Source of the DNA: an uncultured Anaerolineales bacterium
GTDB taxonomy: Bacteria; Chloroflexota; Anaerolineae; Anaerolineales; E44-bin32
Direction of reading: 5' to 3'
DNA length: 64,000 nt
Assembly: GCA_965603565.1 (NCBI GenBank)
Contig: CBFDDM010000001.1
Coordinates: forward strand, 7,299-71,298
Below, piece by piece: positions 1 to 64,000 of this stretch (positions within the stretch are counted from its first letter, which is position 1; the number at the start of each line of letters is the position of its first letter). The notes below the pieces were generated by a model that was given only the letters and a program-made list of their open reading frames with translations, searched no databases and was not told where the DNA came from. The position numbers were made by a program, and so were the translations under genes.

Positions 1-360
1 GATGTGGTGCAGCGTGCGGATCATCGTCGCCGCGTCGAAGACCGCCTCCCCAAAAGGCAGCTGATAGACATCACCAATGACATAAACGAATCGATCGCTG
101 CGTCCCAATCGCGCCTGTGCCTGCTCCAGCTGCGTGCGCGAGTAATCGAAGAGCACGATCTGCTCGAAACCCTCGTAGCGGGGCGTATTGCGCCCTGCGC
201 CTGCGCCGATTTCCAGTATCCGCCGCCCACCTTCCGGCAGCAGCCGTCGCAGCGCGATCGCCTCGGCGCGATCCTCATACTCGCGCCCACCCTGCTCCCA
301 GAATGTGGTCTGATAATCTGAACCTTCGTAATCACAAATCGGGGGCTGCGCTTTGCTCAT
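1..360 (-). CDS. class I SAM-dependent methyltransferase (C-terminal part lies beyond the window edge)
   Basis: Own translation of the minus strand from ATG at 360: MSKAQPPICDYEGSDYQTTFWEQGGREYEDRAEAIALRRLLPEGGRRILEIGAGAGRNTPRYEGFEQIVLFDYS... Motif I is ILEIGAGAG. The frame stays open to position 1, so it is missing from the ORF track. Confidence 0.75.
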   Translation of the reverse strand, partial: MSKAQPPICDYEGSDYQTTFWEQGGREYEDRAEAIALRRLLPEGGRRILEIGAGAGRNTPRYEGFEQIVLFDYSRTQLEQAQARLGRSDRFVYVIGDVYQLPFGEAVFDAATMIRTLHHI

Positions 361-596
361 GTCACTTCCGTGTCGAATCCTGAATATCGGCGGCGTGGGT
401 CAAACCATTGTACTACCCGCGTCGAGATGCTGCCCGCTGATTACAACCCAGCAGCTCAGAGAGCAGGCCTCTATTGGATGCCGCAGCGGACACCCAAGAT
501 ATATCGACATATATATCTGCAAATGTACAGGGCACCCAAATGCAGTGTCTCCTGCATCCGGTAGATTCGAATCGGACCAACATTCGGAGGGAAAAG

Positions 597-1277
597 ATGT
601 TTCCAATCGGAGATACCGAAGTGCGCGGCGCCGGACCCGGGATCGTGACGATCACACTGATCGTGATCAACGTCGCCGTATTTGTTCTTTTCGAGGCTAC
701 GCTCGATCAGGCTGCGCTGCAGAATTTCTTCGACCAATGGGCGGTCGTCCCCCAGGAGATCCTGGCCGGCGAGGAGCTCTTCACGCTTCTGACCTCCATG
801 TTCCTGCATGGTGGCTGGTTCCACCTGGCGAGCAACATGGTTTTCTTATGGGTCTTCGGCGACAACATCGAGGCGGTGATGGGAAAATTCTTCTACGTGG
901 TTTTTTACCTGCTCAGCGGGCTGGCCGCATCGACCGCCCACATCCTGTTCAATCCAGCCAGCACGGTACCCAGCGTCGGCGCGAGCGGGGCCATCGCCGG
1001 CATTCTCGGCGCGTACGTCGTGATGTTCCCCAAGTCGCGCATTCGACTGGCGATGATGTCTCGGGCTGGTATGCGCATCGGGCGCACAAGTGCCCTGGTC
1101 TTCCTCGGCATCTGGTTCGTTTCCCAGCTCTTCAACGGTATCGCCAGCTTGGGCGCCCCGACGGCACAGACCGGCGGCGTCGCTGTTTGGGCCCACATCG
1201 GTGGCTTCATCGTCGGACTCGTCGCCGGATTCCTGCTGAGGGATAAAGCCGGCCAGCTCGCTTTCGAGACTAGCTGA
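597..1277 (+). CDS. rhomboid family intramembrane serine protease
   Basis: ORF 474..1277. Start moved to ATG 597 (MFPIGD), just downstream of GGAGGG. Motifs: HLASNM, GASGAIAGILG (GxSG), AHIGG. Multiple hydrophobic helices. Confidence 0.85.
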   Translation: MFPIGDTEVRGAGPGIVTITLIVINVAVFVLFEATLDQAALQNFFDQWAVVPQEILAGEELFTLLTSMFLHGGWFHLASNMVFLWVFGDNIEAVMGKFFYVVFYLLSGLAASTAHILFNPASTVPSVGASGAIAGILGAYVVMFPKSRIRLAMMSRAGMRIGRTSALVFLGIWFVSQLFNGIASLGAPTAQTGGVAVWAHIGGFIVGLVAGFLLRDKAGQLAFETS

Positions 1278-1286
1278 TCCGGATCG

Positions 1287-2051
1287 CTAGTCCTCAAAGC
1301 GAGTATCTTCGATGCGCCGCTGCCACTCATCATCCGCTCCATCAGGCTCATAGGCACCTTGATCACGATCCGATTCGTAACGCCCCTCGGCTGCTTTAAG
1401 CTCTGAAACCGCGGCGCGCGGCACAATCGCCCAATGACCGCAGTGCGGGCAGCGCTCCAACTTGCCGACCACCAAATTCGGCGCAAAGAAGTGGCGCGAA
1501 AACGGCAGAGCGCAGCGCCGGCATACTGCGCCACCCGCTACCCTATATTCACCCACCCGGAAGCGCTCGCTCTTTGCACTGCGCATCAATAAAAGATAGG
1601 AAAACACTATTCCAACCGCGATGAGGATGAAGATCGGAAACAGATAATTCGAGACCGAGCCCAACCCTTCTTCAGCCGTCAAGAATATCAAGCGGCGCTC
1701 CGCGCTGCACAACAAATCACCCGATCCGGTCACAGCCTCCGCCCACAATCGGTGCTCACCGGCCGCGAAATCACCAGTATTAAAATCAACCCGAAATGGC
1801 GCTTGCTTAGCGGTCCCGATCGTCTCTCCATCGAGGTAGAGTCTGACGCTTGAGATATCCTCCGGACCGAAGATACGCGCGCTGAAAGAACCCTGGACCT
1901 GGAGTCCGGCCTGAAATCCGAACGTCCGAATGAGCTGTATTTCAAGTAGTTCGGAATCCTGGGCGGAGCCAGTGGATGATGCCAGTAAGGATCCAACAAT
2001 TACCGAAACCAATATCAAAGCAGGTGTCAGGCGCAAATATTTCACTGCCAC
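1287..2051 (-). CDS. hypothetical membrane protein with N-terminal signal, Ig-like ectodomain, one TM helix and a C-terminal zinc ribbon
   Basis: ORF 254 aa. Signal-like ALILVSVIVGSLLASSTGSAQD, a central TM helix (FPIFILIAVGIVFSYLLL), and CRRC...CPHC cysteine pairs. Overlaps the upstream permease stop by 10 nt. Confidence 0.6.
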   Translation of the reverse strand: MAVKYLRLTPALILVSVIVGSLLASSTGSAQDSELLEIQLIRTFGFQAGLQVQGSFSARIFGPEDISSVRLYLDGETIGTAKQAPFRVDFNTGDFAAGEHRLWAEAVTGSGDLLCSAERRLIFLTAEEGLGSVSNYLFPIFILIAVGIVFSYLLLMRSAKSERFRVGEYRVAGGAVCRRCALPFSRHFFAPNLVVGKLERCPHCGHWAIVPRAAVSELKAAEGRYESDRDQGAYEPDGADDEWQRRIEDTRFED

Positions 2052-2833
2052 CTCGTTAAGATCGCTTCACGTTGGAAGAGCACCACAGCAAAATACCCCA
2101 AGACGAGATCGAGCGCGGCTACTCCGAGCGCGATCCAAATGATGACCATTCGATCGATATAGACAAGACCTGCGATCTGGGCAAAGAACAGCCCCAGCAA
2201 TGGGATCAAGACCAACATCGAGAGCTGCTCGGCCACACGCGGGTCGTTGGCGCGCGAGGAGACCATCACTGCCACGCTGATCGCTGCGACCGCCAGCAGC
2301 GGACCAACGATGAACACCGCCACCAACCACAAGGGGTCCAACAACCTGCGCACCAGATCGGGTCCCGCTGCCAGGAAAGTCGCCCCGACAATGAAGATCA
2401 AAAAACTAAGCCATGTAGCCAGACCCGCCGGGATCCCGGCCGCCAGCCCCTTTCCAACGAGCAGTTCCCAGGTCTTGATGGGCGTGGCGAGCACTGGCTC
2501 AAGCGTGCGTGTTGTCTTCTCACCCACAATGCTGTAACTGGCAATCGTCACCGGTATCGCCAGCGGCATGAGCATGAACAGCATCATGAACTGGCTTACG
2601 ATGAAGTACTGGCCGCATGAGGCCGCCGAGAGTCCGGAGCACAGGTCACTGAAGCGGGAGGGCAGATCCGCTTCGGTCATGCCGATCATCTCCTCGGTCG
2701 AACCGCTGACGAACAACGTGATCAGCGGCAGCGCCGTCATGATGATGGGCAGGAATCCCACGGTGAAGAGCACCAGGCGGTTCTTGAACACCTCGGCCCA
2801 TTCCTTGCGAATAATGACTAGAAGTTTCCGCAT
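2042..2833 (-). CDS. ABC-2 type transporter permease
   Basis: ORF 2042..2878. Start moved to MRKLLVIIRKEW (ATG 2833), 10 nt after the ATPase stop. About 6 TM helices, typical of ABC-2 family permeases. Confidence 0.75.
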   Translation of the reverse strand: MRKLLVIIRKEWAEVFKNRLVLFTVGFLPIIMTALPLITLFVSGSTEEMIGMTEADLPSRFSDLCSGLSAASCGQYFIVSQFMMLFMLMPLAIPVTIASYSIVGEKTTRTLEPVLATPIKTWELLVGKGLAAGIPAGLATWLSFLIFIVGATFLAAGPDLVRRLLDPLWLVAVFIVGPLLAVAAISVAVMVSSRANDPRVAEQLSMLVLIPLLGLFFAQIAGLVYIDRMVIIWIALGVAALDLVLGYFAVVLFQREAILTRWQ

Positions 2834-2843
2834 CGCCCCGACC

Positions 2844-3761
2844 TCATTCTTGCGTGTTGACCAGACGCATGTACACATCTTCCAGCGACCGCTTCAGTTC
2901 ACCGACAAATTGCACCCTGGCGCCAGCCTCGACCAGTACCTCGATCAACTCCGGATTGTGCTTTTCGGGGTCATCCAATCCAACGACGAGTTTGTTGTCG
3001 ACGATGTCCACCGACTGCACGGCAGGGTGGTCCTGGAGTCGTTCGGCATAGCCTCCTTCGACCGCTGATAGGTGGAAGACAACCACCCGATCGTAGAGCT
3101 GCGAGCGCAGCGCCTGGGGCGCGTCCAGTGCGACGAGGCGGGTGTTAAAAACAGCAACACGGTCGCACAATCGATCCGCTTCGTCCAGATTATGCGTGCA
3201 CAGGAAAATCGTCCGGCCAGCCTGTTTGAGATCTTCGATGAACGCCCGCACAAGGCGAGCCATCTCCGGGTCGAGCCCGGAGGTGGGTTCATCCAGGAAC
3301 AAGATCTGAGGCTCGTGCAGCATCGCTCGGGCGATGGCCAGTTTCTGGCGCATACCTTTGGAGAAGGTCGCCGCCGGCTCCGCTCGCCGACCCCACAACC
3401 CGAGCATGCGCAGGTAGCGATCGACCTGCGCGTCCACGTCATCGACTTCGTACAGGTGAGCGAAGAAGCGCAGGTTATCCTCGGCGCTCAAACGATCGTA
3501 GAGACCGGGCGACTCGGTCAGGATGCCGACCCTGCGCCGGATTCCGTCGTCTTGCTCCCCCAGGACGTACCCGGCGACGGAAGCCCATCCGCTCGTAGGC
3601 TGGATCAGGGCACAGAGCATACGCAGCGTCGTCGTTTTACCCGCCCCGTTAGGCCCCAAGAATCCGAAAATCTCCCCCTCGCCGACCTCTAGCGAGAGAT
3701 CATCGACCGCAATTAAATCGCCAAACTGGCGCGTCAGGTGTTTCGCTTCAATCACAGCCAT
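2844..3761 (-). CDS. ABC transporter ATP-binding protein
   Basis: Walker A GPNGAGKTT, degenerate signature FSKGMRQK, Walker B ILFLDEPTSGLD, H-loop CTHN. Confidence 0.9.
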   Translation of the reverse strand: MAVIEAKHLTRQFGDLIAVDDLSLEVGEGEIFGFLGPNGAGKTTTLRMLCALIQPTSGWASVAGYVLGEQDDGIRRRVGILTESPGLYDRLSAEDNLRFFAHLYEVDDVDAQVDRYLRMLGLWGRRAEPAATFSKGMRQKLAIARAMLHEPQILFLDEPTSGLDPEMARLVRAFIEDLKQAGRTIFLCTHNLDEADRLCDRVAVFNTRLVALDAPQALRSQLYDRVVVFHLSAVEGGYAERLQDHPAVQSVDIVDNKLVVGLDDPEKHNPELIEVLVEAGARVQFVGELKRSLEDVYMRLVNTQE

Positions 3762-3797
3762 GCACTACTCCGCATCAGATGCAGTCCATTTTCGGGC

Positions 3798-4673
3798 TCA
3801 TACATAACGGCTTTGATCGATGCCCTCACCGATTCGGTCCTCACCGCTGTGATTCCGGAGACGAGATGATCCGTCGCGCAGTTTTGGATCGACGCTTCCA
3901 GGATCGCTAACCGCTAGAAGCCCGGTGGCACGAGACCAGTAGATGAACGCCAGCGCCATCAACGCCATGACGAAAACGGCGATTTCGGCCGCATAGACAT
4001 CGATACGCTGCATGATGTAAACAGCCACGGCATCCACAACAGTGTGCCATAGGACTGCGACAGCGAGCCAGCGGCGCTCCTGGCGCACGACCGAAGCGAC
4101 GACCATCAGAGCCGCGCTCATCTGCACCAACAGCGCAAAAACACGCTCAACCGCACCCAAAAGGGCAAGCGCGGGCGACATACTCCAGTAGGCTTGCAGC
4201 TGGTGCTCCGCGAGCACTGCCTGGTCCGCCCCCAGCACCTGCGCCAGATCGGCGTTGCGCAGCGCCACAGCCTGGATAAATGCGAAAAGGGCCAGGCCAC
4301 CAAAAATGATCGCCTCCACGCCACCGTGCCCGGCGCCATACAAGAGCCCGCTGCGCCAGGAGCGAGCCTCATACGCCCAGCGGCGCAGGAAGAGATAGCG
4401 TGCGAACTCCTCGAAAACCCCGGCGGAGAGCCCGACGAGCAGTGAACCGATCAACAGCCCTATAGCGCTGTCAGGGAAACCCAAATCCACGATCCAGGGG
4501 ACCAGCAGGAACTGGTTGAAGGGGATGTGCAGTACCTGCGAGGCGACGAAGGTGAGCGCCCCCCAGCCAAACAACCCCCACGACAGGTTGAAGCGCCGCG
4601 TCATCCAGATCCCAAGAATCAGCGGCAACCCGATCATGAGTGTGAAATTTATTACATGGGCGACCGTAAGCAT
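3798..4673 (-). CDS. YhfC-family (CPBP-like) intramembrane metalloprotease
   Basis: ORF 3798..4715. Likely start is MLTVAHV (4673). Polytopic. Motifs FEEFARYLFLR and GAGHGGVEAI resemble the YhfC/DUF2324 family. Confidence 0.6.
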   Translation of the reverse strand: MLTVAHVINFTLMIGLPLILGIWMTRRFNLSWGLFGWGALTFVASQVLHIPFNQFLLVPWIVDLGFPDSAIGLLIGSLLVGLSAGVFEEFARYLFLRRWAYEARSWRSGLLYGAGHGGVEAIIFGGLALFAFIQAVALRNADLAQVLGADQAVLAEHQLQAYWSMSPALALLGAVERVFALLVQMSAALMVVASVVRQERRWLAVAVLWHTVVDAVAVYIMQRIDVYAAEIAVFVMALMALAFIYWSRATGLLAVSDPGSVDPKLRDGSSRLRNHSGEDRIGEGIDQSRYV

Positions 4674-4773
4674 GATAACACCGTATCCTAAACCGGCGGG
4701 CACGCACCGCCACACGCGTGTAGGCTGCCCGCCGGTCTCAATTCACTCGTCCTGAACGGACCCTCAAGTTGGT

Positions 4774-4791
4774 ATGTTTCACGTGAAACAT
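4774..4791. promoter_or_regulatory. perfect 18-bp palindrome ATGTTTCACGTGAAACAT (TGTTT-N6-AAACA layout)
   Basis: Read directly. Lies in the gap between the DUF4177 stop (4801) and the YhfC-like start (4673). Confidence 0.45.
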
Positions 4792-4800
4792 ATTTACCCG

Positions 4801-5040
4801 CTAGCTAAACCCCCAATCACCCATCCAATTCTCGGTCGTGCTCTGTGTTTCCTTCTCGTCTCTCTGGCGGCTCTTCCGGAAGACCGCCAGGAATTTATTT
4901 GTGCTTTCACGCTGGATCACCTGCTGCAGCTCCCATCCATCCGCCGCAGCTCCATTAAGCAGTGCCTCCAGTTCACCGGCCTTGACCCCCCGCATGGCAC
5001 CGCCCAATTCCAGCACGCGGTAGCGTGTCCGGACGCTCAT
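4801..5040 (-). CDS. DUF4177-like small protein
   Basis: 79 aa. YRVLEL...LNGAAADGWELQQV pattern. Its start lies 1 nt after the SPFH gene stop. Confidence 0.55.
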   Translation of the reverse strand: MSVRTRYRVLELGGAMRGVKAGELEALLNGAAADGWELQQVIQRESTNKFLAVFRKSRQRDEKETQSTTENWMGDWGFS

Positions 5041-5041
5041 C

Positions 5042-6013
5042 CTAGGCCCCCTCTCCGCCGCGCAGGCTTTCGTTCGTGGCCGCCGTCGCCGCCAGCGAGG
5101 TCATGCCCGTCAGCCCGCCCAGGTTCATCGTGTCCACGGCGCTGGAGGGCACGATCACCAGGGCGCCTTTCTCCTTCAAGCCTTCAAAGAGCATGTTCAT
5201 CGCCCGCAGGTGCAGCGCCGTCGGGTTGTTTAGATAGGCCTGGGAAGCATCCGAGAACGATTGAGCGATCTGCTTCTCGGATTCGCCCAGGATCACGCGT
5301 GCCTGACGCTCGCGCTCCGCCTGCGCCTGGCGCGACATCGCATCCTCAAGTTCCTGCGGGATGACAATATCGCGGATCTCGACTGACTGCACCGTCACAC
5401 CCCAGGGTGTCGTGCGCTCATCGATGATCTCCTGCAGATCCCGGTCCATGCGTGCCCGCCCGACCAGGATGTCCGCCAGGTCCATCTGACCAATCACCTC
5501 TCGCAGCGCGGTTTGTGCCGCCCAGGCGATCGCCACACGGTAATCCTCGACCTCCAGCGCCGCCTTTTCTGCATCCCAGACCAGCCAGAAGAGTACCGCA
5601 TCGACATCCACCGGAACCGTGTCCTTGGTGAGCGTCTTCTCGGCGCTGAACGGTGTCACCATCACGCGGTGATCGATCCACACCGGGATGCGGTCCACAA
5701 CCGGAACGATCCAGAATATCCCTGGACCACGCAACCCGGTGAAACGGCCGAAGCGCAGAATGACCGCCTTCTCCCATTGGTCGGCGACTTTCAGAGCGAA
5801 GAGGATGTATAGCCCGATCAACTCGACCACCAGTGTGAACCCCAGTACCCATGTCCAACGGATTCCAAGAAGCAGCAATGTCAACGCGGCCAGCGCGGAG
5901 ATCGATACGATGATCAACCATACTGCGAATGCAATCCCTGGAACGCGGATGCGAGACTCTATCTGCTTCATACGATCCAAATCTAACCTTGTGAAATCTG
6001 CTGTTTTTGCCAT
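5042..6013 (-). CDS. SPFH/band 7 (stomatin-like) domain protein
   Basis: N-terminal TM helices, then EKAVILRFGRF...GPGIFWIVP...DVDAVLFW...TALREVIG...WGV.V.SVEIRDI and a coiled AERERQARV region. Confidence 0.85.
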   Translation of the reverse strand: MAKTADFTRLDLDRMKQIESRIRVPGIAFAVWLIIVSISALAALTLLLLGIRWTWVLGFTLVVELIGLYILFALKVADQWEKAVILRFGRFTGLRGPGIFWIVPVVDRIPVWIDHRVMVTPFSAEKTLTKDTVPVDVDAVLFWLVWDAEKAALEVEDYRVAIAWAAQTALREVIGQMDLADILVGRARMDRDLQEIIDERTTPWGVTVQSVEIRDIVIPQELEDAMSRQAQAERERQARVILGESEKQIAQSFSDASQAYLNNPTALHLRAMNMLFEGLKEKGALVIVPSSAVDTMNLGGLTGMTSLAATAATNESLRGGEGA

Positions 6014-6043
6014 GATGCCCTTCCTTATGAATAATCTGCAGTT

Positions 6044-6457
6044 TCATTCATCATCAAGCGAGGGAGCTTCGCCGCTCTCCCGCCACCGCTCGACGAGCTT
6101 ATCTATCCTCTGGATCACATCGTCCGGTCCAAAACCCATACGGTCAGCTTCGCTTAAATAAGAGCGCGTGAGAGCATCGATCGCCTCTTTTCGCAAATTT
6201 GCAGCCCGTTCTGGCGGCGGTGGCTCGAGCACGTAGGTGCCGCGACCCTGCTGGGTCGAGATAACCCCGTTCTCGTCCAGGATGCGATAGGCGCGGGCGA
6301 TCGTGTTGAAGTTCACCCGCAGCTCAGCAGCCAGTTGCCGGACGGTGGGGAGCTGGCCACCGGGCTCCAGCACGCCGGTGGCGATCAGGTGCTCCACGCG
6401 ATCGACGATCTGCGTATAGATCGGTATGTGACTGCGAAAATCAAGTTCAGAAAACAT
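6044..6457 (-). CDS. GntR family (YtrA-like) transcriptional regulator
   Basis: PIYTQIVDRVEHLIATGVLEPGGQLPTVRQLAAELRVNFNTIARAYRILDENGVISTQQGRGTYV is a canonical GntR wHTH. The C-terminal region is short. Confidence 0.85.
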   Translation of the reverse strand: MFSELDFRSHIPIYTQIVDRVEHLIATGVLEPGGQLPTVRQLAAELRVNFNTIARAYRILDENGVISTQQGRGTYVLEPPPPERAANLRKEAIDALTRSYLSEADRMGFGPDDVIQRIDKLVERWRESGEAPSLDDE

Positions 6458-6461
6458 GCGT

Positions 6462-6507
6462 TTGTACCAATTGTCTGATTGTATCTTTGTATTATTGTAC
6501 TAATTGT
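6462..6507. promoter_or_regulatory. two direct copies of TTGTACNAATTGT spaced 33 bp apart (candidate GntR/YtrA operator)
   Basis: TTGTACCAATTGT at 6462..6474 and TTGTACTAATTGT at 6495..6507. They start 5 nt upstream of the GntR gene start, in the divergent GntR/pdxS region. Confidence 0.45.
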
Positions 6508-6639
6508 ATGGCCACATACTCACTTTGTCAAGCGCGCTTCGATAACGCATTGGCGCGCCGGTGGTCAGGCGAGGGATTATCGGATCTGTGTTCGTGGTAA
6601 AATCGAGGTTGCAAGACTTCAGTCAGGTTGGAGGCTGTC

Positions 6640-7527
6640 ATGGCCAAACAAGTCGGTACATTCAAGGTCAAAAAAGGACTCGCCCAGATGCTTAAGGGCG
6701 GCGTCATCATGGACGTCGTCACGGCCGAACATGCGCGCATCGCTGAGGATGCCGGCGCAGTCGCCGTCATGGCGCTCGAACGGGTGCCCGCCGATATCCG
6801 CGTTCACGGCGGCGTGGCCCGCATGAGCGACCCGGCCCTCATCGAAGAGATCATGGACACGGTTTCGATTCCGGTCATGGCGAAATGCCGTATCGGTCAT
6901 TTCGTCGAAGCCCAGATTCTGGAATCGCTGGGCGTCGATTACATCGATGAATCGGAAGTGCTCACACCCGCGGACGAGCAGCACCATATCGACAAGCATC
7001 CTTTCAAGGTCCCGTTCGTGTGCGGGTGCCGCAACCTGGGCGAAGCCCTGCGGCGCATCGGCGAAGGCGCGGCGATGATCCGCACAAAAGGCGAAGCCGG
7101 GACAGGTGATGTGGTTGAGGCCGTACGCCATGCTCGTTCCGTGCTCGGCTCCATCAGCCAGCTGCAGAACATGCCCGGCGAAGAATTGATGGCCTACGCC
7201 AAATCGATCGGAGCGCCCTACGAACTGGTCAAGGAAACACGCGATCTCGGTCGCATGCCGGTGGTCAACTTTGCTGCCGGCGGTGTCGCCACACCCGCCG
7301 ACGCGGCGCTCATGATGCAGCTCGGCGTCGATGGCGTTTTCGTCGGTTCGGGCATCTTCAAGTCGGGTGACCCGGCCAGGCGTGGCAAGGCGATCGTTGA
7401 AGCCGTGACCCATTACAACGATCCGCAGGTCCTCGCCGAGATCAGCAAGGGTCTGGGCGAAGCGATGGTCGGCATTGGGGTCAGCGATCTCCCGGAAACG
7501 GAGCGACTCGCCGTACGTGGCTGGTAA
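6640..7527 (+). CDS. pdxS: pyridoxal 5'-phosphate synthase lyase subunit PdxS
   Basis: [27 protein letters not shown]...ERVPADIR...[11 protein letters not shown]...[11 protein letters not shown] 6640 follows GGAGG. Confidence 0.95.
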
Positions 7528-7555
7528 TCTCAAGGTCACAACCGCAAATTCATTT

Positions 7556-7587
7556 TCGGACCTGCGCACCCGGGTGCGCAGGTCCGA
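7556..7587 (+). promoter_or_regulatory. perfect 32-bp palindrome TCGGACCTGCGCACCC|GGGTGCGCAGGTCCGA between pdxS and the NimA-like gene
   Basis: Read directly. 29 nt after the pdxS stop. The candidate GTG start (7574) sits at the centre. No U-tract follows. Confidence 0.7.
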
Positions 7588-8059
7588 TCGAGAGATCACC
7601 GAGCAGGCGAAGATCTTCGCCCTGCTTGAGCGGGGCACGATCGGCTTCATTGCCACTGCGCTCGACGACCAACCCTGTCTGAACCCTAACCTCTATTGGT
7701 ACGACCCCGGCACGCAGCGCATTTATTTCTATACCGCGATAAAAGATCGTACGCGGTCCAACATCGAACGCAATCAAAATGTGTGTTTCAGTGTGGCCGA
7801 GATGGGCGATTTGCTGCCGGCCGACACTGCGCTGGAGTTCTCCACCGAGTACGCCTGCGTGATCGTTTTCGGAAAGTGCATACTGCTAGAATCAGAGCAG
7901 CAGCGGCATACACTTCAAGGCTTGCTGGATAAATATTTTCCGGCGCTCAATCCAGATGTTGATTACCGCGCTATCACCGACGATGAACTGACCCGTACAT
8001 CGGTCTTTGCAATTGAGATCGAGAGTTGGAGCGGGAAGGAAAAGAGCTCGAAAGCATGA
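7574..8059 (+). CDS. pyridoxamine 5'-phosphate oxidase family (NimA-like, Pyridox_ox_2) flavoprotein
   Basis: ORF open from 7475, but no ATG lies after the pdxS stop. In-frame GTG at 7574 gives (M)RRSDREITEQAKIFALLERGTIGF, which matches the usual MRRxDREIT N-terminus of this family. Confidence 0.7.
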   Translation: MRRSDREITEQAKIFALLERGTIGFIATALDDQPCLNPNLYWYDPGTQRIYFYTAIKDRTRSNIERNQNVCFSVAEMGDLLPADTALEFSTEYACVIVFGKCILLESEQQRHTLQGLLDKYFPALNPDVDYRAITDDELTRTSVFAIEIESWSGKEKSSKA

Positions 8060-8649
8060 AGATTGGCGTCCTTGCGCTGCAAGGCAGTTTTCAGGAACAT
8101 ATCGATATGCTCAACGAGATGGGCGTCGAGACAGTCCCCGTCCGTAAACCGGATCAAATTTTGGAGATCGACGGATTGATCATTCCGGGCGGCGAATCGA
8201 CCACGATCGGCAAACTTGCGAGCAGCTACGAGCTGATCGAACCGCTGCGTGATTTGGGTCAGCGTGTCCCTATCTGGGGAACCTGCGCCGGCGCGATCTT
8301 CCTCTCCAGGGACGCCCGTCGTGAGCAGCCGCTGCTTGGATTGATGGATATCACCGTCGAGCGCAACGCCTTCGGACGGCAGGTGGACAGCTTTGAGGTC
8401 GACCTCGTTGTCGAAGGTTTGGAGAACCCCGAATTGCCATTTCACGCCATATTCATCCGCGCCCCGCTGATCGAATCGGTCGGTGAAGACGTCGACGTCC
8501 TGGCCAGGATTGAGACTCGCGGCAGCGAGGCGTCCATTGTGGCCGCCCGCGAGGGTCATTTTCTCGCTACCAGTTTCCACCCGGAGCTAACCGATGACAT
8601 GCGCTTGCACCGTTACTTCCTGGACCTGGTTGAGGAGCCGCGATCGTGA
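8056..8649 (+). CDS. pdxT: pyridoxal 5'-phosphate synthase glutaminase subunit PdxT
   Basis: MKIGVLALQGSFQEH...IIPGGESTT...GTCAG...FHPE. ATGA overlap with the upstream stop. Confidence 0.9.
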   Translation: MKIGVLALQGSFQEHIDMLNEMGVETVPVRKPDQILEIDGLIIPGGESTTIGKLASSYELIEPLRDLGQRVPIWGTCAGAIFLSRDARREQPLLGLMDITVERNAFGRQVDSFEVDLVVEGLENPELPFHAIFIRAPLIESVGEDVDVLARIETRGSEASIVAAREGHFLATSFHPELTDDMRLHRYFLDLVEEPRS

Positions 8650-9605
8650 TCCGGCCTTTTGATTGGCGTGATTTAGCGCTCATCCATCGTGTGCGTAACG
8701 ACGGTATTTGCCTCGACACCCAATTGGCGCATACACGCGGCATGAACGCGCTTCAAGCCGCGCTGCTTGACCCGTTTACGCCGGGTCGTACGGTCTGCAC
8801 GCTCGTGGCTCGCGCTGATGAAGGAATCGATATCGAGGCGGTCGGACAATTCGTGATTCACGCAGCGCGCCGCCAGGCTCACCTGGCTTATATCGGTCCG
8901 ATCAAAGCGCTCCAAGAGGATGTCGGGCTCCGGCTGCTGGACGCGCTTGCCCGGCACGCTGGTGAGCAATCGGCCCACTCGCTCACGGCCGAGATCGACG
9001 AGAATGACCCATTATTCGAGCGCCTGCGCATAGCTGGCTTCGCGATCTACGCCCGGCAACGCATATGGCGTCTTGATTCGGATGGTCAGCCAGAAGACCC
9101 GGGAAGCGTCAACGGCGAATGGCACGCCGAGCGAGATCAGGATCGCATCGCCATTCATAACCTTTATCACAGCCTGGTGCCGGCCCTGGTGCAGCAGGTC
9201 GAGCTGCCGCCCACTCTCGCCGGCCAGGGGCTCGTTTACCGGGCAAACGGTGAAGTGCTCGGCTATCTGGATGTGCGCCGTGGACCCAACGGTACCTGGG
9301 TGCAGCCTTATTTTCATCCTGCCGCCAACTTGAGCGACCGGGTAGTCGCATCATTCCTCGGTCGCTTCAGCCCCTCGGAGGCACAGCCGCTCTTCGTTTG
9401 CGTGCGCTCATATCAGGGCGGACTCGGGTCTTCACTGGGCAGGTTGGGTTTTAAGCCCTGCAGCGATCAAGCGGTTATGGTAAAAAGACTGACAGCAGGC
9501 GTACGCCAAACCGCTAAGAGAGCACTACCTGCACTGAACGGAACGCAGCCAGAAGCTACTGCGCCGTTCACAAACATTGAGACGAAATCATCCAGTCGAA
9601 GGTAA
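8646..9605 (+). CDS. hypothetical protein, possible tandem GNAT-like fold
   Basis: 319 aa. GTG start overlaps the pdxT TGA. The LLDALARHAGEQSAHSLTAEIDENDPLFERLRIAGFAIYARQRIW segment resembles a GNAT core. Weak call. Confidence 0.45.
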   Translation: MIRPFDWRDLALIHRVRNDGICLDTQLAHTRGMNALQAALLDPFTPGRTVCTLVARADEGIDIEAVGQFVIHAARRQAHLAYIGPIKALQEDVGLRLLDALARHAGEQSAHSLTAEIDENDPLFERLRIAGFAIYARQRIWRLDSDGQPEDPGSVNGEWHAERDQDRIAIHNLYHSLVPALVQQVELPPTLAGQGLVYRANGEVLGYLDVRRGPNGTWVQPYFHPAANLSDRVVASFLGRFSPSEAQPLFVCVRSYQGGLGSSLGRLGFKPCSDQAVMVKRLTAGVRQTAKRALPALNGTQPEATAPFTNIETKSSSRR

Positions 9606-9615
9606 TTTAGAACGT

Positions 9616-11211
9616 ATGACACACCAGCGCATCACCGATAATCTCGACGTCCTTCTGGGCGTTTTGCCACCGAAGATCAGTCAGGCGATTCGCGAGATCG
9701 ATCGCGATGAAGATCTGCTCGAGGTCATCCTTGACCTCGGTCGCATCCCGACAGCGCGCTATGTCGAAGGCGAGATCGAACTCAGCGAATCTGAGGCGAC
9801 CTCTGACGACATCGATTACGTCGTGGGGCGCATCGGCGACTTTGACGCCGACAATCGCGCCGGCATCGAACGCACACTCCACCGCATCTCGGCTATTCGA
9901 AACCGACATGGTGACATCGTTGGTCTGACCTGCCGTGTCGGCCGTGCTGTTTTCGGAACGATCGAAATCATCCAGGATCTGATCCTGGGCGGCAGCAGCG
10001 TGGTGCTTGTTGGCCGGCCAGCCGTAGGCAAGACCACTATGCTGCGCGAGGCGGCGCGCATCCTTGCCGAGGAGAAGCGCGTCGTGATCGTGGATACATC
10101 CAACGAAATCGCCGGCGACGGCGACGTGCCGCATCCCGCCATCGGTCGTGCCCGCAGGATGCAGGTTCGCGAGCCGATGCTGCAGCACGAAGTCATGATC
10201 GAAGCCGTGGAGAACCACAACCCCGAAGTAATCGTCATCGACGAGATCGGGCGCGAGTTGGAGGCGGTTGCAGCCCGCACGATCGCCGAACGCGGCGTGC
10301 AGCTCATCGGCACCGCGCATGGCAACACACTTGAAAACTTACTGCTGAACCCGACGCTGTCCGACCTGGTAGGCGGCATCGAATCGGTCACGCTGTCCGA
10401 CGAAGAGGCTCGCCGCCGCGGCACCCAGAAAACGGTGCTTGAACGCCGTGCGGCGCCCACATTTGATGTCCTGATCGAGATCCAGGCGCGCGAGCGCCTT
10501 GCGGTTCATCGCGATGTTTCGGCGGCCGTCGACTCCATGTTGCGCGGCGTCCCGCTGCCTCCCGAGCTGCGTTACCGCGATGAAGAGGGCGAGTTGCACG
10601 TCGAAACCGCGCCTCAGCCCTCGAGCAGAAACCAGCGCAATTCATCCGGATACAGGCGCCAGGCGGCGCTACCGACCGCGGCGCATGAAGGCAACAATGG
10701 GCTGCCCTTTTCACCCACTCCACCACACATGCCCAGCGCACCGCTGGCTCCCATCCGCATTTACCCGTATGGCGTTGCCAAGAATCGCCTGCGGCAGGCT
10801 TCACGCCGGCTGGGCGTGCCGGCAGTCATCGCCGATTCGCTCGGCGACGCCGAGGCGCTTGTTACGCTGCGTTCCTATTACCGCAAGAAGCCGCGCGTGA
10901 TCAAGGACGCTGAAAACCGGCGTATGCCTGTCTACGTCTTGCGCTCAAACACCGTAAACCAGATGGAAGGATTCCTCTCTGAACTCTTCAACCTGCAATC
11001 GGTGCGCATGGACGACCCGCGCCTGCAGGAGGCGATGGAGGAAGCCCAGCAGGGCATCCAGGCTGTGCTAGACGGGGCACGGTCGATCGAGCTCTCACCG
11101 GCATCGTCATACATCCGCAGGCTCCAGCACCAGATGGCCCGGCAGGCTAATCTGGTCTCACACTCCTATGGCAAAGAGCCCCAACGGAGAGTCAGGATAT
11201 TCCGCAGTTGA
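9616..11211 (+). CDS. Ycf45/SpoIIIAA-like AAA ATPase with C-terminal R3H nucleic-acid-binding domain
   Basis: Start at MTHQRI (ATG 9616). Walker A GRPAVGKTT, Walker B VIVIDEIG, TAHG. The tail IRRLQHQMARQANLVSHSYGKEPQRRVRIF is R3H-like. Confidence 0.8.
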   Translation: MTHQRITDNLDVLLGVLPPKISQAIREIDRDEDLLEVILDLGRIPTARYVEGEIELSESEATSDDIDYVVGRIGDFDADNRAGIERTLHRISAIRNRHGDIVGLTCRVGRAVFGTIEIIQDLILGGSSVVLVGRPAVGKTTMLREAARILAEEKRVVIVDTSNEIAGDGDVPHPAIGRARRMQVREPMLQHEVMIEAVENHNPEVIVIDEIGRELEAVAARTIAERGVQLIGTAHGNTLENLLLNPTLSDLVGGIESVTLSDEEARRRGTQKTVLERRAAPTFDVLIEIQARERLAVHRDVSAAVDSMLRGVPLPPELRYRDEEGELHVETAPQPSSRNQRNSSGYRRQAALPTAAHEGNNGLPFSPTPPHMPSAPLAPIRIYPYGVAKNRLRQASRRLGVPAVIADSLGDAEALVTLRSYYRKKPRVIKDAENRRMPVYVLRSNTVNQMEGFLSELFNLQSVRMDDPRLQEAMEEAQQGIQAVLDGARSIELSPASSYIRRLQHQMARQANLVSHSYGKEPQRRVRIFRS

Positions 11212-11849
11212 GCCTGTTCATCACGCTTGAGGGACCGGACGGTAGCGGCAAGACTCGACAGGCTGAAAGTCTGCTCGAGCATCTGCGTTCACTGGACCTC
11301 GACGTGGTGCTCACCTATGAGCCAGGCGGCACACCGATCGGGGACCAGATCCGTAATGTGCTGTTCAACCTGGATAACACCGCCATGGATCCACGCACCG
11401 AGTTCCTGCTCTTCTCGGCCTCCCGCGCCCAGCACGTCGCAGAAAAGATAAAACCCCTGCTCGAACGGGGCACGATCGTGCTTTCCGATCGCTACTTCGA
11501 TTCCTCGCTTGCTTACCAGGGCTACGGACACCAGCTCAACCTGCAGACGCTCTGGGAGGTGACCTCGTTTGCCACGCAAGGCTTGATCCCCGACCGAACC
11601 TACCTGCTGGACATACCGGTCGAGGAAGGCATCCAACGACGCAAGCAGGGTGGGAACTGGAACCGCCTCGACGCGTTCGACCTCGAACTGCACAAGCGCG
11701 TCCGCTCAGGTTACCTGCAGTTGGCCGAGGACGACAAATCGCGCTGGGAGGTCATCGACGCCAGCCGACCTTTCGACCCGGTTCAGGAATCGCTCCGGCA
11801 TAGCATCGTCGAGTTCATCAAATCGCGGGGGTTGTTGGTCGAGGGGTGA
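11208..11849 (+). CDS. tmk: dTMP (thymidylate) kinase
   Basis: (TTG)SLFITLEGPDGSGKTRQ...DRYFDSSLAYQG. The TTG start overlaps the upstream TGA. Confidence 0.9.
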   Translation: MSLFITLEGPDGSGKTRQAESLLEHLRSLDLDVVLTYEPGGTPIGDQIRNVLFNLDNTAMDPRTEFLLFSASRAQHVAEKIKPLLERGTIVLSDRYFDSSLAYQGYGHQLNLQTLWEVTSFATQGLIPDRTYLLDIPVEEGIQRRKQGGNWNRLDAFDLELHKRVRSGYLQLAEDDKSRWEVIDASRPFDPVQESLRHSIVEFIKSRGLLVEG

Positions 11850-11892
11850 TCAGCAACCAGCTTTGCACTCCATCCCGGATTCGGTCAGACAA

Positions 11893-12267
11893 TTAAAAGT
11901 CCTCATCCATGCCCAGGTCCGGCATGGATTTTTCGATATCCTCCGGGTTCTCACCCGCTTCCAGCCTGTCGACGACCTCGTCGAACTCGCCGGGCATCTC
12001 CTCGCCAAGTTCATCGCCCATCTTGCGCATCATGCTCGCCATCGCGCGCGGGTCGTTTTCATCAAAATCTGACCACGCGCTCGGGTCGGAAAGCGAGTCC
12101 AAGCGCGACTGTTCCGAGCGCGCAAAGCGCACCTTGTTGATCAACCGCTTAAGATCATCGCTCTCACAGTGCGGACATCGGACAGGGTCCACGCCGTACT
12201 CTTCATAACTTTGAAAAATCGAGACCCTGTTTCCACATTGATTGCAGCGATACTCATACGTTGGCAT
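11893..12267 (-). CDS. FmdB-family zinc ribbon protein
   Basis: MPTYEYRCNQCGNRVSIFQSYEEY...CPHCES, followed by an acidic tail. Confidence 0.75.
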   Translation of the reverse strand: MPTYEYRCNQCGNRVSIFQSYEEYGVDPVRCPHCESDDLKRLINKVRFARSEQSRLDSLSDPSAWSDFDENDPRAMASMMRKMGDELGEEMPGEFDEVVDRLEAGENPEDIEKSMPDLGMDEDF

Positions 12268-12319
12268 TTGAACCTCCACCGATTGCGATTATACTGACCC
12301 TGTCAGGAGGCATCAATAC

Positions 12320-12937
12320 ATGCACGAAGAATTGCTCCAACAACAAGAGCTGCCGCTGCTTATCGTCATCTCCGGCCCGTCCGGTGTGGGTAAGGACTCG
12401 GCAGTTCAGCGTATGAAGGAGCGTGGCCTCCCGATCCATTTCGTCGTCACCGCGACCACCAGGCCGCAGCGTGACGGCGAGCAGCACGGCCTCGATTACT
12501 TCTTTGTCTCGCGCGAGGAATTCGCCGAGATGATCGAATCCGACGAACTGATCGAGTATGCCATTGTTTACGGCGATTACAAGGGCATCCCAAAATCACA
12601 GGTGGAAGAAGCGCTGTCGAGCGGTACAGATGTCGTCATGCGCGTCGATGTTCAGGGGGCGCAAACAATCCGCAAACTGTATCCTGAGGCGCTGCTTATT
12701 TTCCTCTCGACACGCACCGAAGATGAGCTTGTGCGTCGTCTGGAGCAACGCAAAACCGAATCACCCGAAGACTTGAAACTGCGCATCGCCACCGCTCGTA
12801 AGGAGATGCTCAAAGTCGATCTTTTTGACTATTACGTGATCAACCCCGAAGATCGGCTGGACGAAGCGGTCGACACGATCATCGCGATCATCCACGCCGA
12901 GCACCACCGTATTAATCCCCGCCAGGTGAATCTGTGA
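12320..12937 (+). CDS. gmk: guanylate kinase
   Basis: VISGPSGVGKDS...TTRPQRDGEQHGLDYFFVSREEF...EYAIVYGDYKG. Confidence 0.9.
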   Translation: MHEELLQQQELPLLIVISGPSGVGKDSAVQRMKERGLPIHFVVTATTRPQRDGEQHGLDYFFVSREEFAEMIESDELIEYAIVYGDYKGIPKSQVEEALSSGTDVVMRVDVQGAQTIRKLYPEALLIFLSTRTEDELVRRLEQRKTESPEDLKLRIATARKEMLKVDLFDYYVINPEDRLDEAVDTIIAIIHAEHHRINPRQVNL

Positions 12938-13680
12938 GCGATCAGTCATCAGAACGTCCTGCTCGCAGGCAGTTCAGTTTTAAACAATTCCCGGGCACCT
13001 TTGGGTTGATAACGGTCACTGCGATCGTATTCGTCGGCCAACTCCTCTCTGAATTTATTTTCCAGGTCGATTGGCTGCTGCAGCTGGGGCTTAAGTCCAG
13101 TGAGGCCATCTCCCAGGGTCAATACTGGCGCTTTATCACCCCGATGTTCCTACATATCGGCGTTCTGCATTTATTCGTCAACATGTACTCGCTGTACGCC
13201 ATCGGCCCGGCGGTAGAGCGCTTTTTCGGCACACCGCGCTTCCTGGCCCAATACCTGCTCTCCGGTTTTACGGGTGTGATCTTCAGCCTGGCGTTCAGCC
13301 CGTTTCCTTCCGCCGGCGCTTCCGGTGCGATCTTCGGCCTACTTGGCTCACTGGGCGGGTTTCTGTACGTCCACCGCGAAATGTTCGGCCAGTTTGGTCG
13401 CGTTCAGCTACGCCAGATCGCGATCGTGGCGCTGCTCAACCTCGGCCTGGGGCTTATGCCCGGCATAGACAACTGGGGACATTTAGGCGGGCTCCTCGCC
13501 GGCGTCTTCTTAACGCTTCTGGTAGGACCGCGTTTTGAGATCATCTGGGTCACCCTGGATGAGCGTCAGCTGCGCGATAACCGGCCCTGGGAGACTTCCC
13601 GTTGGCATTACCTTTTGGCAGCCACCCTGTTGATCCTGCTGGCAGCGGCAGCCGCCATTCTGCCGGACATTGCTGGTTAG
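12934..13680 (+). CDS. rhomboid family intramembrane serine protease (second copy)
   Basis: YWRFITPMFLHIGVLHLFVNM, GASGAIFGLLG, GHLGG. The GTG start overlaps the gmk TGA. Confidence 0.85.
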   Translation: MSDQSSERPARRQFSFKQFPGTFGLITVTAIVFVGQLLSEFIFQVDWLLQLGLKSSEAISQGQYWRFITPMFLHIGVLHLFVNMYSLYAIGPAVERFFGTPRFLAQYLLSGFTGVIFSLAFSPFPSAGASGAIFGLLGSLGGFLYVHREMFGQFGRVQLRQIAIVALLNLGLGLMPGIDNWGHLGGLLAGVFLTLLVGPRFEIIWVTLDERQLRDNRPWETSRWHYLLAATLLILLAAAAAILPDIAG

Positions 13681-13729
13681 AATTAAAGATAAGCAAGCAG
13701 TCATCTGAGATAAACTTGGCATAGCGTAA

Positions 13730-13759
13730 TTGACATCCAGCTTGAGCGGCGCTTATAAT
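13730..13759 (+). promoter_or_regulatory. sigma-70-type promoter, TTGACA-18-TATAAT
   Basis: TTGACA at 13730..13735 and TATAAT at 13754..13759, about 50 nt upstream of the FNR gene. Confidence 0.6.
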
Positions 13760-13807
13760 CCGCCCGCCTGAGGATCAACGAGCAGCAAGAGGAGCCCCTT
13801 TTCAGCG

Positions 13808-14839
13808 ATGAGCAATAATCAACCTGAAGTATTCGACATTACTTTCATCGGCGCCGGACCCACCGGACTCTTCGGCGCCTTCTACGCAGGGTTGCGTGAG
13901 CTAAAGGTCAAGGTGATCGACGCGCTCCCCCAGGCCGGCGGCCAGCTTATTACGCTCTATCCGGAGAAGATGATCTACGACACCCCTGGTTTCCCGGCGA
14001 TCCTTTCGAAAGAATTGGTCACCAACCTGCTGGATCAGGCTCGCCAGTGGGACCCGACCATGGCGCTTGGTGAAAGGGCCGAGAACCTCGTCCGGGAGCC
14101 GCTGCCTGGCGGTGAGGAGGGCGAGGAGTGCTGGGTAATCGAGACACAGAAAGAGCGTCACTACACACGCACCGTGATCATCGCAGCCGGCATCGGCGCG
14201 TTTGAGCCCCGCCGCTTGAACAACGAGAGTGTCGAAGCGTTTGAGCAGCGCGGTGTCGAATATCTTGTTTCCGATGTCAACCAGTTCGCTGGTCAGCGTG
14301 TGCTGATCATCGGCGGCGGTGACAGCGCCGTTGACTGGGCGCTGGCACTGGAACCCATCGCCGAGCATGTCACGCTCATCCACCGCCGCGAGGGTTTTCG
14401 TGCCCACGATTCATCTGTAAATGCGCTGAACGCCTCCAGCGTTGACGTCAAGATCTTCTACGAGATCCGCGAAGTGCAGGGCGGCGACCATGTCGAACGC
14501 GCCGTGATCTTCGATAACCGCAGCGACGAGGACACCACGATCGATGTCGATACGGTCATCCTTACGCTGGGCTTTAAGGCCGACCTGGGACCAATCCGTG
14601 AATGGGGTCTTGAGACGATCGGGCGCCGTTATATCGGTGTCGACAACACGATGGAGACCAACCTTCCGGGTGTATTCGCCGCAGGTGATGTCGCTTTGCA
14701 AGAGGACCTGGATCCGCTCAATCTAATCGTCGTCGGCTATGGACAGGTCACGATCGCGGTAAATTACGCATACGCCAAGATCAAACCCGGCGGTAAAGTC
14801 TTCCCGGGCCACTCCAGCGAAAAGATGGCAGACAAGTAA
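13808..14839 (+). CDS. ferredoxin-NADP(+) reductase, thioredoxin-reductase-like type (YumC-like)
   Basis: FIGAGPTGLFGAFYAG...GGQL..LYPEK.IYD.PGFP, a second GGGDSAVDWA dinucleotide motif, and a C-terminal HSSE. Confidence 0.85.
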   Translation: MSNNQPEVFDITFIGAGPTGLFGAFYAGLRELKVKVIDALPQAGGQLITLYPEKMIYDTPGFPAILSKELVTNLLDQARQWDPTMALGERAENLVREPLPGGEEGEECWVIETQKERHYTRTVIIAAGIGAFEPRRLNNESVEAFEQRGVEYLVSDVNQFAGQRVLIIGGGDSAVDWALALEPIAEHVTLIHRREGFRAHDSSVNALNASSVDVKIFYEIREVQGGDHVERAVIFDNRSDEDTTIDVDTVILTLGFKADLGPIREWGLETIGRRYIGVDNTMETNLPGVFAAGDVALQEDLDPLNLIVVGYGQVTIAVNYAYAKIKPGGKVFPGHSSEKMADK

Positions 14840-14854
14840 GATTCCTAATAAATG

Positions 14855-14882
14855 AAAAAGGCCGAACGCTCGGCCCTTTTTT
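14855..14882. terminator. bidirectional intrinsic terminator
   Basis: AAAAAGGCCGA-ACGC-TCGGCCCTTTTTT between convergent genes. Confidence 0.8.
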
Positions 14883-14899
14883 GATTCTAGATTCGCCGA

Positions 14900-15388
14900 T
14901 CAATCAGCAGTCTCTTCCAGGTCCTCTTCCTCAGCTTTCTCGGGAGGTCTTGCAGCCCCGCCCCGCTTGCGCGGCGGCCAGTAGAGGATCACACCCAGTA
15001 AGCTGACCAGCACACCGATCGCGAGCCCGATGACCTGCACCGGCCCAAAGGCGATGAAGGGCATGCGCTGCGCTCCAACGCCAATAAAATCGGCCAGTGA
15101 AGCCACGGCTGCAATGACATAGCCGGTGGCGATCAAGCGGATACCGATATCGGCGCGTAGCGAGGTGGACATGCCATTGCGCACCACCCGCACAGCTGCA
15201 AATGCACCCAGCAGCAGGATTGCCAGTCCGGTAAGCCATACCCCGATTTGAACGAATCCGACGACAGGGCTGCGGTCCATGCCGATCAGGCCGGGACGGA
15301 CGCCAATAATGAAAATAAAGAACCCGATCAGCACAACCGTCATCCACCGGCGCGCCCGGCGAACCTGTTTTCGGGTCAGTGGGGTCAT
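14900..15388 (-). CDS. hypothetical membrane protein
   Basis: 162 aa with about 4 hydrophobic helices. Its start overlaps the dipeptidase stop. No family recognised. Confidence 0.5.
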   Translation of the reverse strand: MTPLTRKQVRRARRWMTVVLIGFFIFIIGVRPGLIGMDRSPVVGFVQIGVWLTGLAILLLGAFAAVRVVRNGMSTSLRADIGIRLIATGYVIAAVASLADFIGVGAQRMPFIAFGPVQVIGLAIGVLVSLLGVILYWPPRKRGGAARPPEKAEEEDLEETAD

Positions 15389-16482
15389 GTGGTCAGATGC
15401 TCCGGTAGTGAACGCTTCAAAACGCGTAACCAGTTGCCACCCAGGATCGCTTCGATATCCTGTTCGGTGTACCCGCGCGGGGCCAGCGCTTCGCCAATTA
15501 ACCGTATGTCGGCGACGCTGTCAAGTCCGGATGGCACCTTCTCTAGTCCGAAACCCCCATCAAAATCGCTGCCGATACCGACGTGACGAGCGCTGCCCAG
15601 CTGCTGGCAGATCGTATCTATGCTGGTGGCGACGTCCAGAAGGTCGACGGCTTCCCGGCCGATTCCAGGCGTCCAATCATCCCTCAAGAAATGATTGGCT
15701 AAAACGATCCCCAGTACAGAATCCCTTTCGCCAATTCGATCGATCACCGAGTTGGTAACCAATCGTTCCGGTCTCTGTCGGTTAGGCGCCAGCTCGAGCG
15801 GGGCGGTATGCGAGATGATGACCTCCTCATCGTAAAGATCCAGCGCTTGCAGCGCCCCAAACTCGGTCAGGTGGCTGAGGTCCAGGATCATACCCAGTTT
15901 TTGCATCTCCTTCAGCAAGGCGCGCCCGTCTGCGGTCAGCGGTCCGGGCTCATCGGTGCCGCCAGCGTAGCGCGTTCCCGACCAGGATAGCCCCAGGATG
16001 CGCACACCCTTGTTATACCAATTGTGAAGATCCTCTTCGTCCCGGATAGCATCCGCGCCTTCCATCAGGAGCACCAGCCCAACCGGCCCCGGTTCATCTT
16101 CTCTGATCTCCCAGGATTCCAAAACCAAGTGAAGGTCATGCCTGCTCGTGATACTTGTAAACTGGTCTGGATTATCGTGAAACAGTCGCTGGTAATGCTC
16201 CCACTGAGCGCTGTACAAGCCAAAAGCCTGATCCTGATCTTCGTAGCAGAGCTTATCCCATTCGCCCTCTTTCCATCGTTCTGGAGCAGCGAACAGTGTG
16301 CTGAAGATGACCGCGACGCGGCCCTCGACCCACTCCGGCCATCCCAACATGGTATTTCCGTTCCAGGAAGGGATCTCTGTGCTGCCTTCGTAATAGCGCG
16401 TCTGCTCGACAGAGCGGCGGTAATCCCTTCCAAATGTCAGCGCGTTCCAGGCTAGGTCTTCATGCGCATCGACAACGATCAT
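15385..16482 (-). CDS. membrane dipeptidase (peptidase M19 family)
   Basis: MIVVDAHEDLAWN...VRILGLSWSG.TRYAGG...LDLSHL...ISHTAP...GIGSDFDG pattern typical of M19 dipeptidases. Confidence 0.75.
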   Translation of the reverse strand: MIVVDAHEDLAWNALTFGRDYRRSVEQTRYYEGSTEIPSWNGNTMLGWPEWVEGRVAVIFSTLFAAPERWKEGEWDKLCYEDQDQAFGLYSAQWEHYQRLFHDNPDQFTSITSRHDLHLVLESWEIREDEPGPVGLVLLMEGADAIRDEEDLHNWYNKGVRILGLSWSGTRYAGGTDEPGPLTADGRALLKEMQKLGMILDLSHLTEFGALQALDLYDEEVIISHTAPLELAPNRQRPERLVTNSVIDRIGERDSVLGIVLANHFLRDDWTPGIGREAVDLLDVATSIDTICQQLGSARHVGIGSDFDGGFGLEKVPSGLDSVADIRLIGEALAPRGYTEQDIEAILGGNWLRVLKRSLPEHLTT

Positions 16483-17483
16483 CCCAGGTGTACCTCATCG
16501 ATCAGTTTGCTCCAGAAGGAATCGCGCTCGCCGGGCATGAACGCAAGATAGGGCGTCACGCGGTCGGCTAAACCAGAATAGCGTTCAAGCACTGCCGCGC
16601 CCATCTCCTCCGCCGGCACCACCAACGCGAAGGTCTGCAGCATCTCGTCGTCCACCAGCCCAGCCATCGCATCCCAATCCTGGTTTCGCGCCAGCGCGGA
16701 TAGCTCCTCGGCGCGCGCTTCCCAGCCGTGGATCGTGAGCACGCGACGGTAAGCCGGCGTGGAGGCGTAAAACGCGATTTGCGATCGGACAAAGTTAGCT
16801 TCCTCATCGTTGGTGACCATGAACGTCGACACCGATATTTGAACAGCCTCCGCATCCCTCTCGGCGCGCCCCGCGCCCTCGTGCAAGGCTGGCTTTACCA
16901 CCTCGCGCAAATAGCGGGCGCTGTGCAGCGGATGCGCGTGCAGCCCATCTGAGACCTCGCCGCACAGGGCGATCATGCCCGGGTTCACGCCCGCCAGGTA
17001 GATCGGGATATCCGGCGCTTGGATCGGCCCCGGATTGAAGAACGGCGACATCAAAGTGAGTTTGTAATATTCACCCCGGAAATTTAGACGCTCACCGCTC
17101 TGCCAGGCTTGCCAGAACGCACGGATCGCCGCGACCATCTCACGCAGTTTGGCGATGGGCGAATCTGGCCAGTGCATGCCAAAACGTCGCTCAATGTGCG
17201 CCCGTACCTGCGTGCCGAGGCCCAACGTAAAACGGCCGTTTGAAGCCGCGGCGAGATCCCAGGCAGTGTAAGCCAGCGTCGCCGGGCTGCGGGCGAAAGC
17301 GATCGAAACGGCGGTGCCGACCTCAAGTTTTTGCGTCGCACCCACGATCAGCGCCAGCGGCAGGAAGGGATCATGCTGCGTCTCGCTGCTCCAGATCCCA
17401 TCGAAACCAAGTTCCTCTGCGGCACGCCCAACGGCTGCGGCTTCCTTCAGCGCCACCGGGGGCAAGTTCGCGTCAATCTTCAT
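16479..17483 (-). CDS. LLM-class (luciferase-like) F420-dependent oxidoreductase
   Basis: GFDGIWSSETQHDPFLPLAL...GTAVSIAFARSP...RFTLGLGTQV..HIERRFG resembles the F420-dependent LLM subfamily. Confidence 0.8.
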   Translation of the reverse strand: MKIDANLPPVALKEAAAVGRAAEELGFDGIWSSETQHDPFLPLALIVGATQKLEVGTAVSIAFARSPATLAYTAWDLAAASNGRFTLGLGTQVRAHIERRFGMHWPDSPIAKLREMVAAIRAFWQAWQSGERLNFRGEYYKLTLMSPFFNPGPIQAPDIPIYLAGVNPGMIALCGEVSDGLHAHPLHSARYLREVVKPALHEGAGRAERDAEAVQISVSTFMVTNDEEANFVRSQIAFYASTPAYRRVLTIHGWEARAEELSALARNQDWDAMAGLVDDEMLQTFALVVPAEEMGAAVLERYSGLADRVTPYLAFMPGERDSFWSKLIDEVHLG

Positions 17484-17496
17484 GGGTCACTCGCTA

Positions 17497-17970
17497 TCAC
17501 TCTGCTCTCTGGATGCCGGCCTCGAAGGCCTCAATCTTCTGCCGCCACTGCGCTGGCACGGCGACCGATACTTCCTGCTCGTAGGAGTATGCTACCAGCA
17601 CGGTCGCGGCTCGTGCGTAGAGCTGCTGCGTAGTGGGATTGCGCAAGGCGTACCCAAAGTGCATGCTCTTGTTCCCCAAGCGCTCGGCGCGCACACCGAC
17701 CTCGAGCGGTCGACCGAAGTAAATCGGAGCGTGGTAGCTGCAAGACTGTTCTGCGAGGATAATCCCGATCTGGTCGAAATCTTCACCGCTCCACAACCCG
17801 AGCGCCTGAAGATAGCTTGCGCGCGCCTGCTCCAAGTAGGTGAAATAAACGGAGCTGTTGACGTGACGCTGTGCATCAACATCACGGTAGCGCACTTCGA
17901 TAGGATGGTAGAAACGGAAGCGTTCGCCGCCTGTGTTCGAACCCGTACCGTCTTGCTTTCCTTCAGACAT
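17497..17970 (-). CDS. acyl-CoA thioesterase (YbgC/4HBT hotdog fold)
   Basis: IEVRYRDVDAQRHVNSSVYFTYLEQAR..YL. Confidence 0.75.
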   Translation of the reverse strand: MSEGKQDGTGSNTGGERFRFYHPIEVRYRDVDAQRHVNSSVYFTYLEQARASYLQALGLWSGEDFDQIGIILAEQSCSYHAPIYFGRPLEVGVRAERLGNKSMHFGYALRNPTTQQLYARAATVLVAYSYEQEVSVAVPAQWRQKIEAFEAGIQRAE

Positions 17971-17981
17971 TCTCGTCGCTG

Positions 17982-18440
17982 CTAGAAGATGCCGCGTAAC
18001 AAGGGGCGCGACCAGGGGATCGCCACAATCGTCAGGGCGAGCGCGATCGTGTAGCCGATCGCCGCCAGCCGATGGCTGGCGACAGGATCCTCGAGCTTAT
18101 CCGCCCTGGCGCCGACGATGTGAATGATTGCCAGCGAGACAACCATGATTGGTATGTGTTCAAATACAATGAAGCGCAGCTCCGGAACCTGCATCGCGTT
18201 GCTTATATTCGCCAGCGCAACCCGCACGTTGGGGCTGAGGATGGCGACGATCAACCCGACCAGAAACTGCACATCATAAGTAATCGAAAAAATCAGACCT
18301 GCTTGATCATCCGCTTTCGACCAGTCTTTCTTTCCAAGCCATCCCAGTAAAGCGCGCACAATGACATAAAGCGCGGCAAGCACGACCAGCCAGCGGAAGA
18401 TATTGTGGGCTGTGAGAATCACGCGAAACAACATAGGCAA
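17982..18440 (-). CDS. hypothetical membrane protein
   Basis: 152 aa with 4 predicted helices. No family recognised. Confidence 0.5.
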   Translation of the reverse strand: MPMLFRVILTAHNIFRWLVVLAALYVIVRALLGWLGKKDWSKADDQAGLIFSITYDVQFLVGLIVAILSPNVRVALANISNAMQVPELRFIVFEHIPIMVVSLAIIHIVGARADKLEDPVASHRLAAIGYTIALALTIVAIPWSRPLLRGIF

Positions 18441-18544
18441 TCTGCCTCCTCCCCATAGGTTATCAAATGTTAACGAATTACGGCGCTCAAAAGCCCTCTT
18501 GATTATACGCCCTCGTCACGCGACGGCTATAGCCCGATAGTTTG

Positions 18545-19168
18545 CTATCGCCAGGTCACATCGCCGTATAGATCTGCGGGCATATCCTGGCTGCGCATGC
18601 GCTCAAAAGCCTCTCGTTCGGCTCCTACACTTGTCGCCTCGCCATGACCGGGATAGAGCATGACATTATCCGGCCAGGTGAAAACCGTACGCGCAAGCGC
18701 GTCGAGAAGCTGCTGCAGCGCCTCGTGGGAACGGGTGTGTCCGGGGCCCCCCGGAAAAATGGCATCACCCACAATTGCACGTTCAAAGGGATCTTCTCGC
18801 AGCGCAAACGCGATGCTCCCCGGTGTGTGTCCTGGAATTTCGTGAATCTCCAGGTCCATAGACCCGATCGCGAGCATGGACCCGGCCGCGAGTATGTCGT
18901 CGAATTCAAGATCGAATTGTTCGGCGTCAAGCGCGTGACCGAAGACCGGAACGTTCAGCGCCATGCGCACTTCTGCAAGTGCGCCGACGTGGTCGTGATG
19001 ACCATGCGTGATCAGAATTTTACTGATCGGCGCCCCATCGACCCATTTAATAATCCTCTCCGGTTCCGCACCTGGATCAACCAGCGCCGCCTCCCCATCG
19101 TCGCCTTCTTGCAGCAAATAGCAGTTTGACTGGAAAGAACCCACAGCCAGGCATGATAACTCCAGCAT
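18545..19168 (-). CDS. MBL-fold metallo-hydrolase (glyoxalase II-like)
   Basis: ITHGHHDHVGA, GHTPGS, GHG motifs. Confidence 0.85.
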   Translation of the reverse strand: MLELSCLAVGSFQSNCYLLQEGDDGEAALVDPGAEPERIIKWVDGAPISKILITHGHHDHVGALAEVRMALNVPVFGHALDAEQFDLEFDDILAAGSMLAIGSMDLEIHEIPGHTPGSIAFALREDPFERAIVGDAIFPGGPGHTRSHEALQQLLDALARTVFTWPDNVMLYPGHGEATSVGAEREAFERMRSQDMPADLYGDVTWR

Positions 19169-19197
19169 GAAGACCTCCTCATAGAGCGCCTTTTGAA

Positions 19198-20085
19198 CTA
19201 ATCATTCGTACGCACAAAACTCAACAACTCACGACTCACCGCTTCGGGCTCGTCGTGCTGGATCCAATGGGACGCTTCGGGGAAATGGACGATCCGTCCA
19301 CGCCGGCACCACTTCAGGCTATCATCGGCGGCGCGCTTGTCCAGTGCAACATCGCGGTCGCCCCACAAAATCAGTGTGGGTATATTGATCTTGCCCGTGG
19401 TCAATGTGTTGCCCAGATTTCGGAAAGCTGCCCGGTACCATGCCAGCATCCCTTTGAGGGCGCCTTTTCGTGCCCATGCCTGCTCGTAGCGCTGCAGATC
19501 CCTGCGCGAAAATGTGTCAGGTTTTCCGCTCGAGCGCAGAATAACCCCCGGCCCGGCCAATGACAACAGCAGTTCCGGGATAAGAGGTGTCTGGAAAAAC
19601 GCGATGTACCAGCTTTTGATGCGCTGCGCCCATGTTTCGCGCAACGCCTTGCGCAGCGCGGCGGGGTGCGGGACGTTGAGGATTCCCAACTTGCGCACTC
19701 GCGCGGGGTGGCGCGCTGCCGTCCACCAGGCTACCGCCGCGCCCCAATCGTGGCCGATCAGATCGACCTGCTCGCGATCGGCGGCGTCGATCAGCCCGAT
19801 CACGTCGCCGACCAGAGCGTCCATGCGGTAATCCGCCACCTTCGATGGTTTCTCGCTCAGGTTGTAGCCGCGTTGATCGGGAATCCAAACCGCGTACCCC
19901 GCATCGGCAAATGCCCCGATTTGATTACGCCAGCCGTACCAGAATTCGGGGAACCCGTGCAGGAGCAGCACCAACGGGCCATCGTCCGGCCCTGCTTGAA
20001 CGACATGCAGCGGGTTGTCCTGCACCTCGATCATCTTTGAGCGCAGGCTCGGGTGAATCTGCTCACGGTCCGCGGATGTGATCAA
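19198..20085 (-). CDS. alpha/beta hydrolase (epoxide hydrolase / haloalkane dehalogenase-like)
   Basis: LLLHGFPEFWYGWRNQ...DQRGYN.SEKP...GHDWGAAVAWW...HW.Q. Confidence 0.85.
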   Translation of the reverse strand: MITSADREQIHPSLRSKMIEVQDNPLHVVQAGPDDGPLVLLLHGFPEFWYGWRNQIGAFADAGYAVWIPDQRGYNLSEKPSKVADYRMDALVGDVIGLIDAADREQVDLIGHDWGAAVAWWTAARHPARVRKLGILNVPHPAALRKALRETWAQRIKSWYIAFFQTPLIPELLLSLAGPGVILRSSGKPDTFSRRDLQRYEQAWARKGALKGMLAWYRAAFRNLGNTLTTGKINIPTLILWGDRDVALDKRAADDSLKWCRRGRIVHFPEASHWIQHDEPEAVSRELLSFVRTND

Positions 20086-20471
20086 GTGGCATCCTTTCGA
20101 CGATTGGCCTCATCCAACAGAAAGCTGTTCAGCGCTTCCCGGGCTGCGGGCAGCTTCTGAACGGCGGCCCAATCGACGTCCTCCACACTCAGCTCTGTGC
20201 TTGAAGTCAGAACCATAAAAGGATCCTCCTCAAGCTGCTCCCCTGCGATGCACACCACGCGCCAATACCGGCTCAGCTCAGCCTGCCAGGCTTTATAGTC
20301 CCTGCGCAGGATTTCTCGCAAGCCGCGATACTCCTCGCGCTGCTCGCTCGAGACCAGACCGGAACGATATACCGCCAGGAACATCCGCCCCAATCGATCC
20401 CAACGTTCAACCCAGGCCTCGAACTCCGGCCAATCAAGCTGCTCCAGCAGCGTCGCCGTGACCGGATTCAC
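20082..20471 (-). CDS. hypothetical protein
   Basis: 129 aa. Stop overlaps the downstream gene start. No family recognised. Confidence 0.45.
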   Translation of the reverse strand: MNPVTATLLEQLDWPEFEAWVERWDRLGRMFLAVYRSGLVSSEQREEYRGLREILRRDYKAWQAELSRYWRVVCIAGEQLEEDPFMVLTSSTELSVEDVDWAAVQKLPAAREALNSFLLDEANRRKDAT

Positions 20472-20495
20472 GAAAAGGTTCTTCTGAATATCATG

Positions 20496-21779
20496 CTAAG
20501 CGATCTTCTTGATCAACTGCTCGCCGAACTCAGCCGGCTCGCTGCGCTCGACAACCAGTTCATCGGCGTCGTGGAAGTGCATGAAATCGCGCATGCTCCT
20601 GGAGACATCCTGAATAACGCTCCCGTTCAACTTCACGCCGGGTTCAAGGTAAAGCGCCTCGAGATGAAGACACCTTGCCTGGCGGTCCAAGCGCGGGTCA
20701 AAACGGCCGATCAGTCCTGAGCGATACAGAATCGGCAGGCAGTAATAACCCCAGATACGCTTCTCCGCCGGCTTATACGCCTCCAACACCTGCCTGAAGC
20801 CCCAGAACTGCTCATCCCTCCCGCCCGGATAAAAAAGCGTATCAAATGGATTCAGAAACGTCGTGCGTTCCGCCTGAATCTCGCCATCTGCACAGCGCTG
20901 CAGATCGCCCATGCGATCGCGGTGCAGGATGAGCGTGTGCGCCTCTCCGTCGTGCAGCCGAGCTGAGACCCGCCTGAAAACGCCTTCCTGCAAGAGCGTC
21001 TCGATCGTGTCTTTTACCGATGTCCGCGAGAAATCATGAGCGTAGTCCGGCAGTTGATTCTGCGCGCAAATCCCAGTTGCCAGCATGGCGCGCTCCAGGA
21101 CGTGACGGGTGGTCGCGTCCTCGCCCGGGTCACTGCGGTCGACCCACTCGGGGATGACACGTTCGCTCAAATCGTATGCTCGCTGGAAACTCTCACGATT
21201 GGCGATCGCCAGATCTCCGCAATCGAACAGATACTCAAGCGCTGACTTGGCCGGCTTCCAATTCCACCAGGTGCCCCCACCTCCGCCCTCGTGTTCGAAA
21301 TCACGCACAAACAAAGCGCCCTCGGTCTCAATGCGATCGTTAACATGGCGCAGCAGCTGCTGATTCGATTCATTCGCAAGCCAGCGCCGCCGCCGTTCGC
21401 TGCGTCCGGGGCGGCTGGATTGCATGCGCTGCAGCCGGTAGCGATATTCGCTCAACGGCAGCAAACACGCAGCATGAAACCAGTATTCGAACAGCTGTCG
21501 TTCGTTCTTGTCAGCAGAGTCCTGCGGCGATGCGTAGACCAGAACGTCCAGATCCCCGGGGTCGTAGCTGCCCAAACGACTCCAGATCGCCAGGTAATGT
21601 GAGCGCTGCACGCGCTGCAACGTGTCGATCTGAACGCACATCAACCGCTCAACCAGGTCGGCGATCGCCTGACTGGTAACCTCTGATTCAGCGCCATTCG
21701 GTGTAGTTAGTTGTTGGGTATAAAGAGCTAGCCGACGGACGGCCTCAAGCGGATAAACGGTCCTATCCGAACTACTCAT
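20496..21779 (-). CDS. YcaQ/AlkZ-family winged-helix DNA glycosylase (interstrand-crosslink repair)
   Basis: LYTQQL...VQIDTLQRVQRSHYLAIWSRL...LFEYWFHAACLLP. Carries a Q-I-D (Q-phi-D) motif, as in the YcaQ branch. Confidence 0.7.
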   Translation of the reverse strand: MSSSDRTVYPLEAVRRLALYTQQLTTPNGAESEVTSQAIADLVERLMCVQIDTLQRVQRSHYLAIWSRLGSYDPGDLDVLVYASPQDSADKNERQLFEYWFHAACLLPLSEYRYRLQRMQSSRPGRSERRRRWLANESNQQLLRHVNDRIETEGALFVRDFEHEGGGGGTWWNWKPAKSALEYLFDCGDLAIANRESFQRAYDLSERVIPEWVDRSDPGEDATTRHVLERAMLATGICAQNQLPDYAHDFSRTSVKDTIETLLQEGVFRRVSARLHDGEAHTLILHRDRMGDLQRCADGEIQAERTTFLNPFDTLFYPGGRDEQFWGFRQVLEAYKPAEKRIWGYYCLPILYRSGLIGRFDPRLDRQARCLHLEALYLEPGVKLNGSVIQDVSRSMRDFMHFHDADELVVERSEPAEFGEQLIKKIA

Positions 21780-21851
21780 AAGAGATATCTGCTCCTGGCT
21801 GGCTGTTCACGTTGAGGGTAATTATGTCAGAGTTTCCACATTCCCTACAGA

Positions 21852-21885
21852 TGAAAGAAAAGCCCCGAGATGGAAACTCGGGGCT
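21852..21885 (-). terminator. intrinsic terminator of lipA
   Basis: Minus strand reads AGCCCCGAG-TTTCCAT-CTCGGGGCT followed by TTTCTTTC. Confidence 0.7.
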
Positions 21886-21905
21886 TGATGTTCGAATTAA
21901 ATTGT

Positions 21906-22844
21906 TCAGGCGCGCTCGGCAGATTCCGTCCCGTATAGTTTGCGATGGACAACGCTCAGGGCGCGAACTTGTTTTTCGGCATGATAAGAAGAGCGTACCA
22001 GCGGACCACTCTCGACCCACTTAAATCCGATCTCCTTGCCGTACCTCTCGATCTCCTCGAACTCCTCCGGGCGATAATAGCGCTCGATCGGCAGGTGTTT
22101 ACGCGAGGGCTGCAGGTACTGCCCGACGGTGAGGATATCAACATCCCATTCGCGCAGGTCCCGCATGGTGGACTTGACCTCCTCCATCGTCTCGCCCAGC
22201 CCTAGCATGATTCCGGATTTGGTGAGCACTTCCGGGTCGAGGCGTTTGGCGTTCGTCAGCGTCGCCTTGGCCCAATCGTAGCGATCCTGTGGCTGCACCA
22301 TCTTGAACAAGCGCGGCACGGTCTCTACGTTGTGGTTGAGAATTTCGGGGCGGGCATCCATCACGATCTTGAGCGCTTCCTCGGAACCCTTGAAATCCGG
22401 AATCAGGACCTCGATAGAGCAACCCGGTTGCAGTTCGCGGATGCGGCGGATGACCATCGCAAAGATCGGCGCGCCACCATCCTCGCGCTCATCGCGGTTG
22501 ACGCTCGTGATGACCGCGTGGCGCAGTTCCATGCGCTGCACGGCGCGCGCCACACGCTCCGGCTCAAGCCAGTCAAGCGGATTCGGACGCCCGGTTTCAA
22601 TGTCGCAGAATCCACATGAGCGCGTGCAAATCTCGCCCATGAGCAAAAACGTTGCCGTGCCCGAGCCCCAGCATTCGCCCATATTGGGGCAGCGCGCTTC
22701 CTCGCAAACGGTGTGGAGCGCTTTGGAGCGCATCATCTCCCTCAGCCACTCGTAGGTCTCGCCGGCTGGGGCGCGCACCTTGATCCAATCGGGTCGGCGC
22801 AGAGGTTTGTTGGCCTCTTGTGACTGTCTTCCGTCCGTTGTCAT
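21906..22844 (-). CDS. lipA: lipoyl synthase
   Basis: ORF 21906..22991. Start moved to MTTDGRQ (ATG 22844). RPDWIKVR...[13 protein letters not shown]...[10 protein letters not shown] radical-SAM and auxiliary cluster motifs. Confidence 0.92.
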
Positions 22845-22956
22845 CGACACTCGCTTCTCATTGATACCATATTTGATGCACATTCTACCGCGAACAGCGC
22901 TCGCCGCGCAGTTCTGGCTTTGGTGCCCCACGAAGCCCGGGAGTATACTCGCCCCC

Positions 22957-23919
22957 ATGACCGGAAAACAGCCGCTGCCACAACCTACCACGCCCGTCCC
23001 GCCGCTCGAGACACCAGAAAGCAGTCATGAAGGACATGCCTCACGATGGGTGGGGGCCTTGCTGTGCTCGCTCTCGGCGGCCGGCTTCGCAAGCCTCACC
23101 GTGCTGGGCAAGATCGCGCTCAATAGCGGTTTGAGCCTGGTGACGATCCTGGCGCTGCGCTTCGGCGGTGCGGCACTGCTCCTTTTCGCTTACCTGGGTC
23201 TCGTCCGCAGACAGTCGCTTTATCCAGGGAAGCGGTTGGCGCTGATGCTCTTCGCATTGGGGGCGCTGGGCTACGCCGGGCAGTCCACGCTCTACTTCGC
23301 CTCGCTCGACCGCAACCCGGCCTCACTCAACGGGATCTTGCTCTATGTGTATCCGGTCTTCGTAGCGCTCATCGGCTGGCTGGTCAACCGCACACCGCCG
23401 ACAGGGCGTGAGTGGGGTGCCATGGCGCTGGCGCTGTTCGGCGTGCTCCTGACCGTTCAAAGGCCAGGCGTGGACCTCGGTTTCACTCACGCTGATCCAA
23501 TAGGTGTGCTCTTGGTCTTGGGCTCCGCGCTGTGGTACTCAGTGTATATTGTGACCAGCGACCGCGTCGTCCATCGACCTGGCGCCTGGCTGAGCACGGC
23601 CTGGATCTCGTTAGGAGCATCGTTCAGTTTCGCGCTCTTCGGTGGCATCGCCGGTCTGCTCAACTTCAATCTATCACCACAGGCGATCTGGATTTTGGTC
23701 GCGATGGTTTTCGTGAGCACGATCCTGGCGCTGGGTACCTTCTTCGCCGGCATGCGCATCGTCGGGCCCACCGCCGCCTCGCTGCTCAGCACGCTGGAAC
23801 CGGTCTTCACCGTGCTGCTGGCGATGCTGGCGCTCTCCGAACGTCTCGCGAGCATGCAGATTCTGGGTGGATTGTTTGTGCTCGCAGCCGTCATTTTGCT
23901 GACTTTGCCGGAAAAATAG
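22957..23919 (+). CDS. EamA/DMT family transporter
   Basis: ORF 22780..23919. Start moved to MTGKQPL (ATG 22957) to avoid overlapping lipA. About 10 TM helices in two EamA-like halves. Confidence 0.8.
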
Positions 23920-23992
23920 CGCGTCCCCAAGTAACTTCAGGGGTTTATCCCTATGAACAACGATCGCGTTTTACCCAATCAAGGAGATTGCC

Positions 23993-24163
23993 ATGCGTCT
24001 TACTCCACCCACCAAGAATGTGTTTTATCTCTCGGCCGCGCTGGTCGTGGTCGGCCTGATCGCCCAGATCGTCACGATCCCCTTCCTCTCAGGTGTCGCC
24101 TTCTGGATCGTGCTCGTAGGCTACGTGCTGCTATTTCTCGGAAACACGATGAAGGGATTCTAG
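23993..24163 (+). CDS. small two-helix membrane protein (56 aa), not in the ORF track
   Basis: Own translation: MRLTPPTKNVFYLSAALVVVGLIAQIVTIPFLSGVAFWIVLVGYVLLFLGNTMKGF. AAGGAG lies 5 nt upstream of the ATG. The listed 80-aa ORF in another frame is Arg-rich and not protein-like. Confidence 0.4.
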   Translation: MRLTPPTKNVFYLSAALVVVGLIAQIVTIPFLSGVAFWIVLVGYVLLFLGNTMKGF

Positions 24164-24281
24164 AAACCGACTGCGACATCGTAGAGACGGGGTGACCCCG
24201 CCCATACCGTGTAGATTGGGCAATCAAGCCATGCGGGCATACGCATGGTTTCTCACTGGGGAGCTTGAACCGCTTGGATCT

Positions 24282-26849
24282 TCAATCGGGCGTGGTCTGA
24301 AGCAGTGCTTCCACCAGCCGCACAGTGAGCGTCTTGACTTCGCCCCCTCCTGAACCCACCGGGCCTACACAGGCCGGGCATCCGTCGGCACAGCGGCACG
24401 TCCGCACCAGATCGAGGCTGCCCTTAAGGAGTTCATCGTGGAGTTCATAGAGGCGTTCTGAGAATCCCAGACCCTCCGGAATGCGATCGTATAACGTGAT
24501 CGTCGGGGCTTTGGTTTCCGAGGCGCGCACTTCCGTGATCACCCCCAGATCACGCGGGTCGCACATCAGGTAGAGCGGGGCGATGTTGGAGAACGCGTAC
24601 GCCAACCCGCCCAGCGCGCTGCGCTTGCCGCGCGCCGATTCGGCACGCTGGTGGCAGGAGGGGCAGAGCGTGATCAGGTTATCGAGCTCGTTCGCCATGA
24701 GGTCGTTGCGGTTCTCACCCGGGATGTAACCAAACGAGCGGAACGGCTTCAGATGGTGGACATCGTGGGCACGACCCGCTTTTTCCGGCGCGCCGCACTG
24801 CCGGCAGATAAACCCATCGCGTACTCTAGCCGCCTCGCGCGCCTGTGACCAGCTCGGCCCGTAGTCCTGGGGCGGCAGCAGCACCCCTTCTTGTTCCATC
24901 TGCTCGACGGTCTCCGGCGCGATCCATAACCAGTACGCCGAGGTCTCAAAATCGCGCGGGGGCAGCTCGATCGACCCGTAACCGAGCGTCTCGTGCGTGT
25001 AGCGTTTGACCTTGCGGTAGGAGGTAGCCTGCGCTGTGATCTGCACCCATCCGTGCGCTCGCCGCGCCAGTTGGTTTTCATCGGCATCGTAAGCCTCGAG
25101 CACATCCATGTCGACCGTGTCGGAGGCATCCGTGTAGTAGTCGATCTCTGCCGGCTTGACCAGCGCGATGCCATTATCCCAATCCAACTCCTGGACGATG
25201 TAGGTGCTGCCCTCGTGAATGTAAATGGCGCCCTCATGAATCAACAATGGTGCGGTGGCGCGATCGACCTCACCGATCACCACCGGCCGCCCTTCGCCGG
25301 TGTCCTGGATCACGATCGTGTCGTCCGTGCTTGCTCGCAGCGAGACAGATTCGGCCGGATAGGTATCTGCGACCCAATGATAGTTCCCGTTTGAACGATG
25401 CAGCTCGTCTTGATCGGCGAGGTGCTCTAGCAGCTCGTCGATCTCATCGAGTGTCCCGAACCCTTCTCCAATTTCAAAGGGCAGTTCGAATGCTGCACAG
25501 CGCACATGCCGCAGCAGGATCGCCAGGTTGTCCGGATTAATCAGGCCCATCTCGGGTGAGCGCTCGAAAAGATATGCGGGGTGAGTGGCGATGAACTGAT
25601 CAAGCGGTGCGGCGGAAGCAACCAAAACCGCCGCAGAGATCTCGGCCCGCCGCCCGGCGCGTCCGGCCTGCTGCCACAGGCTGGCGATTGTTCCAGGGTA
25701 GCCGGCCACGACCGCCGCTCCCAGCCTGCCGATATCCACACCCAACTCAAGCGCGTTGGTCGCCACGACGCCGCACACCTCACCGCTTCGCAAGCCACGC
25801 TCGATCTCGCGCCGTTCGAGCGGAAGGTACCCGCCACGGTAGCCGCGGATCATGTTCGGATCGCCGCCTGCTTGCTCGTAAGCGTCGCGTACATATCCAA
25901 GCAGGACTTCGGTCGTGAGACGGGCGCGGGCGAACACGGCAGTCTGCACCTCACCGCGCAGGAACAAATCGGCCACGCGCGTCGATTCGAGCGTATAGGC
26001 TCGGCGGATCCCCAGCGACGGCTCGATAACCGGTGGGTTGTAGATGATCACGTGCTTCTCAGCCCGCGGCGCGCCGTCGAGGTCCTGCGGGATGAGGTGG
26101 ACCGGCGCTTCGATCAGCCGCTCGGCCAGTTCTTTCGGATTGGCAATCGTCGCCGAGGTGAGCACGAACTGCGGCGCAGCCCCATAGAACTGGGCGATAC
26201 GGCGCACGCGGCGCAGCACATTAGCGACGTTCGAACCGAAAATGCCGCGATAGACGTGCAGTTCGTCGATCACGATCCAGCGCAGGTTCTCAAAGAAGTT
26301 CGCCCAGCGCGGGTGGTGGGGCAGGATACCGGTGTGCAGCATATCGGGATTGCTGATCAGCAGCCGCACATCCTCGCGAATCGCCCGGCGCCTGGCCGGC
26401 GGCGTGTCACCGTCGTAGGTCTCCACGCGCACCTGATCTTGCGCTCCCAATGTGTCCAGGAACTTAGCCAGTGCGCTGGCTTGATCCTGCGCGAGCGCTT
26501 TCGTCGGAAACAGGTAGAGCGCGCGTGCCTCTGAGTTATCCAGAAGTGTCTGCATCACTGGGACGTTGTAGCAGAGCGTCTTGCCCGAAGCTGTGCCGGT
26601 CACCACGACCACGTTGTCGCCAGCAAGCGCAGCCTCGATCGCTGCGCCTTGATGGCTGTAGAGCGGCGCTTGCCCAGATTCGTGCAGCGCGCTGATGATG
26701 CGTGCGTGCATCGCCTCCGGGAAAGGTACATGCCGCGCCGGGTGAGCCGGCAGCCGCTCCCAGGCAGAGACATTGGACATGAACTGCGGGTCGAGACGCA
26801 GTCGCTCGAGTACATTCTCAACGGTCATTGTGGGCGGATTATATTGCAA
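24282..26849 (-). CDS. SF2 DEAD/DEAH-box helicase of the DUF1998 (MrfA/YprA/SftH-like) type, with an embedded HNH nuclease motif
   Basis: Motif I TGTASGKT, motif II VIDELH, motif III TSAT, motif VI QQAGRAGRR. C-terminal CRCADGCPAC. HNH-like CRQCG..HDVHHLKP..N..DNLITLCPSCH at aa ~680-735. Confidence 0.85.
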   Translation of the reverse strand: MQYNPPTMTVENVLERLRLDPQFMSNVSAWERLPAHPARHVPFPEAMHARIISALHESGQAPLYSHQGAAIEAALAGDNVVVVTGTASGKTLCYNVPVMQTLLDNSEARALYLFPTKALAQDQASALAKFLDTLGAQDQVRVETYDGDTPPARRRAIREDVRLLISNPDMLHTGILPHHPRWANFFENLRWIVIDELHVYRGIFGSNVANVLRRVRRIAQFYGAAPQFVLTSATIANPKELAERLIEAPVHLIPQDLDGAPRAEKHVIIYNPPVIEPSLGIRRAYTLESTRVADLFLRGEVQTAVFARARLTTEVLLGYVRDAYEQAGGDPNMIRGYRGGYLPLERREIERGLRSGEVCGVVATNALELGVDIGRLGAAVVAGYPGTIASLWQQAGRAGRRAEISAAVLVASAAPLDQFIATHPAYLFERSPEMGLINPDNLAILLRHVRCAAFELPFEIGEGFGTLDEIDELLEHLADQDELHRSNGNYHWVADTYPAESVSLRASTDDTIVIQDTGEGRPVVIGEVDRATAPLLIHEGAIYIHEGSTYIVQELDWDNGIALVKPAEIDYYTDASDTVDMDVLEAYDADENQLARRAHGWVQITAQATSYRKVKRYTHETLGYGSIELPPRDFETSAYWLWIAPETVEQMEQEGVLLPPQDYGPSWSQAREAARVRDGFICRQCGAPEKAGRAHDVHHLKPFRSFGYIPGENRNDLMANELDNLITLCPSCHQRAESARGKRSALGGLAYAFSNIAPLYLMCDPRDLGVITEVRASETKAPTITLYDRIPEGLGFSERLYELHDELLKGSLDLVRTCRCADGCPACVGPVGSGGGEVKTLTVRLVEALLQTTPD

Positions 26850-26889
26850 ATAGAGCGCAGAGACTCGGGATCTGGCTGCGGGCGCACTG

Positions 26890-27573
26890 TCATTCGAGGG
26901 GGTTGACGTAGACCTGGTGTGTCACGCGCGGGCCGAGCACAACCGCTTCGGGCTTGCCTTCGACCTTCAGCGTAAGATTTTCGTCGAACGGAGAGTAATC
27001 CTGGACATGTAGTTCGGCGTCTGGCTGTAGACCCAACTCCATGAGGTGGCGCAGCAGCGCGGGGTCGCTATCGCGCACACGCTGCACAACGGCACGCTGC
27101 CCGCCGCGCAGTTCACTCAGACGCACGCTTGTCGAGGGTGGGATCTCGAGATCGCGGGTGGGGATCGGGTCGCCATGCGGGTCGTGGGTGGGATCACCCA
27201 GCACATGAGCGATACGCTCCTCCATCTTCTCGGAGATCACGTGCTCGAGCCTGTCGGCCTCCTCGTGCACTTCGTCCCATGGGAAGCCCAGGACCTGGTG
27301 CAGGAACATCTCGATCAGACGGTGGTGGCGGATGGTCTGCAGCGCCACATTACGGCCGTGCTCGGTGAGCACCACGCCGCGGTGTTTGCGGTACTCCAAC
27401 AATGGCGGGTCGGTCTCGGCCAGCTTCTGCACCATGCCGGTCACCGAAGCCGGCGTCACGCCAAGCCTCTCGGCCAGGCGGTTAGTCGTGGCGCGGTCAC
27501 CCTTGGAGGTCAATTCAAAGATGACCTTCAAATAGTTCTCTATCGATTCGGTCCACGCTTTTTCCATGAGCAA
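26890..27573 (-). CDS. DtxR/MntR family metal-dependent transcriptional regulator with C-terminal FeoA/SH3-like domain
   Basis: IENYLKVIFEL...TNRLAERLGVTPASVTGMVQKL...HHRLIEMFL...EADRLEHV...HDPHGDPIP. Confidence 0.85.
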   Translation of the reverse strand: MLMEKAWTESIENYLKVIFELTSKGDRATTNRLAERLGVTPASVTGMVQKLAETDPPLLEYRKHRGVVLTEHGRNVALQTIRHHRLIEMFLHQVLGFPWDEVHEEADRLEHVISEKMEERIAHVLGDPTHDPHGDPIPTRDLEIPPSTSVRLSELRGGQRAVVQRVRDSDPALLRHLMELGLQPDAELHVQDYSPFDENLTLKVEGKPEAVVLGPRVTHQVYVNPLE

Positions 27574-27607
27574 CCTTATTGTAGCCGTTTAACCCGAGCA
27601 CCCAAAA

Positions 27608-29044
27608 TCAAAGTGCAGCGAGCGTCTGCCAGATCTGCGCGACCAAGAACGTGACCACAAAACCTATCACGAGCGGCAGCAGCGCAGAGACCACCGTCCA
27701 TTTTAGATCACCGGTCTCTTTATAAATCGTGTAGACCGTCGTGCTGCAGGGATTGTGAATCAAGCTGAACAGCATCAGGTTCACACCGGTCAGCAGTGTC
27801 CAGCCTCCTGCGGTTAGGATATCCAGCGTCTGGATGGTCGATTCGAGCTCGAACATCACACCCGCCCCTTCCCCGATGCCCGTCAAGCCGGCGGTCAGCA
27901 CGGTCAGCATCATCACCGTTGGGATCACGATTTCGTTCGCCGGAATGGCGATGATATAGGCCATCAGGATGACGCCGTTCAGGCCAAGCAGCAATCCAAA
28001 GGGATTCAGGAAGGAGACCAAGTGTTCGGCGAGCGTCTGTCCGCCTAGCGAGAGATTGGCGCTCAACCAGATTACCGCGCCCGCTGGAAGTGCAAAAACC
28101 ACGGCGCGCCAGAGCACGAAAATCGTGCGGTCGATGATCGATGTGTAGATTGTCTGCCAGATCCGTGGTGGGCGGTAAGGGGGCAGTTCGAGACTGAATG
28201 TCGACAGCTCGCCCCTGAGCCATGTTCGTGAAAGAAACCATGAAACCACGAAGGTCAGCAGGACCCCCAGAAGAGCGATGCCAACGACTGCCATAGCGGA
28301 GAAAAGTCCGGCGAGATGCGCGGGCACAAGAGTGCCGATGAAGATCGTCGCGATCAGGATCTGCGTTGGCCAGCGGCCATTGCACAACGCAAAGTTGTTC
28401 GTGATGATGGCGATCATGCGCTCGCGCGGCGAATCGATGATCCGGGTGGCTATCACACCGGCGGCATTGCACCCGAATCCCATCATCATGCTCAGAGCCT
28501 GTTTGCCGTGTGCGCCAGCCTTTTTGAAGATGTTGTCCAGGTTGAACGCCAGGCGCGGTAGAAAACCGAAATCTTCAAGCAGTGTGAAGAGCGGGAAGAA
28601 AATCGCCATCGGCGGCAGCATCACGCTTACCACCCAGGCCGTAGCGAGATACATGCCGTCGATCAAGACGCCGCTCAACCACCACGGAAACCCGATTGCG
28701 CTTGCGCCCTCTTTCAGAAAAGGATAGACGCTCCCGATCAGCACGCGTGAGATCATCTGGGAAGGCACATTCGCGCCCGAAATCGTGAGCCAGAAGATCA
28801 GCGTGAAGAGCAAGATCATGATTGGAAAACCCCAGATCCTGCTCGTAACCACACGGTCTATGGCTCGATCCAGATCGAAACGTCGCTCTTCGCCGGGCCG
28901 CGTAACTGCTCGGTCGGCGATGCGTGCTGCGTCGGTGTAAATCGCTTCGACGAGCCGTTCGTGGATATCGCCTCCGATCTCCCAGCGGATCACGCGCGCC
29001 CTATCGATAAGCTTTTTCGAAGGGCCCTTTGCCGACACGGTCAT
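27608..29044 (-). CDS. ferrous iron transporter FeoB, membrane (nucleoside-recognition/gate) part encoded as a separate gene
   Basis: 478 aa, polytopic. Begins where full-length FeoB leaves its GDI domain ([12 protein letters not shown]...). The ATGA overlaps the upstream G-domain gene. Confidence 0.85.
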
Positions 29045-29889
29045 ACCGCCGCCTCCATCGTTTTGCCCGCTCCTGGATCTTCGGCGATCACTTCCATTTC
29101 GACGATCGTACCTAATTCACCATTTTCAATGGCGGCGATGATGCGTTCATCTCCGTCCATCAATCGCAACGCGACCCAGCGCCTGTTGGGCAAGTAGGGG
29201 TAGACCCTCTCAAGCTCGCGCACGATCTCTGCAACCGCGGTCTCTAGCTCCGGTGAAAGGGCTTTGATGCGGTGAGGTTTTGTGCGGGTTTCCCCGGTCG
29301 CAATCTCGTGGATCGCAAGGATCAATTCATCGAGCCCTTCACCATAACGTGCGCTGGTCGGCACGACGGGGACACCTAGGTCCCGAGCCAATCTGCGGTG
29401 GTCAACTTCCAGACCGTGACGTTTGGCCTCGTCCATGAGGTTGAGGCAGACGACGACACGATCCGTGATCTCCAGAATCTGCAGCACCAGATTCAAGTTG
29501 CGCTCGAGGCGGTTGGCGTCCGCCATCACGACGGTCACATCCGGTCGGCCGAAGAGGATGAAATCACGCGCAACCTCCTCGTCCAGCGAGGTCGAGAGGA
29601 GTGAATAGGTACCGGGCAAATCGACGATTTTGTAGTTGTAGCCCCCGTACTCAAAGCCGCCTTCCGCCCGGGTGACCGTCTTGCCCGGCCAGTTGCCGGT
29701 GTGCTGGCGCAGCCCGGTGAGGGCGTTGAACACGGTGCTCTTGCCAGTGTTGGGATTCCCAGCCAGCGCAATGACGAAATCCCATTCCTGCATATCCACG
29801 CCCAGCTTCTTGAGATTGGCGGCGTTGTGCACCGGACAAGTTTCGCAGGGCGCGTCTTTTCTTGCCTGCTTGATATCTACTTCACTCAT
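29041..29889 (-). CDS. FeoB N-terminal GTPase (G domain plus helical domain) encoded as a separate gene
   Basis: G1 [10 protein letters not shown]2 GKTV, G3 DLPG, G4 NLMD. About 40-aa N-terminal extension with CETCPVH. No TM segments. Confidence 0.85.
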
Positions 29890-30913
29890 GTGCCTGTATA
29901 CCCTGCTTTCGTATGATGATTTGACCCGCCTGTTCGGCCCGCAGCGCGATCAAAGCCCCGCGTATGCGGTAGGCGACCGGGTCGCCGCTCGCGCTCGTGT
30001 ACTCTGCACACACCATCGTGCCAGGCAGCAACCCAAGATCCATCATCCTGCGGCGTTCTGCACCCCGCAACGATGGCGCCAGGGCAAGTACTTCGGCTTG
30101 CTCTCCAATGGAAAGGCTGTTCATTTTCTCGCCCTTCAACTGCGCTTGATCGTCACCGATCGGGATGACATGGATGTTCGCTGCGACCAGCGGTGCTAAA
30201 ACGTGTTCATCGCCCCCTGCCCAGAATCGGATCCGCTGTGGATCCCGGCTCAATAGCAGAAGCGGCATGCCTGGGTGCAGCCCTTCGGCGACGATCTGGG
30301 CGAAGACCGTCTCGGGCTCATCTTCCAGGTGAACGATCTGGAGGGCAGAGTCGTTTTCCTCAACCGCCGCGAGTGTAATCCCTGCCACCTCTCCCATATC
30401 CCCGTCTGCAGTCGGAATCGGGTCGCCATGCGGGTCATAGACGGGATGACTCAGCCTTGCAGATAATTGTTCAAGCTCCTCGTGGGTCAGCATGTGTTCT
30501 AACCGGTCGGCTTGAACGTGCCATTCGGTCTCGGCGAATCCGGTTTCGTCGGCGAGGTAGCGCTCCCACAGTCGGTGGGCGCGCAGTAAGTGCAGGGCAA
30601 GATCGCGACCGGATGGGGTCAGCACAGGCAGCTCAGCCTCGAAATCCACCAACCCCCGTTCGTCTAGCTCAGAGATCAGTGTGTGCGCATCGTCAACGCT
30701 GATATGCAGCGCTCCCGCCAGGCTGTGCAGGGAAGTCCTGCGACCGGAAATTTCGCAATCGAAGATATGCTTGATCGCGTCTTCCCTGCGAGTTTTGTTG
30801 GTCACCTTTCGGGCATAGCGCCACTGTGCCAAGAGACCGCGCTCGGGAAAGAAGACCCAAAGCACGGCCGCGATCGCTGCCGAACCAATAAGAAGTGTGA
30901 TTAGATTTTCCAT
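29882..30913 (-). CDS. membrane-anchored DtxR-family regulator fused to two FeoA domains
   Basis: ORF 29882..30949 (TTG). I prefer ATG 30913 ([22 protein letters not shown] = TM helix). Then w[23 protein letters not shown], and two FeoA/SH3-like segments. Confidence 0.75.
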
Positions 30914-30997
30914 TGACCTCAACGTCTGGGCGAATGTGGTGAGATTCAATCGCAGCCAGTGCTTCCGCCTACCACTAAACCCAAGTTAGTCTAGACG

Positions 30998-31026
30998 CAT
31001 TATATAGTTAGTTTAGGCTAATTTCA
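30998..31026 (-). promoter_or_regulatory. promoter TTGAAA-17-TATAAT with a DtxR/IdeR-type iron box in the spacer
   Basis: Minus strand reads TTGAAA TTAGCCTAAACTAACTA TATAAT. TTAGCCTAAACTAA (31007..31020) matches the right 14 nt of the TTAGGTTAGCCTAACCTAA consensus with 1 mismatch. Confidence 0.6.
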
Positions 31027-31048
31027 AGGGCTTTCCGGATCTTCGTGT

Positions 31049-31801
31049 TCAGACGACGATCACGTTCTGCAGCAGCATCATCGCCAGGAAACCCGCCATC
31101 GCCGCGATGGCGCTGAACTGGCGCTGATCATGGTTGGCGCGGCTCTCGGGGATCATCTCGCTGAGCACCAGGAAGAACATCGCCCCGGCAGCCAGGCCAA
31201 ACGCGAAGGGCAGGATCTGCCTGAACGCCACGACGGCCAGATAGGCCGGGATTGCAGCGATCGGCTGTGGCAGGCTGGAGAAGATCGACCAGCCTACGCA
31301 TTTCCATCCGCTGACGCCATCGGCGCGCAGCGGCAGCGAGACGGCCACGCCCTCGGGAATATTGTGGATCGAGATGGCGATCGCCATGATCAACCCAAGG
31401 TTGGTCTCGCCCGACCCGTACGCCACGCCCACCGCCAAACCCTCCGGGATGCTGTGGAAGAACATCGTCGCCAGGATCAGCGTCACTCGCTTGGCGCTGG
31501 CGTCGTTGATGCCTGAAAGCGTGAAATCGTGGTGGTCGATGTAGCGCGAAGCCACACCGAAGATGAGCGTGCCCGCCAGCACGCCGAGGGCGACCTGCAG
31601 GATGCCGCCGTCATCTACGCCGGGGATGATCAGGTTGAAAACGGAAGCCGAGAGCATCATGCCGCCGGCAAACGCCCAGCTCAACCCTGCTATTGATTCC
31701 GGGAATCGGCGCACAAAGACAAACGGCAGACCACCCAGCCCGGTGGCCAACATCGTGATCGTAGCGGCTACAACAGCCATAAGGAGTCCGGAATCCATCA
31801 A
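31049..31801 (-). CDS. ZIP family metal transporter (ZupT-like)
   Basis: HSIPEGLAVG and HNIPEGVAV motifs, 8 TM helices. ATGA overlap with the upstream TrmB gene. Confidence 0.85.
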   Translation of the reverse strand: MMDSGLLMAVVAATITMLATGLGGLPFVFVRRFPESIAGLSWAFAGGMMLSASVFNLIIPGVDDGGILQVALGVLAGTLIFGVASRYIDHHDFTLSGINDASAKRVTLILATMFFHSIPEGLAVGVAYGSGETNLGLIMAIAISIHNIPEGVAVSLPLRADGVSGWKCVGWSIFSSLPQPIAAIPAYLAVVAFRQILPFAFGLAAGAMFFLVLSEMIPESRANHDQRQFSAIAAMAGFLAMMLLQNVIVV

Positions 31802-32604
31802 GATGCTTTGCTCCTCTCATCCGTGGTCGATAAGCTTTCAAACACGGCCCGGTCTTCAGGCGAAAGCCTGGAAAGAAGTTCATCCCCGAGCTGCGCAGCG
31901 ATGCGTTGGGTGAACATCTCCATCCAGATGAACTGGCGTGTGATCGCCACCATGTTGCGGTTGTTCGTTACCGTCGCCAAGACTGCCACGTCCATATCCG
32001 AGATCAGTGACTGTGATTCGTCGGTCACAACCACCAGTGTGTGGTCCAACTCCTGGAGTTCGCTCTCAAGCGGCGGGTGGTGGGCCACTTCGCCACACTC
32101 CAACATTCCCGCGCCGGTCAGCAGTGTGCGCAGCTGCAGATCGCGATCACAGGCAGCCTGCACAACCGCCGAGAGTGCTTCCAGTGCCTGGTCGGGCAGA
32201 ACCAGCATGACTTCGTCCTGGGCGCCGGCGATCATCTCTCGGGCATAAGCAAGCACCGCTTCGCGACCGTTGATCGTCCACAGCCGCTCTTCACGCTGGT
32301 CTGCGTACGCTGCGGTTAGTCCTTTTGATAGTACGCGCATGTGTGTTTCGTGCCCCGCCTTCAAACTGCGCAGCAGCACCTCCGGAGGCAGCGGCCGGTA
32401 GAGCGTTGACTTCTCACCCTCGCTGGCCAACACCGCCCCGCGACCGGACAAACGGCTCAGCGTCTCGTAAACCATCGAGCGCGGCACCCCAGACGCCTTT
32501 GAAAGTTGGTAGCCTGAAGCGGGGTGTTCGCTCAGAAGCGCCAAATAGACCTTGGCTTCATACTCGGTAAAGCCGACCTGGTTGAGAGTATCGATCAGGT
32601 TCAT
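31798..32604 (-). CDS. TrmB family transcriptional regulator
   Basis: LNQVGFTEYEAKVYLALLSEHPASGYQLSKASGVPRSMVYETLSRL, plus a C-terminal TrmB-type effector domain. Confidence 0.8.
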   Translation of the reverse strand: MNLIDTLNQVGFTEYEAKVYLALLSEHPASGYQLSKASGVPRSMVYETLSRLSGRGAVLASEGEKSTLYRPLPPEVLLRSLKAGHETHMRVLSKGLTAAYADQREERLWTINGREAVLAYAREMIAGAQDEVMLVLPDQALEALSAVVQAACDRDLQLRTLLTGAGMLECGEVAHHPPLESELQELDHTLVVVTDESQSLISDMDVAVLATVTNNRNMVAITRQFIWMEMFTQRIAAQLGDELLSRLSPEDRAVFESLSTTDERSKAS

Positions 32605-32616
32605 GCCATCTCTCGT

Positions 32617-32669
32617 ATAGTTGTTCTATATATAACGACTATTATGGCTGTGGGAGTTCAACATGTCAA
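32617..32669 (-). promoter_or_regulatory. promoter TTGACA-17-CATAAT followed by 26-bp inverted repeat (candidate TrmB operator)
   Basis: Minus strand: TTGACA (32669..32664), CATAAT (32646..32641), then ATAGTCGTT-ATATATAG-AACAACTAT (9-bp arms, 1 mismatch) at 32642..32617. Confidence 0.55.
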
Positions 32670-32696
32670 GGTCTTTATCCGTCAGTAGCAGCGGGG

Positions 32697-33476
32697 TCAA
32701 TCGAGGTCAATATCAAGCTTCAGGCTCACCGGACAGTGATCAGAGCCAGTCACGTCCTTATGAATGCGCGCTTCCAGGATACACGGCATCAGTCCCGGCG
32801 AGACGAAGGTGTAGTCCAGCCGCCAGCCGACGTTCCTGTCGCGGGCGCCGCCCCAATAAGCCCACCAGCTGTAGGCGACCTTCTCGGGATGCAGCGCGCG
32901 AAAAGCGTCGATGTAGCCGGCGTCCAGAAAGCGATCGATCCACTCCCGCTCGCGCGGCAAAAAGCCGGATGTGTTTTTGTTCTGTCTCGGGCGGGCAAGG
33001 TCGATCTCGCGGTGGGCAGTATTGATGTCGCCGACCAACACGATTTCACGACCAACCTCGGTCAGCCCTTCGCACAGCTGGAATAAGCGCTCCTTGTAGC
33101 CCATCTTGAAATCGACGCGGCTGTGGTCGCGTGAGCCATGCGGCACGTAGGAGTTGATCAGCACGAAGGCGCCGTAATCTGCCACGATCGTGCGGCCCTC
33201 TTGATCGTAGGCCGGATCGCCTATGCCAATATCGATGTGCGTGGCAGGGAGGCGCGTGAAAAGCGCCACGCCGCTGTATCCTTTACGCGCTGCCGGTGCC
33301 CATGTGGAGTGGTATGAACCGGGGGAGCGCAGTTCAGGATCAAGCTGCTCGGGATGAGCTTTGATCTCCTGCAAACCGAGCACATCTGGCTGCGCGGAAT
33401 TCAACCAATCCAGGAACCCTTTCCTGGCCGCGGCGCGAACACCGTTCACGTTCCAGGAATAAATCGCAAGCGACAT
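32697..33476 (-). CDS. xth: exodeoxyribonuclease III
   Basis: YSWNVNGVRAA...LQE.K...GYSGVA...VPHG...GD.N.AH..IDL...RLDY...SDHCPV. Confidence 0.9.
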   Translation of the reverse strand: MSLAIYSWNVNGVRAAARKGFLDWLNSAQPDVLGLQEIKAHPEQLDPELRSPGSYHSTWAPAARKGYSGVALFTRLPATHIDIGIGDPAYDQEGRTIVADYGAFVLINSYVPHGSRDHSRVDFKMGYKERLFQLCEGLTEVGREIVLVGDINTAHREIDLARPRQNKNTSGFLPREREWIDRFLDAGYIDAFRALHPEKVAYSWWAYWGGARDRNVGWRLDYTFVSPGLMPCILEARIHKDVTGSDHCPVSLKLDIDLD

Positions 33477-33508
33477 CTCAGATTAGCTCTCCAGGGGGAA
33501 GAATAAAT

Positions 33509-33754
33509 TCAGGTTTTAAGGAGGTAGCACTGTGCGCTGCCGTCCGAGGGCGAGCAAGCCGTGCGCAGTGGGCAAAGGTCACATTTGTCGTTTTCAAGCG
33601 CGCTCAATCTGCCCATCTGCACGAGCGTATCGAGCATACCAGCAACGACCACGGGGTCCCTGCCCAACGCTTGCGCGACCTGGCGTGCAGTTAACGCTCC
33701 GTCCTGGTCCCTGAATTGGTCAAGGATCTCCGCCAGCACCCCGGACTTAGCCAT
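33509..33754 (-). CDS. feoC: FeoC-like winged-helix protein
   Basis: 81 aa, directly after feoB. LAEILDQFRDQDGALTARQVAQALGRDPVVVAGMLDTLVQMGRL, plus a Cys-rich tail CDLCPLRTAC. Confidence 0.65.
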   Translation of the reverse strand: MAKSGVLAEILDQFRDQDGALTARQVAQALGRDPVVVAGMLDTLVQMGRLSALENDKCDLCPLRTACSPSDGSAQCYLLKT

Positions 33755-33757
33755 CGC

Positions 33758-35968
33758 TCACCCTAAAAGGCTCCCGATCTGGAAGACGACTGTCGCAGCC
33801 ACCCATGCAATCCCGGATTGATAGAGGGCGGAAAATAGCGCCCAGCGGCCGCCGAATTCCGATCGGATCACGCTGAGAGTGGCGATGCACGGTGTGTACA
33901 AGAGCACATAGACCAGGAACGCCAGACCTGCTGCCGGCGTAAACACGCGTGTGAGCACGCTGCTCAGTGCGGTCTCGCGAGCTTGAGCGTCAGCAGGTTC
34001 GGGGAAGATGGTGATACCTGGCGTCAGCGTCTCCAACACCTCCCGACCTGCGTCGACATTGGCGCTCACGAATCCAGCGCCGATGCCCGTCAGCTGCTGG
34101 ATAAATTGAGGCTCAGGATCAAGCGTTTCCAGCGGCGAGCCGAGGTAAATCTCGGACATTGTGGAGACGACGACCTCCTTGGCCACCAACCCGGACATCA
34201 AAGAGGCCGAAGCTTCCCATGTGCCGAAGCCCGCCGGCTCAAACACCGGCGCGACCGCTGCGCTGGCGCGACCAAATACACTGTCCTCAATCGATGTCGC
34301 ACCGAGCGGGAACTGGAGCAAAATCCAAACGATGATCGATGCCAGGAGGATGACCGTCCCGGCGCCCTCGATGAAGTCACGCGTGCGCACCGACACATGT
34401 GCCCACAGACCGCTCAGCGTAGGCAGACGATAACGCGGCAGCTCCATTACAAACTCAGTCCTTCCGCCCGTCTTCAAAACGGTGCGCGAGAAGACCCACC
34501 CGACCAGGATTGCCGCGGCGACACCCAGCGCATATAGCACCCAGATTACCTGGTCGGCACGCCTTCCAAAAAGCGCAATGCCGAAAAGCACGTAAACAGG
34601 CAACCGCGCCGAACAGGACATCAATGGAACCATCAGCGCGGTCAGCAGGCGATCGCGCCTGTTCTCAAGCGTACGGGTGGCGTAGATCGCCGGCACTGCG
34701 CAGCCAAAGCCCAGGATCAAAGGCACAAAACTCCTGCCGTTCAATCCCAGAAACGACAGGAATCGGTTCATCACAAACGCCGCTCGAGAAAGATAGCCGC
34801 TGTCCTCCAGCAGGGCGATGAAAACAAACAGCACGATCAATCCAGGCATGAATACCAACACGCCTCCAACGCCGGCGATGACGCCCTCTACGATTAACGC
34901 TTTGAGCCACGCCGGCGCTGCCAGTGCACTCAAAGCAGCCGCGCTCCATGCGGTCAGCGGGCCGCTCACCACCGCGTCGATCCAATCCAAATAGGGTGCT
35001 GATACGTTCACCACCAGGCGGAAAATAAAGTACATGATCGCCAGGAAGATCGGAATGCCCAGGACAGGATGCGTCACGATCCGGTCCAGCTGGTCCGAAA
35101 ACGCGCTTTCGGCTCCGCGATCGAACGCCAGGATCTGATCGGAAAGCCGGCCTACCTCTGCAAAGCGCACGTCCGCGACGTGGAATTCAATCCCTTCGGG
35201 AAGCGCTGCTTGCAAGCGCTCTTTGCTGTCGGTTATATTTCGAACAATCCCGTCAGGCGCCTTGCTGTCCATTTTCTCTATCAATTGTCGCCCGTTGGCC
35301 AGCATTTCGAGCGCCAGCCACCGGGAGCGAAATTTGCTCGGCAGCTCCTGCGCTTGCTCCAGCTGTGGTCGCAAGCGGGCGATTTCCCGCTCGACTTCCA
35401 CGCCGTACTTGAGCTCCAGTCCCTCTGTCCGGCTGTACCCATTTGCGCGCGCAATTATGATCTGATCCGTAATAGCTTGCTTGAGCGTCTGAATTCCTTC
35501 GCCCTTGTTTGCAGCCACGCGTATAACCGGCACTCCACCGAGCTGCTCTTCAAGGTTCTGGACGTCGATAAGCTGGCCCTGTTTATCGGCCAGGTCGCTC
35601 ATGTTCAGAGCCAGAACGGCGGGTATGCCCGTTTCGAGAATCTGGATCGCCAGGTACAGGTGGCGCTCCAGGTTGGTGGCATCCAGCGCGATGACGACCA
35701 GGTCCGGCGATTCTTCCAGCAGGTAGGATCGGGCGACGTTCTCCTCATCCGAATAGGCTGCCAGGCTGTATGCTCCTGGAAGGTCAATCACATCAAACGA
35801 GTGCGCATCGTGCTCGTAACAGCCCTGTTCGCACGCCACCGTCTTGCCGGGCCAATTGCCGACATGCTGGCGTGAGCCGGTCAGTTGATTGAAGATCGTA
35901 GTCTTGCCGGAGTTCGGGTTGCCGGCAATGGCGACTTTATAATGCTTACCAGCGGTCACGCTGATCAC
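33758..35968 (-). CDS. feoB: ferrous iron transporter FeoB (full length)
   Basis: 736 aa. G1 GNPNSGKTT, DLPG, NMSD, followed by the polytopic membrane domain. Confidence 0.92.
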   Translation of the reverse strand: MISVTAGKHYKVAIAGNPNSGKTTIFNQLTGSRQHVGNWPGKTVACEQGCYEHDAHSFDVIDLPGAYSLAAYSDEENVARSYLLEESPDLVVIALDATNLERHLYLAIQILETGIPAVLALNMSDLADKQGQLIDVQNLEEQLGGVPVIRVAANKGEGIQTLKQAITDQIIIARANGYSRTEGLELKYGVEVEREIARLRPQLEQAQELPSKFRSRWLALEMLANGRQLIEKMDSKAPDGIVRNITDSKERLQAALPEGIEFHVADVRFAEVGRLSDQILAFDRGAESAFSDQLDRIVTHPVLGIPIFLAIMYFIFRLVVNVSAPYLDWIDAVVSGPLTAWSAAALSALAAPAWLKALIVEGVIAGVGGVLVFMPGLIVLFVFIALLEDSGYLSRAAFVMNRFLSFLGLNGRSFVPLILGFGCAVPAIYATRTLENRRDRLLTALMVPLMSCSARLPVYVLFGIALFGRRADQVIWVLYALGVAAAILVGWVFSRTVLKTGGRTEFVMELPRYRLPTLSGLWAHVSVRTRDFIEGAGTVILLASIIVWILLQFPLGATSIEDSVFGRASAAVAPVFEPAGFGTWEASASLMSGLVAKEVVVSTMSEIYLGSPLETLDPEPQFIQQLTGIGAGFVSANVDAGREVLETLTPGITIFPEPADAQARETALSSVLTRVFTPAAGLAFLVYVLLYTPCIATLSVIRSEFGGRWALFSALYQSGIAWVAATVVFQIGSLLG

Positions 35969-36338
35969 CTTCCGATTCGCTCAAACGCTCTCCTGGACCG
36001 CGCCAATGCTTCCAGCCGCGCCGGCCACCTCTACCGCCAGCCCTGCGATGGCCGCCTGCCCTACGCCAGGCCCGACGCCCCTGGTTCTGTATCTGCATTC
36101 CCTCTTCAATTTGCTCGACCTCGATCTTCTGGGCCGTTTCGCGGTCGATCGCCAGCTGCGAGCCACGCACGCGCAGCAGTATCGGCTGACCCCTGGATGC
36201 CTGAAGCACCTTGATGGTCGTCCCTGGTGTGAGGCCCATCTCGGTGAGGCGTAAGCCACAGCGACGGCAGCGCACAAACCCGAGCATGCGCACTTCAGCC
36301 CCTGCTGGAACTTGATCGAGCCTCATCGCTTTGCTCAT
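35946..36338 (-). CDS. feoA: FeoA with Arg/Gly/Trp-rich C-terminal extension
   Basis: RLDQVPAGAEVRMLGF...LTEMGLTPGTTIKVLQAS.GQPILLRVRGSQLAIDRETAQKIEV is a FeoA SH3-like core. About 55 extra residues follow. Overlaps the feoB start by 23 nt. Confidence 0.75.
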   Translation of the reverse strand: MSKAMRLDQVPAGAEVRMLGFVRCRRCGLRLTEMGLTPGTTIKVLQASRGQPILLRVRGSQLAIDRETAQKIEVEQIEEGMQIQNQGRRAWRRAGGHRRAGGRGGRRGWKHWRGPGERLSESEGDQRDRW

Positions 36339-37057
36339 CCAACCTCCTTGCCTGCCGGCCGGATGTAAAGGTTCGCCGCGATCTCATTTGAGATCTGGAC
36401 CTTCTGTCCGTTTACGGTTGCCTGGGTGGTTATTTCGTCCTTCGCGAAGGAATCAATTTCGCAGACCTTACCGGGGAGCAAACCCAGCGAAGCAGCGCTT
36501 TCAAGCAATTTTGTGCTCTCTGGAAATACGCTTACTACCTCGATCCGGGAGGGTACATCGAGTTCAATCAGGCGCATGCCTTGCGCTAGGCTTGACTCAG
36601 CCTCCGCGCTGGGGATGGGGTTGCCGTGTGGGCAGGTCTCCGGCTCACCAAGGAAGAGCGCCAACCGTTCGCTGATCTCGCGGCTGGTGGCGTGTTCCAA
36701 CCGGCAGGCGGCATCATGCGCGTGCTGCCACTCTACCCCCAGGTGATCGACGAGGAAACGCTCCCATAAGCGGTGCCGGCGCAGCACTGTGTTGGCCCGC
36801 TTAAGCCCTGCTCCGGTCAGCGACACGCCCTTATAGGGCAGGTGCTCGACAAAGCCCTGATCCTGCAGGCGGCGCACCTTCTCGCTTGCCGACACCGTGG
36901 AAATGCCCAGGCGTTGGGCAAGCCCAGTTACCGGCACGACCTCCCGGTCCGCAGTGAGCTCGACCAACGTCTTCAGATACATTTCGGTGTTTTCGCCGTA
37001 AACGCTGTCTACTGCCACTAAATCTTCTCGATCGCTCCTGTTAGGTTTACCTAACAT
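36335..37057 (-). CDS. DtxR family metal-dependent regulator with C-terminal FeoA-like domain
   Basis: ORF 36335..37111. The ATG at 37111 lies inside a CRP-type palindrome and upstream of the iron boxes, so I prefer MLGKPNRS (37057) or a later GTG. TEMYLKTLVEL, HRLWERFL, RLEH, CPHGNPIP. Confidence 0.7.
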   Translation of the reverse strand: MLGKPNRSDREDLVAVDSVYGENTEMYLKTLVELTADREVVPVTGLAQRLGISTVSASEKVRRLQDQGFVEHLPYKGVSLTGAGLKRANTVLRRHRLWERFLVDHLGVEWQHAHDAACRLEHATSREISERLALFLGEPETCPHGNPIPSAEAESSLAQGMRLIELDVPSRIEVVSVFPESTKLLESAASLGLLPGKVCEIDSFAKDEITTQATVNGQKVQISNEIAANLYIRPAGKEVG

Positions 37058-37070
37058 AGGTTGACCTAAT
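37040..37070 (-). promoter_or_regulatory. tandem DtxR/IdeR-like iron boxes
   Basis: GTTAGGT-TT-ACCTAAC (37040..37055) followed immediately by ATAGGT-TG-ACCTAAT (37056..37070). Overlaps a candidate -10 (TAATAT, 37074..37069) and the first ATG of the DtxR gene. Confidence 0.6.
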
Positions 37071-37096
37071 ATTAAGTTGCGGTGGAGTGATGCGCA

Positions 37097-37112
37097 TGTG
37101 ACATGCGTCACA
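37097..37112. promoter_or_regulatory. perfect CRP-type site TGTGA-CATGCG-TCACA
   Basis: Read directly. Part of the 20-bp palindrome CATGTGAC-ATGC-GTCACATG (37095..37114). Its centre is ~30 nt upstream of the candidate -10. Confidence 0.5.
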
Positions 37113-37185
37113 TGCTGGCTTGTGATTCGTCACGGGAGCGCGATAAATCAAGCGGTTTGGTTATAGACAGGACTGTTCGAAGGGT

Positions 37186-38280
37186 TTATTGGGGTGGCTG
37201 GTTCAGGTTGACCGGCGTGGGGGCTGGCAACACGTCGAAACCGTCCCGGCCGTAGAAATTGACGACATTCACTCGACCGGGTTCGAGCCAGAATTGAGCG
37301 CTGAACGAGTGGCCGACAAAATTATACGTGATCTCATACGGGCCGGCGGGAAGGTCGCTGATGGCATAATTCTCGTGGTAGTAATCGTCGGCGTGGATCG
37401 TGTCCTCGCGCGCGTAGGTCCAGACATTCCAGCGCCGTTCGGTGTCCAGCGAACGAATTTGAACCATGACCTCCGGCAGCAGGCGGTTCCACGAGTCCTC
37501 GATTCGCCCGACGAGCACGCCGAATCCCTCCGGAGGCACGATCCACAGCTCGGGGTTGCGGGTGCTGAAATAGCGATTCTCGCCCAGGCGCACCTCGAAG
37601 TGCAAATGGGGACCGCTGGCATCGCCTGTTTCACCGACCTGCCCGAGCACCTCGCCGCTCTCGACGCGCTGCCCCCGCCATACGTACACCTCGCTCAAGT
37701 GAGCGTAAGCCGTATAGAGCGGCTGTCCGTCATAACCGAAATCATGTTTGATAGCCACGGACAACCCGTAAGGGTCGGTCTCGTCCTCGACCCCCCGGTA
37801 GAGCCCGTAACCAGCCCATACGACCTCGCCTGGACCTGCGGCCAGGACCGGGGCATAGCGCGAAGCGGACATGTCGATTCCGGTGTGCAGGTCTTCCAAA
37901 CCCAACAGCGTGCTTCCATAGCGGTACTGCGGGTTGGGCCAGTTAACTTCATCGGAAGCGATCGGGCGGCTGAGGTAAAAATGATCCTGAGGCGTAAGCG
38001 CCCATGGGACCGGATAGGGCGGCGGTCGCCAGCCCATTTCAGGTTCCGGCACCGCAGTTGGAAACGTGACTGGCTGCGGGGCGGCCGGCACGACCGCCTC
38101 GAGCCGCGCGCCTCGATCGGTGGCGGGCGTGCTGACCGATTCACTCTCAACAGAGACGGCCGTCGGCGTGACCGCCATAAACGCCGAGACTTCAAGTGTG
38201 TTGGGCGCTTGCGGACCCGCGCAGGCAGATAACATTAAGGCCAGGCTGAGAGCGAGAATGATCCAGTGATTACATCGCAT
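37186..38280 (-). CDS. M23 family metallopeptidase, lipoprotein-type signal
   Basis: LSACAG lipobox. HTGIDM (HxxxD) and GPHLHFEV (HxH). Confidence 0.8.
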   Translation of the reverse strand: MRCNHWIILALSLALMLSACAGPQAPNTLEVSAFMAVTPTAVSVESESVSTPATDRGARLEAVVPAAPQPVTFPTAVPEPEMGWRPPPYPVPWALTPQDHFYLSRPIASDEVNWPNPQYRYGSTLLGLEDLHTGIDMSASRYAPVLAAGPGEVVWAGYGLYRGVEDETDPYGLSVAIKHDFGYDGQPLYTAYAHLSEVYVWRGQRVESGEVLGQVGETGDASGPHLHFEVRLGENRYFSTRNPELWIVPPEGFGVLVGRIEDSWNRLLPEVMVQIRSLDTERRWNVWTYAREDTIHADDYYHENYAISDLPAGPYEITYNFVGHSFSAQFWLEPGRVNVVNFYGRDGFDVLPAPTPVNLNQPPQ

Positions 38281-38491
38281 TTATTTCAATCTTTTGGCTC
38301 CACATTCGCTTGCGGGAGCAACCCTATCTTCATCGATCGGCATCGGTACGCCAATAGGAATCCGGCGCCATCGACCATCATACACGCATTTTAACTTGCA
38401 AGAAGGATGCCGCCCGCAAGTGCCGGGAGCGAAGAATCCAATCTCTTGACCGTCACTCGCCCGGCTGATACTATCTCCTCCTGGAGCAAAG

Positions 38492-39589
38492 ATGAACAAG
38501 CAGATTCGCATGGCCAAAAATAGAATCTCGGGCCGGCACGTCGTGACCGCATTCGCCTTTCTGTTGCTGATCGCGCTGGCTCTTTCCGCTTGTGCTCAAA
38601 GCGCCGAACCGAAACAAGCCGTCGAGGGAAACGTACCGACCGATGTTGATATAGCTGTCAGCGCTGAACCCACGCTGGACCCAGAACTGCTGCCCGAATT
38701 CGAAGTGGCTCAACCTGCGGCAGGCGTGCAACGCAGCATCGATTTGCACACCGTCATCCCCGATCGCCCGCGCATGGACATCATCAAATACCTCGTGCAG
38801 CGCGGCGATACGCTCTTCGGGATTGCGGGACGTTTTGGCATCGAGCCGGAGACGGTTTTGTGGGGCAACTGGGATACGCTTGAGCAGGATCCTCATACGC
38901 TCCAGCCCGGACAGGAACTATTTATCCCGCCCGTCGATGGTGTGCTCTATCAATGGGAGGCAGGCAAGAGCCTCAACGAGGTCGCCGATAGCTTCCACGC
39001 TTCCACCCAGGAGATCATCGAGTGGCCCGGTAACGATATCCCGATCGGCACCGATTTCTCCAACCCCGAGATCGAACCCGGTCAGCTGGTGCTGATTCCG
39101 GACGGCCGCCGTGATCCGCCCAGTTGGCAGATGGTCAGCATCACGCGCAGCAACCCGGCAGCGGCCAGCATCCTGGGACCCGGCTATTGTGGCTCAGTTT
39201 ACAGCGGCTTGATCGGGGACGGGTTCTTCGATTGGCCAACATCATCGACCTGGCAATCTGGCTACGGTTACACCCCCGGACTGCATGAGGCCATCGACCT
39301 GGGCGGTTCGACCGGCAACGCCATCTACGCCGCCGATGATGGCGTGGTTGTGTACTCGGGCTGGAACAACTACGGCTACGGCTACGTGATCGTCATCGAT
39401 CACGGCACCGGCTGGCAGACGCTCTATGCCCACCTCAACTCGATTAATTATGGTTGTGGGGATTCGGTTGCGCAGGGCACCGTCATCGGGGGAATGGGTT
39501 CCACCGGCAACTCGACCGGGACACACCTGCACTTCGAGATGCGCAGCGATATCTATGGTCGCGTGAACCCTTATAATTTCCTGCCCTGA
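38492..39589 (+). CDS. LysM domain-containing M23 family metallopeptidase
   Basis: Two LysM-like segments (YLVQRGDTLFGIAGRFG, YQWEAGKSLNEVADSF). HEAIDL and GTHLHFEM. Confidence 0.85.
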   Translation: MNKQIRMAKNRISGRHVVTAFAFLLLIALALSACAQSAEPKQAVEGNVPTDVDIAVSAEPTLDPELLPEFEVAQPAAGVQRSIDLHTVIPDRPRMDIIKYLVQRGDTLFGIAGRFGIEPETVLWGNWDTLEQDPHTLQPGQELFIPPVDGVLYQWEAGKSLNEVADSFHASTQEIIEWPGNDIPIGTDFSNPEIEPGQLVLIPDGRRDPPSWQMVSITRSNPAAASILGPGYCGSVYSGLIGDGFFDWPTSSTWQSGYGYTPGLHEAIDLGGSTGNAIYAADDGVVVYSGWNNYGYGYVIVIDHGTGWQTLYAHLNSINYGCGDSVAQGTVIGGMGSTGNSTGTHLHFEMRSDIYGRVNPYNFLP

Positions 39590-39623
39590 TCCAAAGGCAA
39601 ATCTTATTAATCCTTTACTTATG

Positions 39624-39653
39624 CGTATGGGCGGCCGGCCGGCCGCCCATACG
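39624..39653 (+). terminator. GC-rich hairpin terminator after the LysM-M23 gene
   Basis: Perfect 30-bp palindrome CGTATGGGCGGCCGG|CCGGCCGCCCATACG followed by ATTTTAAT. Confidence 0.65.
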
Positions 39654-39712
39654 ATTTTAATATCTCCCTGAACCGTCGGGGCGGGGTGACCCCCCGACAA
39701 GACCGTCGAAAC

Positions 39713-42166
39713 CTAATTTTGACAGCCCTGGTCCTGCACCGTCGGCCGCTGCGAAGCCCCGGTGGCGTTGAACGCTTCCACGCCGTACGTGTGCGGCGCG
39801 CCGGAGGGCGGCTCCTCGGTGAAACTGGTCGTGTTGGCTGCGAGCGTGGCGATCAGCGTTCCATCGCGGTACACACGGTAGCCCTCCTCGTTATCCGCTT
39901 GATCGATCCATGTGAGCGTAAGCGCATAGCGCTTCTCGTTGCACATCCAATCTGCGATGCGCAGGCGCGCCGGGGCATCCGGTGGCGGTATTGGGACCGG
40001 CGTAGGCGGAGCCTGTACGATCGGCAGTTGATCTACCGGACCAAATGTCTCCACGGTGCTGTCCGCAAACCAGCACTGGAACCCGAGGGCGCGGTCCTCG
40101 CCCAGCCACCAGAGCGGCAGGCTCGGATCCGACCGCCCGACGAGGTCGACCTCCGCGCCGGGCTCATACCCCGTGACCGTATCGTAGATCGTGTCAGGAC
40201 CCTTGCGGCAGAAGGCGTTCTTGACAAAGCGCGCATAAGGTTCGATCTCGGCTGTGCTTGTGACCGTCGGCGTCGGTGGAACGAACCCGGGCGGGAGCGG
40301 AATGAAGCCCTCCTCACCATAGTAATCACAGATATCGATGCCCGCAGTGGTCTGCCCGGCCTGGACCTGGAATTGGATCAAGCTGTGATCCGTGCAGTTG
40401 ACCGTAAGGCCACAGGACACCGCCTGCGTATACGCTCCGCCGATCAAATAGTCTGGCGGTCGCCATGCGTAGGCGATGTACGTGCCGGGAGGAACATCGA
40501 CGCTGTAGTCCATCGTTCCGCCCGGGTGCGATAACTGCTCGACCTTTTGCGTGTTGACCTCTTCGAAGAACAAATCCATGGGAGGCACGCCTTCGGAGGG
40601 ATAGCAGATCAAGCCCTCGATCGTTCCCGGGAGAGGGACCGGCGTAATCGTGATCGGAGCGATACCTTCCATCTCGATCGCGCCCCGATCACAGCCCGCC
40701 CCTTGTGGTCGCGAGACGGAACGCTGATCCTCGGCGATGCACCGATCGGGATCGCCGCTGTCGATCGCCGGGCTTCCCGGGCTGAGCAGGTGGCTTAAGC
40801 CGTTCCCGCCGTTCGATGCCAGCGGTGCCAGCAGTGGATCGGTGCTCACAAGATCAGATGATTCGATAAAGTCACAGGTATCCTGTTCCTCGATGTTAAA
40901 GCCCAAAGAAGGGTTCATCGGTGTGCTGCCGGTGCAGTTGCCCATGGCGTGGTAGGCGACCGCGCTGCTGCGGATGGTCATCGTCCCGCCGGCGTCATTG
41001 CGCAGTCCATCGCGGTTGTTGTAGGCCACGGTCACGAATTCGAGCCGTAGATCGCCGATGTTGAACACGCCCGAGCCTCCCGGAAGGCCCGGAGGTGCGT
41101 CGATCATGTTCCCGCTGACGGTCGTGTTCCGCATAAGCAGCGCGCCAGTCACATCGTTATATGCGCCGCCACCCATCCCACCGAAGGCGGTATTGTTGTT
41201 GACGCTGCTCTTGTAGAGATGCGTCAAACCCTGATTGAAAACCGCTGCGCCTGCCGCAGCGTTGTTATTCGTAAACCAGGCTTCATAAAGAATGGAATTG
41301 GCGTCCTCCAGGGTGATCAACCCGCCGCCGTTCAGTCCAGCGACGTTCTGCTCGAACGTGATCATTGTGGCGCCCAGTTGACCATCGTTGTAGATACCCG
41401 CGCCGTGCACGGCGGCCTCGTTGATGCGGAATTCGACGTTTTCCAACGTGGCTTCTGAAGCGAAATTATTCCACAGACCGCCGCCGCTGCCGGTAACAAC
41501 GTTGTCCTCGATGAGCACATTTGTGGCAAACAGCTCGGCTGTGGCGAAGTTCTCGACGCCGCCGCCGTGATCGGCGCGGTTGCTGAACACCTGTGAATCG
41601 ATCAACGTCAGCGTTCCCGCCTCGTTAAAAATGCCACCTCCGGCCGATGAGCCAACCCCGCCGGGAGGGACTTCAGCGACATTATTATTAATCGAGCTGT
41701 TGGTGATCGTGAGATTCCCGTGATTGCGGATGCCGCCGCCCATCTGGCTCCATCCGTTGTTTATGATCAACAGATCGAGCTCTACCGTCGCGCCGCTGTG
41801 GACTTCGATCGTACGATCAGCGTTCTCCCCACTGATAGACGGTGCCCCGGTGCCCAGAATGGTTAGATCGTCGGTGATGTCCAGATCGCCGGTGGCATTG
41901 GCATCTTCTCCTGCACCTGCCAGTGTCAACGTGTAGCCTCCCGCGGGCAGGTTGATCGTCTGTGCCCCCGCGCAGGCGTTGGCGTTGTCGATCGCTTCAC
42001 GCAGAGAGCAATCGGGTCCATCACAAACCCCATCGTTTGTATCGACCGTCTTTGTGACGTTATAGACTGGCGTACACACCGGCGAAGGCGTGCAGCCCAC
42101 CAGAGATAGCCCAAGGGCTACAGCAATCGAGAATACCGTCAGACGCAGCTTGTTTGGGGAAGCCAT
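39713..42166 (-). CDS. large secreted right-handed beta-helix protein with CSLREA motif, Pmp-like repeats and C-terminal fibronectin-III-like domain
   Basis: Lipobox LSLVGC. DGVCDGPDCSLREAIDNAN. Repeated GGG(I/L)xN ... N turns. C-terminal region ...YRVYRDG... Confidence 0.75.
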   Translation of the reverse strand: MASPNKLRLTVFSIAVALGLSLVGCTPSPVCTPVYNVTKTVDTNDGVCDGPDCSLREAIDNANACAGAQTINLPAGGYTLTLAGAGEDANATGDLDITDDLTILGTGAPSISGENADRTIEVHSGATVELDLLIINNGWSQMGGGIRNHGNLTITNSSINNNVAEVPPGGVGSSAGGGIFNEAGTLTLIDSQVFSNRADHGGGVENFATAELFATNVLIEDNVVTGSGGGLWNNFASEATLENVEFRINEAAVHGAGIYNDGQLGATMITFEQNVAGLNGGGLITLEDANSILYEAWFTNNNAAAGAAVFNQGLTHLYKSSVNNNTAFGGMGGGAYNDVTGALLMRNTTVSGNMIDAPPGLPGGSGVFNIGDLRLEFVTVAYNNRDGLRNDAGGTMTIRSSAVAYHAMGNCTGSTPMNPSLGFNIEEQDTCDFIESSDLVSTDPLLAPLASNGGNGLSHLLSPGSPAIDSGDPDRCIAEDQRSVSRPQGAGCDRGAIEMEGIAPITITPVPLPGTIEGLICYPSEGVPPMDLFFEEVNTQKVEQLSHPGGTMDYSVDVPPGTYIAYAWRPPDYLIGGAYTQAVSCGLTVNCTDHSLIQFQVQAGQTTAGIDICDYYGEEGFIPLPPGFVPPTPTVTSTAEIEPYARFVKNAFCRKGPDTIYDTVTGYEPGAEVDLVGRSDPSLPLWWLGEDRALGFQCWFADSTVETFGPVDQLPIVQAPPTPVPIPPPDAPARLRIADWMCNEKRYALTLTWIDQADNEEGYRVYRDGTLIATLAANTTSFTEEPPSGAPHTYGVEAFNATGASQRPTVQDQGCQN

Positions 42167-42283
42167 TAAGAACTCCTTTTGTCAACGATCCATGCTCGGA
42201 TGTCCTGGACTGAAAGCCAGTGTTATCCTTGTAACGTGCTTGACCGTGGATTTGTGACAGGTACATAATGAATTAAGCCATTA

Positions 42284-42299
42284 TGTGAAATATTTCACA
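42284..42299. promoter_or_regulatory. perfect CRP-type site TGTGA-AATATT-TCACA
   Basis: Read directly (full palindrome ATGTGAAATATTTCACAT). Lies in the 223-bp AT-rich divergent region between the beta-helix gene and the remnant/permease genes. Confidence 0.5.
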
Positions 42300-42389
42300 T
42301 GGCGGCAATGTACAGGATACATCCATTATTACTTGGCTGCGAATTCTACGCAGTTCGCTGGAAAGCAATAGCCAGGGTACATTCTTCCC

Positions 42390-42626
42390 ATGCCGGAAAG
42401 ATACCGATCTTCATTGCGCGATGCTTCTCTTCTCGTTCCTGATTTGATCTACTTGAATCACGGATCGTTCGGCGCCTGCCCACGCCCTTTGATAGAGGTC
42501 TATCAGGCGCGGCAGCGACACCGGGCGCGCGCTGGGCGAAGTGCTACCGGCCCGACGATTTTGATCATGCTCGCTGGCTGCCGCGACTTGACCACCGTCT
42601 CGCTTCCAATGACAATGCGCACATGA
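42390..42626 (+). pseudogene. remnant of the N-terminus of a class V aminotransferase-fold (isopenicillin-N-epimerase-like) gene
   Basis: PDLIYLNHGSFGACPRPLIEVYQARQR matches the conserved N-terminus of that family. It then degenerates into Arg/Ala-rich sequence and stops after 78 codons. Confidence 0.45.
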
Positions 42627-43159
42627 GATTCCGGCGACCGGACTGGACGACGATCTTCATTGCTGCAGTTGCTGTCTTGATGGGAGTGCTTGCCTACCGT
42701 CAGGGTGGGTCCGAGTTGGTGCTGCGCGGCCTGCAGATCGGCGGCAAGACGCTGCTCGATGTGACCATCCTGCTTCTGGCGGCATTTCTTGTCGCCGGCC
42801 TCACCCAGGTGCTGGTCCCGCGTGATGTCATCGAGCGCTGGCTCGGTGTGGGTTCGGGCTGGCGAGGAATCTTCTTGGCCTGCCTGGCTGGTGCGCTGAT
42901 GCCGGGTGGACCTTACGTCTACTATCCCATCGCCGGTGGACTGCTTAAATCCGGCGCAAGCCTGGGCGTCCTGGTGGCATTCGTGACCGCCAAGAACCTA
43001 TGGTCGGTCTCGCGTCTGCCCTATGAATTCGCCCTGCTTGGCCCCGATCTCACGCTGCTGCGCTACGCTTTGACTTTTATTTTCCCGCCGCTCATCGGCT
43101 TCCTGGCTGAGGCGCTCTTTGGCGGATGGCTGGCTCGTATCCGCACGGCGGCAGCATGA
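42623..43159 (+). CDS. permease half-protein (COG0701/ArsP-like two-gene permease, subunit 1)
   Basis: GALMPGGPYVYYPIAGGLLKSGASLGVLVAFV. Confidence 0.7.
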   Translation: MRFRRPDWTTIFIAAVAVLMGVLAYRQGGSELVLRGLQIGGKTLLDVTILLLAAFLVAGLTQVLVPRDVIERWLGVGSGWRGIFLACLAGALMPGGPYVYYPIAGGLLKSGASLGVLVAFVTAKNLWSVSRLPYEFALLGPDLTLLRYALTFIFPPLIGFLAEALFGGWLARIRTAAA

Positions 43160-43635
43160 CCCAGGCGACATTAACCCTCGTCTTGATCGCGCTGGTGCTG
43201 GTCCTCATCGCCTGGCGACAGAGCACCGAGAAGCTCAAGCTCGGCGTTCAGCTCGGATGGTCGACCCTCAAGCGTACCCTCCCCGTCCTGCTGCTGGCGT
43301 TTATCATCGTGGGTTTTGTCAACGCGCTCGCACCGCAATCTCTGGTGCGCGCCTGGATCGGACCCGATTCTGGCCTGCAGGGTGTCTTGATCGGAACGCT
43401 GGCAGGAATGCTGCTTCCGGGTGGACCCTACGTCGTTTTCCCGTTGATCGCCACGCTGTACCAGTCAGGAGCCGGGCTCGGGCCGACCCTGGCGATGATC
43501 ACCTCATGGGCCACCATCGCACTCCTAACGGTATCCTTTGAGCTGCCCTTCATGGGCTGGAGATTCTCGCTGATCCGGCTCGGGCTGGGTATTCTCATTC
43601 CACTGGGAGTCGGTTTCGTCGGCATCCTGCTCTGA
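43126..43635 (+). CDS. permease half-protein (COG0701/ArsP-like two-gene permease, subunit 2)
   Basis: GMLLPGGPYVVFPLIATLYQSGAGLGPTLAMI is paralogous to the preceding gene. 34-nt overlap. Confidence 0.7.
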   Translation: MAGSYPHGGSMTQATLTLVLIALVLVLIAWRQSTEKLKLGVQLGWSTLKRTLPVLLLAFIIVGFVNALAPQSLVRAWIGPDSGLQGVLIGTLAGMLLPGGPYVVFPLIATLYQSGAGLGPTLAMITSWATIALLTVSFELPFMGWRFSLIRLGLGILIPLGVGFVGILL

Positions 43636-43840
43636 ACTCAGCGCCCCGGTGTGCAGCCAACTCCCAACAACCTGTGCACCTGAACATTAATTTCACTCTA
43701 ACACACAGCGAGTATCCTTCTAAAACACAACAAAAACTGAAAGTGAGGCGCATGATGCCTGCTTTTATGCGCTTTTGCAGACAAGCTATCGGCAATGATT
43801 TTGCTGATTCCGTACCTGACGGAAAAAAGGAGCAAACAAC

Positions 43841-45040
43841 ATGAAAGTACGAAATAAACACCACGTATTTGCCCTGAGCCTATTCATATCTCTGGCGCTC
43901 ATTCTGGGCGCATGCGCGCCTGCGAGCCAACCTGAGACACTCACCGAAACCCCAAATGAGGTTGTCTTCGTCGATGAAATGGGCGACCTGCTCGCCGATC
44001 TCTACGAGCGCGTCAACCCCGCTGTTGTCAACATTCAGGTTGCACAATCGGTTTCACTTGGTGGCCAGATACCGGAAGATCACCCTGATCTTCCTGACTT
44101 CCCAGAGCTTCCTGATGATCAATTCCAATTCGGTCAGGGATCCGGTTTCGTCTGGGACGCGCAGGGACATATCGTCACGAACTACCACGTCGTCGATCAG
44201 GCTGAGCGCGTCAACGTGACCTTTTCGGATGGTCTCACGCTGGAAGCCGAGATCATCGGCACCGACCCGGACAGCGATCTGGCTGTGATTCGTGTTGAAC
44301 CTCTCCCGGAAAACATCGAGCCGCTTGACCTGGCTCAGTCCAGGGATCTGCGGGTGGGCGAATCGGTCATCGCGATCGGCAACCCCTTCGGACTTGAGGG
44401 CACCATGACCACCGGCATCGTCAGCGCACTCGGGCGTTCGCTGCCCTCACAGGCACGCACTGCAGATGGCAGTCGGTTTAATATCCCCAACATCATCCAG
44501 ACTGACGCGGCGATAAACCCCGGCAACTCCGGTGGCCCGCTTCTTGATTACACCGGGCGTGTCATCGGCGTCAACACTGCCATCGAATCGCCCGTGCGCC
44601 AGTTTTCAGGAGTTGGCTACGCCGTGCCGTCCGATATCATCGCCAAGATCGTGCCGGCGTTGATTGAGGATGGCCGCTACCCACATCCCTGGCTAGGGCT
44701 CGCCGGCCGTACGCTCACACCCGGCATCCGCGAGGCGATGGATCTCGAGCCCACACAGACTGGCATCCTGGTGATCTCTGTCGCTGAGGACGGCCCTTCC
44801 GATAAATCCGGATTGACGGGCAGCGATGAGGAGGTTCGCATTGACGGCTTCCCTACACTGGTGGGCGGCGACATCATCGTCGCCATTGATGGTCAGGAGA
44901 TCCGCGAGTTTGACGACCTGCTCTCCTACCTTGTGGAGAACACCGTCGTCGGACAGGATATCACCCTGACCGTGCTTCGTGACGGCGAGACGCTTGAGCT
45001 CGAAGCGACCCTCGGCGAGCGGCCAACCACTAATCTTTAG
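43841..45040 (+). CDS. HtrA/DegP-family (S1C) serine protease with PDZ domain
   Basis: GSGFVWD..GHIVTNYHVV, DSDLAVI, GNSGGPLLD catalytic triad context. C-terminal PDZ-like segment. AAGGAG RBS. Confidence 0.9.
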   Translation: MKVRNKHHVFALSLFISLALILGACAPASQPETLTETPNEVVFVDEMGDLLADLYERVNPAVVNIQVAQSVSLGGQIPEDHPDLPDFPELPDDQFQFGQGSGFVWDAQGHIVTNYHVVDQAERVNVTFSDGLTLEAEIIGTDPDSDLAVIRVEPLPENIEPLDLAQSRDLRVGESVIAIGNPFGLEGTMTTGIVSALGRSLPSQARTADGSRFNIPNIIQTDAAINPGNSGGPLLDYTGRVIGVNTAIESPVRQFSGVGYAVPSDIIAKIVPALIEDGRYPHPWLGLAGRTLTPGIREAMDLEPTQTGILVISVAEDGPSDKSGLTGSDEEVRIDGFPTLVGGDIIVAIDGQEIREFDDLLSYLVENTVVGQDITLTVLRDGETLELEATLGERPTTNL

Positions 45041-45067
45041 CCTCTACACACAGCTTGTAGAAGACTC

Positions 45068-45104
45068 CACAAGGGCATGGACTTTCATGCCCTTGTGTCT
45101 TTTA
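45068..45104 (+). terminator. intrinsic terminator of the HtrA gene
   Basis: CACAAGGGCATG-GACTTT-CATGCCCTTGTG followed by TCTTTTA. Confidence 0.8.
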
Positions 45105-45243
45105 AGGCCGATGGCACAAAAGTCCTCCCTGTGCTGCCTGTAACACTCGCCCATCTCAACCGTTATCTCCTATACAGCGCGATGGTTTGCGCGCAAAAAA
45201 CTTGTTCGGTTGCCTAGGATATTTCCAGAAGGAAGGCTCTGCT

Positions 45244-46899
45244 ATGAAAAAGAAACTCCTAGCCGCAATGCTGTTCGGGCTTCTGCTGGCACTCGTGCCC
45301 GCATTCACTTCGGCACAGGATGGCCTCGTCGTCACCGTAGGAACAGAATTCAGCTGCGACTCGGCACTGTTCACGATTGCAATCGAAGGTGGATCCGCCC
45401 CTTACATAGTTGCAGTCGATTATGGCGATGGCGCCTTAGAAGAGCAGCTTGTCGAAGAAGGTGAGCTTATACTGGAACACACCTATCTCTTCCAGGGGGG
45501 GTTTCCTTGGTCGGTGAACGTCGAGGATTCGCTTGGCGCTATGAGCAGCGAATCCGGCACAGCATTCCTGAGTGGTCCAGAAGTCTCGTTGAGTTCCACT
45601 CCATTCCCTCCGCTGCTCACCCTCGATGGGGGTGAGGCGAGCGTCTCGTTCACCGCCAATGTCTCCGACGGCACGCCGCCATATACCTACGAATGGGATC
45701 TCAATGGCGACGGCGTCACGGAGGAAGGCTTCACGGGTCCTGAAACCGAGTTCACCTACACCGAGTATGGCTACTATGATTCCGAGGTCCGCGTTACGGA
45801 TGCGTGCGGTTTCGTCGAGACAGATTCGCTCACGGTCCAGGTGTTGGATCCAGAATCCATGCCCTCCGACTATTGCCATCCCACGGCTCAGAAAATCGCC
45901 GAAGCGGTCAACAGCATCTTCCCGGACCAGGCGACTCAGATTTACAGCTGTGAGGATATCTTTAACATTTTTGAAGGTGCCTTGACGGGCTACCAGCTCG
46001 GTTTCGGTCGCATGTGGCATGCTTACCAATTGAGCCAGACAATCGAAGAGCTTAACTGGGAGCAGATCCTTGACTGGCAGCTTAACAACAGCGGCTGGGG
46101 CTTGCTTGTTCAGCTTGATCGCTATGGCGACCTGCTCGAGGAGCAATCGATCGTAGAGTTGATGGCGCTCGTGGCATCCGATGACTACAGCATGAACGAT
46201 GTGCGCAGCGCGGTGCGCGCCGTCCCCCGCCATGACGCCGATTTTGAGGATGCGCTGGAACGCATAAGTGCTGGCGCCAACCCCGGTGAACTCAAACAAT
46301 TCTACACATTAGCTCAAGAGCTTGAAGTGGATCCCGCAGTTCTGGATGAATATCTAGAGGGTGGCTATGGCCTGACCGATCTACGCCACAGCGCGAAGTT
46401 CGCCGAGCGCATGGATGTGGATTGGACTGAGATCGCTGAGGCCTACGATGCAGCAGGCAACTGGGGCACTGTGAAACAAGCATACCGACTTGTCAGCGAT
46501 GAGCACAGCGCGGAAGATATCCTGACCACTGGCGTACAGGAGTTCCGCGCGATGGAGCGTGATGAAGATCGCGCCACGCGCGAAGCGAAGCGCGCCGAGG
46601 ACACTGCCCAGAAGCTCGCGGAGCAATATGAGGCCGAACTCGGCGACGTAATGGCGCTCTATAACGGAGAATGCGAAGGGGACTGGGGATGTGTGAGGAA
46701 GGCCTTTCGGGAACAAGCCCAGACACAGGGTAGCTCCGATAAAGACGCTCGCACCGCGCAGCAAATCGCTTCGAAGTACGGTGTGACCGAGGTTGAGGTC
46801 ATGGATGTCTTCCAGACAACCTGCGCCGGCGATTGGGCCTGCACTCGAGCCCACTTTCGAGGGCTTACCCGACCTGATAAAGGCAAGCCGGAGAAATAA
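45244..46899 (+). CDS. secreted hypothetical protein with PKD domain and repeated helical CxGDWxC modules
   Basis: ORF 45187..46899. Start moved to MKKKLLAAMLFGLLLALVPAFTSA. PKD-like YTYEWDLNGDG...VRVTD. Two CEGDWGC / CAGDWAC repeats near the C-terminus. Confidence 0.65.
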   Translation: MKKKLLAAMLFGLLLALVPAFTSAQDGLVVTVGTEFSCDSALFTIAIEGGSAPYIVAVDYGDGALEEQLVEEGELILEHTYLFQGGFPWSVNVEDSLGAMSSESGTAFLSGPEVSLSSTPFPPLLTLDGGEASVSFTANVSDGTPPYTYEWDLNGDGVTEEGFTGPETEFTYTEYGYYDSEVRVTDACGFVETDSLTVQVLDPESMPSDYCHPTAQKIAEAVNSIFPDQATQIYSCEDIFNIFEGALTGYQLGFGRMWHAYQLSQTIEELNWEQILDWQLNNSGWGLLVQLDRYGDLLEEQSIVELMALVASDDYSMNDVRSAVRAVPRHDADFEDALERISAGANPGELKQFYTLAQELEVDPAVLDEYLEGGYGLTDLRHSAKFAERMDVDWTEIAEAYDAAGNWGTVKQAYRLVSDEHSAEDILTTGVQEFRAMERDEDRATREAKRAEDTAQKLAEQYEAELGDVMALYNGECEGDWGCVRKAFREQAQTQGSSDKDARTAQQIASKYGVTEVEVMDVFQTTCAGDWACTRAHFRGLTRPDKGKPEK

Positions 46900-46920
46900 G
46901 CGTTGGATCGATTAAATTCA

Positions 46921-46953
46921 AAGAGGCGGTCATGAGACTGCCTCTTTTGATTT
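46921..46953. terminator. intrinsic terminator between convergent genes
   Basis: AAGAGGCGGTC-ATGA-GACTGCCTCTT (one G-U pair) followed by TTGATTT. Confidence 0.75.
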
Positions 46954-46975
46954 AATTATGGTCGACTAGACGAAC

Positions 46976-47716
46976 TTAATCGCCAGAGGGAGCGAGCGCG
47001 GTTTGTCGCTCCTCTGCCGGTGCAGGCTTGCCGGCCAGCACGAATCCGATGTACATCAGCACCGCAGCAAACAGCTCGCCCAGATACAGCAACTGACCAT
47101 ATCCCATGCGGGTCAGTGTGCTCGCTGCCCCGATAGACAGCGCGCCCGCCGCGATGAGCACGTTGCCCAACACGCGGTTAGGCAGCACGCGCTTGCGCAG
47201 GAAGAGCCACGCAGACCAGAGCGCCCCGCCAACCAATGTGACCAGACCGTAAATATTGAAAAACGGTGTTGTCAGACGAACGGTTCCGCCCTGATCGATC
47301 GGCGGCATGATCTCACGATACTGTTCGCTGATCGCCACCCCGGTTTTGAATTGGCCCGGATCGAGCCGCACCATCGCCTGGAACATGAAAACCGCAGCGA
47401 CGAGGCTGCCAACGATGAGCAAGCCGGTCACTACGTTGCGCCAGCGCTTGCGCACCAGCAGCAGGAATGTGCCGTGGCCGATCCAACCGGCATTCAGCGC
47501 TGCCCCAAAAAAATACCACATGAAGAAGACCACCGCGCTCCAGCCGAAGATCGCGAAATACGCTTCGGCAAAGCTGCCGACGCTGAACATCGCCAACCCG
47601 ACCCCCCAGAAGAGGAAATGCACTTTGCGGCGGGCAACATAGCGCTGGAGCACGGACACGGTGAAAACGATCATTACCGCTGTAGAGATAAACGGAAGAA
47701 AATTATTCAAGCTCAT
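46976..47716 (-). CDS. hypothetical polytopic membrane protein
   Basis: ORF 46976..47764. Start moved to MSLNNFLPF (ATG 47716), preceded by AAGGAGGG. About 7 hydrophobic helices. Confidence 0.55.
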   Translation of the reverse strand: MSLNNFLPFISTAVMIVFTVSVLQRYVARRKVHFLFWGVGLAMFSVGSFAEAYFAIFGWSAVVFFMWYFFGAALNAGWIGHGTFLLLVRKRWRNVVTGLLIVGSLVAAVFMFQAMVRLDPGQFKTGVAISEQYREIMPPIDQGGTVRLTTPFFNIYGLVTLVGGALWSAWLFLRKRVLPNRVLGNVLIAAGALSIGAASTLTRMGYGQLLYLGELFAAVLMYIGFVLAGKPAPAEERQTALAPSGD

Positions 47717-47747
47717 AACACCCTCCTTTGAAACCTTCAAAATCGCA

Positions 47748-47909
47748 CTACCGGAACGGGACAATGCCTAAAAGCACGCCCAGCGCAAACAAAATGAGCA
47801 CAACCATGATCACGCCCATGCCAATAAGCAGTGCAGGCACAACCCGGTTGTAGAAAACCGAATCAGAATCAATACGTGCTGAGTTCCTTTGTTCTTCGTT
47901 TTTATCCAT
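47748..47909 (-). CDS. possible small single-TM protein (53 aa), not in the ORF track
   Basis: Own translation: MDKNEEQRNSARIDSDSVFYNRVVPALLIGMGVIMVVLILFALGVLLGIVPFR. No clear SD sequence. Confidence 0.3.
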   Translation of the reverse strand: MDKNEEQRNSARIDSDSVFYNRVVPALLIGMGVIMVVLILFALGVLLGIVPFR

Positions 47910-48051
47910 CAACCGACTTGAACTTTCTGATCAGCGCGCTGACCTCACCAACCACCCAACGCGATCTGCGAACAGACACAGTCTAGTCCCTGCAAATTAA
48001 CGGATCGGGAATCTCTGATGAGATTTCGATAAGAACTGCGTGGAACGACGG

Positions 48052-48080
48052 TTGACATCCCTTACGACATTATGTAGAAT
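48052..48080 (+). promoter_or_regulatory. sigma-70-type promoter TTGACA-17-TAGAAT upstream of the MCO-ZIP-cytochrome c operon
   Basis: TTGACA at 48052..48057 and TAGAAT at 48075..48080. A second TATAAT lies at 48096..48101. Confidence 0.6.
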
Positions 48081-48169
48081 TCGGACAAATTTAGGTATAA
48101 TTAAATTCATTCTTTGCTAAACTAAAGCTAGAGTCTGTACTGCAAGACAGCAGAGCTGTGGAGGTGACC

Positions 48170-49285
48170 ATGAGTTCAGATCATGATAGAAAAGGGTTTT
48201 TCGGCCGACGCGGATTTCTCAAGGCGGGTCTGCTGACCAGCGGGCTGGTGGCACCGCTAGTGGGCGCGATAAAAACAATGGAGGGCTCCGCAGGCTCAGG
48301 TCCCGACCCTGAGCCGAGAGAGCAAGGTCAACCTGGGCACGGGGGATTCGGCGCCGTCGGTCAGGTGGATCACGAATTTAACGGTTTCGATCCGCACGAG
48401 ATGCTCTACGATTGGGATTACGGTGAGGTTAGCACGCTGCCCAACGGGCAAACGCTGCGAGAGTATAAATTCACCGCCGTGGACAAGGATATTGAGGTCG
48501 CTCCAGGCGTGATTTTTCCTTCCTGGGCGTATAACGGCCGAGTGCCGGGCCCCAGCATCCGCTGCGTGGAGGGAGATCGCATCCGCATCGAGTTCACCAA
48601 CGCCAGCCGACACCCGCACACGATCCACTTTCACGGCATCCATCATGCTTCCATGGACGGTGTCCCCGGCGTCGGAGCTGGCAATATCCATACCGGCGAG
48701 ACCACCATCTACGAATTTGATGCCGAGCCTTTCGGCTGCCATCTCTACCACTGCCATTCAAACCCTCTGAAGCGTCATATCCACAAGGGGCTCTACGGCG
48801 CGTTCATCGTCGATCCTGATCCGGAGAAGTACTCTGGCCGGGAGCGTGAGATCGCCAAAACCCGCAATCATAACTTTCCCGAAAACGAACCCTGGAACGA
48901 GATGATGATGGTGATGAACGCCTTCGACACCAATTTCGATGGCGAGAACGAAATTTACGCCGTCAACACCGTGGCGTTCGCCTACAACAACCCGCCCATC
49001 CCCATTAAAGCCGACAACCCTCAGCGGCTCTATCTCATCAACACAACAGAGTTCGATCCAATCAATTCGCTGCACACGCATGCCAATTTCTTCGATTATT
49101 ACGATCACGGGACCTCGTTTGAGCCCACATTCAAAACTATCGATACGGTGATGCAGTGCCAGGCTCAGCGCGGCATCCTTGAATTCTCGTTCAAGGACCA
49201 TGAGCCTGGACTCTATATGTTTCACGCCCACCAATCCGAGTTTGTGGAGCTCGGATGGATGGCGTTCTTCGAAGTGCAGGAATAA
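48170..49285 (+). CDS. Tat-exported two-domain multicopper oxidase (NirK/type-C 2dMCO-like)
   Basis: Start ATG 48170 after GGAGGTG. Twin-arginine GRRGFLKAG. Four HxH copper motifs: HFHG, HCH, HTH, HAH. Confidence 0.8.
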   Translation: MSSDHDRKGFFGRRGFLKAGLLTSGLVAPLVGAIKTMEGSAGSGPDPEPREQGQPGHGGFGAVGQVDHEFNGFDPHEMLYDWDYGEVSTLPNGQTLREYKFTAVDKDIEVAPGVIFPSWAYNGRVPGPSIRCVEGDRIRIEFTNASRHPHTIHFHGIHHASMDGVPGVGAGNIHTGETTIYEFDAEPFGCHLYHCHSNPLKRHIHKGLYGAFIVDPDPEKYSGREREIAKTRNHNFPENEPWNEMMMVMNAFDTNFDGENEIYAVNTVAFAYNNPPIPIKADNPQRLYLINTTEFDPINSLHTHANFFDYYDHGTSFEPTFKTIDTVMQCQAQRGILEFSFKDHEPGLYMFHAHQSEFVELGWMAFFEVQE

Positions 49286-49297
49286 GGAAACGCTATT

Positions 49298-50521
49298 ATG
49301 AACAGGCAAACAAAGAAACAAACCGCCCTTCCCATCTGGCTCTCGGCTCTGCTGCCAATCCTGGCGCTGGCTGGCATGCTCGCCTTTTTCCTGCTCGGGA
49401 ATCCTCTGGCGCCGTTCAGGGCCGACCTACCTCCCATCGAATTGCTTAATTTCGGAAGAGTGCGCGTTGTCGACGAGGGTTTCAAATTGTCGGTTGTAAA
49501 CGAAGGCCCCGATCCGATTCGCATCTCCCAGGTACTCGTCGATGAAGCTTATTGGGAGTTCGATTCAGACCCGCGCGTCCTCCAACGCTATGACAACGCC
49601 GAGATCACTATCTATTACCCCTGGGTGCGTGGCGAACCGCACGAGATCCGCCTGATCACTGAGACAGGTCTCACGTTCGACACCGAGGTGGAGCTAGCCA
49701 TCCCCACCCCGGTGCCGGGCATGCGCGAATTCTTGGCTTACGGTCTGTTGGGGATCTACGTGGGCATCATCCCGGTAGGACTGGGAATGCTATGGTTCCC
49801 CGCGCTGCGGCGCATCGATCGCAAGTGGCTCGACGCAGTACTCGCATTGACTATCGGATTGCTTGTGTTCCTATTTGTGGACACGTTTTTAGAAGGGTTG
49901 GAGGTCGCCGAAAGCCTGCCCGGGTTCTTCCAGGGTGTTCCGCTGGTTATCTTCGCGGCGCTTACCACGTGGTTGGTGCTTATGGCCGTGCGCTCTTCAG
50001 GCGAGAAAGAAGATCACGCAGGAGATGATGCGCTGGGTTTGGCGCGCTTGATCGCGCTGAGTATCGGGCTGCACAACCTGGGAGAGGGCCTCGCCATAGG
50101 AGCCGCGTTTGCGCTCGGTGAGGCTGCGCTGGGATCCTTCCTGGTGATCGGATTCACCCTGCACAACATCACGGAAGGCATCGGTATCGCTGCCCCGCTG
50201 CTGCCGCGCATTCGACCGGAAGATGACGAGGACAGAAAGGTTTCAACACGGCTGCCGACTTTTATTTGGCTTATTTTGCTGGCGGGCGCACCGGCTATCC
50301 TCGGAGCGTGGATCGGTGGATTCTTGTACTCGCCACTGCTGTCGACACTCTTTTTAGGTATCGGTGTGGGTGCCATATGGCAGGTGATCGTCGAGGTGAC
50401 GGGTTTGCTTCAGCGCAATGCAGCCAGCGCCCATCGCACTGTCTTCTCCTGGCTGAATGTAGGCGGCTTTACGATGGGGCTCATGATCATGTATCTGACG
50501 GCATTTTTGGTGAGTTTTTAG
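49298..50521 (+). CDS. ZIP family metal transporter with extra N-terminal TM helix plus ~110-aa extracytoplasmic domain
   Basis: HNLGEGLAIGAAF and HNITEGIGIAAPL ZIP motifs in the C-terminal ~270 aa. The N-terminal ~135 aa have no counterpart in the ZIP at 31049..31801. Confidence 0.8.
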   Translation: MNRQTKKQTALPIWLSALLPILALAGMLAFFLLGNPLAPFRADLPPIELLNFGRVRVVDEGFKLSVVNEGPDPIRISQVLVDEAYWEFDSDPRVLQRYDNAEITIYYPWVRGEPHEIRLITETGLTFDTEVELAIPTPVPGMREFLAYGLLGIYVGIIPVGLGMLWFPALRRIDRKWLDAVLALTIGLLVFLFVDTFLEGLEVAESLPGFFQGVPLVIFAALTTWLVLMAVRSSGEKEDHAGDDALGLARLIALSIGLHNLGEGLAIGAAFALGEAALGSFLVIGFTLHNITEGIGIAAPLLPRIRPEDDEDRKVSTRLPTFIWLILLAGAPAILGAWIGGFLYSPLLSTLFLGIGVGAIWQVIVEVTGLLQRNAASAHRTVFSWLNVGGFTMGLMIMYLTAFLVSF

Positions 50522-50531
50522 TGGAGAGGCA

Positions 50532-50993
50532 ATGAAAATCTTGGGCAAAAACGATCCGGGGAGATTTCAAGATCGTCACCCCGCTCGCAGTCAGTGGGTA
50601 TCCCTTGTAGGCTTAGGATTTGCGCTTGTGGTCATCACCGCCTGCGCCCCGGCTTCTCCCGCTGACGATCCGGAGGAAGGGCGCCGGCTGTATATGCAGC
50701 AAACGATCGATGGAGCGCCTGGCTGCATCACCTGTCACAGCCCTGACCCCGAAGTGGATAGGATCGGACCCTCACATGATGACATCATCTCGCGCACCCG
50801 GGAGACCCTCGCCAGCCCTGAGTACACTGGCTCGGCCAAGGACGTTGAAGGCTATCTGCGCGAATCTATTTTGGAGCCCGACGCCTTCATACGTGCGGGG
50901 TACCCATCTGGTACGATGCCCCAGGATTATGATGAGATCCTCAGCGACCAGCAGGTCGCGGACTTAATCGCCTATATAAAGACACTCGATTAG
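50532..50993 (+). CDS. membrane/lipid-anchored c-type cytochrome
   Basis: Lipobox-like VVITAC. Single CITCH heme-binding motif. Downstream Met candidates (SGTMPQ). Confidence 0.75.
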   Translation: MKILGKNDPGRFQDRHPARSQWVSLVGLGFALVVITACAPASPADDPEEGRRLYMQQTIDGAPGCITCHSPDPEVDRIGPSHDDIISRTRETLASPEYTGSAKDVEGYLRESILEPDAFIRAGYPSGTMPQDYDEILSDQQVADLIAYIKTLD

Positions 50994-51005
50994 TGCGACA
51001 TAGTC

Positions 51006-51037
51006 CGCGGGAGCGGGGGAATACCCCCGCTCCCGCG
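51006..51037. terminator. 14-bp GC hairpin between convergent operons (no U-tract)
   Basis: CGCGGGAGCGGGGG-AATA-CCCCCGCTCCCGCG. Confidence 0.5.
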
Positions 51038-51061
51038 ATCTAGAGAGCAGGAACTGCAATT

Positions 51062-52309
51062 CTAGGAAATTTCCTGGCGCAGATCGGTATCTGGTTTGAA
51101 CGTAGACCAAGCAAACCAAAAGTGCTCGGCAGAAACTATGCGCTCCAGCTTCTCGCCGGCCAGGGGTCCATCGATAGCTTCCCCCAACAAATTCCAGGTT
51201 GTTCCGGTCTCTACATCCTCAAAGCCTTGCTCTGTCGCGGAGAACGTGAGCACTTCCCCATCAATCTCCCGACTAAACACGCCGGTTGAACCTGTATCCG
51301 GACCGTTGTTGCCAAAAGTGGATATTGTCCCACTTTGCCAGAACACGACGATGGGCTGCTCGTCAACAACATCGTTGACCACCTGCACATCTTCCAGGAA
51401 ACTGAATGGATAAGCGACGTTGGAGCCTTCGAGGGCAACAACCCTCTCCATCGGAATCAGCCGATCATCACCCCCGCCGGGGATGGGGAAGAACGGGTTT
51501 GAATTCACACTGTCATATCCAGCATATGGATTTCTGCCATACGAGCGCACATGCCCTGTTTCTCGCGAGAGTACCTTGCTTTCCGGGTGTGCTTGCTTGA
51601 AATCCTCCCAGGCAATAATCTGCGAAGGCAGGAATGCCAATTGTGTCCCGGTCAGATCGCCGACGATCGCTTCGCCGGTGAACTGCTGCCACCAGGAGAA
51701 AGTCTGCCGGTCATACATCACCAGGTCCGAATTACGCAGGTTGCCTGTCGTGCCGAAATCTAAAACTGTTCCATCTGGCAGCGTCCGATCAAAGGCGATC
51801 GTCGCATTGCACAACGGGCAGAACGTCAACGCCACCGGCATGCCGCCCACCTCGTCATTCACGATCTCGTGCCAGATCAGGATCGCCAGCGGGTAGGCGC
51901 GTGCGTCGTCGTTGTGTTCGAAGAACATCACCGGCCAATCATTCTCGAGCCACTCGTCCGCTGCCTCGATGCTTTCAAATTTTGGGGTATCTATCGCCGG
52001 GATCGCGTCTGGTGGTGGTCCGCCGGAACGGAACTCGCTGTAGGGCACGCTGTGCTTACAGAAATTCGTGCGGCCTTCCCAAAAACCGGTCGAAAAACGA
52101 ACTCGCTCACCTTCAAAGGGATCGTCGCACTGCGCATCCTGGACCCGGTGCGTCGCGGTCGCTTCGGGGGAAGCGCTGTCCTTATCAGCAAGCTCTTCTG
52201 TAGGCTCACTTTCCGGAATAGAGGTGGCCTGCTGTGCCAATGGCGCGCATGCTGCCGCCACGATTGCTATGAAACTAAGTGTGGAAAGATACTTTATACC
52301 TTTTGTCAT
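51062..52309 (-). CDS. DUF3179 domain protein, lipoprotein-type signal
   Basis: AAACAP lipobox. PPDAIPAIDTPKF...AYPL.IL.WHEIVND.VGG.PV.LTFCPLCN..IAFDR. Confidence 0.75.
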   Translation of the reverse strand: MTKGIKYLSTLSFIAIVAAACAPLAQQATSIPESEPTEELADKDSASPEATATHRVQDAQCDDPFEGERVRFSTGFWEGRTNFCKHSVPYSEFRSGGPPPDAIPAIDTPKFESIEAADEWLENDWPVMFFEHNDDARAYPLAILIWHEIVNDEVGGMPVALTFCPLCNATIAFDRTLPDGTVLDFGTTGNLRNSDLVMYDRQTFSWWQQFTGEAIVGDLTGTQLAFLPSQIIAWEDFKQAHPESKVLSRETGHVRSYGRNPYAGYDSVNSNPFFPIPGGGDDRLIPMERVVALEGSNVAYPFSFLEDVQVVNDVVDEQPIVVFWQSGTISTFGNNGPDTGSTGVFSREIDGEVLTFSATEQGFEDVETGTTWNLLGEAIDGPLAGEKLERIVSAEHFWFAWSTFKPDTDLRQEIS

Positions 52310-52384
52310 GATTAACTCTCTGCCAATCCTTTATCGTCCAGTCGTTGGCTCGTATTTCTACGTCGCCAATGTGCCAGACTTTGC

Positions 52385-52966
52385 TTATCCGTTTAAACCG
52401 ATCTCTGCCAGGTTCTCGTCCAATTGACCCTCGGTCATCACCCCGATGTGATGAGCGCGAATGACGCCCAGTTCATCGACGAAAAACGACGTCGGGTAAC
52501 TGCGGTTGCGGTAAAGTCTTTGGACCTCTCCGCCGGGATCCAGGACAAGCTGGAAGGTCAATCCCAGCTCTTTGCCATAGTCTGCCACCGTCTCGCGCGA
52601 TTCATCAAAGTTGACCGCCAGGACCACGAATCCTTCATCCATAAACCTCTTATATCGATCCTGTATCGCCGGCATCTCGATGCGACAGGGGCCACACCAG
52701 GTCGCCCAGAAGTTGATCAGCACCGGCTGTCCGCGGAGTGTGCTCAGCTGCACCGTCTCTCCTGAGACGGTGCTCAGCGTAAAGTCTGGCGCCCGGGCGT
52801 TTAGCGCAGGTTCGACCGGCAAACTATCCGCAGCCTTCGTAGTCCCTTCAGAATACTGTCCGCCCAGCAGCCGCGGGCCATTCGCTACCGCGATGATCAC
52901 GAGCACTGCTACAACGATGAGAACTATCCATCTTCGCCGTATAAAGTTGATCGCCTTTTGATCCAT
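52385..52966 (-). CDS. TlpA/ResA-family thiol:disulfide oxidoreductase
   Basis: N-terminal TM anchor. FWATWCGPCRIEMP thioredoxin CxxC. Confidence 0.85.
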   Translation of the reverse strand: MDQKAINFIRRRWIVLIVVAVLVIIAVANGPRLLGGQYSEGTTKAADSLPVEPALNARAPDFTLSTVSGETVQLSTLRGQPVLINFWATWCGPCRIEMPAIQDRYKRFMDEGFVVLAVNFDESRETVADYGKELGLTFQLVLDPGGEVQRLYRNRSYPTSFFVDELGVIRAHHIGVMTEGQLDENLAEIGLNG

Positions 52967-52988
52967 ATCTCAATTTCACCCCTATAGC

Positions 52989-53711
52989 TCAGATACCAAA
53001 GTCAACGAAAAAACCAAATTGGGCTAATCTCTCAAGCGTCCCGGTCATCAGCATAAACCCAATGATGATCAGAAGCACTCCCGTCGCTACAGAAAGCGCT
53101 CTGATGAGCTTGCTGTGACGCCGCATCAAGTTGGTGAGGCTGCCCACGCCCAGTGCAGCAAGAAGGAACGGGATCGCCAAACCAATCGAATAGGCGCTTA
53201 GAAGAACTGCGCCGGTTGCGAGGCTTCCGCCGCTGACCGCCAACGTAAGCACCGCGCCGAGAACCGGCCCGACGCATGGCGCCCAACCGGCGGAGAAGAA
53301 CACGCCCATCAAGGCCGAGGAGGTCAAGCCGGCACCCTGGCTGGGCGTGTATTGGTGCCTGGTGTCATAGTCAAGAAACGGAATGTTAATCATACCGAGA
53401 GTGTGCAGTCCGAAGAGGATTACGATCGCACCCCCGACCCGCGCAATCCACTCTCGCACACTGAAAAGTAGACCACCCAGTGCTGAGGCGGCCACACCAA
53501 GCAGGACGAAGACAAGGCTGAAACCGACGACGAAGGCCACCCCGTGTGAAAAGGTCTGCCATCGGTTTTCAACCACGATCCCATCCGAGCTGACCGATCG
53601 ACCGCCCAGATAGCCGACATAAGCCGGCACGAGCGCCAAAACGCACGGGGACAAGAATGAAGCAAGCCCGGCGAGCACTGCCAGCCCAAAGGTGATATTT
53701 GTGGGATCCAT
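52989..53711 (-). CDS. ccdA: cytochrome c biogenesis protein CcdA (DsbD-family thiol transporter)
   Basis: FLSPCVLALVP and GWAPCVGP conserved Cys motifs. 6 TM helices. Confidence 0.85.
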   Translation of the reverse strand: MDPTNITFGLAVLAGLASFLSPCVLALVPAYVGYLGGRSVSSDGIVVENRWQTFSHGVAFVVGFSLVFVLLGVAASALGGLLFSVREWIARVGGAIVILFGLHTLGMINIPFLDYDTRHQYTPSQGAGLTSSALMGVFFSAGWAPCVGPVLGAVLTLAVSGGSLATGAVLLSAYSIGLAIPFLLAALGVGSLTNLMRRHSKLIRALSVATGVLLIIIGFMLMTGTLERLAQFGFFVDFGI

Positions 53712-53933
53712 TCCGCCTCCAGTGACCTGATCAATTTGAGAAGAAGCTCTATGCCTCTTCGCCCCTTAGATGAGGCTGGATGCAGACATTCTTACATGAG
53801 TAAATGATGAATATATGACTGTACCTCGTCCCGTTTGTGCGTATACAATAAAAATCCAGGCTGTATGACAATCCGTCCAGACAACGCCTGGCCGGATTCT
53901 GACCTCGATTATTGACGCTGCGGAGCGATCACA

Positions 53934-55538
53934 ATGCGCCGTTGGAATGGATGGGGCGATGAAGCGGTTGTCTATCCGCTGTCCGAATCCGCCCTGACCT
54001 ACTTGAGGGCTAAGGTCGGCGCCGGCGTTCGGCGTGAGGCCGCAGATTTTGACGTCCTCGCCTCCAGTCTGCCCCTTACGCGCTTACCCTCTCACGAACT
54101 AGTCAACAGTGATCCAGGCTTGCGATTAAGACATTCTCGCGGCCAGAGCCTTCCGGATTGGATTGAGCTGCGCAGTGGCAAACTCGGTCCGGTCCCCGAC
54201 GCGGTTTCTTTCCCCGAATCGGCGGAGGATGTCCGCACTCTTCTGGGATACGCGCGCGGTCAGCGTGTCCAATTGATCCCTTATGGCGGTGGCACAAGTG
54301 TCGTCGGGCACATAAATCCGCTGGGGGAGTTTGGCCCGGCTCTGACCGTTAGTCTGCGCAGGATGAACCAGTTGCTCGATCTGGATACCGAGAGCCATCT
54401 CGCGACGTTTGGCGCCGGTGTCAATGGCCCCGAGATCGAAGCCCAGCTGAGCGAAATGGGTTTTACGCTCGGCCATTTTCCACAGTCCTGGGAATATTCC
54501 ACGCTTGGCGGATGGATCGCCACCCGCTCGAGCGGTCAGCAATCCTACTTCTACGGTCGCATTGAGGACATGTTCCGAAGTGCCTCGATCGAAACCCCCA
54601 CCGGTCCGCTGTCCATTCCCGCCACCCCTGCCAGCGCGGCTGGGCCCGATCTCCGCCAGGCAATTTTGGGTTCCGAGGGCCGGTTGGGGTTGATCACCCG
54701 CGCTACCGTGCGTGTCCGTCCCAAGCCAGAGACCGAGCAATTTCATGGTGCCTTCTTCCCCGATTGGCAGGCTGGCATCGCCGCTGCTCGCGCGATCGCC
54801 CAGGAGCGTGTTCCGCTCTCTATGCTGAGGTTGAGCGATCCGCAGGAGACCGAGACCACCCTCGCACTTGCTGGTCATGATCGCCTGGTCAGTCTGGCTG
54901 ACTGGGGCCTGAAAATCTTTGGTATCGGCACCGACCGCTGCCTGATGATCTACGGTTTAACTGGCAGCCTAGCCGGGATTCGAGCGACCCATGCCCGAGC
55001 CAAAGCGCTCCTGCGCTCGCATGGAGGCCTGCCAACCGGTCAGTACATTGGCCGCACGTGGGAAAAGTCGCGCTTCCGGTCGCCTTACCTGCGCAATACA
55101 CTGTGGGAAGAAGGTTATGCGCTCGACACACTCGAATCCGCCGTGCCATGGGAAAATTTTGAGAGACTAAGAAACGCCGTGCTTTCGGTGATGAGGCGCA
55201 CATTCGAAGATCGAAACATCCCGGCGTTAATCTTTTCCCACCTATCACACATCTACGAGGATGGTGTCAGCTTCTATGTGACCTACCTGTACCCCCGCCA
55301 ACCAGAGCCCGAACTCACCCTCGATATCTGGAAGGCAGTCAAACATGCCGCGAGCGAGGCGATCGTCACGATGGAAGGCACGATCAGCCACCAGCATGGC
55401 GTTGGGCTTGATCATCGCCGCTATCTCGATGCCGAGAAAAGCCAGGTCGGCATGGACATGTTGCGCCTAATGCTTCAAGCTTGTGACCCGGATCAAATCC
55501 TGAATCCCGGTAAGCTTCTCTGCGAGGATAAGGCATAA
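53934..55538 (+). CDS. FAD-linked oxidase, alkyl-DHAP-synthase (AGPS)-like
   Basis: MRRWNGWGDE N-terminus. PYGGGTSVVG FAD-binding PCMH motif. C-terminal HQHGVG. Confidence 0.8.
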   Translation: MRRWNGWGDEAVVYPLSESALTYLRAKVGAGVRREAADFDVLASSLPLTRLPSHELVNSDPGLRLRHSRGQSLPDWIELRSGKLGPVPDAVSFPESAEDVRTLLGYARGQRVQLIPYGGGTSVVGHINPLGEFGPALTVSLRRMNQLLDLDTESHLATFGAGVNGPEIEAQLSEMGFTLGHFPQSWEYSTLGGWIATRSSGQQSYFYGRIEDMFRSASIETPTGPLSIPATPASAAGPDLRQAILGSEGRLGLITRATVRVRPKPETEQFHGAFFPDWQAGIAAARAIAQERVPLSMLRLSDPQETETTLALAGHDRLVSLADWGLKIFGIGTDRCLMIYGLTGSLAGIRATHARAKALLRSHGGLPTGQYIGRTWEKSRFRSPYLRNTLWEEGYALDTLESAVPWENFERLRNAVLSVMRRTFEDRNIPALIFSHLSHIYEDGVSFYVTYLYPRQPEPELTLDIWKAVKHAASEAIVTMEGTISHQHGVGLDHRRYLDAEKSQVGMDMLRLMLQACDPDQILNPGKLLCEDKA

Positions 55539-57158
55539 ATGTGGAACACTGATTGGCGTGATCGCGTTTGGGATCGACTGGCCGAGCCCTGGGATATCTT
55601 GGTCGTCGGTGGCGGAATAACCGGCGCGGGCATCCTGCGCGAGGCGGCACGTGCTGGCTTGCGTACCCTGCTCGTTGAAAGCGGCGATTTCGCCTCAGGC
55701 ACTTCCAGCCGATCATCCAAACTTGTCCATGGCGGTCTGCGCTACTTGCGCGACGCAAAACTGCGCCTTACGCTCGTCTCCGTTCAGGAGCGCGAAACAC
55801 TGCTTAACCAGGGCCGTGGCCTGGTCACCCCGCTTGGCTTTCTGCTCGCCAACTTTGAACGCGACAAAATACCCGCCTGGGTCTTCGGCATGGGCTTGAT
55901 ACTCTATGACCTGATGGGATTGCAGTGGGGACATCAGCACTATGGACCCGAGGATTTGAGAGAGCTCTGCCCGCAATTGAGCGACAATCAACTGACCGGG
56001 GGGTTCCGCTATTTTGACGCTCAGACCGATGATGCCCGACTCACGCTGCGGGTCATCAGAGAGGCTGTCACCGATGGGGGGCTCGCGCTCAACTACGCCC
56101 ATGCGCACGGGCTGCTCAAGGATCGCTCCGGCAAAGTGTGCGGCGTCCAGATCGTCGATCGAGCTCCCGGCGCTGAACGTCGCAGCGCTGAGGTTCAAGC
56201 TCAGGTCGTGATCAACGCTACCGGCGCCTGGGCGGATGATCTGCGTCAGCAGGTTGGGGCTTCAGCGCGCATGCGCAAGCTGCGCGGCAGTCACCTCGTT
56301 TTTAATTGGGAGAAACTGCCTATAAATCGCGCCGTGACTTTCCTCCATCCTCAAGACGGTCGACCGGTTTTTGCAATCCCCTGGGAAGGCGTCACGCTGT
56401 TCGGCACGACCGATGTCGATCAATCAAATACGCTTCAGCTCGAGCCGCGCATCAGTCCAGGAGAGGTCGATTACCTGCTCTCGGGGATGAGAGAAGTCTT
56501 CCCAGATGCCGATCTGACAGAAAACGATGTACGGGTGACCTTTGCCGGTGTGCGCGGCGTTGTTGACACGGGCAAGCAAGATCCTTCGAAAGAATCGCGC
56601 GAACATGTGCTCTGGCAGGAGAACGGTCTGGTCACCGTCACTGGCGGCAAACTGACCACCTTTCGGGTGATGGCGCGTGACACGCTGCGCTCCATTCGCC
56701 GCCGCTTGCCAGAGGAGGACAAAACCCAAATAGATGATCACATCCTTGATCCGGTTCCGTCCGAGCGATGCATGCCTACTGCCCTTGATGGAGCCACTTG
56801 CCAACGGCTGCTGGGTCGCTATGGAAGGGAAACGCCCGCGCTGCTTGCCCATGCAAAAAGCGAAGATTTTGAGAGGATCGGCAGTGGCCCGTACACCTGG
56901 GTCGAACTCCGTTTTGCAGCCCGTGAGGAGGGAGTGGTGCGGCTCGACGATCTCCTTCTGCGCCGCGTGCGCCTGGGCCTCACCCTCCCCAACGGCGCGC
57001 TTCAACGAATCGACCGCATACGTTCCGTCGCCCAACCCGAGCTCGGTTGGAGTGACGAACGCTGGAATCTCGAAGTCGAACGCTACCAGCATAAGTGGGA
57101 CTCCGCTTACCGGTTGACTGAAGGACAGCCATCAAGAAAACACACCGACAAGCCATGA
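55539..57158 (+). CDS. glpD: FAD-dependent glycerol-3-phosphate dehydrogenase/oxidase (GlpD-like)
   Basis: DILVVGGGITGAGI...ASGTSSRSSKLVHGGLRYL. ATG immediately follows the upstream TAA. Confidence 0.85.
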   Translation: MWNTDWRDRVWDRLAEPWDILVVGGGITGAGILREAARAGLRTLLVESGDFASGTSSRSSKLVHGGLRYLRDAKLRLTLVSVQERETLLNQGRGLVTPLGFLLANFERDKIPAWVFGMGLILYDLMGLQWGHQHYGPEDLRELCPQLSDNQLTGGFRYFDAQTDDARLTLRVIREAVTDGGLALNYAHAHGLLKDRSGKVCGVQIVDRAPGAERRSAEVQAQVVINATGAWADDLRQQVGASARMRKLRGSHLVFNWEKLPINRAVTFLHPQDGRPVFAIPWEGVTLFGTTDVDQSNTLQLEPRISPGEVDYLLSGMREVFPDADLTENDVRVTFAGVRGVVDTGKQDPSKESREHVLWQENGLVTVTGGKLTTFRVMARDTLRSIRRRLPEEDKTQIDDHILDPVPSERCMPTALDGATCQRLLGRYGRETPALLAHAKSEDFERIGSGPYTWVELRFAAREEGVVRLDDLLLRRVRLGLTLPNGALQRIDRIRSVAQPELGWSDERWNLEVERYQHKWDSAYRLTEGQPSRKHTDKP

Positions 57159-57162
57159 CCGC

Positions 57163-58065
57163 ATGAAAGCCTTCTATTCGGACACGTTTGATTTCCCGCT
57201 CCCTGAAAATCACCGCTTTCCGATGCGCAAATATTCACGTCTGCGCGAGCGTGTGGTCTCTGAGGGAATCGTTGGCTCACAGGATCTGCTTGTCCCTCTC
57301 GGAGCAACCGATGCCCAGCTTATGCGAGCACACACGCGCAACTACTTGCGGCGTGTGGTGGACGGCAGATTGACATCGAAAGAAGTCCGTCGCATTGGTT
57401 TTCCCTGGTCTCCTGAGCTTGTCGAGCGCTCGCGCCGATCCGTGGGAGGCTCAATCGCCGCCAGCCAAGCGGCATTCGAAGATGGCCTTGGCGCCAACCT
57501 AGCCGGCGGGACTCACCATGCCCACGCGGATTGGGGTTCCGGATTCTGCGTTTTTAACGATGTGGCTGTCGCCGCGTTGGACCTGCTTGAGACGGGCAAA
57601 TCCAAATCGATTGTGATTATTGATTGCGATGTACACCAGGGAGACGGCACAGCGGCCATATTTGCACATGATTCGCGCGTGTACACATTCTCTATTCACG
57701 GCGCCAGCAACTTCCCCTTCCGAAAAACAACCAGCGACCTGGACATCGCCCTTCCCGATCGCACCGGTGACGGAGAGTACCTGCAGGCGCTTGAATCGGG
57801 TTTGAGGCAGGCGCTGGTAGACTCAAATGCGTCTTTCGCTTTTTACCTCGCCGGTGCCGATCCGTATTGTGCCGATTCGTTTGGGCGGCTCTCGCTCACC
57901 AAGAATGGCTTGAAGCAGCGCGATCAAATGGTCTTCGAATATTGCCACCGTGAAGGCTTGCCGGTGGCGGTCGTCATGGCCGGAGGCTACGCCCCGCACA
58001 TCGAGGATATTGTCGACATCCATCTAGAGACGATCCGGAAGGCTGCCCGCTATTCGCTCGGTTAG
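57163..58065 (+). CDS. histone deacetylase-family (arginase-fold) deacetylase
   Basis: GGTHHAHADWGSGFCVFND, DCDVHQGDG, GADPY motifs. Starts 4 nt after the glpD stop. Confidence 0.85.
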   Translation: MKAFYSDTFDFPLPENHRFPMRKYSRLRERVVSEGIVGSQDLLVPLGATDAQLMRAHTRNYLRRVVDGRLTSKEVRRIGFPWSPELVERSRRSVGGSIAASQAAFEDGLGANLAGGTHHAHADWGSGFCVFNDVAVAALDLLETGKSKSIVIIDCDVHQGDGTAAIFAHDSRVYTFSIHGASNFPFRKTTSDLDIALPDRTGDGEYLQALESGLRQALVDSNASFAFYLAGADPYCADSFGRLSLTKNGLKQRDQMVFEYCHREGLPVAVVMAGGYAPHIEDIVDIHLETIRKAARYSLG

Positions 58066-58138
58066 ATCTTCAAGAGCTTTATCGAAGCTCCTGTTTATTA
58101 CTCCCAATCCTAACCCCCCAGATGATAGAATCGGCGGC

Positions 58139-59533
58139 ATGATTAAGATTCGACACAAACGGCTTGTTGACTCTGCTTTCGTCCTCGCGGTCGCTTTCGC
58201 TTTGTACGCGTGCGCTGGTGCAGGCGCGCCATCCCCAACCGTCACTCTTCAGCCAACCCCGACAGCGACAGCTTCGCCAGATCCAGGCTCCCCTACGGTG
58301 CCCTCTCCTGGCACAGAATCTGAGGCTGCATGTCTCCTGGTCAACGCGGATATCCGGGCTACGATGCGGCAACTCGAGGGACAGGTCGTCCAGTTGCGTG
58401 GGTTGCAGCCGACGCACGATGTCGATCGCGACTTATTGACCCCCGAGCAGCTGCGCGAACGAGTGGAGCAGGACTTTCTCGGCGATTACTCTCAAGAGGA
58501 GGCCCGCCGAGATGCGCGCTTACTCTCAATGTTCGGTCTCGTCCAGCCTGACCTCGACCTCCACGAACTATATGTTGAACTGCTTAGCGAGCAGGTAGCG
58601 GGCTTCTACGACAGTCAAGATGAGGAGATGCTCGTGGTCTGTGGAACGGGATTCGGTGGGCTGGAGATTTTCACTTATGTTCATGAGTACGTCCATGCGC
58701 TGCAGGATCAAACCTACGACCTTGAGGCCGGCTTGAACTTCAGCGAGGAAGCTTGCGATCTCGATGGTGAACGCTGCTATGCGCTGCGCGCGCTCATCGA
58801 AGGCGATGCCTCCCTGCTCCAGGAACAGTGGCTGCGCACCTACGCAGATGATGAGATTCTGGAATCCCTTCTGGTTTCCTTGGGTTCGCTCGATTCTGCG
58901 GTGCTCGAATCCGCCCCTGATTACATTCAGGCCGAGTTGACATTCCCTTATCTGGCAGGATTGTCTTTTGCGCGCTCGCTCTACCTCGATGGTGGCTGGG
59001 CGGCTGTCGACGCCGCATTCCAAAACCCTCCCGTTTCGACAGAACAAATCATACATCCGGAACGCTACCCGCGTGATAAACCCATACGCCTGAGCCCTCC
59101 AGCAAACCTGGCTGGGCTGCAGGATGAGTGGGATCTGACCTTGCAAGATTCGCTTGGTGAGTGGGCGACCCAGCAGATCTTGCTCAACCACTTGCCTGGA
59201 GAGGCTGCTCGACAAGCAGCCGGTGGATGGGGCGGGGATCTGGTGTTTTTGCTCGAGGATGATTCCGGCGATCGGGCTGCTCTCGTGTTGGTCACACAGT
59301 GGGACACGATGCGTGACGCCCACGAATTCTCGACCGAGTTCTTCGAGTACGCCGAGCAGCGTTTTGGCGAACCCGCACACCGCGATCTGGCAGAAGCGAC
59401 CTGGGCCTTCGACGGTGGAGTAAGCCATTTCATACGCCAATCCAATCAAACGCGCTGGATCATCGCCCCTGATGGCGAGGCGCTTTCCTTGCTCCAATCC
59501 GCTTTCGGCTTTCCGCTGGCTATCGCGCCGTGA
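58139..59533 (+). CDS. hypothetical lipoprotein with HExxH zinc-metalloprotease motif
   Basis: LYACAG lipobox. VHEYVHALQD (HExxH) followed by EGDA. No family name recognised. Confidence 0.6.
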   Translation: MIKIRHKRLVDSAFVLAVAFALYACAGAGAPSPTVTLQPTPTATASPDPGSPTVPSPGTESEAACLLVNADIRATMRQLEGQVVQLRGLQPTHDVDRDLLTPEQLRERVEQDFLGDYSQEEARRDARLLSMFGLVQPDLDLHELYVELLSEQVAGFYDSQDEEMLVVCGTGFGGLEIFTYVHEYVHALQDQTYDLEAGLNFSEEACDLDGERCYALRALIEGDASLLQEQWLRTYADDEILESLLVSLGSLDSAVLESAPDYIQAELTFPYLAGLSFARSLYLDGGWAAVDAAFQNPPVSTEQIIHPERYPRDKPIRLSPPANLAGLQDEWDLTLQDSLGEWATQQILLNHLPGEAARQAAGGWGGDLVFLLEDDSGDRAALVLVTQWDTMRDAHEFSTEFFEYAEQRFGEPAHRDLAEATWAFDGGVSHFIRQSNQTRWIIAPDGEALSLLQSAFGFPLAIAP

Positions 59534-60222
59534 CAGATTCGTTTGATCGGGCGCGTGTCGGGGCAATTTGCTTCGACATCGATGGCACGCTGGCCGACAC
59601 CGATGATGCCTACGTGCTGCGCGTGGCGCGCTGGCTGCAGCCACTGGCTCCGTTTCTGCCTGAGCGTGACGTGAGTGCTGCCGCGCGGCGCTGGGTGCTG
59701 CGGGCCGAATCCCCTGTAAATGCGCTGCTTGCGTTGTTAGATCACCTGCATCTCGATCAGATCCTCGGTGCAGGCCTCGACCACCTGCATGCCATGCGCG
59801 GTGCATCCGCGCACAGCTCAATTGAACTGATTCCCGGAGCCCGACAAGCACTAGAGCGGCTGGCAGAACACTACCCGCTCGGGGTGGTTACCGCTCGAGA
59901 GCGGTCCAGCGCACTCGAGATCATCCACGCCCATGACATTCAATCTTTTTTCAAGTGCGTAGCTACTGCCCGAACGACACTGCGCGCCAAGCCTCATCCC
60001 GCGCCGGTGCTCTGGGCCGCAGACCAACTAGGTTTTCCTGCCTCGGAGATTCTCATGGTCGGCGATACCGCCGTCGACATCCGCGCCGGGAACGCGGCTG
60101 GAGCCCAAACCGCAGCTTTACTTTGTGGCTTTGGCGAGCGCGATGAACTGAAGAGCGCTGGAGCGGACGTCGTCCTGGAAGGGCCCCTCGAGTTGGCGGA
60201 CCTGCTGCTTCGATCGCGCTGA
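59530..60222 (+). CDS. HAD-superfamily hydrolase (phosphoglycolate phosphatase-like)
   Basis: ICFDIDGTLADTD motif I, VVTAR motif II, VGDTAVDIRAG motif IV. The GTG start overlaps the upstream TGA. Confidence 0.8.
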   Translation: MTDSFDRARVGAICFDIDGTLADTDDAYVLRVARWLQPLAPFLPERDVSAAARRWVLRAESPVNALLALLDHLHLDQILGAGLDHLHAMRGASAHSSIELIPGARQALERLAEHYPLGVVTARERSSALEIIHAHDIQSFFKCVATARTTLRAKPHPAPVLWAADQLGFPASEILMVGDTAVDIRAGNAAGAQTAALLCGFGERDELKSAGADVVLEGPLELADLLLRSR

Positions 60223-60285
60223 TCACCGCCGACTCTAAATCTCTTACCTTTTTCCGGTTCCGGCTGTGTAAATCGCGCTTGATGA

Positions 60286-61740
<1,455 letters not shown>

Positions 61741-61763
61741 CAGCCATCAACGTCAGGAATAAA

Positions 61764-61792
61764 AGGGCGGGGTAACCCCTCCCCTGTTTTGT
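61764..61792 (+). terminator. intrinsic terminator after the beta-eliminating lyase gene
   Basis: AGGGCGGGG-TAA-CCCCTCCCT (one mismatch) followed by GTTTTGTT. Confidence 0.65.
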
Positions 61793-61809
61793 TCATTCAT
61801 AGGAGATCA

Positions 61810-63057
61810 TCAGGACTCTTCGCTGTCGATCTGTTCGCCATGCGGTGGCTCCAGATCTTCAAGTGCCTCGAGCACGCGTTCCCGCAGCGGTTGTTTCTGC
61901 GGCCGTTTTCTCCCCAGGTTGCGCAGCCTGGCGATAACTGTTTCGCTGACGACTTTTGAGATTTGCCGCATCGCCTCAGGGGATAACTTTACGCCGCGCT
62001 CAAACCAAATCATCGCGGCATAGCCGATGGCGACCGTCGTCCCGGCAGCGACCGCGGCGGAAACCAGCCAGCCTGGTGGGCCTCCCAGTTTAACCAATTC
62101 GTAAAACAGCATTCTTCCCAACAGACCGATGCCAAAAGCGGCGATCAACTCCCGGGCCCGTGACAGAGTCATCTTTTGATCATATGTGCGCGCGATGCCC
62201 AATACCAATGATGCCTGAATCCCAACCAGTGGGATGAAATCCAGGAAGGGTAATGGGGTGATAGCAACGGCGGCAGCTGTCGATGCAGCTCTACCAATCT
62301 GGACCTGCGCTAAATTCCAGCGATATTCTGGAAGGGCTGCCCCGAGGGCTGCGATGATAGCAGGCTCGCTGCGTGCTATCGAGGTAAGCACCGCTGCGAC
62401 TCCTCCTCCCTCCTTCGCACTCAACGGAACGATCTCTTCGACGTTCACGCCCAGCACTGCGGCCGCTTTTCCGAGAACCCCTGGCTTTTCCGAGCCGATA
62501 AGATCCATTTTATTGAGGGCCACGATCGTCGGTTTCTGCAACCCTCTCAAGGAATCAAACAAATCCTGCTCTGGCGCTCGAATGCCATGCGTGGCGTCAA
62601 ACATAGCCACAATCACATCCGCATCCCTCGCCGAATTGATCGCTTTCTCCCTTTCTTGTTCGCCGACCGCTCCCACCGCATCGGCACCAGGGGTGTCGAT
62701 GACCGTGAAGATACCAACGTCAGACCGCTGAGATTTGCGCGTCGTGCCCGGGACTGCACTGACCTGCGCTCGATCTTTCTTCTTTATGATCAGCTGATTG
62801 TAAAACGTTGACTTGCCTACATTGGCTGGCCCGACAATCGCAACGCTCTTCTTGTCTCCTGCCGCAAAGCGGACATGCTCTCCAGCCTGCCTGAGCAGGT
62901 TCCGCCATCCGCTTGGATCCCCCGGAAGTTGTTTGAGGGTTTGCTGAAGATCTTTGCGCAGGTCATCAGGCAGAGAATCCCAGACGGCACGAATTTCCTG
63001 CTCCCATTCGCCAATTTGGTCTCCTTCTCTTTTCGGAACTTTCTTCTTCCGATCCAT
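61810..63057 (-). CDS. GTP-binding protein with C-terminal DUF697-like membrane domain (YcjF/YdjA-like)
   Basis: G1 GPANVGKST, G3 DTPG, G4 NKMD, then hydrophobic helices. Confidence 0.75.
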   Translation of the reverse strand: MDRKKKVPKREGDQIGEWEQEIRAVWDSLPDDLRKDLQQTLKQLPGDPSGWRNLLRQAGEHVRFAAGDKKSVAIVGPANVGKSTFYNQLIIKKKDRAQVSAVPGTTRKSQRSDVGIFTVIDTPGADAVGAVGEQEREKAINSARDADVIVAMFDATHGIRAPEQDLFDSLRGLQKPTIVALNKMDLIGSEKPGVLGKAAAVLGVNVEEIVPLSAKEGGGVAAVLTSIARSEPAIIAALGAALPEYRWNLAQVQIGRAASTAAAVAITPLPFLDFIPLVGIQASLVLGIARTYDQKMTLSRARELIAAFGIGLLGRMLFYELVKLGGPPGWLVSAAVAAGTTVAIGYAAMIWFERGVKLSPEAMRQISKVVSETVIARLRNLGRKRPQKQPLRERVLEALEDLEPPHGEQIDSEES

Positions 63058-63092
63058 TTCTTACCTCATAGGCCCTTTTTTTCACGCATTCC

Positions 63093-63434
63093 TGTGGATA
63101 ACCGCTTAGTATCTGTGGATAATCGCTCTAAATTGGGGAAAACCTTAGATTACCTATTACTCCTTCTCCCCCACATATAGGGTCCTTATATTAAGCATCC
63201 CCATATATTGGGTTACTGGGTTTTCTTTAACTCAATATATCATCTGCGTCCACCCCAAACTGACAGCGGCTTGTGGACAATATCGATTGAAGAAACCCCC
63301 ACGGGTAGCGAAAGCCGATCTAGCCTACCCTCCATCTGGTGTAAGGCTAGGGAAATCTTCTCAACAATCCCCATTTCCACAGACCCTACTATTACTTCTA
63401 CATAATTAATACTTTAAACATAAGATGGGGATAA
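63093..63434. promoter_or_regulatory. cluster of DnaA-box-like 9-mers in a 468-bp AT-rich gap
   Basis: TGTGGATAA at 63093..63101 and 63114..63122 (both perfect reverse complements of TTATCCACA, 21 bp apart). TGTGGACAA at 63272..63280, TGGGGATAA at 63426..63434 (1 mismatch each). ATTTCCACA at 63373..63381 (2 mismatches). Confidence 0.5.
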
Positions 63435-63444
63435 GACTCGAAAG

Positions 63445-63495
63445 AGCAAAAAGCACAGAAAGTCCCCCGATCACATTTTGAGAACAGGGGACTTT
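63445..63495 (-). terminator. terminator-like hairpin after the glutamate dehydrogenase gene
   Basis: Minus strand: AAAGTCCCC-(19-nt loop)-GGGGACTTT followed by CTGTGCTTTTTGCTCTTT. Confidence 0.5.
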
Positions 63496-63525
63496 GAAAT
63501 CATCCATAGCTTTTAGGGTTGCTAG

Positions 63526-64000
63526 TTAGATCCATCCTCGGAATTGCATTGCCCGGACGACACTGTCGATGGCGACGATGTAGGCTGCATCCCTCATCGA
63601 AGAGTCGTGTTCTTTGGATGTATCCAGAACAGCTTTGAAAGCCTGGGTCATCTTTTCATCAAGGCGCTTAAGGACCTCTTCACCGGTCCAATAGAAGTTC
63701 ATGTTGTTTTGAACGCCCTCAAAATAAGAGACCGTCACGCCGCCTGCGTTGCATAAGAAGTCGGGGATGACAAATACGCCGCGATCAAGCAGCTGTCCTT
63801 CAGCCTCGGGAGTCGTCGGTCCGTTGGCTCCCTCGGCGATGACTTTAACCTTGGCGCTGACCTCGCCGACATTTTCGTCTGTAATCTGCGCTTCGAGAGC
63901 GGAGGGAATCAATATCTCAACATCTTTGCTGATCCAGGCGTCTCCGTCCTCTACGAGATAGTCGGCATCTTCAGCCTGTTTACGGTTAATGGACCCGTAG
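63526..64000 (-). CDS. Glu/Leu/Phe/Val dehydrogenase (glutamate dehydrogenase-like), C-terminal part; N-terminus outside the window
   Basis: ...EGANGPTTPEA...L..RGV.VIPD.L.NAGGV.VSYFE.VQN... The frame stays open to position 64000. Confidence 0.85.
   Translation of the reverse strand, partial: YGSINRKQAEDADYLVEDGDAWISKDVEILIPSALEAQITDENVGEVSAKVKVIAEGANGPTTPEAEGQLLDRGVFVIPDFLCNAGGVTVSYFEGVQNNMNFYWTGEEVLKRLDEKMTQAFKAVLDTSKEHDSSMRDAAYIVAIDSVVRAMQFRGWI

Follow-up and report, generated by a model that had tools for sequence, protein, structure and literature searches.

The locus described here raises the question of whether a DNA repair helicase can carry a nuclease within its own polypeptide chain and, if so, what that nuclease contributes. 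MrfA/Hrq1-family helicases always seem to be paired with a nuclease. The eukaryotic homologue Hrq1 works with Pso2 in yeast, and the partner of MrfA in Bacillus is MrfB (10.1101/426304), a DEDDh/RNase H-like 3'-5' exonuclease that occurs as a separate protein or as a fusion (PMC12458937; 10.1101/426304; PMC11194089). The phenotype of B. subtilis MrfAB is narrow, being restricted to mitomycin C, and homologues complement only among close relatives (10.1101/426304). In the published model of the pathway no enzyme is assigned to the incision step, and partners yet to be identified are mentioned (10.1101/426304; PMC11194089). An initial annotation of the window (the whole 64-kb stretch of DNA analysed here) had proposed that one of its genes encodes an MrfA/YprA-type DUF1998 helicase with an HNH nuclease motif embedded in the same polypeptide, and had favoured a role in repair over one in defence.

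The gene encodes an MrfA orthologue

The open reading frame exists exactly as annotated, spanning 24282..26849 on the minus strand and encoding 855 aa from a TTG at 26849 in the mechanical ORF list and its translation. Public gene calls place the start at M8 (MTVENV) and include a 100% identical protein (P0001); the HNH-bearing MrfA/YprA-family helicase gene accordingly occupies 24282..26828 on the minus strand, with its ATG at 26828 and its stop at 24282-24284, and encodes 848 aa. No LexA/Cheo-like box (GAACN4GTTC with at most one mismatch; 19 matches against 24.7 expected) lies upstream of the gene, and there is therefore no sign of damage induction. A promoter and terminator scan of 23800-27800 returned nothing exceeding the shuffled expectation, and tRNA and Rfam scans of the 64-kb window gave zero matches.

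The gene product is an MrfA orthologue belonging to the repair branch of the YprA family. In the PDB it matches B. subtilis YprA/MrfA (6ZNP; phmmer, E 1.8e-223), which bears out the annotated family. Residues 18-645 correspond collinearly to MrfA 12-634 and residues 745-832 to MrfA 647-734, the domain order NTR-RecA1-RecA2-WH-OB-CON-MZB being kept with one additional inserted domain. The family and domain order are those of B. subtilis MrfA (6ZNP/6ZNQ/6ZNS), M. smegmatis SftH and eukaryotic Hrq1. Outside the insert the protein is approximately 48-53% identical to bacterial MrfAs (47.7% to that of Brevibacillus and 52.7% to the mrfB-linked MrfA of locus L084), and it shares with B. subtilis MrfA the DELH motif, motif VI and the four-Cys MZB.

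Every helicase motif quoted in the initial annotation was found, as was the terminal cysteine cluster; all features lie on the minus strand. The RecA1/DEAD domain (26130..26657, aa 65-240; Pfam PF00270, E 3.7e-32) contains motif I TGTASGKT (26577-26600, aa 84-91), motif II DELH (26256-26267, aa 195-198) and motif III SAT (26148-26156, aa 232-234), while the RecA2/Helicase_C core (25647..25841, aa 337-401; PF00271, E 2e-10) contains motif VI QQAGRAGRR (25647-25673, aa 393-401). The helicase core of the MrfA/YprA repair branch, namely motifs I, II, III and VI with PF00270 and PF00271, is thus complete, and the four-Cys MZB/DUF1998 site and collinear architecture of that branch are both present. 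A winged-helix domain of the HRQ1/MrfA type (WHD_HRQ1; 25332..25541, aa 437-506; PF22982, E 8.1e-9) is followed by the ‘canopy’, an OB fold and connector (CON) beta-sheet (24915..25331, aa ~507-645), which is collinear with MrfA up to residue 634. The corresponding limits in MrfA are 491-556 for OB and 557-630 for CON (PMC7797055), and an AF2 model places beta-strands at aa 601-642. The protein closes with the MZB/DUF1998 Zn-binding domain (24354..24617, aa 745-832; PF09369, E 7e-21 over aa 749-828). Its CRCADGCPAC site (24369-24398, aa 818-827) supplies C818, C820, C824 and C827, and four closely spaced C-terminal cysteines are the family criterion of Burby & Simmons (10.1101/426304) and Roske et al. 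(PMC7797055). Against the NCBIfam model TIGR03817 (DECH_helic, an actinobacterial-type equivalog) the protein scored 657.4 bits, relative to a cut-off of 874.1, over profile positions 5-624 of 742 in two stretches; judged by this profile, it is a relative of the equivalog and not a member.

An intact HNH domain occupies the CON/MZB junction

The additional domain lies between the CON sheet and the first MZB helix. Relative to MrfA, the insertion covers 24618..24914 on the minus strand (aa 646-744) and comprises a short helix, a conserved YGPxW...RxRD lead-in and the HNH; the strict insert, defined against the Brevibacillus and L084 MrfAs, covers 24618-24881 (aa 657-744). In the phmmer alignment to 6ZNP the gap extends from query 645/MrfA 634 to query 745/MrfA 647. 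The 12 residues that B. subtilis MrfA, which has no HNH, possesses at this junction (~635-646) are here replaced by some 90-100 aa, and the insert columns hold just three residues in HNH-less MrfAs. The HNH is therefore an insertion at the CON/MZB junction, and not within the MZB zinc site as the initial annotation had considered. An intein was also rejected, Pfam finding no Hint domain and the insert, at ~90-100 aa, being too small.

Pfam PF01844 recognises the beta-beta-alpha-metal nuclease core (24642..24806, minus strand) over aa 682-736 with a score of 33.4 bits, its gathering cut-off being 21.4 (E 5e-8), which goes well beyond a coincidental motif. The annotated span of nt ~24630..24857 was correct to within about 50 nt. 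The motif reads CRQCG (682-686), HDVHH (695-699), N720 and DN724LITLC729PSC732H733 (nt 24651..24806). Its zinc ligands, C682, C685, C729 and C732, are distinct from the MZB cysteines at 818, 820, 824 and 827, which disposes of the alternative that these residues are merely the four-Cys site of DUF1998. PHROG HNH families match the insert with E values as low as 6.8e-18. phmmer aligned it residue by residue, zinc ligands included, with the HNH nickase of phage GVE2 (5H0M; E 2.8e-5), from which H699 (general base), N724 and H733 (metal-binding) are the predicted catalytic residues, equivalent to GVE2 H93, N109 and H118. Mutation of those three GVE2 residues reduces or abolishes nicking (PMC5304195).

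Structure prediction was in agreement. An AF2 model of aa 600-855 reached a pLDDT of 93.6 and a pTM of 0.85; in the HNH core, with pLDDT above 90, two predicted strands (aa 696-699 and 725-728) precede a helix (730-745). In Foldseek searches this composite CON-HNH-MZB model was dominated by MrfA (6ZNP, E 7.5e-11, for the C-terminal model), with HNH matches only at E ~0.2, and a separate HNH-only model was therefore made. The latter matched GVE2 HNH 5H0M with probability 1.0 (TM 0.57/0.61, 23% identity) and viral HNH proteins with 42% identity (E 1e-7); its top matches were all HNH nucleases, among them McrA, Cap5, Cas5-HNH and IscB. We conclude that a true HNH domain with an intact active site is embedded in the same polypeptide as the helicase, and refer to the protein as HNH-MrfA.

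[quoted passage not shown] They are, however, free-standing or terminase partners (cos/terminase-associated HNHEs; PMC3592412), whereas the HNH described here is internal to a chromosomal helicase and lacks the N-terminal zinc-ribbon array.

The HNH-bearing form is conserved across Anaerolineae

The putative active site is strictly conserved. In 65 of 65 full-length proteins, down to ~50% identity, C682, C685, H698, H699, N720, N724, C729, C732, H733 and E737 are invariant, and conservation of the catalytic His and Asn among orthologues is thereby established. In a wider set of 119 C-terminal sequences C682, C685, H699, N720, N724, C729 and H733 are likewise invariant, with C732 retained in at least 90%; invariance of H698 and E737 refers to the 65-protein set only, these two being absent from the output lists of the wider set. 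The dN/dS of the HNH ranges from 0.04 to 0.19 (median 0.107), compared with 0.084 for the rest of the protein, and HNH distances correlate with rest-of-protein distances (r = 0.77). By these estimates the HNH-bearing form is under purifying selection.

PF01844 and PF09369 occur together in 120 of the 120 best homologues. All 80 best loci among species genomes have the HNH, and nearly all come from the Chloroflexota class Anaerolineae. No HNH-bearing copy was found on 72,556 plasmids or 2.9 M viral contigs. Haloarchaeal and Gloeobacter plasmid helicases whose alignments ran unbroken through the insert had suggested otherwise, but in the two examined by Pfam, one from Natronococcus and one from Gloeobacter, the HNH is absent; the Gloeobacter protein has a different, 94-aa Cys-rich insert at the same CON/MZB junction. 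Proteins of 200-300 aa with HNH and MZB on long contigs were rejected as stand-alone genes after inspection of two loci, L089 being an apparently frameshift-split gene (overlapping calls on a long contig) and L090 being cut by a contig end. In a crude NJ tree, whose internal branches were short and whose outgroups were very distant, the HNH-bearing proteins formed one clade in 7 of 100 bootstraps, a result that we do not take as evidence for multiple gains of the insert. HNH-MrfA is a form common to the class Anaerolineae and vertically inherited.

Genomic context and the MrfB partner

The helicase gene lies in a housekeeping setting. A DtxR-type regulator and an EamA transporter are encoded beside it, the surroundings include tmk, gmk, lipA and genes for metal uptake, and nothing mobile or defence-related was found nearby. 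Across 74 related loci there is no conserved neighbour gene, 69 give no functional hint, and the gene immediately downstream differs from locus to locus, frequently lying on the other strand. The initial annotation had drawn its argument for repair from a YcaQ-type glycosylase gene and xth nearby. These AlkZ/YcaQ-like and xth genes do exist; among the other 80 loci, however, xth recurs in just three and an AlkZ family member in none, and the supposed ‘repair island’ is rejected as evidence since the linkage is not conserved. Repair, or housekeeping, is nevertheless the more likely role relative to defence on other grounds: MrfA orthology, vertical inheritance, the housekeeping surroundings and linkage to mrfB in one subclade.

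No mrfB-like gene (PF13482-like or MrfB-like) is adjacent to the helicase gene, as annotated, or present anywhere in the 64-kb window. In this the window gene differs from that for B. subtilis MrfA, which works with MrfB, and it groups with the ‘YprA only’ arrangement of PMC12458937. The related loci mostly lack one as well: 75 of 80 showed no mrfB-like gene. YprB/MrfB homologues are, however, abundant in Anaerolineae and Chloroflexota, often distant from any helicase, and absence from a 20-kb locus therefore says little. In the remaining five loci (L036, L039, L052, L056 and L059) an mrfB-like exonuclease gene lies directly downstream of the HNH-helicase, the catalytic HNH motif having been read out in L036 only. 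The HNH therefore adds to MrfB and is not a simple replacement for it, contrary to the substitution that the initial annotation implied.

A proposed repair helicase-nickase

On balance we hold it somewhat more likely than not that HNH-MrfA, an MrfA orthologue with a phage-type, zinc-stabilised HNH domain of the nicking-endonuclease kind at the CON/MZB junction, acts as a repair helicase-nickase. We infer that it has nuclease activity, that it nicks and does not make double-strand cuts, that cutting is coupled to translocation and that its role is in repair. The SF2 motor would load on single-stranded DNA at a lesion, a gap or a stalled fork and, by analogy with MrfA and SftH, would move 3'->5'. 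[quoted passage not shown] If the CON/MZB elements of HNH-MrfA likewise form a wide DNA entry funnel that rotates upon DNA binding, the HNH carried on them would meet the DNA ahead of the motor. There, as placed from the published description of MrfA, it may nick one strand at the junction of single-strand and duplex DNA. Such a nick would be an incision made in cis, after which the damaged strand could be displaced and digested by an MrfB-type 3'-5' exonuclease (linked in one subclade and probably unlinked elsewhere) or by another exonuclease.

Conformational gating controls the HNH of Cas9, and the HNH of ZRANB3 is motor-coupled. It is tempting to speculate, although we regard this bolder version as doubtful, that HNH-MrfA is a single-polypeptide, UvrABC-independent machine for incision and unwinding, in which DNA binding and ATP-driven rotation of the MZB ‘drum’ gate the HNH onto a fork strand and the HNH is the missing incision activity of MrfAB. 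Were this true, HNH-less bacteria such as B. subtilis would get their incision from a separate, still unidentified endonuclease.

Three other explanations of the insert deserve consideration. The embedded HNH may have taken over the job of MrfB in most Anaerolineae, one polypeptide then representing the whole pathway and mrfB being lost; we think this unlikely. The missing mrfB in the window and in most related loci, and the changeable downstream gene, would accord with it, and since MrfA-MrfB fusions occur elsewhere (10.1101/426304; PMC12458937) the union of both activities in cis has precedent. The five mrfB-linked loci nevertheless contradict it, and the abundant unlinked MrfB homologues speak against it. 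Furthermore, the chemistry of an HNH endonuclease is not that of a DEDDh 3'-5' exonuclease. That the HNH is part of an anti-phage or anti-plasmid effector that degrades invading DNA, in the manner of Cas3, DruE and other defence-branch YprA-like helicases, we consider very improbable. HNH is a frequent effector domain in defence systems, and with E values between 1e-37 and 1e-39 the PADLOC models for DruE, BrxH and SngC recognise the helicase core. Moreover, a large branch of the YprA family serves in defence, with nucleases fused or adjacent and partners such as DrmB/C/MTase, DruH and McrBC-like proteins, in systems that include DISARM, Dpd, Druantia, ARMADA, BRIGADE and TALON (PMC12458937). 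The PADLOC matches, however, span the generic core (aa ~47-413) and not the full architecture, and the protein is far nearer to the repair enzyme MrfA. Pfam and the 74 loci revealed none of the conserved operon partners, BrxA-like insert after RecA1 or PLD nuclease domain of the defence branch. Class-wide vertical inheritance under uniform purifying selection, the lack of HNH-bearing copies in the plasmid and viral collections and the linked mrfB-type repair partner of one subclade also weigh against defence.

The third possibility is that the HNH is the domesticated, nuclease-inactive remnant of a selfish phage-type homing element that inserted in frame, its role in the canopy now being confined to structural zinc binding or to presenting a surface for DNA. 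Its closest non-helicase relatives are small phage-type proteins with a Zn-ribbon and a C-terminal HNH, all from Logan assemblies, which account for 94 of the best 150 representatives, are 50-60% identical to the insert and match phrog_1271 with E values as low as 8.6e-49; its best structural matches are viral HNH proteins. In-frame homing insertions with HNH are known (PMC11855218), small zinc-binding inserts occur in the canopy of defence-branch YprA helicases (PMC12458937), and the Gloeobacter plasmid helicase has its own insert at the same junction. Yet H699, N724 and H733, residues needed for catalysis only, are invariant in all 65 proteins (as are H698 and E737), the dN/dS is ~0.1, the insert has diverged in step with its host protein and Pfam finds no intein/Hint domain. 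The sporadic presence and absence expected of an active homing insertion is also not seen, the insert being found in every close homologue (120/120, and all 80 best loci). We therefore find this origin, as an account of present function, improbable; should the HNH prove inactive, what remains would be the more modest case of a phage domain domesticated for a structural role.

Relation to known helicase-nuclease systems

HNH-MrfA adds an architecture to the repair branch of the YprA family. The HNH-inserted form is not described in the literature that we searched, and a survey of about 52,000 YprA-family proteins leaves an HNH architecture unmentioned in its main text and in part of its supplements (PMC12458937). 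MrfA-MrfB operons and fusions likewise pair this helicase family with a nuclease, and mrfB still follows the HNH-helicase in the five Anaerolineae loci; MrfB, however, is an exonuclease that is separate or end-fused, whereas the endonuclease of HNH-MrfA lies inside the canopy. The MrfAB pathway is still without a known lesion-recognition and incision factor. The embedded HNH could provide this missing cutting step, and HNH-MrfA is a concrete candidate for incision.

An ATP-driven translocase that brings a nuclease to a DNA junction is a principle shared with ZRANB3 (SNF2 translocase and HNH), Cas3 (HD and SF2), archaeal Hef (SF2 and XPF) and WRN (helicase and exonuclease). It extends to DruE, which is YprA-like with a C-terminal PLD pair as its nuclease (PMC13192584), and to SaDinG, a helicase with a DEDD exonuclease (PMC12345164). 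In each of these the helicase family or the nuclease fold differs, and none has an HNH at the CON/MZB junction of a YprA-family protein. With motor and nuclease domain in a single chain, HNH-MrfA lends itself to studies of the coupling between translocation and cutting. The CON/MZB junction evidently tolerates domain insertion, which may be useful for engineering helicase-guided nickases.

An MrfA-type helicase carrying an intact HNH domain

The open reading frame at 24282..26849 (minus strand) was confirmed in the ORF list and by translation, and encodes 855 aa from a TTG start; a public protein, P0001, is 100% identical, and its start at Met-8 (MTVENV...) gives 848 aa (24282..26828). Every motif quoted in the initial annotation is present in the translation, namely TGTASGKT (aa 84-91), DELH (aa 195-198), SAT (aa 232-234), QQAGRAGRR (aa 393-401), the DUF1998 four-Cys site CRCADGCPAC (aa 818-827) and the HNH string CRQCG(682-686)-HDVHH(695-699)-N720-DN724LITLC729PSC732H733. 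Pfam domains were found in the order DEAD (aa 65-240, E 3.7e-32), Helicase_C (aa 337-401, E 2e-10), WHD_HRQ1 (aa 437-506, E 8.1e-9), HNH (PF01844, aa 682-736, E 5e-8) and MZB/DUF1998 (aa 749-828, E 7e-21). The HNH pattern first noticed by eye is thus recovered by a profile at 33.4 bits, above the cut-off of 21.4, which rules out a chance arrangement of Cys and His. Nor can these residues be the four-Cys site of DUF1998, which lies ~85 residues further on.

Assignment to the MrfA/YprA type was upheld by a search of solved structures, in which Bacillus subtilis YprA/MrfA (6ZNP) matched collinearly in two blocks (E 1.8e-223): residues 18-645 of the query correspond to MrfA 12-634 and residues 745-832 to MrfA 647-734, with 12 residues of MrfA replaced by ~100. 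The connector beta-sheet (CON) of MrfA spans residues 557-630 and its zinc-binding DUF1998 domain (MZB) residues 631-749 (Roske et al., PMC7797055); the block break therefore places the insert at the CON/MZB junction, past the last connector strand and ahead of the first MZB helix. In two HNH-less MrfAs, from Brevibacillus and from metagenomic locus L084, the columns of query aa 657-744 hold only 3 residues. The initial annotation asked whether the HNH is an insertion within the zinc-binding domain; it is an insertion, but the site is the CON/MZB junction and not the interior of the four-Cys zinc site. This junction tolerates insertions and appears to be a hot spot for them in the YprA family.

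Profile comparison matched the insert to phage HNH families (phrog_8446, E 6.8e-18), and its sequence matched solved structures of the Geobacillus phage GVE2 nicking endonuclease (5H0M, E 2.8e-5) and the IscB HNH. In the 5H0M alignment C682, C685, C729 and C732 coincide with the GVE2 zinc ligands, and H699, N724 and H733 with GVE2 H93, N109 and H118; nicking is weakened or lost when any of these three GVE2 residues is mutated (PMC5304195). From 119 sequences, AlphaFold2 modelled aa 600-855 with a mean pLDDT of 93.6 and a pTM of 0.85, which suggests that the HNH packs against CON/MZB in a defined way. Modelled alone, aa 650-748 exceeded pLDDT 90 over the core; the best PDB matches by Foldseek were all HNH nucleases (5H0M, McrA, Cap5, Cas5-HNH and IscB), that to 5H0M having a probability of 1.0, TM scores of 0.57/0.61 and an rmsd of 2.7 Å, and a viral structure library likewise returned HNH proteins (E 1e-7, 42% identity).

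No variation was seen at C682, C685, H699, N720, N724, C729 or H733 across 119 C-terminal sequences (down to 42% identity), and at C732 conservation is 90% or higher. In 65 full-length proteins the invariant set comprises C682, C685, H698, H699, N720, N724, C729, C732, H733 and E737; the catalytic His and Asn residues H699, N724 and H733, whose variation among orthologues had been named as grounds for doubt, are thus retained in 65/65. Pairwise dN/dS was 0.04-0.19 (median 0.107) for HNH codons and 0.084 for the rest of the gene, mean p-distances were 0.395 and 0.414, respectively, and the two sets of pairwise distances were correlated (r = 0.77). By these measures the HNH is under selection as strong as that on the helicase, and both have evolved together. 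We take the insert to be a bona fide, intact HNH nuclease domain, its activity being predicted, and hold with high confidence that the protein is an MrfA orthologue with a selected and putatively functional HNH. Fusion of helicase and nuclease in one polypeptide, as originally proposed, is real, with nuclease activity predicted from the HNH.

Distribution and origin of the fusion

PF01844 and PF09369 occur together in 120/120 of the best full-length homologues (71-100% identity), and the named ones among these are Anaerolineales or Chloroflexi MAGs. A profile covering the HNH and the start of MZB retrieved 846 clusters at 90% identity (annotated HNH+MZB in 119 of the best 120), and a scan of one genome per species gave at least 599 pattern matches, 570 of them confirmed as relatives, some of which may be HNH-only or MZB-only. 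The best 80 loci match over the HNH and MZB start; 72 do so across essentially the whole query, and the remaining 8 are cut short, in most cases where a contig ends. Almost all belong to the Chloroflexota class Anaerolineae (Anaerolineales, Thermoflexales, Promineifilaceae, Ardenticatenaceae and Caldilineales), and cluster names agree. Three carry off-taxon labels: L002 (JAIWHF010000007.1, Methanosarcinales archaeon), L055 (DASRZI010000344.1, Zixiibacteriota) and L073 (DATHSI010000335.1, Sulfomarinibacteraceae). Since these share gene order with Anaerolineae loci, L002 being syntenic with the window, they are probably mis-binned Chloroflexota contigs.

Short "HNH+MZB" proteins were rejected as stand-alone genes, being artefacts: one locus is probably split by a frameshift and another is cut off by the end of its contig. 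At L089 2257-4813 (ERZ25039477 contig_30793, 793 kb) gene calling divides the helicase into two genes with a 59-nt overlap, encoding 600 aa (DEAD/Helicase_C) and 270 aa (HNH/MZB), most likely a frameshift error; such splits inflate the counts of short "DUF1998 domain-containing" database entries.

A set of 72,556 plasmids yielded no HNH-bearing copy, the best matches there being HNH-less MrfA-like helicases. Nor did 2.9 million viral contigs yield one; their only matches were four free HNH genes (31-40% identity). Also at the CON/MZB junction, the YprA-like helicase of Gloeobacter morelensis plasmid pGMOR1 (L082 5653-8499) carries an insert of 94 aa that is Cys-rich (CxxxxC...CxxC) but not an HNH. 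The helicase of haloarchaeal Natronococcus occultus plasmid 2 (L081 5878-8601) is 38 residues longer at that point, and a gene for an RNase_H_2 (YprB-like) + HhH protein lies just before it, with a 4-nt overlap.

With the insert alone as query, 616 matches at E <= 1e-10 were obtained from 1.84 billion representatives. The best 150 comprised 94 small proteins with a C-terminal HNH (median 262 aa), 41 MZB-linked helicases (14 full length, 826-948 aa) and 15 others. The small proteins examined bear N-terminal zinc-ribbon/zf-FCS-like repeats and match phrog_1271, a phage HNH family, at E values down to 8.6e-49; they resemble phage zinc-ribbon HNH nicking endonucleases (PMC3592412). In the P0144-P0270 set of small proteins (e.g. 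P0168, P0182, P0212) the HNH is 50-60% identical to the helicase insert. Because small phrog_1271-type proteins dominate its best matches, the insert likely arose by capture of a phage-type HNH. An intein was excluded: no Hint domain was found by Pfam and the insert is too small. A crude neighbour-joining tree of non-HNH columns placed the two HNH-less MrfAs inside the HNH-bearing radiation and the mrfB-linked group as the first branch; monophyly of HNH-bearing proteins was recovered in only 7/100 bootstraps, with distant outgroups and short internal branches.

Relationship to MrfB and possible roles

The observation that no mrfB gene adjoins the helicase held across the whole 64-kb window, which gave no tblastn match at E <= 1 to Brevibacillus MrfB, the product of the gene directly following mrfA in locus L083. 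In five other loci (L036, L039, L052, L056 and L059), the next gene downstream of the helicase with its HNH was identified by tblastn as mrfB-like; that of L036 starts 12 nt past the helicase stop, and its product contains PF13482 and the DEDD-type "FLDVETTGL" motif. Anaerolineae and Chloroflexota have YprB homologues in abundance, a few of those seen being linked to HNH-less MrfA (L084) and others standing alone (L086, L088). With the insert left out, the L084 MrfA shares 52.7% identity with the window's HNH-helicase, which puts it level with the most distant of the relatives that bear an HNH. At L084 3695-9081, a canonical HNH-less mrfA-mrfB operon (products of 757 and 420 aa) precedes an acetyltransferase gene, beyond which lies one whose product weakly matches DNA_alkylation (PF08713).

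A nuclease swap, in which the HNH replaces MrfB as the initial annotation implied, is quite unlikely given the five loci with both and the many unlinked YprB genes; HNH and MrfB co-occur, and the predicted nuclease comes on top of the MrfA-MrfB pair rather than just taking over from it. We give similarly little credence to a domesticated, catalytically silent HNH retained as a zinc or DNA-binding module: phage origin and an insertion-prone CON/MZB site would suit it, but it would leave unexplained why residues that only catalysis requires are invariant. Less probable still is a defence effector, an idea that fits the defence branch of the YprA family and generic PADLOC matches, but sits poorly with closeness to MrfA, missing partner genes, vertical inheritance and the lack of HNH-bearing copies on the plasmids and viral contigs searched. 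The initial preference for repair over defence is upheld, now on the basis of closeness to MrfA, vertical inheritance, a housekeeping gene setting and linkage to mrfB in one subclade; its argument from AlkZ and xth context fails.

We lean, with somewhat better than even confidence, towards a translocase-coupled repair nickase. MrfA and SftH are 3'-5' DNA helicases. In MrfA, RecA2, OB, CON and MZB form the ssDNA entry funnel, MZB rotates ~63 degrees upon DNA binding, dragging the CON/OB canopy, and the displaced strand is thought to pass between MZB and RecA2 (PMC7797055). An HNH at the CON/MZB junction would lie on this funnel-forming, moving part of the enzyme, facing incoming DNA; because of this position, and because its closest characterised relatives are nickases, it would be expected to incise at or ahead of the junction being unwound. 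The nick would then be where exonucleases enter or leave in removing a damaged stretch; an adduct, a crosslink or a stalled fork are the candidate substrates. In the MrfAB model the helicase peels off the adducted strand and MrfB degrades it, while the incision enzyme is not named and "unknown partners" are invoked.

An HNH embedded in an MrfA/DUF1998/Hrq1/SftH/YprA-type helicase was not described in the literature searched; the architecture is that of an MrfA-family member with an extra, embedded endonuclease (predicted). Helicase-nuclease fusions are common, and a specialist would be only moderately surprised. Nevertheless, this class-wide, undescribed fusion bears directly on the missing incision step of the MrfAB pathway.

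Genomic neighbourhood

The HNH-helicase is flanked upstream by a DtxR/FeoA-type regulator and downstream by a divergent EamA transporter. The window also holds a Feo and ZIP metal-uptake cluster and three DtxR-like regulators, and is otherwise ordinary chromosome (tmk, gmk, pdxT, lipA, peptidases, oxidoreductases); genes for an integrase, a transposase, restriction or a known defence system were all absent from its 64 kb. Across 74 related loci the helicase has no conserved neighbour, and synteny is confined to the closest relatives. Both genes cited for a repair role do exist, one encoding an AlkZ/YcaQ-like glycosylase (PF06224, E 5.3e-46) and the other being xth (PF03372, E 6.4e-34), but their proximity carries little weight because the AlkZ family occurs in 0/80 and xth in 3/80 other loci.

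The glycosylase (20496-21779, minus strand) carries a "VQID" motif, matching the YcaQ-type Q-phi-D motif. Beside it on the same strand lie a gene for a 129-aa protein with no Pfam match (20082-20471), likewise in 0/80 related loci, and an adjoining alpha/beta hydrolase gene (19198-20085) recurring in 3 distant loci only. Compared with the closest syntenic loci, e.g. L002, the genes at 19198-21779 seem to be a three-gene insertion between lipA and an MBL-fold gene.

Directly upstream of the helicase is a dense metal-homeostasis cluster (26890-37111, minus strand throughout). It comprises three DtxR/MntR-type regulators with C-terminal FeoA domains (26890-27573, 29882-30949, 36335-37111), a split FeoB (N-terminal GTPase gene 29041-29889, membrane gene 27608-29044), a full-length second FeoB (33758-35968) with FeoA (35946-36338), a ZIP transporter (31049-31801), a TrmB-like regulator (31798-32604) and, mid-way, xth (32697-33476). 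An 817-aa ORF (39713-42166, minus strand) has no Pfam match at E <= 1e-5, and other sizeable ORFs without a Pfam match lie at 353-1246, 6619-7656, 8646-9605, 46976-47764, 49298-50521 and 58139-59533. Two slightly overlapping plus-strand ORFs (42623-43159 and 43126-43635) each match the same N-terminal half of the ArsP_1 permease profile (positions ~11-135 of 294), which suggests two half-size permease genes in tandem.

Follow-up and report, generated by a model that had tools for sequence, protein, structure and literature searches.

The minus-strand gene that precedes a split FeoB in the window (the whole 64,000-nucleotide stretch of DNA analysed) encodes a DtxR-type sensor that is predicted to sit on the cytoplasmic side of the membrane, held by a single N-out/C-in helix. 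With moderate confidence, we consider that this anchored protein serves the split FeoB as a metal-sensing FeoA subunit or scaffold, and that a soluble DtxR/MntR paralog encoded in the module represses the promoter that carries a TTAG-N6-CTAA box. Of the two possibilities left by the original prediction, a membrane-tethered regulator and an accessory protein of FeoA type that no longer binds DNA, the second is better supported, with metal sensing kept, because the module has no other FeoA, the gene is coupled to feoB and a soluble paralog with an intact recognition helix is adjacent, and because the recognition helix and wing of the anchored protein are strongly acidic and show half the conservation seen in the paralog, with the DNA contacts replaced. 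The features are collected in Table 1.

Table 1 Features of the anchored protein, its gene module and the operon promoter in the window.
Feature	Position	Strand	Remarks
Anchored DtxR-like gene	29882..30913	minus	ATG start, 343 aa, two SH3/FeoA domains
N-terminal transmembrane helix, aa 2-22, predicted N-out/C-in	30848..30910	minus	hydropathy, AlphaFold2, conservation
Basic linker helix, aa 27-43	30785..30835	minus	runs on into DtxR helix 1 in the model
wHTH domain, aa 44-100	30614..30784	minus	recognition helix and wing acidic and poorly conserved; contains primary-site ligand D45
Metal-binding and dimerisation domain, aa 101-170	30404..30613	minus	Pfam; ligands H113, E117, H132, D136, E139, H140, D160, H162, D164
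First SH3-like (ancillary) domain, aa 180-252	30158..30376	minus	invariant H195-x-E-D198-E-P motif
Second SH3, genuine FeoA domain, aa 262-336	29906..30130	minus	Pfam and FeoA structure matches
FeoB G-protein subunit, 282 aa, soluble	29041..29889	minus	8-nt overlap between its start and the stop before it
CxxC motif C15-E-T-C18, N-terminal extension of FeoB G-protein	29836..29847	minus	characteristic of this FeoB clade
FeoB permease subunit, 478 aa	27608..29044	minus	Gate and FeoB_C; 4-nt overlap with G-protein gene
Soluble canonical DtxR/MntR paralog, 227 aa	26890..27573	minus	PF01325, PF02742 and FeoA; probable operon repressor
Sigma-70-type operon promoter, TTGAAA-17-TATAAT	30999..31027	minus	11/12 consensus matches; layout kept in loci L001 and L002
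DtxR/MntR-type candidate operator, TTAG-N6-CTAA	31008..31021	strand-neutral	sense strand TTAGCCTAAACTAA; inside promoter spacer

All sequence features quoted in the original prediction were recovered in the open reading frame of the anchored protein: the hydrophobic stretch (aa 4-22), HRLWERYL (113-120), RLEH (137-140), DPHGDPIP (160-167) and the LGLLPGTMV... segment (293-325). As predicted, its stop codon (29882-29884) overlaps the start of the FeoB G-domain gene, whose ATG lies at 29889, and the anchored gene is translationally coupled to feoB. A start downstream of the hydrophobic helix would have removed the anchor. It was ruled out, because relatives of 79-80% identity have kept the start codon ATG, the frame and the hydrophobic nature of the segment, and 239 homologues have the same N-terminal beginning. 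The next in-frame ATG is Met141, far downstream of the annotated start. In-frame GTG/TTG codons occur at 17, 28 and 37, and against these starts conservation is the sole argument.

The N-terminal helix has the properties of the membrane anchor that had been proposed. Its Kyte-Doolittle 19-residue mean was 2.48, versus a maximum of 0.50 in the soluble paralog, and the mean across 120 homologues was 2.53. These homologues had a net charge of -0.7 ahead of the helix and of +4.3 over the 20 residues that follow it, and the predicted topology places only one to three residues outside the cell, with no periplasmic domain. A cleaved signal peptide, considered originally, did not fit: the positive charges follow the helix instead of preceding it, and everything after the helix forms a cytoplasmic metal sensor. 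In the AlphaFold2 model (pLDDT 92.3) aa 2-21 are helical. A conserved P23-E-R-G26 kink precedes the basic linker, and the modelled helix 27-55 lengthens DtxR helix 1 at its N-terminal end. In DtxR this end must unwind, or else it clashes with DNA (PMC7762939).

Behind the anchor we recognized the complete three-domain DtxR/MntR fold, with a wHTH, a helical metal-binding/dimerisation domain and an SH3-like ancillary domain, in agreement with the original description of a DtxR-type wHTH and metal/dimerisation region. Pfam Fe_dep_repr_C (PF02742) matched aa 99-168 (E 3e-23), phmmer matched 5zr4, 8pvt and IdeR, and the best Foldseek matches of the model were Mn-MntR 5zr6, SloR, ScaR and IdeR (E down to 1e-16, TM-score normalised to target 0.7-0.9). 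The ligands of the Mn-type primary site (D45, D/E136, E139, H140) and of the binuclear ancillary site (H113, E117, H132, D160, H162, D164, D198) were complete, and metal ligands were ~100% conserved among the 239 anchored homologues. Judging from these residues, metal sensing appears to be fully retained, which amends the earlier alternative of a protein that had simply lost DNA binding. The anchored sensor is probably dimeric. Its ligand set, together with its kinship with the PgMntR/FeoB2 system, suggests that the metal is Mn2+, or Mn2+ and Fe2+.

Two SH3/FeoA-like modules had been described at the C-terminus. Both are present, and two SH3 barrels are visible in the AlphaFold2 model, but they are of different kinds. 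The first is the usual DtxR ancillary domain, since the NCBIfam MntR model reaches across aa 43-253. The second is a genuine FeoA domain, matching Pfam FeoA at aa 264-335 (E 1e-14, 54.7 bits versus a cut-off of 23) and the FeoA structures 2k4y, 2k5f, 2k5l and 7r7b. It forms the C-terminal quarter of the 343-aa protein, unlike the small (~8 kDa) free cytoplasmic FeoA. FeoA binds the FeoB G-domain, depending on the nucleotide, and stabilises its GTP-bound form (PMC8980893). No separate feoA was found in any module examined. As the module contains no FeoA other than the C-terminal domain of the anchored protein, this domain most likely provides FeoB with its FeoA function.

FeoB is encoded here by two genes, one for the G-protein and one for the permease. 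The gene-neighbourhood comparison covered 75 loci. The FeoB G-domain gene lay directly downstream in 59/61 loci, and the N-terminal CxxC was present in 59/63 module FeoBs and in 0/2 canonical FeoBs. The ratio of split to fused FeoB was 33/3 in anchored and 2/7 in unanchored loci (Fisher p = 8e-5, uncorrected for shared ancestry; the unanchored sample is small, with nine loci). A soluble DtxR paralog was adjacent in 21/26 anchored versus 1/5 unanchored loci (p = 0.017, likewise uncorrected and with only five unanchored loci). The anchored and soluble paralogs are ~30-36% identical over the core, and the ligand motifs ADRLEH and DPHGDPIP are identical in both.

Upstream of the anchored gene, the TTAG-N6-CTAA box forms an imperfect palindrome, with two matches in the window versus 0.11 expected. 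The same class of box was found upstream of the homologous gene in the loci L001, L002, L008, L010 and L013. An iron box had originally been placed at 31007..31020; the palindrome exists, at the amended coordinates given in Table 1 and within the promoter spacer.

The DNA-reading surface of the anchored protein differs from that of known DtxR regulators. PF01325 had no match in it at E <= 0.01 and was matched at ~1e-14 by both other DtxR proteins of the window. Aligning the wHTH with the DNA contacts of DtxR, IdeR and DR2539 showed that every mapped contact was replaced: R27, R29, T40, S42, R47, R50 and R60 of DtxR correspond to L, S, D, H, E, E and L/P, and Y12, R46 and K47 of DR2539 to A, S and E. 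The fold of the wHTH recognized in the original prediction is fully kept at high model confidence, with helices 1 and 2 well conserved. FeoC (PF09012), a small wHTH protein whose wing is usually Cys-rich, also had no match in the anchored protein, and a FeoC-like reading of the wHTH was dropped on this ground. The window has a real FeoC-like gene at 33509..33754.

Across 36 loci with both paralogs, the metal domains were conserved to a similar degree (0.56 in the anchored versus 0.55 in the soluble proteins), whereas conservation in the anchored proteins was lower in the recognition helix (0.22 versus 0.45) and in the wing (0.29 versus 0.45). The net charge of helix and wing was -0.89 in the anchored versus +1.78 in the soluble paralogs (Wilcoxon p = 4e-5), and -7 versus +1 in the window, by manual count on the paired alignment. 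This comparison with the co-resident soluble paralog replaced the charge of the whole wHTH across the family, for which known binders lie between -1 and +3 and the mean of the wider anchored family is ~0. At the position of DtxR Thr40, Arg/Lys occurred in 52% of the anchored cluster representatives versus 43% of the unanchored relatives. Since the wider anchored family keeps these residues much like its unanchored relatives, the strong acidification is specific to the Anaerolineae clade. The recognition helices of the soluble paralogs were near-identical (PASVTGM) beside the same operator class, while those of the anchored paralogs were very different.

At E <= 1e-30 the family comprises 371 cluster representatives from several phyla, all annotated as 'DtxR family Mn-dependent transcriptional regulator'. 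The anchor was present in 122 of the 150 top cluster representatives (50% identity), again from several phyla. The architecture might have turned out to belong to a widespread, already characterised family. It is widespread, and no characterisation was found in the open-access literature, where a search for membrane-anchored DtxR proteins and split FeoB also gave nothing.

The closest studied relative of the anchored protein is PgMntR (PG1044) of Porphyromonas gingivalis, a soluble protein of 310 aa with a twin C-terminal FeoA that binds DNA, including its own promoter, in vitro (PMC4805248). A DtxR protein with two FeoA domains was therefore already known, which corrects the earlier generalisation that DtxR/IdeR proteins have one SH3-like domain. 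Both proteins have the same order of domains (wHTH, metal/dimerisation, SH3, second FeoA), and both head an operon with a FeoB-type transporter, which for PgMntR is the Mn importer FB2. The PgMntR residues D19, H85, E89, H104, C108, E111 and H112 correspond to D45, H113, E117, H132, D136, E139 and H140, and D132, H134 and H166/D169/E170 to D160, H162 and H195/E197/D198. Unlike PgMntR, the anchored protein has ~26 extra N-terminal residues forming the membrane anchor, Asp/Glu instead of Cys in the primary site and an acidic, poorly conserved recognition helix, and its module also encodes a soluble DtxR paralog and has FeoB split in two.

With DtxR, IdeR, DR2539, ScaR, SloR and the Mtb MntR 5zr6 the anchored protein shares the fold and the SH3-like ancillary domain, and with DR2539 also the combination of a primary and a binuclear ancillary metal site. 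It departs from canonical DtxR/IdeR/MntR proteins by its anchor, its second FeoA, the unmatched PF01325 and the replaced DNA contacts. As in the FeoA-FeoB fusions, such as NFeoAB of Bacteroides fragilis (PMC8980893), a genuine FeoA stands right before feoB, is the only one of the system and is physically kept near the transporter. Here, however, FeoA is not fused to FeoB: a separate sensor protein links it to the membrane, and unlike any described FeoA it shares a chain with a metal-binding DtxR core.

The original prediction had compared the protein with ToxR/CadC-type regulators, with which it has in common a wHTH and a single membrane helix. The topology argues against this analogy. ToxR and CadC have an N-terminal, cytoplasmic OmpR-type wHTH followed by the helix and a periplasmic sensor, whereas in the anchored protein the helix comes first, the wHTH is of DtxR type, sensing is cytoplasmic and DNA binding is doubtful. 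Transporters such as MgtE, MetNI and ModBC have built-in cytoplasmic metal or ligand sensors that provide feedback by trans-inhibition. They are unrelated to the anchored protein in sequence and fold, and the likeness would be limited to the proposed logic, in which a substrate-bound sensor shuts the importer without a transcription step.

If the anchored protein serves as the FeoA subunit or scaffold, its helix would keep FeoA, and through FeoA the G-protein, beside the permease; the G-domain of this module is a separate soluble protein. By analogy with soluble DtxR proteins, metal bound to the DtxR core would rearrange or lock the SH3 domains. Such a rearrangement may alter the access of FeoA to the G-protein and so give a fast, post-translational feedback on uptake. 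Both the contact between FeoA and the G-protein and the metal-dependent switch are what we infer for the anchored protein. Transcription would be left to the soluble DtxR/MntR paralog, binding the TTAG-N6-CTAA box in the promoter spacer. More tentatively, the DtxR fold may have been turned from a repressor into a membrane-resident allosteric gate, in which a dimer under the split FeoB reads cytoplasmic Mn2+/Fe2+ and its FeoA toggles the detached G-protein; the acidic former DNA face may take part.

We regard it as unlikely that the anchored protein is instead a membrane-tethered repressor, in which a metal-loaded dimer binds TTAG-N6-CTAA at the membrane and FeoA reports the state of the transporter, possibly combining the FeoA and repressor roles. 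The wHTH fold and the metal sites are complete, the promoter that drives its operon has a candidate operator in the spacer, and soluble twin-FeoA PgMntR does bind its own promoter. About half of the distant anchored members have basic recognition-helix residues, and 5/26 anchored loci lack an adjacent soluble paralog. However, the mapped DNA contacts are all lost from a surface with the strongly negative charge given above, conservation of the recognition helix and wing is half that found in the co-resident soluble paralog, and the operator class follows the helix of the soluble paralog, not that of the anchored protein. In DtxR-DNA complexes the helix 1 end to which the anchor is attached here lies against the DNA, and the anchor would therefore turn the DNA-binding face toward the membrane. 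Two regulators sharing one ligand set would, moreover, be redundant in a single operon.

The frequent co-encoding of the paralogs (21/26 loci), with their equally conserved metal/dimerisation domain and identical ligand motifs, would also suit a membrane decoy or anti-repressor. Such a protein would heterodimerise with the soluble paralog via the dimerisation domain common to both, keeping the repressor bound to the membrane and adjusting repression to the amount of transporter present. We find this improbable: the two proteins have only the low core identity noted above, nothing points to heterodimers, and the strictly conserved FeoA, the lack of another FeoA and the link with split FeoB are left unexplained. 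Least probable is a latent PgMntR-like repressor held inactive by the anchor until proteolysis near the conserved P-E-R-G boundary, for although the boundary motif (F/W-P-x-R-G) is conserved and the protein minus its first ~26 residues has the length and ligand spacing of soluble PgMntR, no protease gene was found in the module, the DNA-reading surface is acidic with its contact residues lost, and a soluble repressor is already there.

What FeoA contributes to FeoB, and how Feo is shut off at metal sufficiency, are open questions in bacterial Fe/Mn uptake. The module is a natural experiment on both: its FeoA is joined to a metal sensor of a well-understood type and is fixed to the membrane, in a setting where FeoB consists of a soluble GTPase and a permease; because FeoB is split in this way, the components can be purified separately and recombined. 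A role as transporter subunit has not been described before for the DtxR fold, as far as the open-access literature goes. If the FeoA-subunit reading is true, the anchored protein would be the first of the DtxR family to control a transporter directly and not via a promoter, and would provide a post-translational feedback loop for Feo. If the allosteric gate is also true, the long-debated role of FeoA would be that of a metal-controlled clutch between G-protein and permease. For the family as a whole, the label 'DtxR family Mn-dependent transcriptional regulator' probably misleads regulon predictions from metagenomes.

The open reading frame of the anchored protein, a 343-residue DtxR-like product with a membrane helix first and a FeoA domain last, contained all motifs quoted in the original prediction. 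Pfam models recognized a DtxR metal-binding/dimerisation domain (aa 99–168, E 3e-23) and a FeoA domain (aa 264–335, E 1e-14), with no match to the DtxR DNA-binding domain model PF01325. The NCBIfam MntR model covered aa 43–253. Therefore, of the two C-terminal FeoA domains originally proposed, only the second is an extra FeoA; the first is the ordinary ancillary SH3-like domain, which is present in all long DtxR proteins. By sequence, the nearest solved structures were the Mn-dependent repressors 5zr4/5zr6 and DR2539 (8pvt, D. radiodurans), then IdeR and DtxR, and the last 75 residues matched stand-alone FeoA structures. AlphaFold2, given a 77-sequence alignment, modelled a helix at aa 2–21, a kink at P23-E-R-G26 and a single long helix (27–55) continuing straight into DtxR helix 1, together with a wHTH, a helical metal domain and two SH3 barrels (pLDDT 92.3, pTM 0.80). 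Foldseek matches of the core in the PDB were DtxR-family repressors only.

Features of the anchored-protein locus and its surroundings (window coordinates)
Feature	Position	Strand	Remarks
DEAD-box helicase	24282..26849	-	855 aa
Soluble DtxR/MntR paralog	26890..27573	-	227 aa
Split FeoB	27608..29889	-	soluble G-protein 282 aa, permease 478 aa
CxxC of FeoB G-protein	29836..29847	-	aa 15–18, within ~35-aa N-terminal extension
Anchored DtxR-FeoA gene	29882..30913	-	ATG start, 343 aa
Promoter TTGAAA-17-TATAAT	31027..30999	-	upstream of anchored-protein operon
TTAG-N6-CTAA box	31008..31021		within spacer of TTGAAA-17-TATAAT promoter
TrmB-like regulator and ZIP-family transporter	31049..32604	-	
Promoter TTGACA-17-CATAAT	32669..32641	-	near-consensus, for TrmB-like/ZIP pair
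Canonical Feo operon	33509..37111	-	IdeR-type regulator, feoA, fused feoB (736 aa), FeoC-like gene
FeoA of canonical operon	35946..36338	-	130 aa
TTAG-N6-CTAA box of canonical operon	37041..37054		upstream; TTAGGTTTACCTAA

The assumption of a single SH3 domain in DtxR proteins is out of date. A regulator with the ancillary domain plus an extra C-terminal FeoA (twin-FeoA) is already known from Porphyromonas gingivalis: the gene for PgMntR (PG1044) accompanies that for the Mn importer FB2, and the protein binds Mn2+, Fe2+ and its own promoter (PMC4805248). Its ligands align with those of the anchored protein at a constant offset of 28, and the anchored protein is in effect PgMntR plus ~26 N-terminal residues forming the anchor. 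Among 239 anchored homologues, the primary-site ligands D45, D/E136, E139 and H140 (DR2539/MntR-type) were essentially invariant, as were the binuclear ancillary ligands H113, E117, H132, D160, H162, D164 and D198, the last contributed by the SH3 domain. The helix-1 Asp is a Mn-type choice, and so is Asp/Glu where DtxR has Cys102. Judged from ligand conservation, the metal sites of the anchored protein are intact.

The predicted N-terminal transmembrane anchor was borne out. The 19-residue Kyte-Doolittle mean peaked at 2.48 (aa 4–22), compared with 0.50 for the soluble paralog of the operon, a canonical DtxR/MntR; the mean peak across homologues was 2.53 (n = 120). The net charge in homologues (n = 120) was -0.7 in the few residues before the helix and +4.3 in the 20 residues after it, indicating an N-out/C-in anchor and therefore a cytoplasmic DtxR body. 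The ATG, reading frame and hydrophobic character were kept in relatives at 79–80% identity, with hydrophobic-for-hydrophobic swaps. On this evidence the helix is a real anchor. A secretion signal was ruled out by the charge pattern, the positive side lying after the helix. As for a later start without the helix, there is no further in-frame ATG before Met141, and GTG/TTG at codons 17, 28 and 37 are disfavoured by the conservation of the helix codons.

DtxR contacts DNA through R27, A28, R29, T40, S42, R47, R50 and R60 (PMC7762939), and DR2539 through Y12, R46 and K47 (bioRxiv 2024.02.12.579695). In HMMER alignments the anchored protein had L, H, S, D, H, E, E and L/P at the former positions, and A, S and E at the latter. 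The Thr40 position was Asp or Glu in 63% of its clade (119 sequences) and Arg/Lys in 52% of the wider anchored family, close to the 43% of unanchored relatives, so strong acidification is confined to the clade. We also compared 36 loci in which a twin-FeoA gene and a gene for a soluble DtxR paralog occur together, a better controlled design because both paralogs share divergence times. Mean pairwise identity for twin-FeoA vs soluble proteins was 0.56 vs 0.55 in the metal/dimerisation domain, 0.22 vs 0.45 in the recognition helix and 0.29 vs 0.45 in the wing. Soluble paralogs in every phylum retained the helix (T/S/A)PASV(T/S)xMxxKL plus a basic wing. The net charge of helix and wing was -0.89 vs +1.78 (paired Wilcoxon p = 4e-5), and in the window -7 vs +1 (counted on the alignment). 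By these measures the DNA-reading head is degenerate in the anchored protein and intact in the co-resident soluble paralog, and DNA binding by the former is doubtful. Structurally, the N-terminal end of DtxR helix 1 has to unwind to avoid a clash with DNA (PMC7762939). In the AlphaFold2 model the anchor meets this end via a rigid helix, so the former DNA-binding face should point at the membrane. Of the two alternatives in the original prediction, the FeoA-type accessory protein that lost DNA binding was the better one; with its metal sites retained, we amend it to a metal-sensing accessory subunit.

The promoter of the operon carries a TTAG-N6-CTAA box in its spacer, a layout kept also in the related loci L001 and L002. 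Such a placement is the classic layout for repression. This operator class was found in the window, L001, L002, L008, L010 and L013, loci in which the recognition helices of the anchored proteins were wholly different and those of the soluble paralogs almost identical. Upstream of the twin-FeoA gene, L006, L009, L014 and L015 had TTTGA-N4-TCAAA instead, and the soluble paralogs present in L006 and L009 differed in their recognition helix (TAGTATSMAKSL or TPGTATTMMKHL), a hint that the operator varies together with the soluble paralog. The spacer box would also suit an anchored protein acting as a tethered or dual-function repressor; given its altered DNA contacts and variable recognition helix, we consider that role unlikely.

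The survey covered 75 loci, each carrying a DtxR gene of the twin-FeoA type. A FeoB G-domain gene lay directly 3' of it in 59 of the 61 loci with enough downstream sequence, and a separate feoA was found in none of the modules surveyed. Module FeoBs were 58–72% identical across phyla, and only ~30–40% identical to the window's other FeoB. They were usually split into a soluble G-protein (~260–290 aa) and a permease (~465–490 aa) with 4-nt overlaps; two-polypeptide FeoB occurred in the window plus 35/45 classifiable related loci. With kinship ignored and a small unanchored sample, the split to fused ratio was 33:3 for anchored and 2:7 for unanchored loci (Fisher p 8e-5), and a soluble paralog was adjacent in 21/26 and 1/5, respectively (Fisher p 0.017). 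The direction of this contrast fits PgMntR, which is unanchored and its own repressor. The soluble paralog in the 21 anchored loci was mostly immediately upstream on the same strand; in three it followed the permease, as in the window. An invariant CxxC ~22 residues before the G1 motif was present in 59/63 module FeoBs vs 0/2 canonical ones. Two cysteines alone cannot form a full metal site. Twin-FeoA sensors conserve Cys53 and His49 on helix 1, and an intermolecular site shared with the FeoB CxxC is conceivable. The four-gene module with its split, CxxC-bearing FeoB is previously unremarked. In L077, a frame at 3004..5349 matched twin-FeoA at 3298–4044 (query residues 79–334) and ran ~1.3 kb further; either a natural fusion to a downstream protein or an assembly artefact could account for this.

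A word-indexed search gave 7556 DtxR-family matches. The best 120 were all ~340 aa, aligned end to end with the same starting helix, came mainly from Anaerolineae/Chloroflexi metagenome bins and were annotated solely as 'DtxR family Mn-dependent transcriptional regulator'. Among 50%-identity cluster representatives, searched exhaustively, 371 reached E <= 1e-30, and 122 of the best 150 had the helix. The architecture was also present in bins assigned to Bacteroidota, Planctomycetaceae, Bryobacteraceae, Methylococcaceae and Chloroflexia, and is therefore widespread. The possibility of a widespread, already characterised family thus held for its spread but not for its characterisation: in the open-access literature we found no description of the anchored DtxR-FeoA architecture and no paper on split FeoB. 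A comparative Feo study mentions FeoA with extra domains, DtxR and split FeoB being absent from it (PMC8749426). The anchored protein is an abundant, undescribed variant of the PgMntR-type twin-FeoA DtxR family.

Next to the operon on its upstream side, and on the same strand, is the TrmB-like/ZIP pair, which in L002 likewise precedes the counterpart of the anchored-protein gene. The surroundings of this gene form a metal-homeostasis island. The DEAD-box helicase encoded just downstream of the operon combines an MrfA Zn-binding domain with an inserted HNH nuclease domain; no link with metal uptake is apparent. In the canonical Feo operon, the IdeR-type regulator has Fe-type Met/Cys ligands (TEMYLK, AACRLEH), and its listed 258-aa ORF probably starts too early because the box falls inside it. 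The FeoA there has a ~50-aa Arg/Gly/Trp-rich C-terminal tail (GRRAWRRAGGHRRAGGRGGRRGWKHWRG...) overlapping the feoB start, which may represent either a genuine basic tail or an overlapping-frame artefact. The two Feo systems of the window probably serve different metals or conditions.

The FeoB G-domain binds FeoA in a nucleotide-dependent manner, with the GTP-bound form stabilised (PMC8980893). In the window, the anchored-protein gene is translationally coupled to the split FeoB. A decoy sequestering the soluble paralog would accord with their adjacency; it would leave the conserved FeoA domain and the link with split FeoB unexplained, and seems improbable. A repressor released by proteolysis would make use of the anchor and would still carry the degenerate head, and is the most improbable reading. 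We give an anchored metal-sensing FeoA subunit, with the soluble paralog as repressor, about an even chance as a whole, and assign a small part of the probability to none of these readings. The anchored protein would then be the FeoA subunit of the split FeoB transporter, and its membrane pinning would keep the separate G-protein close to the permease. The soluble paralog would repress the promoter, and a metal-dependent domain rearrangement in the anchored protein would give rapid feedback on uptake.
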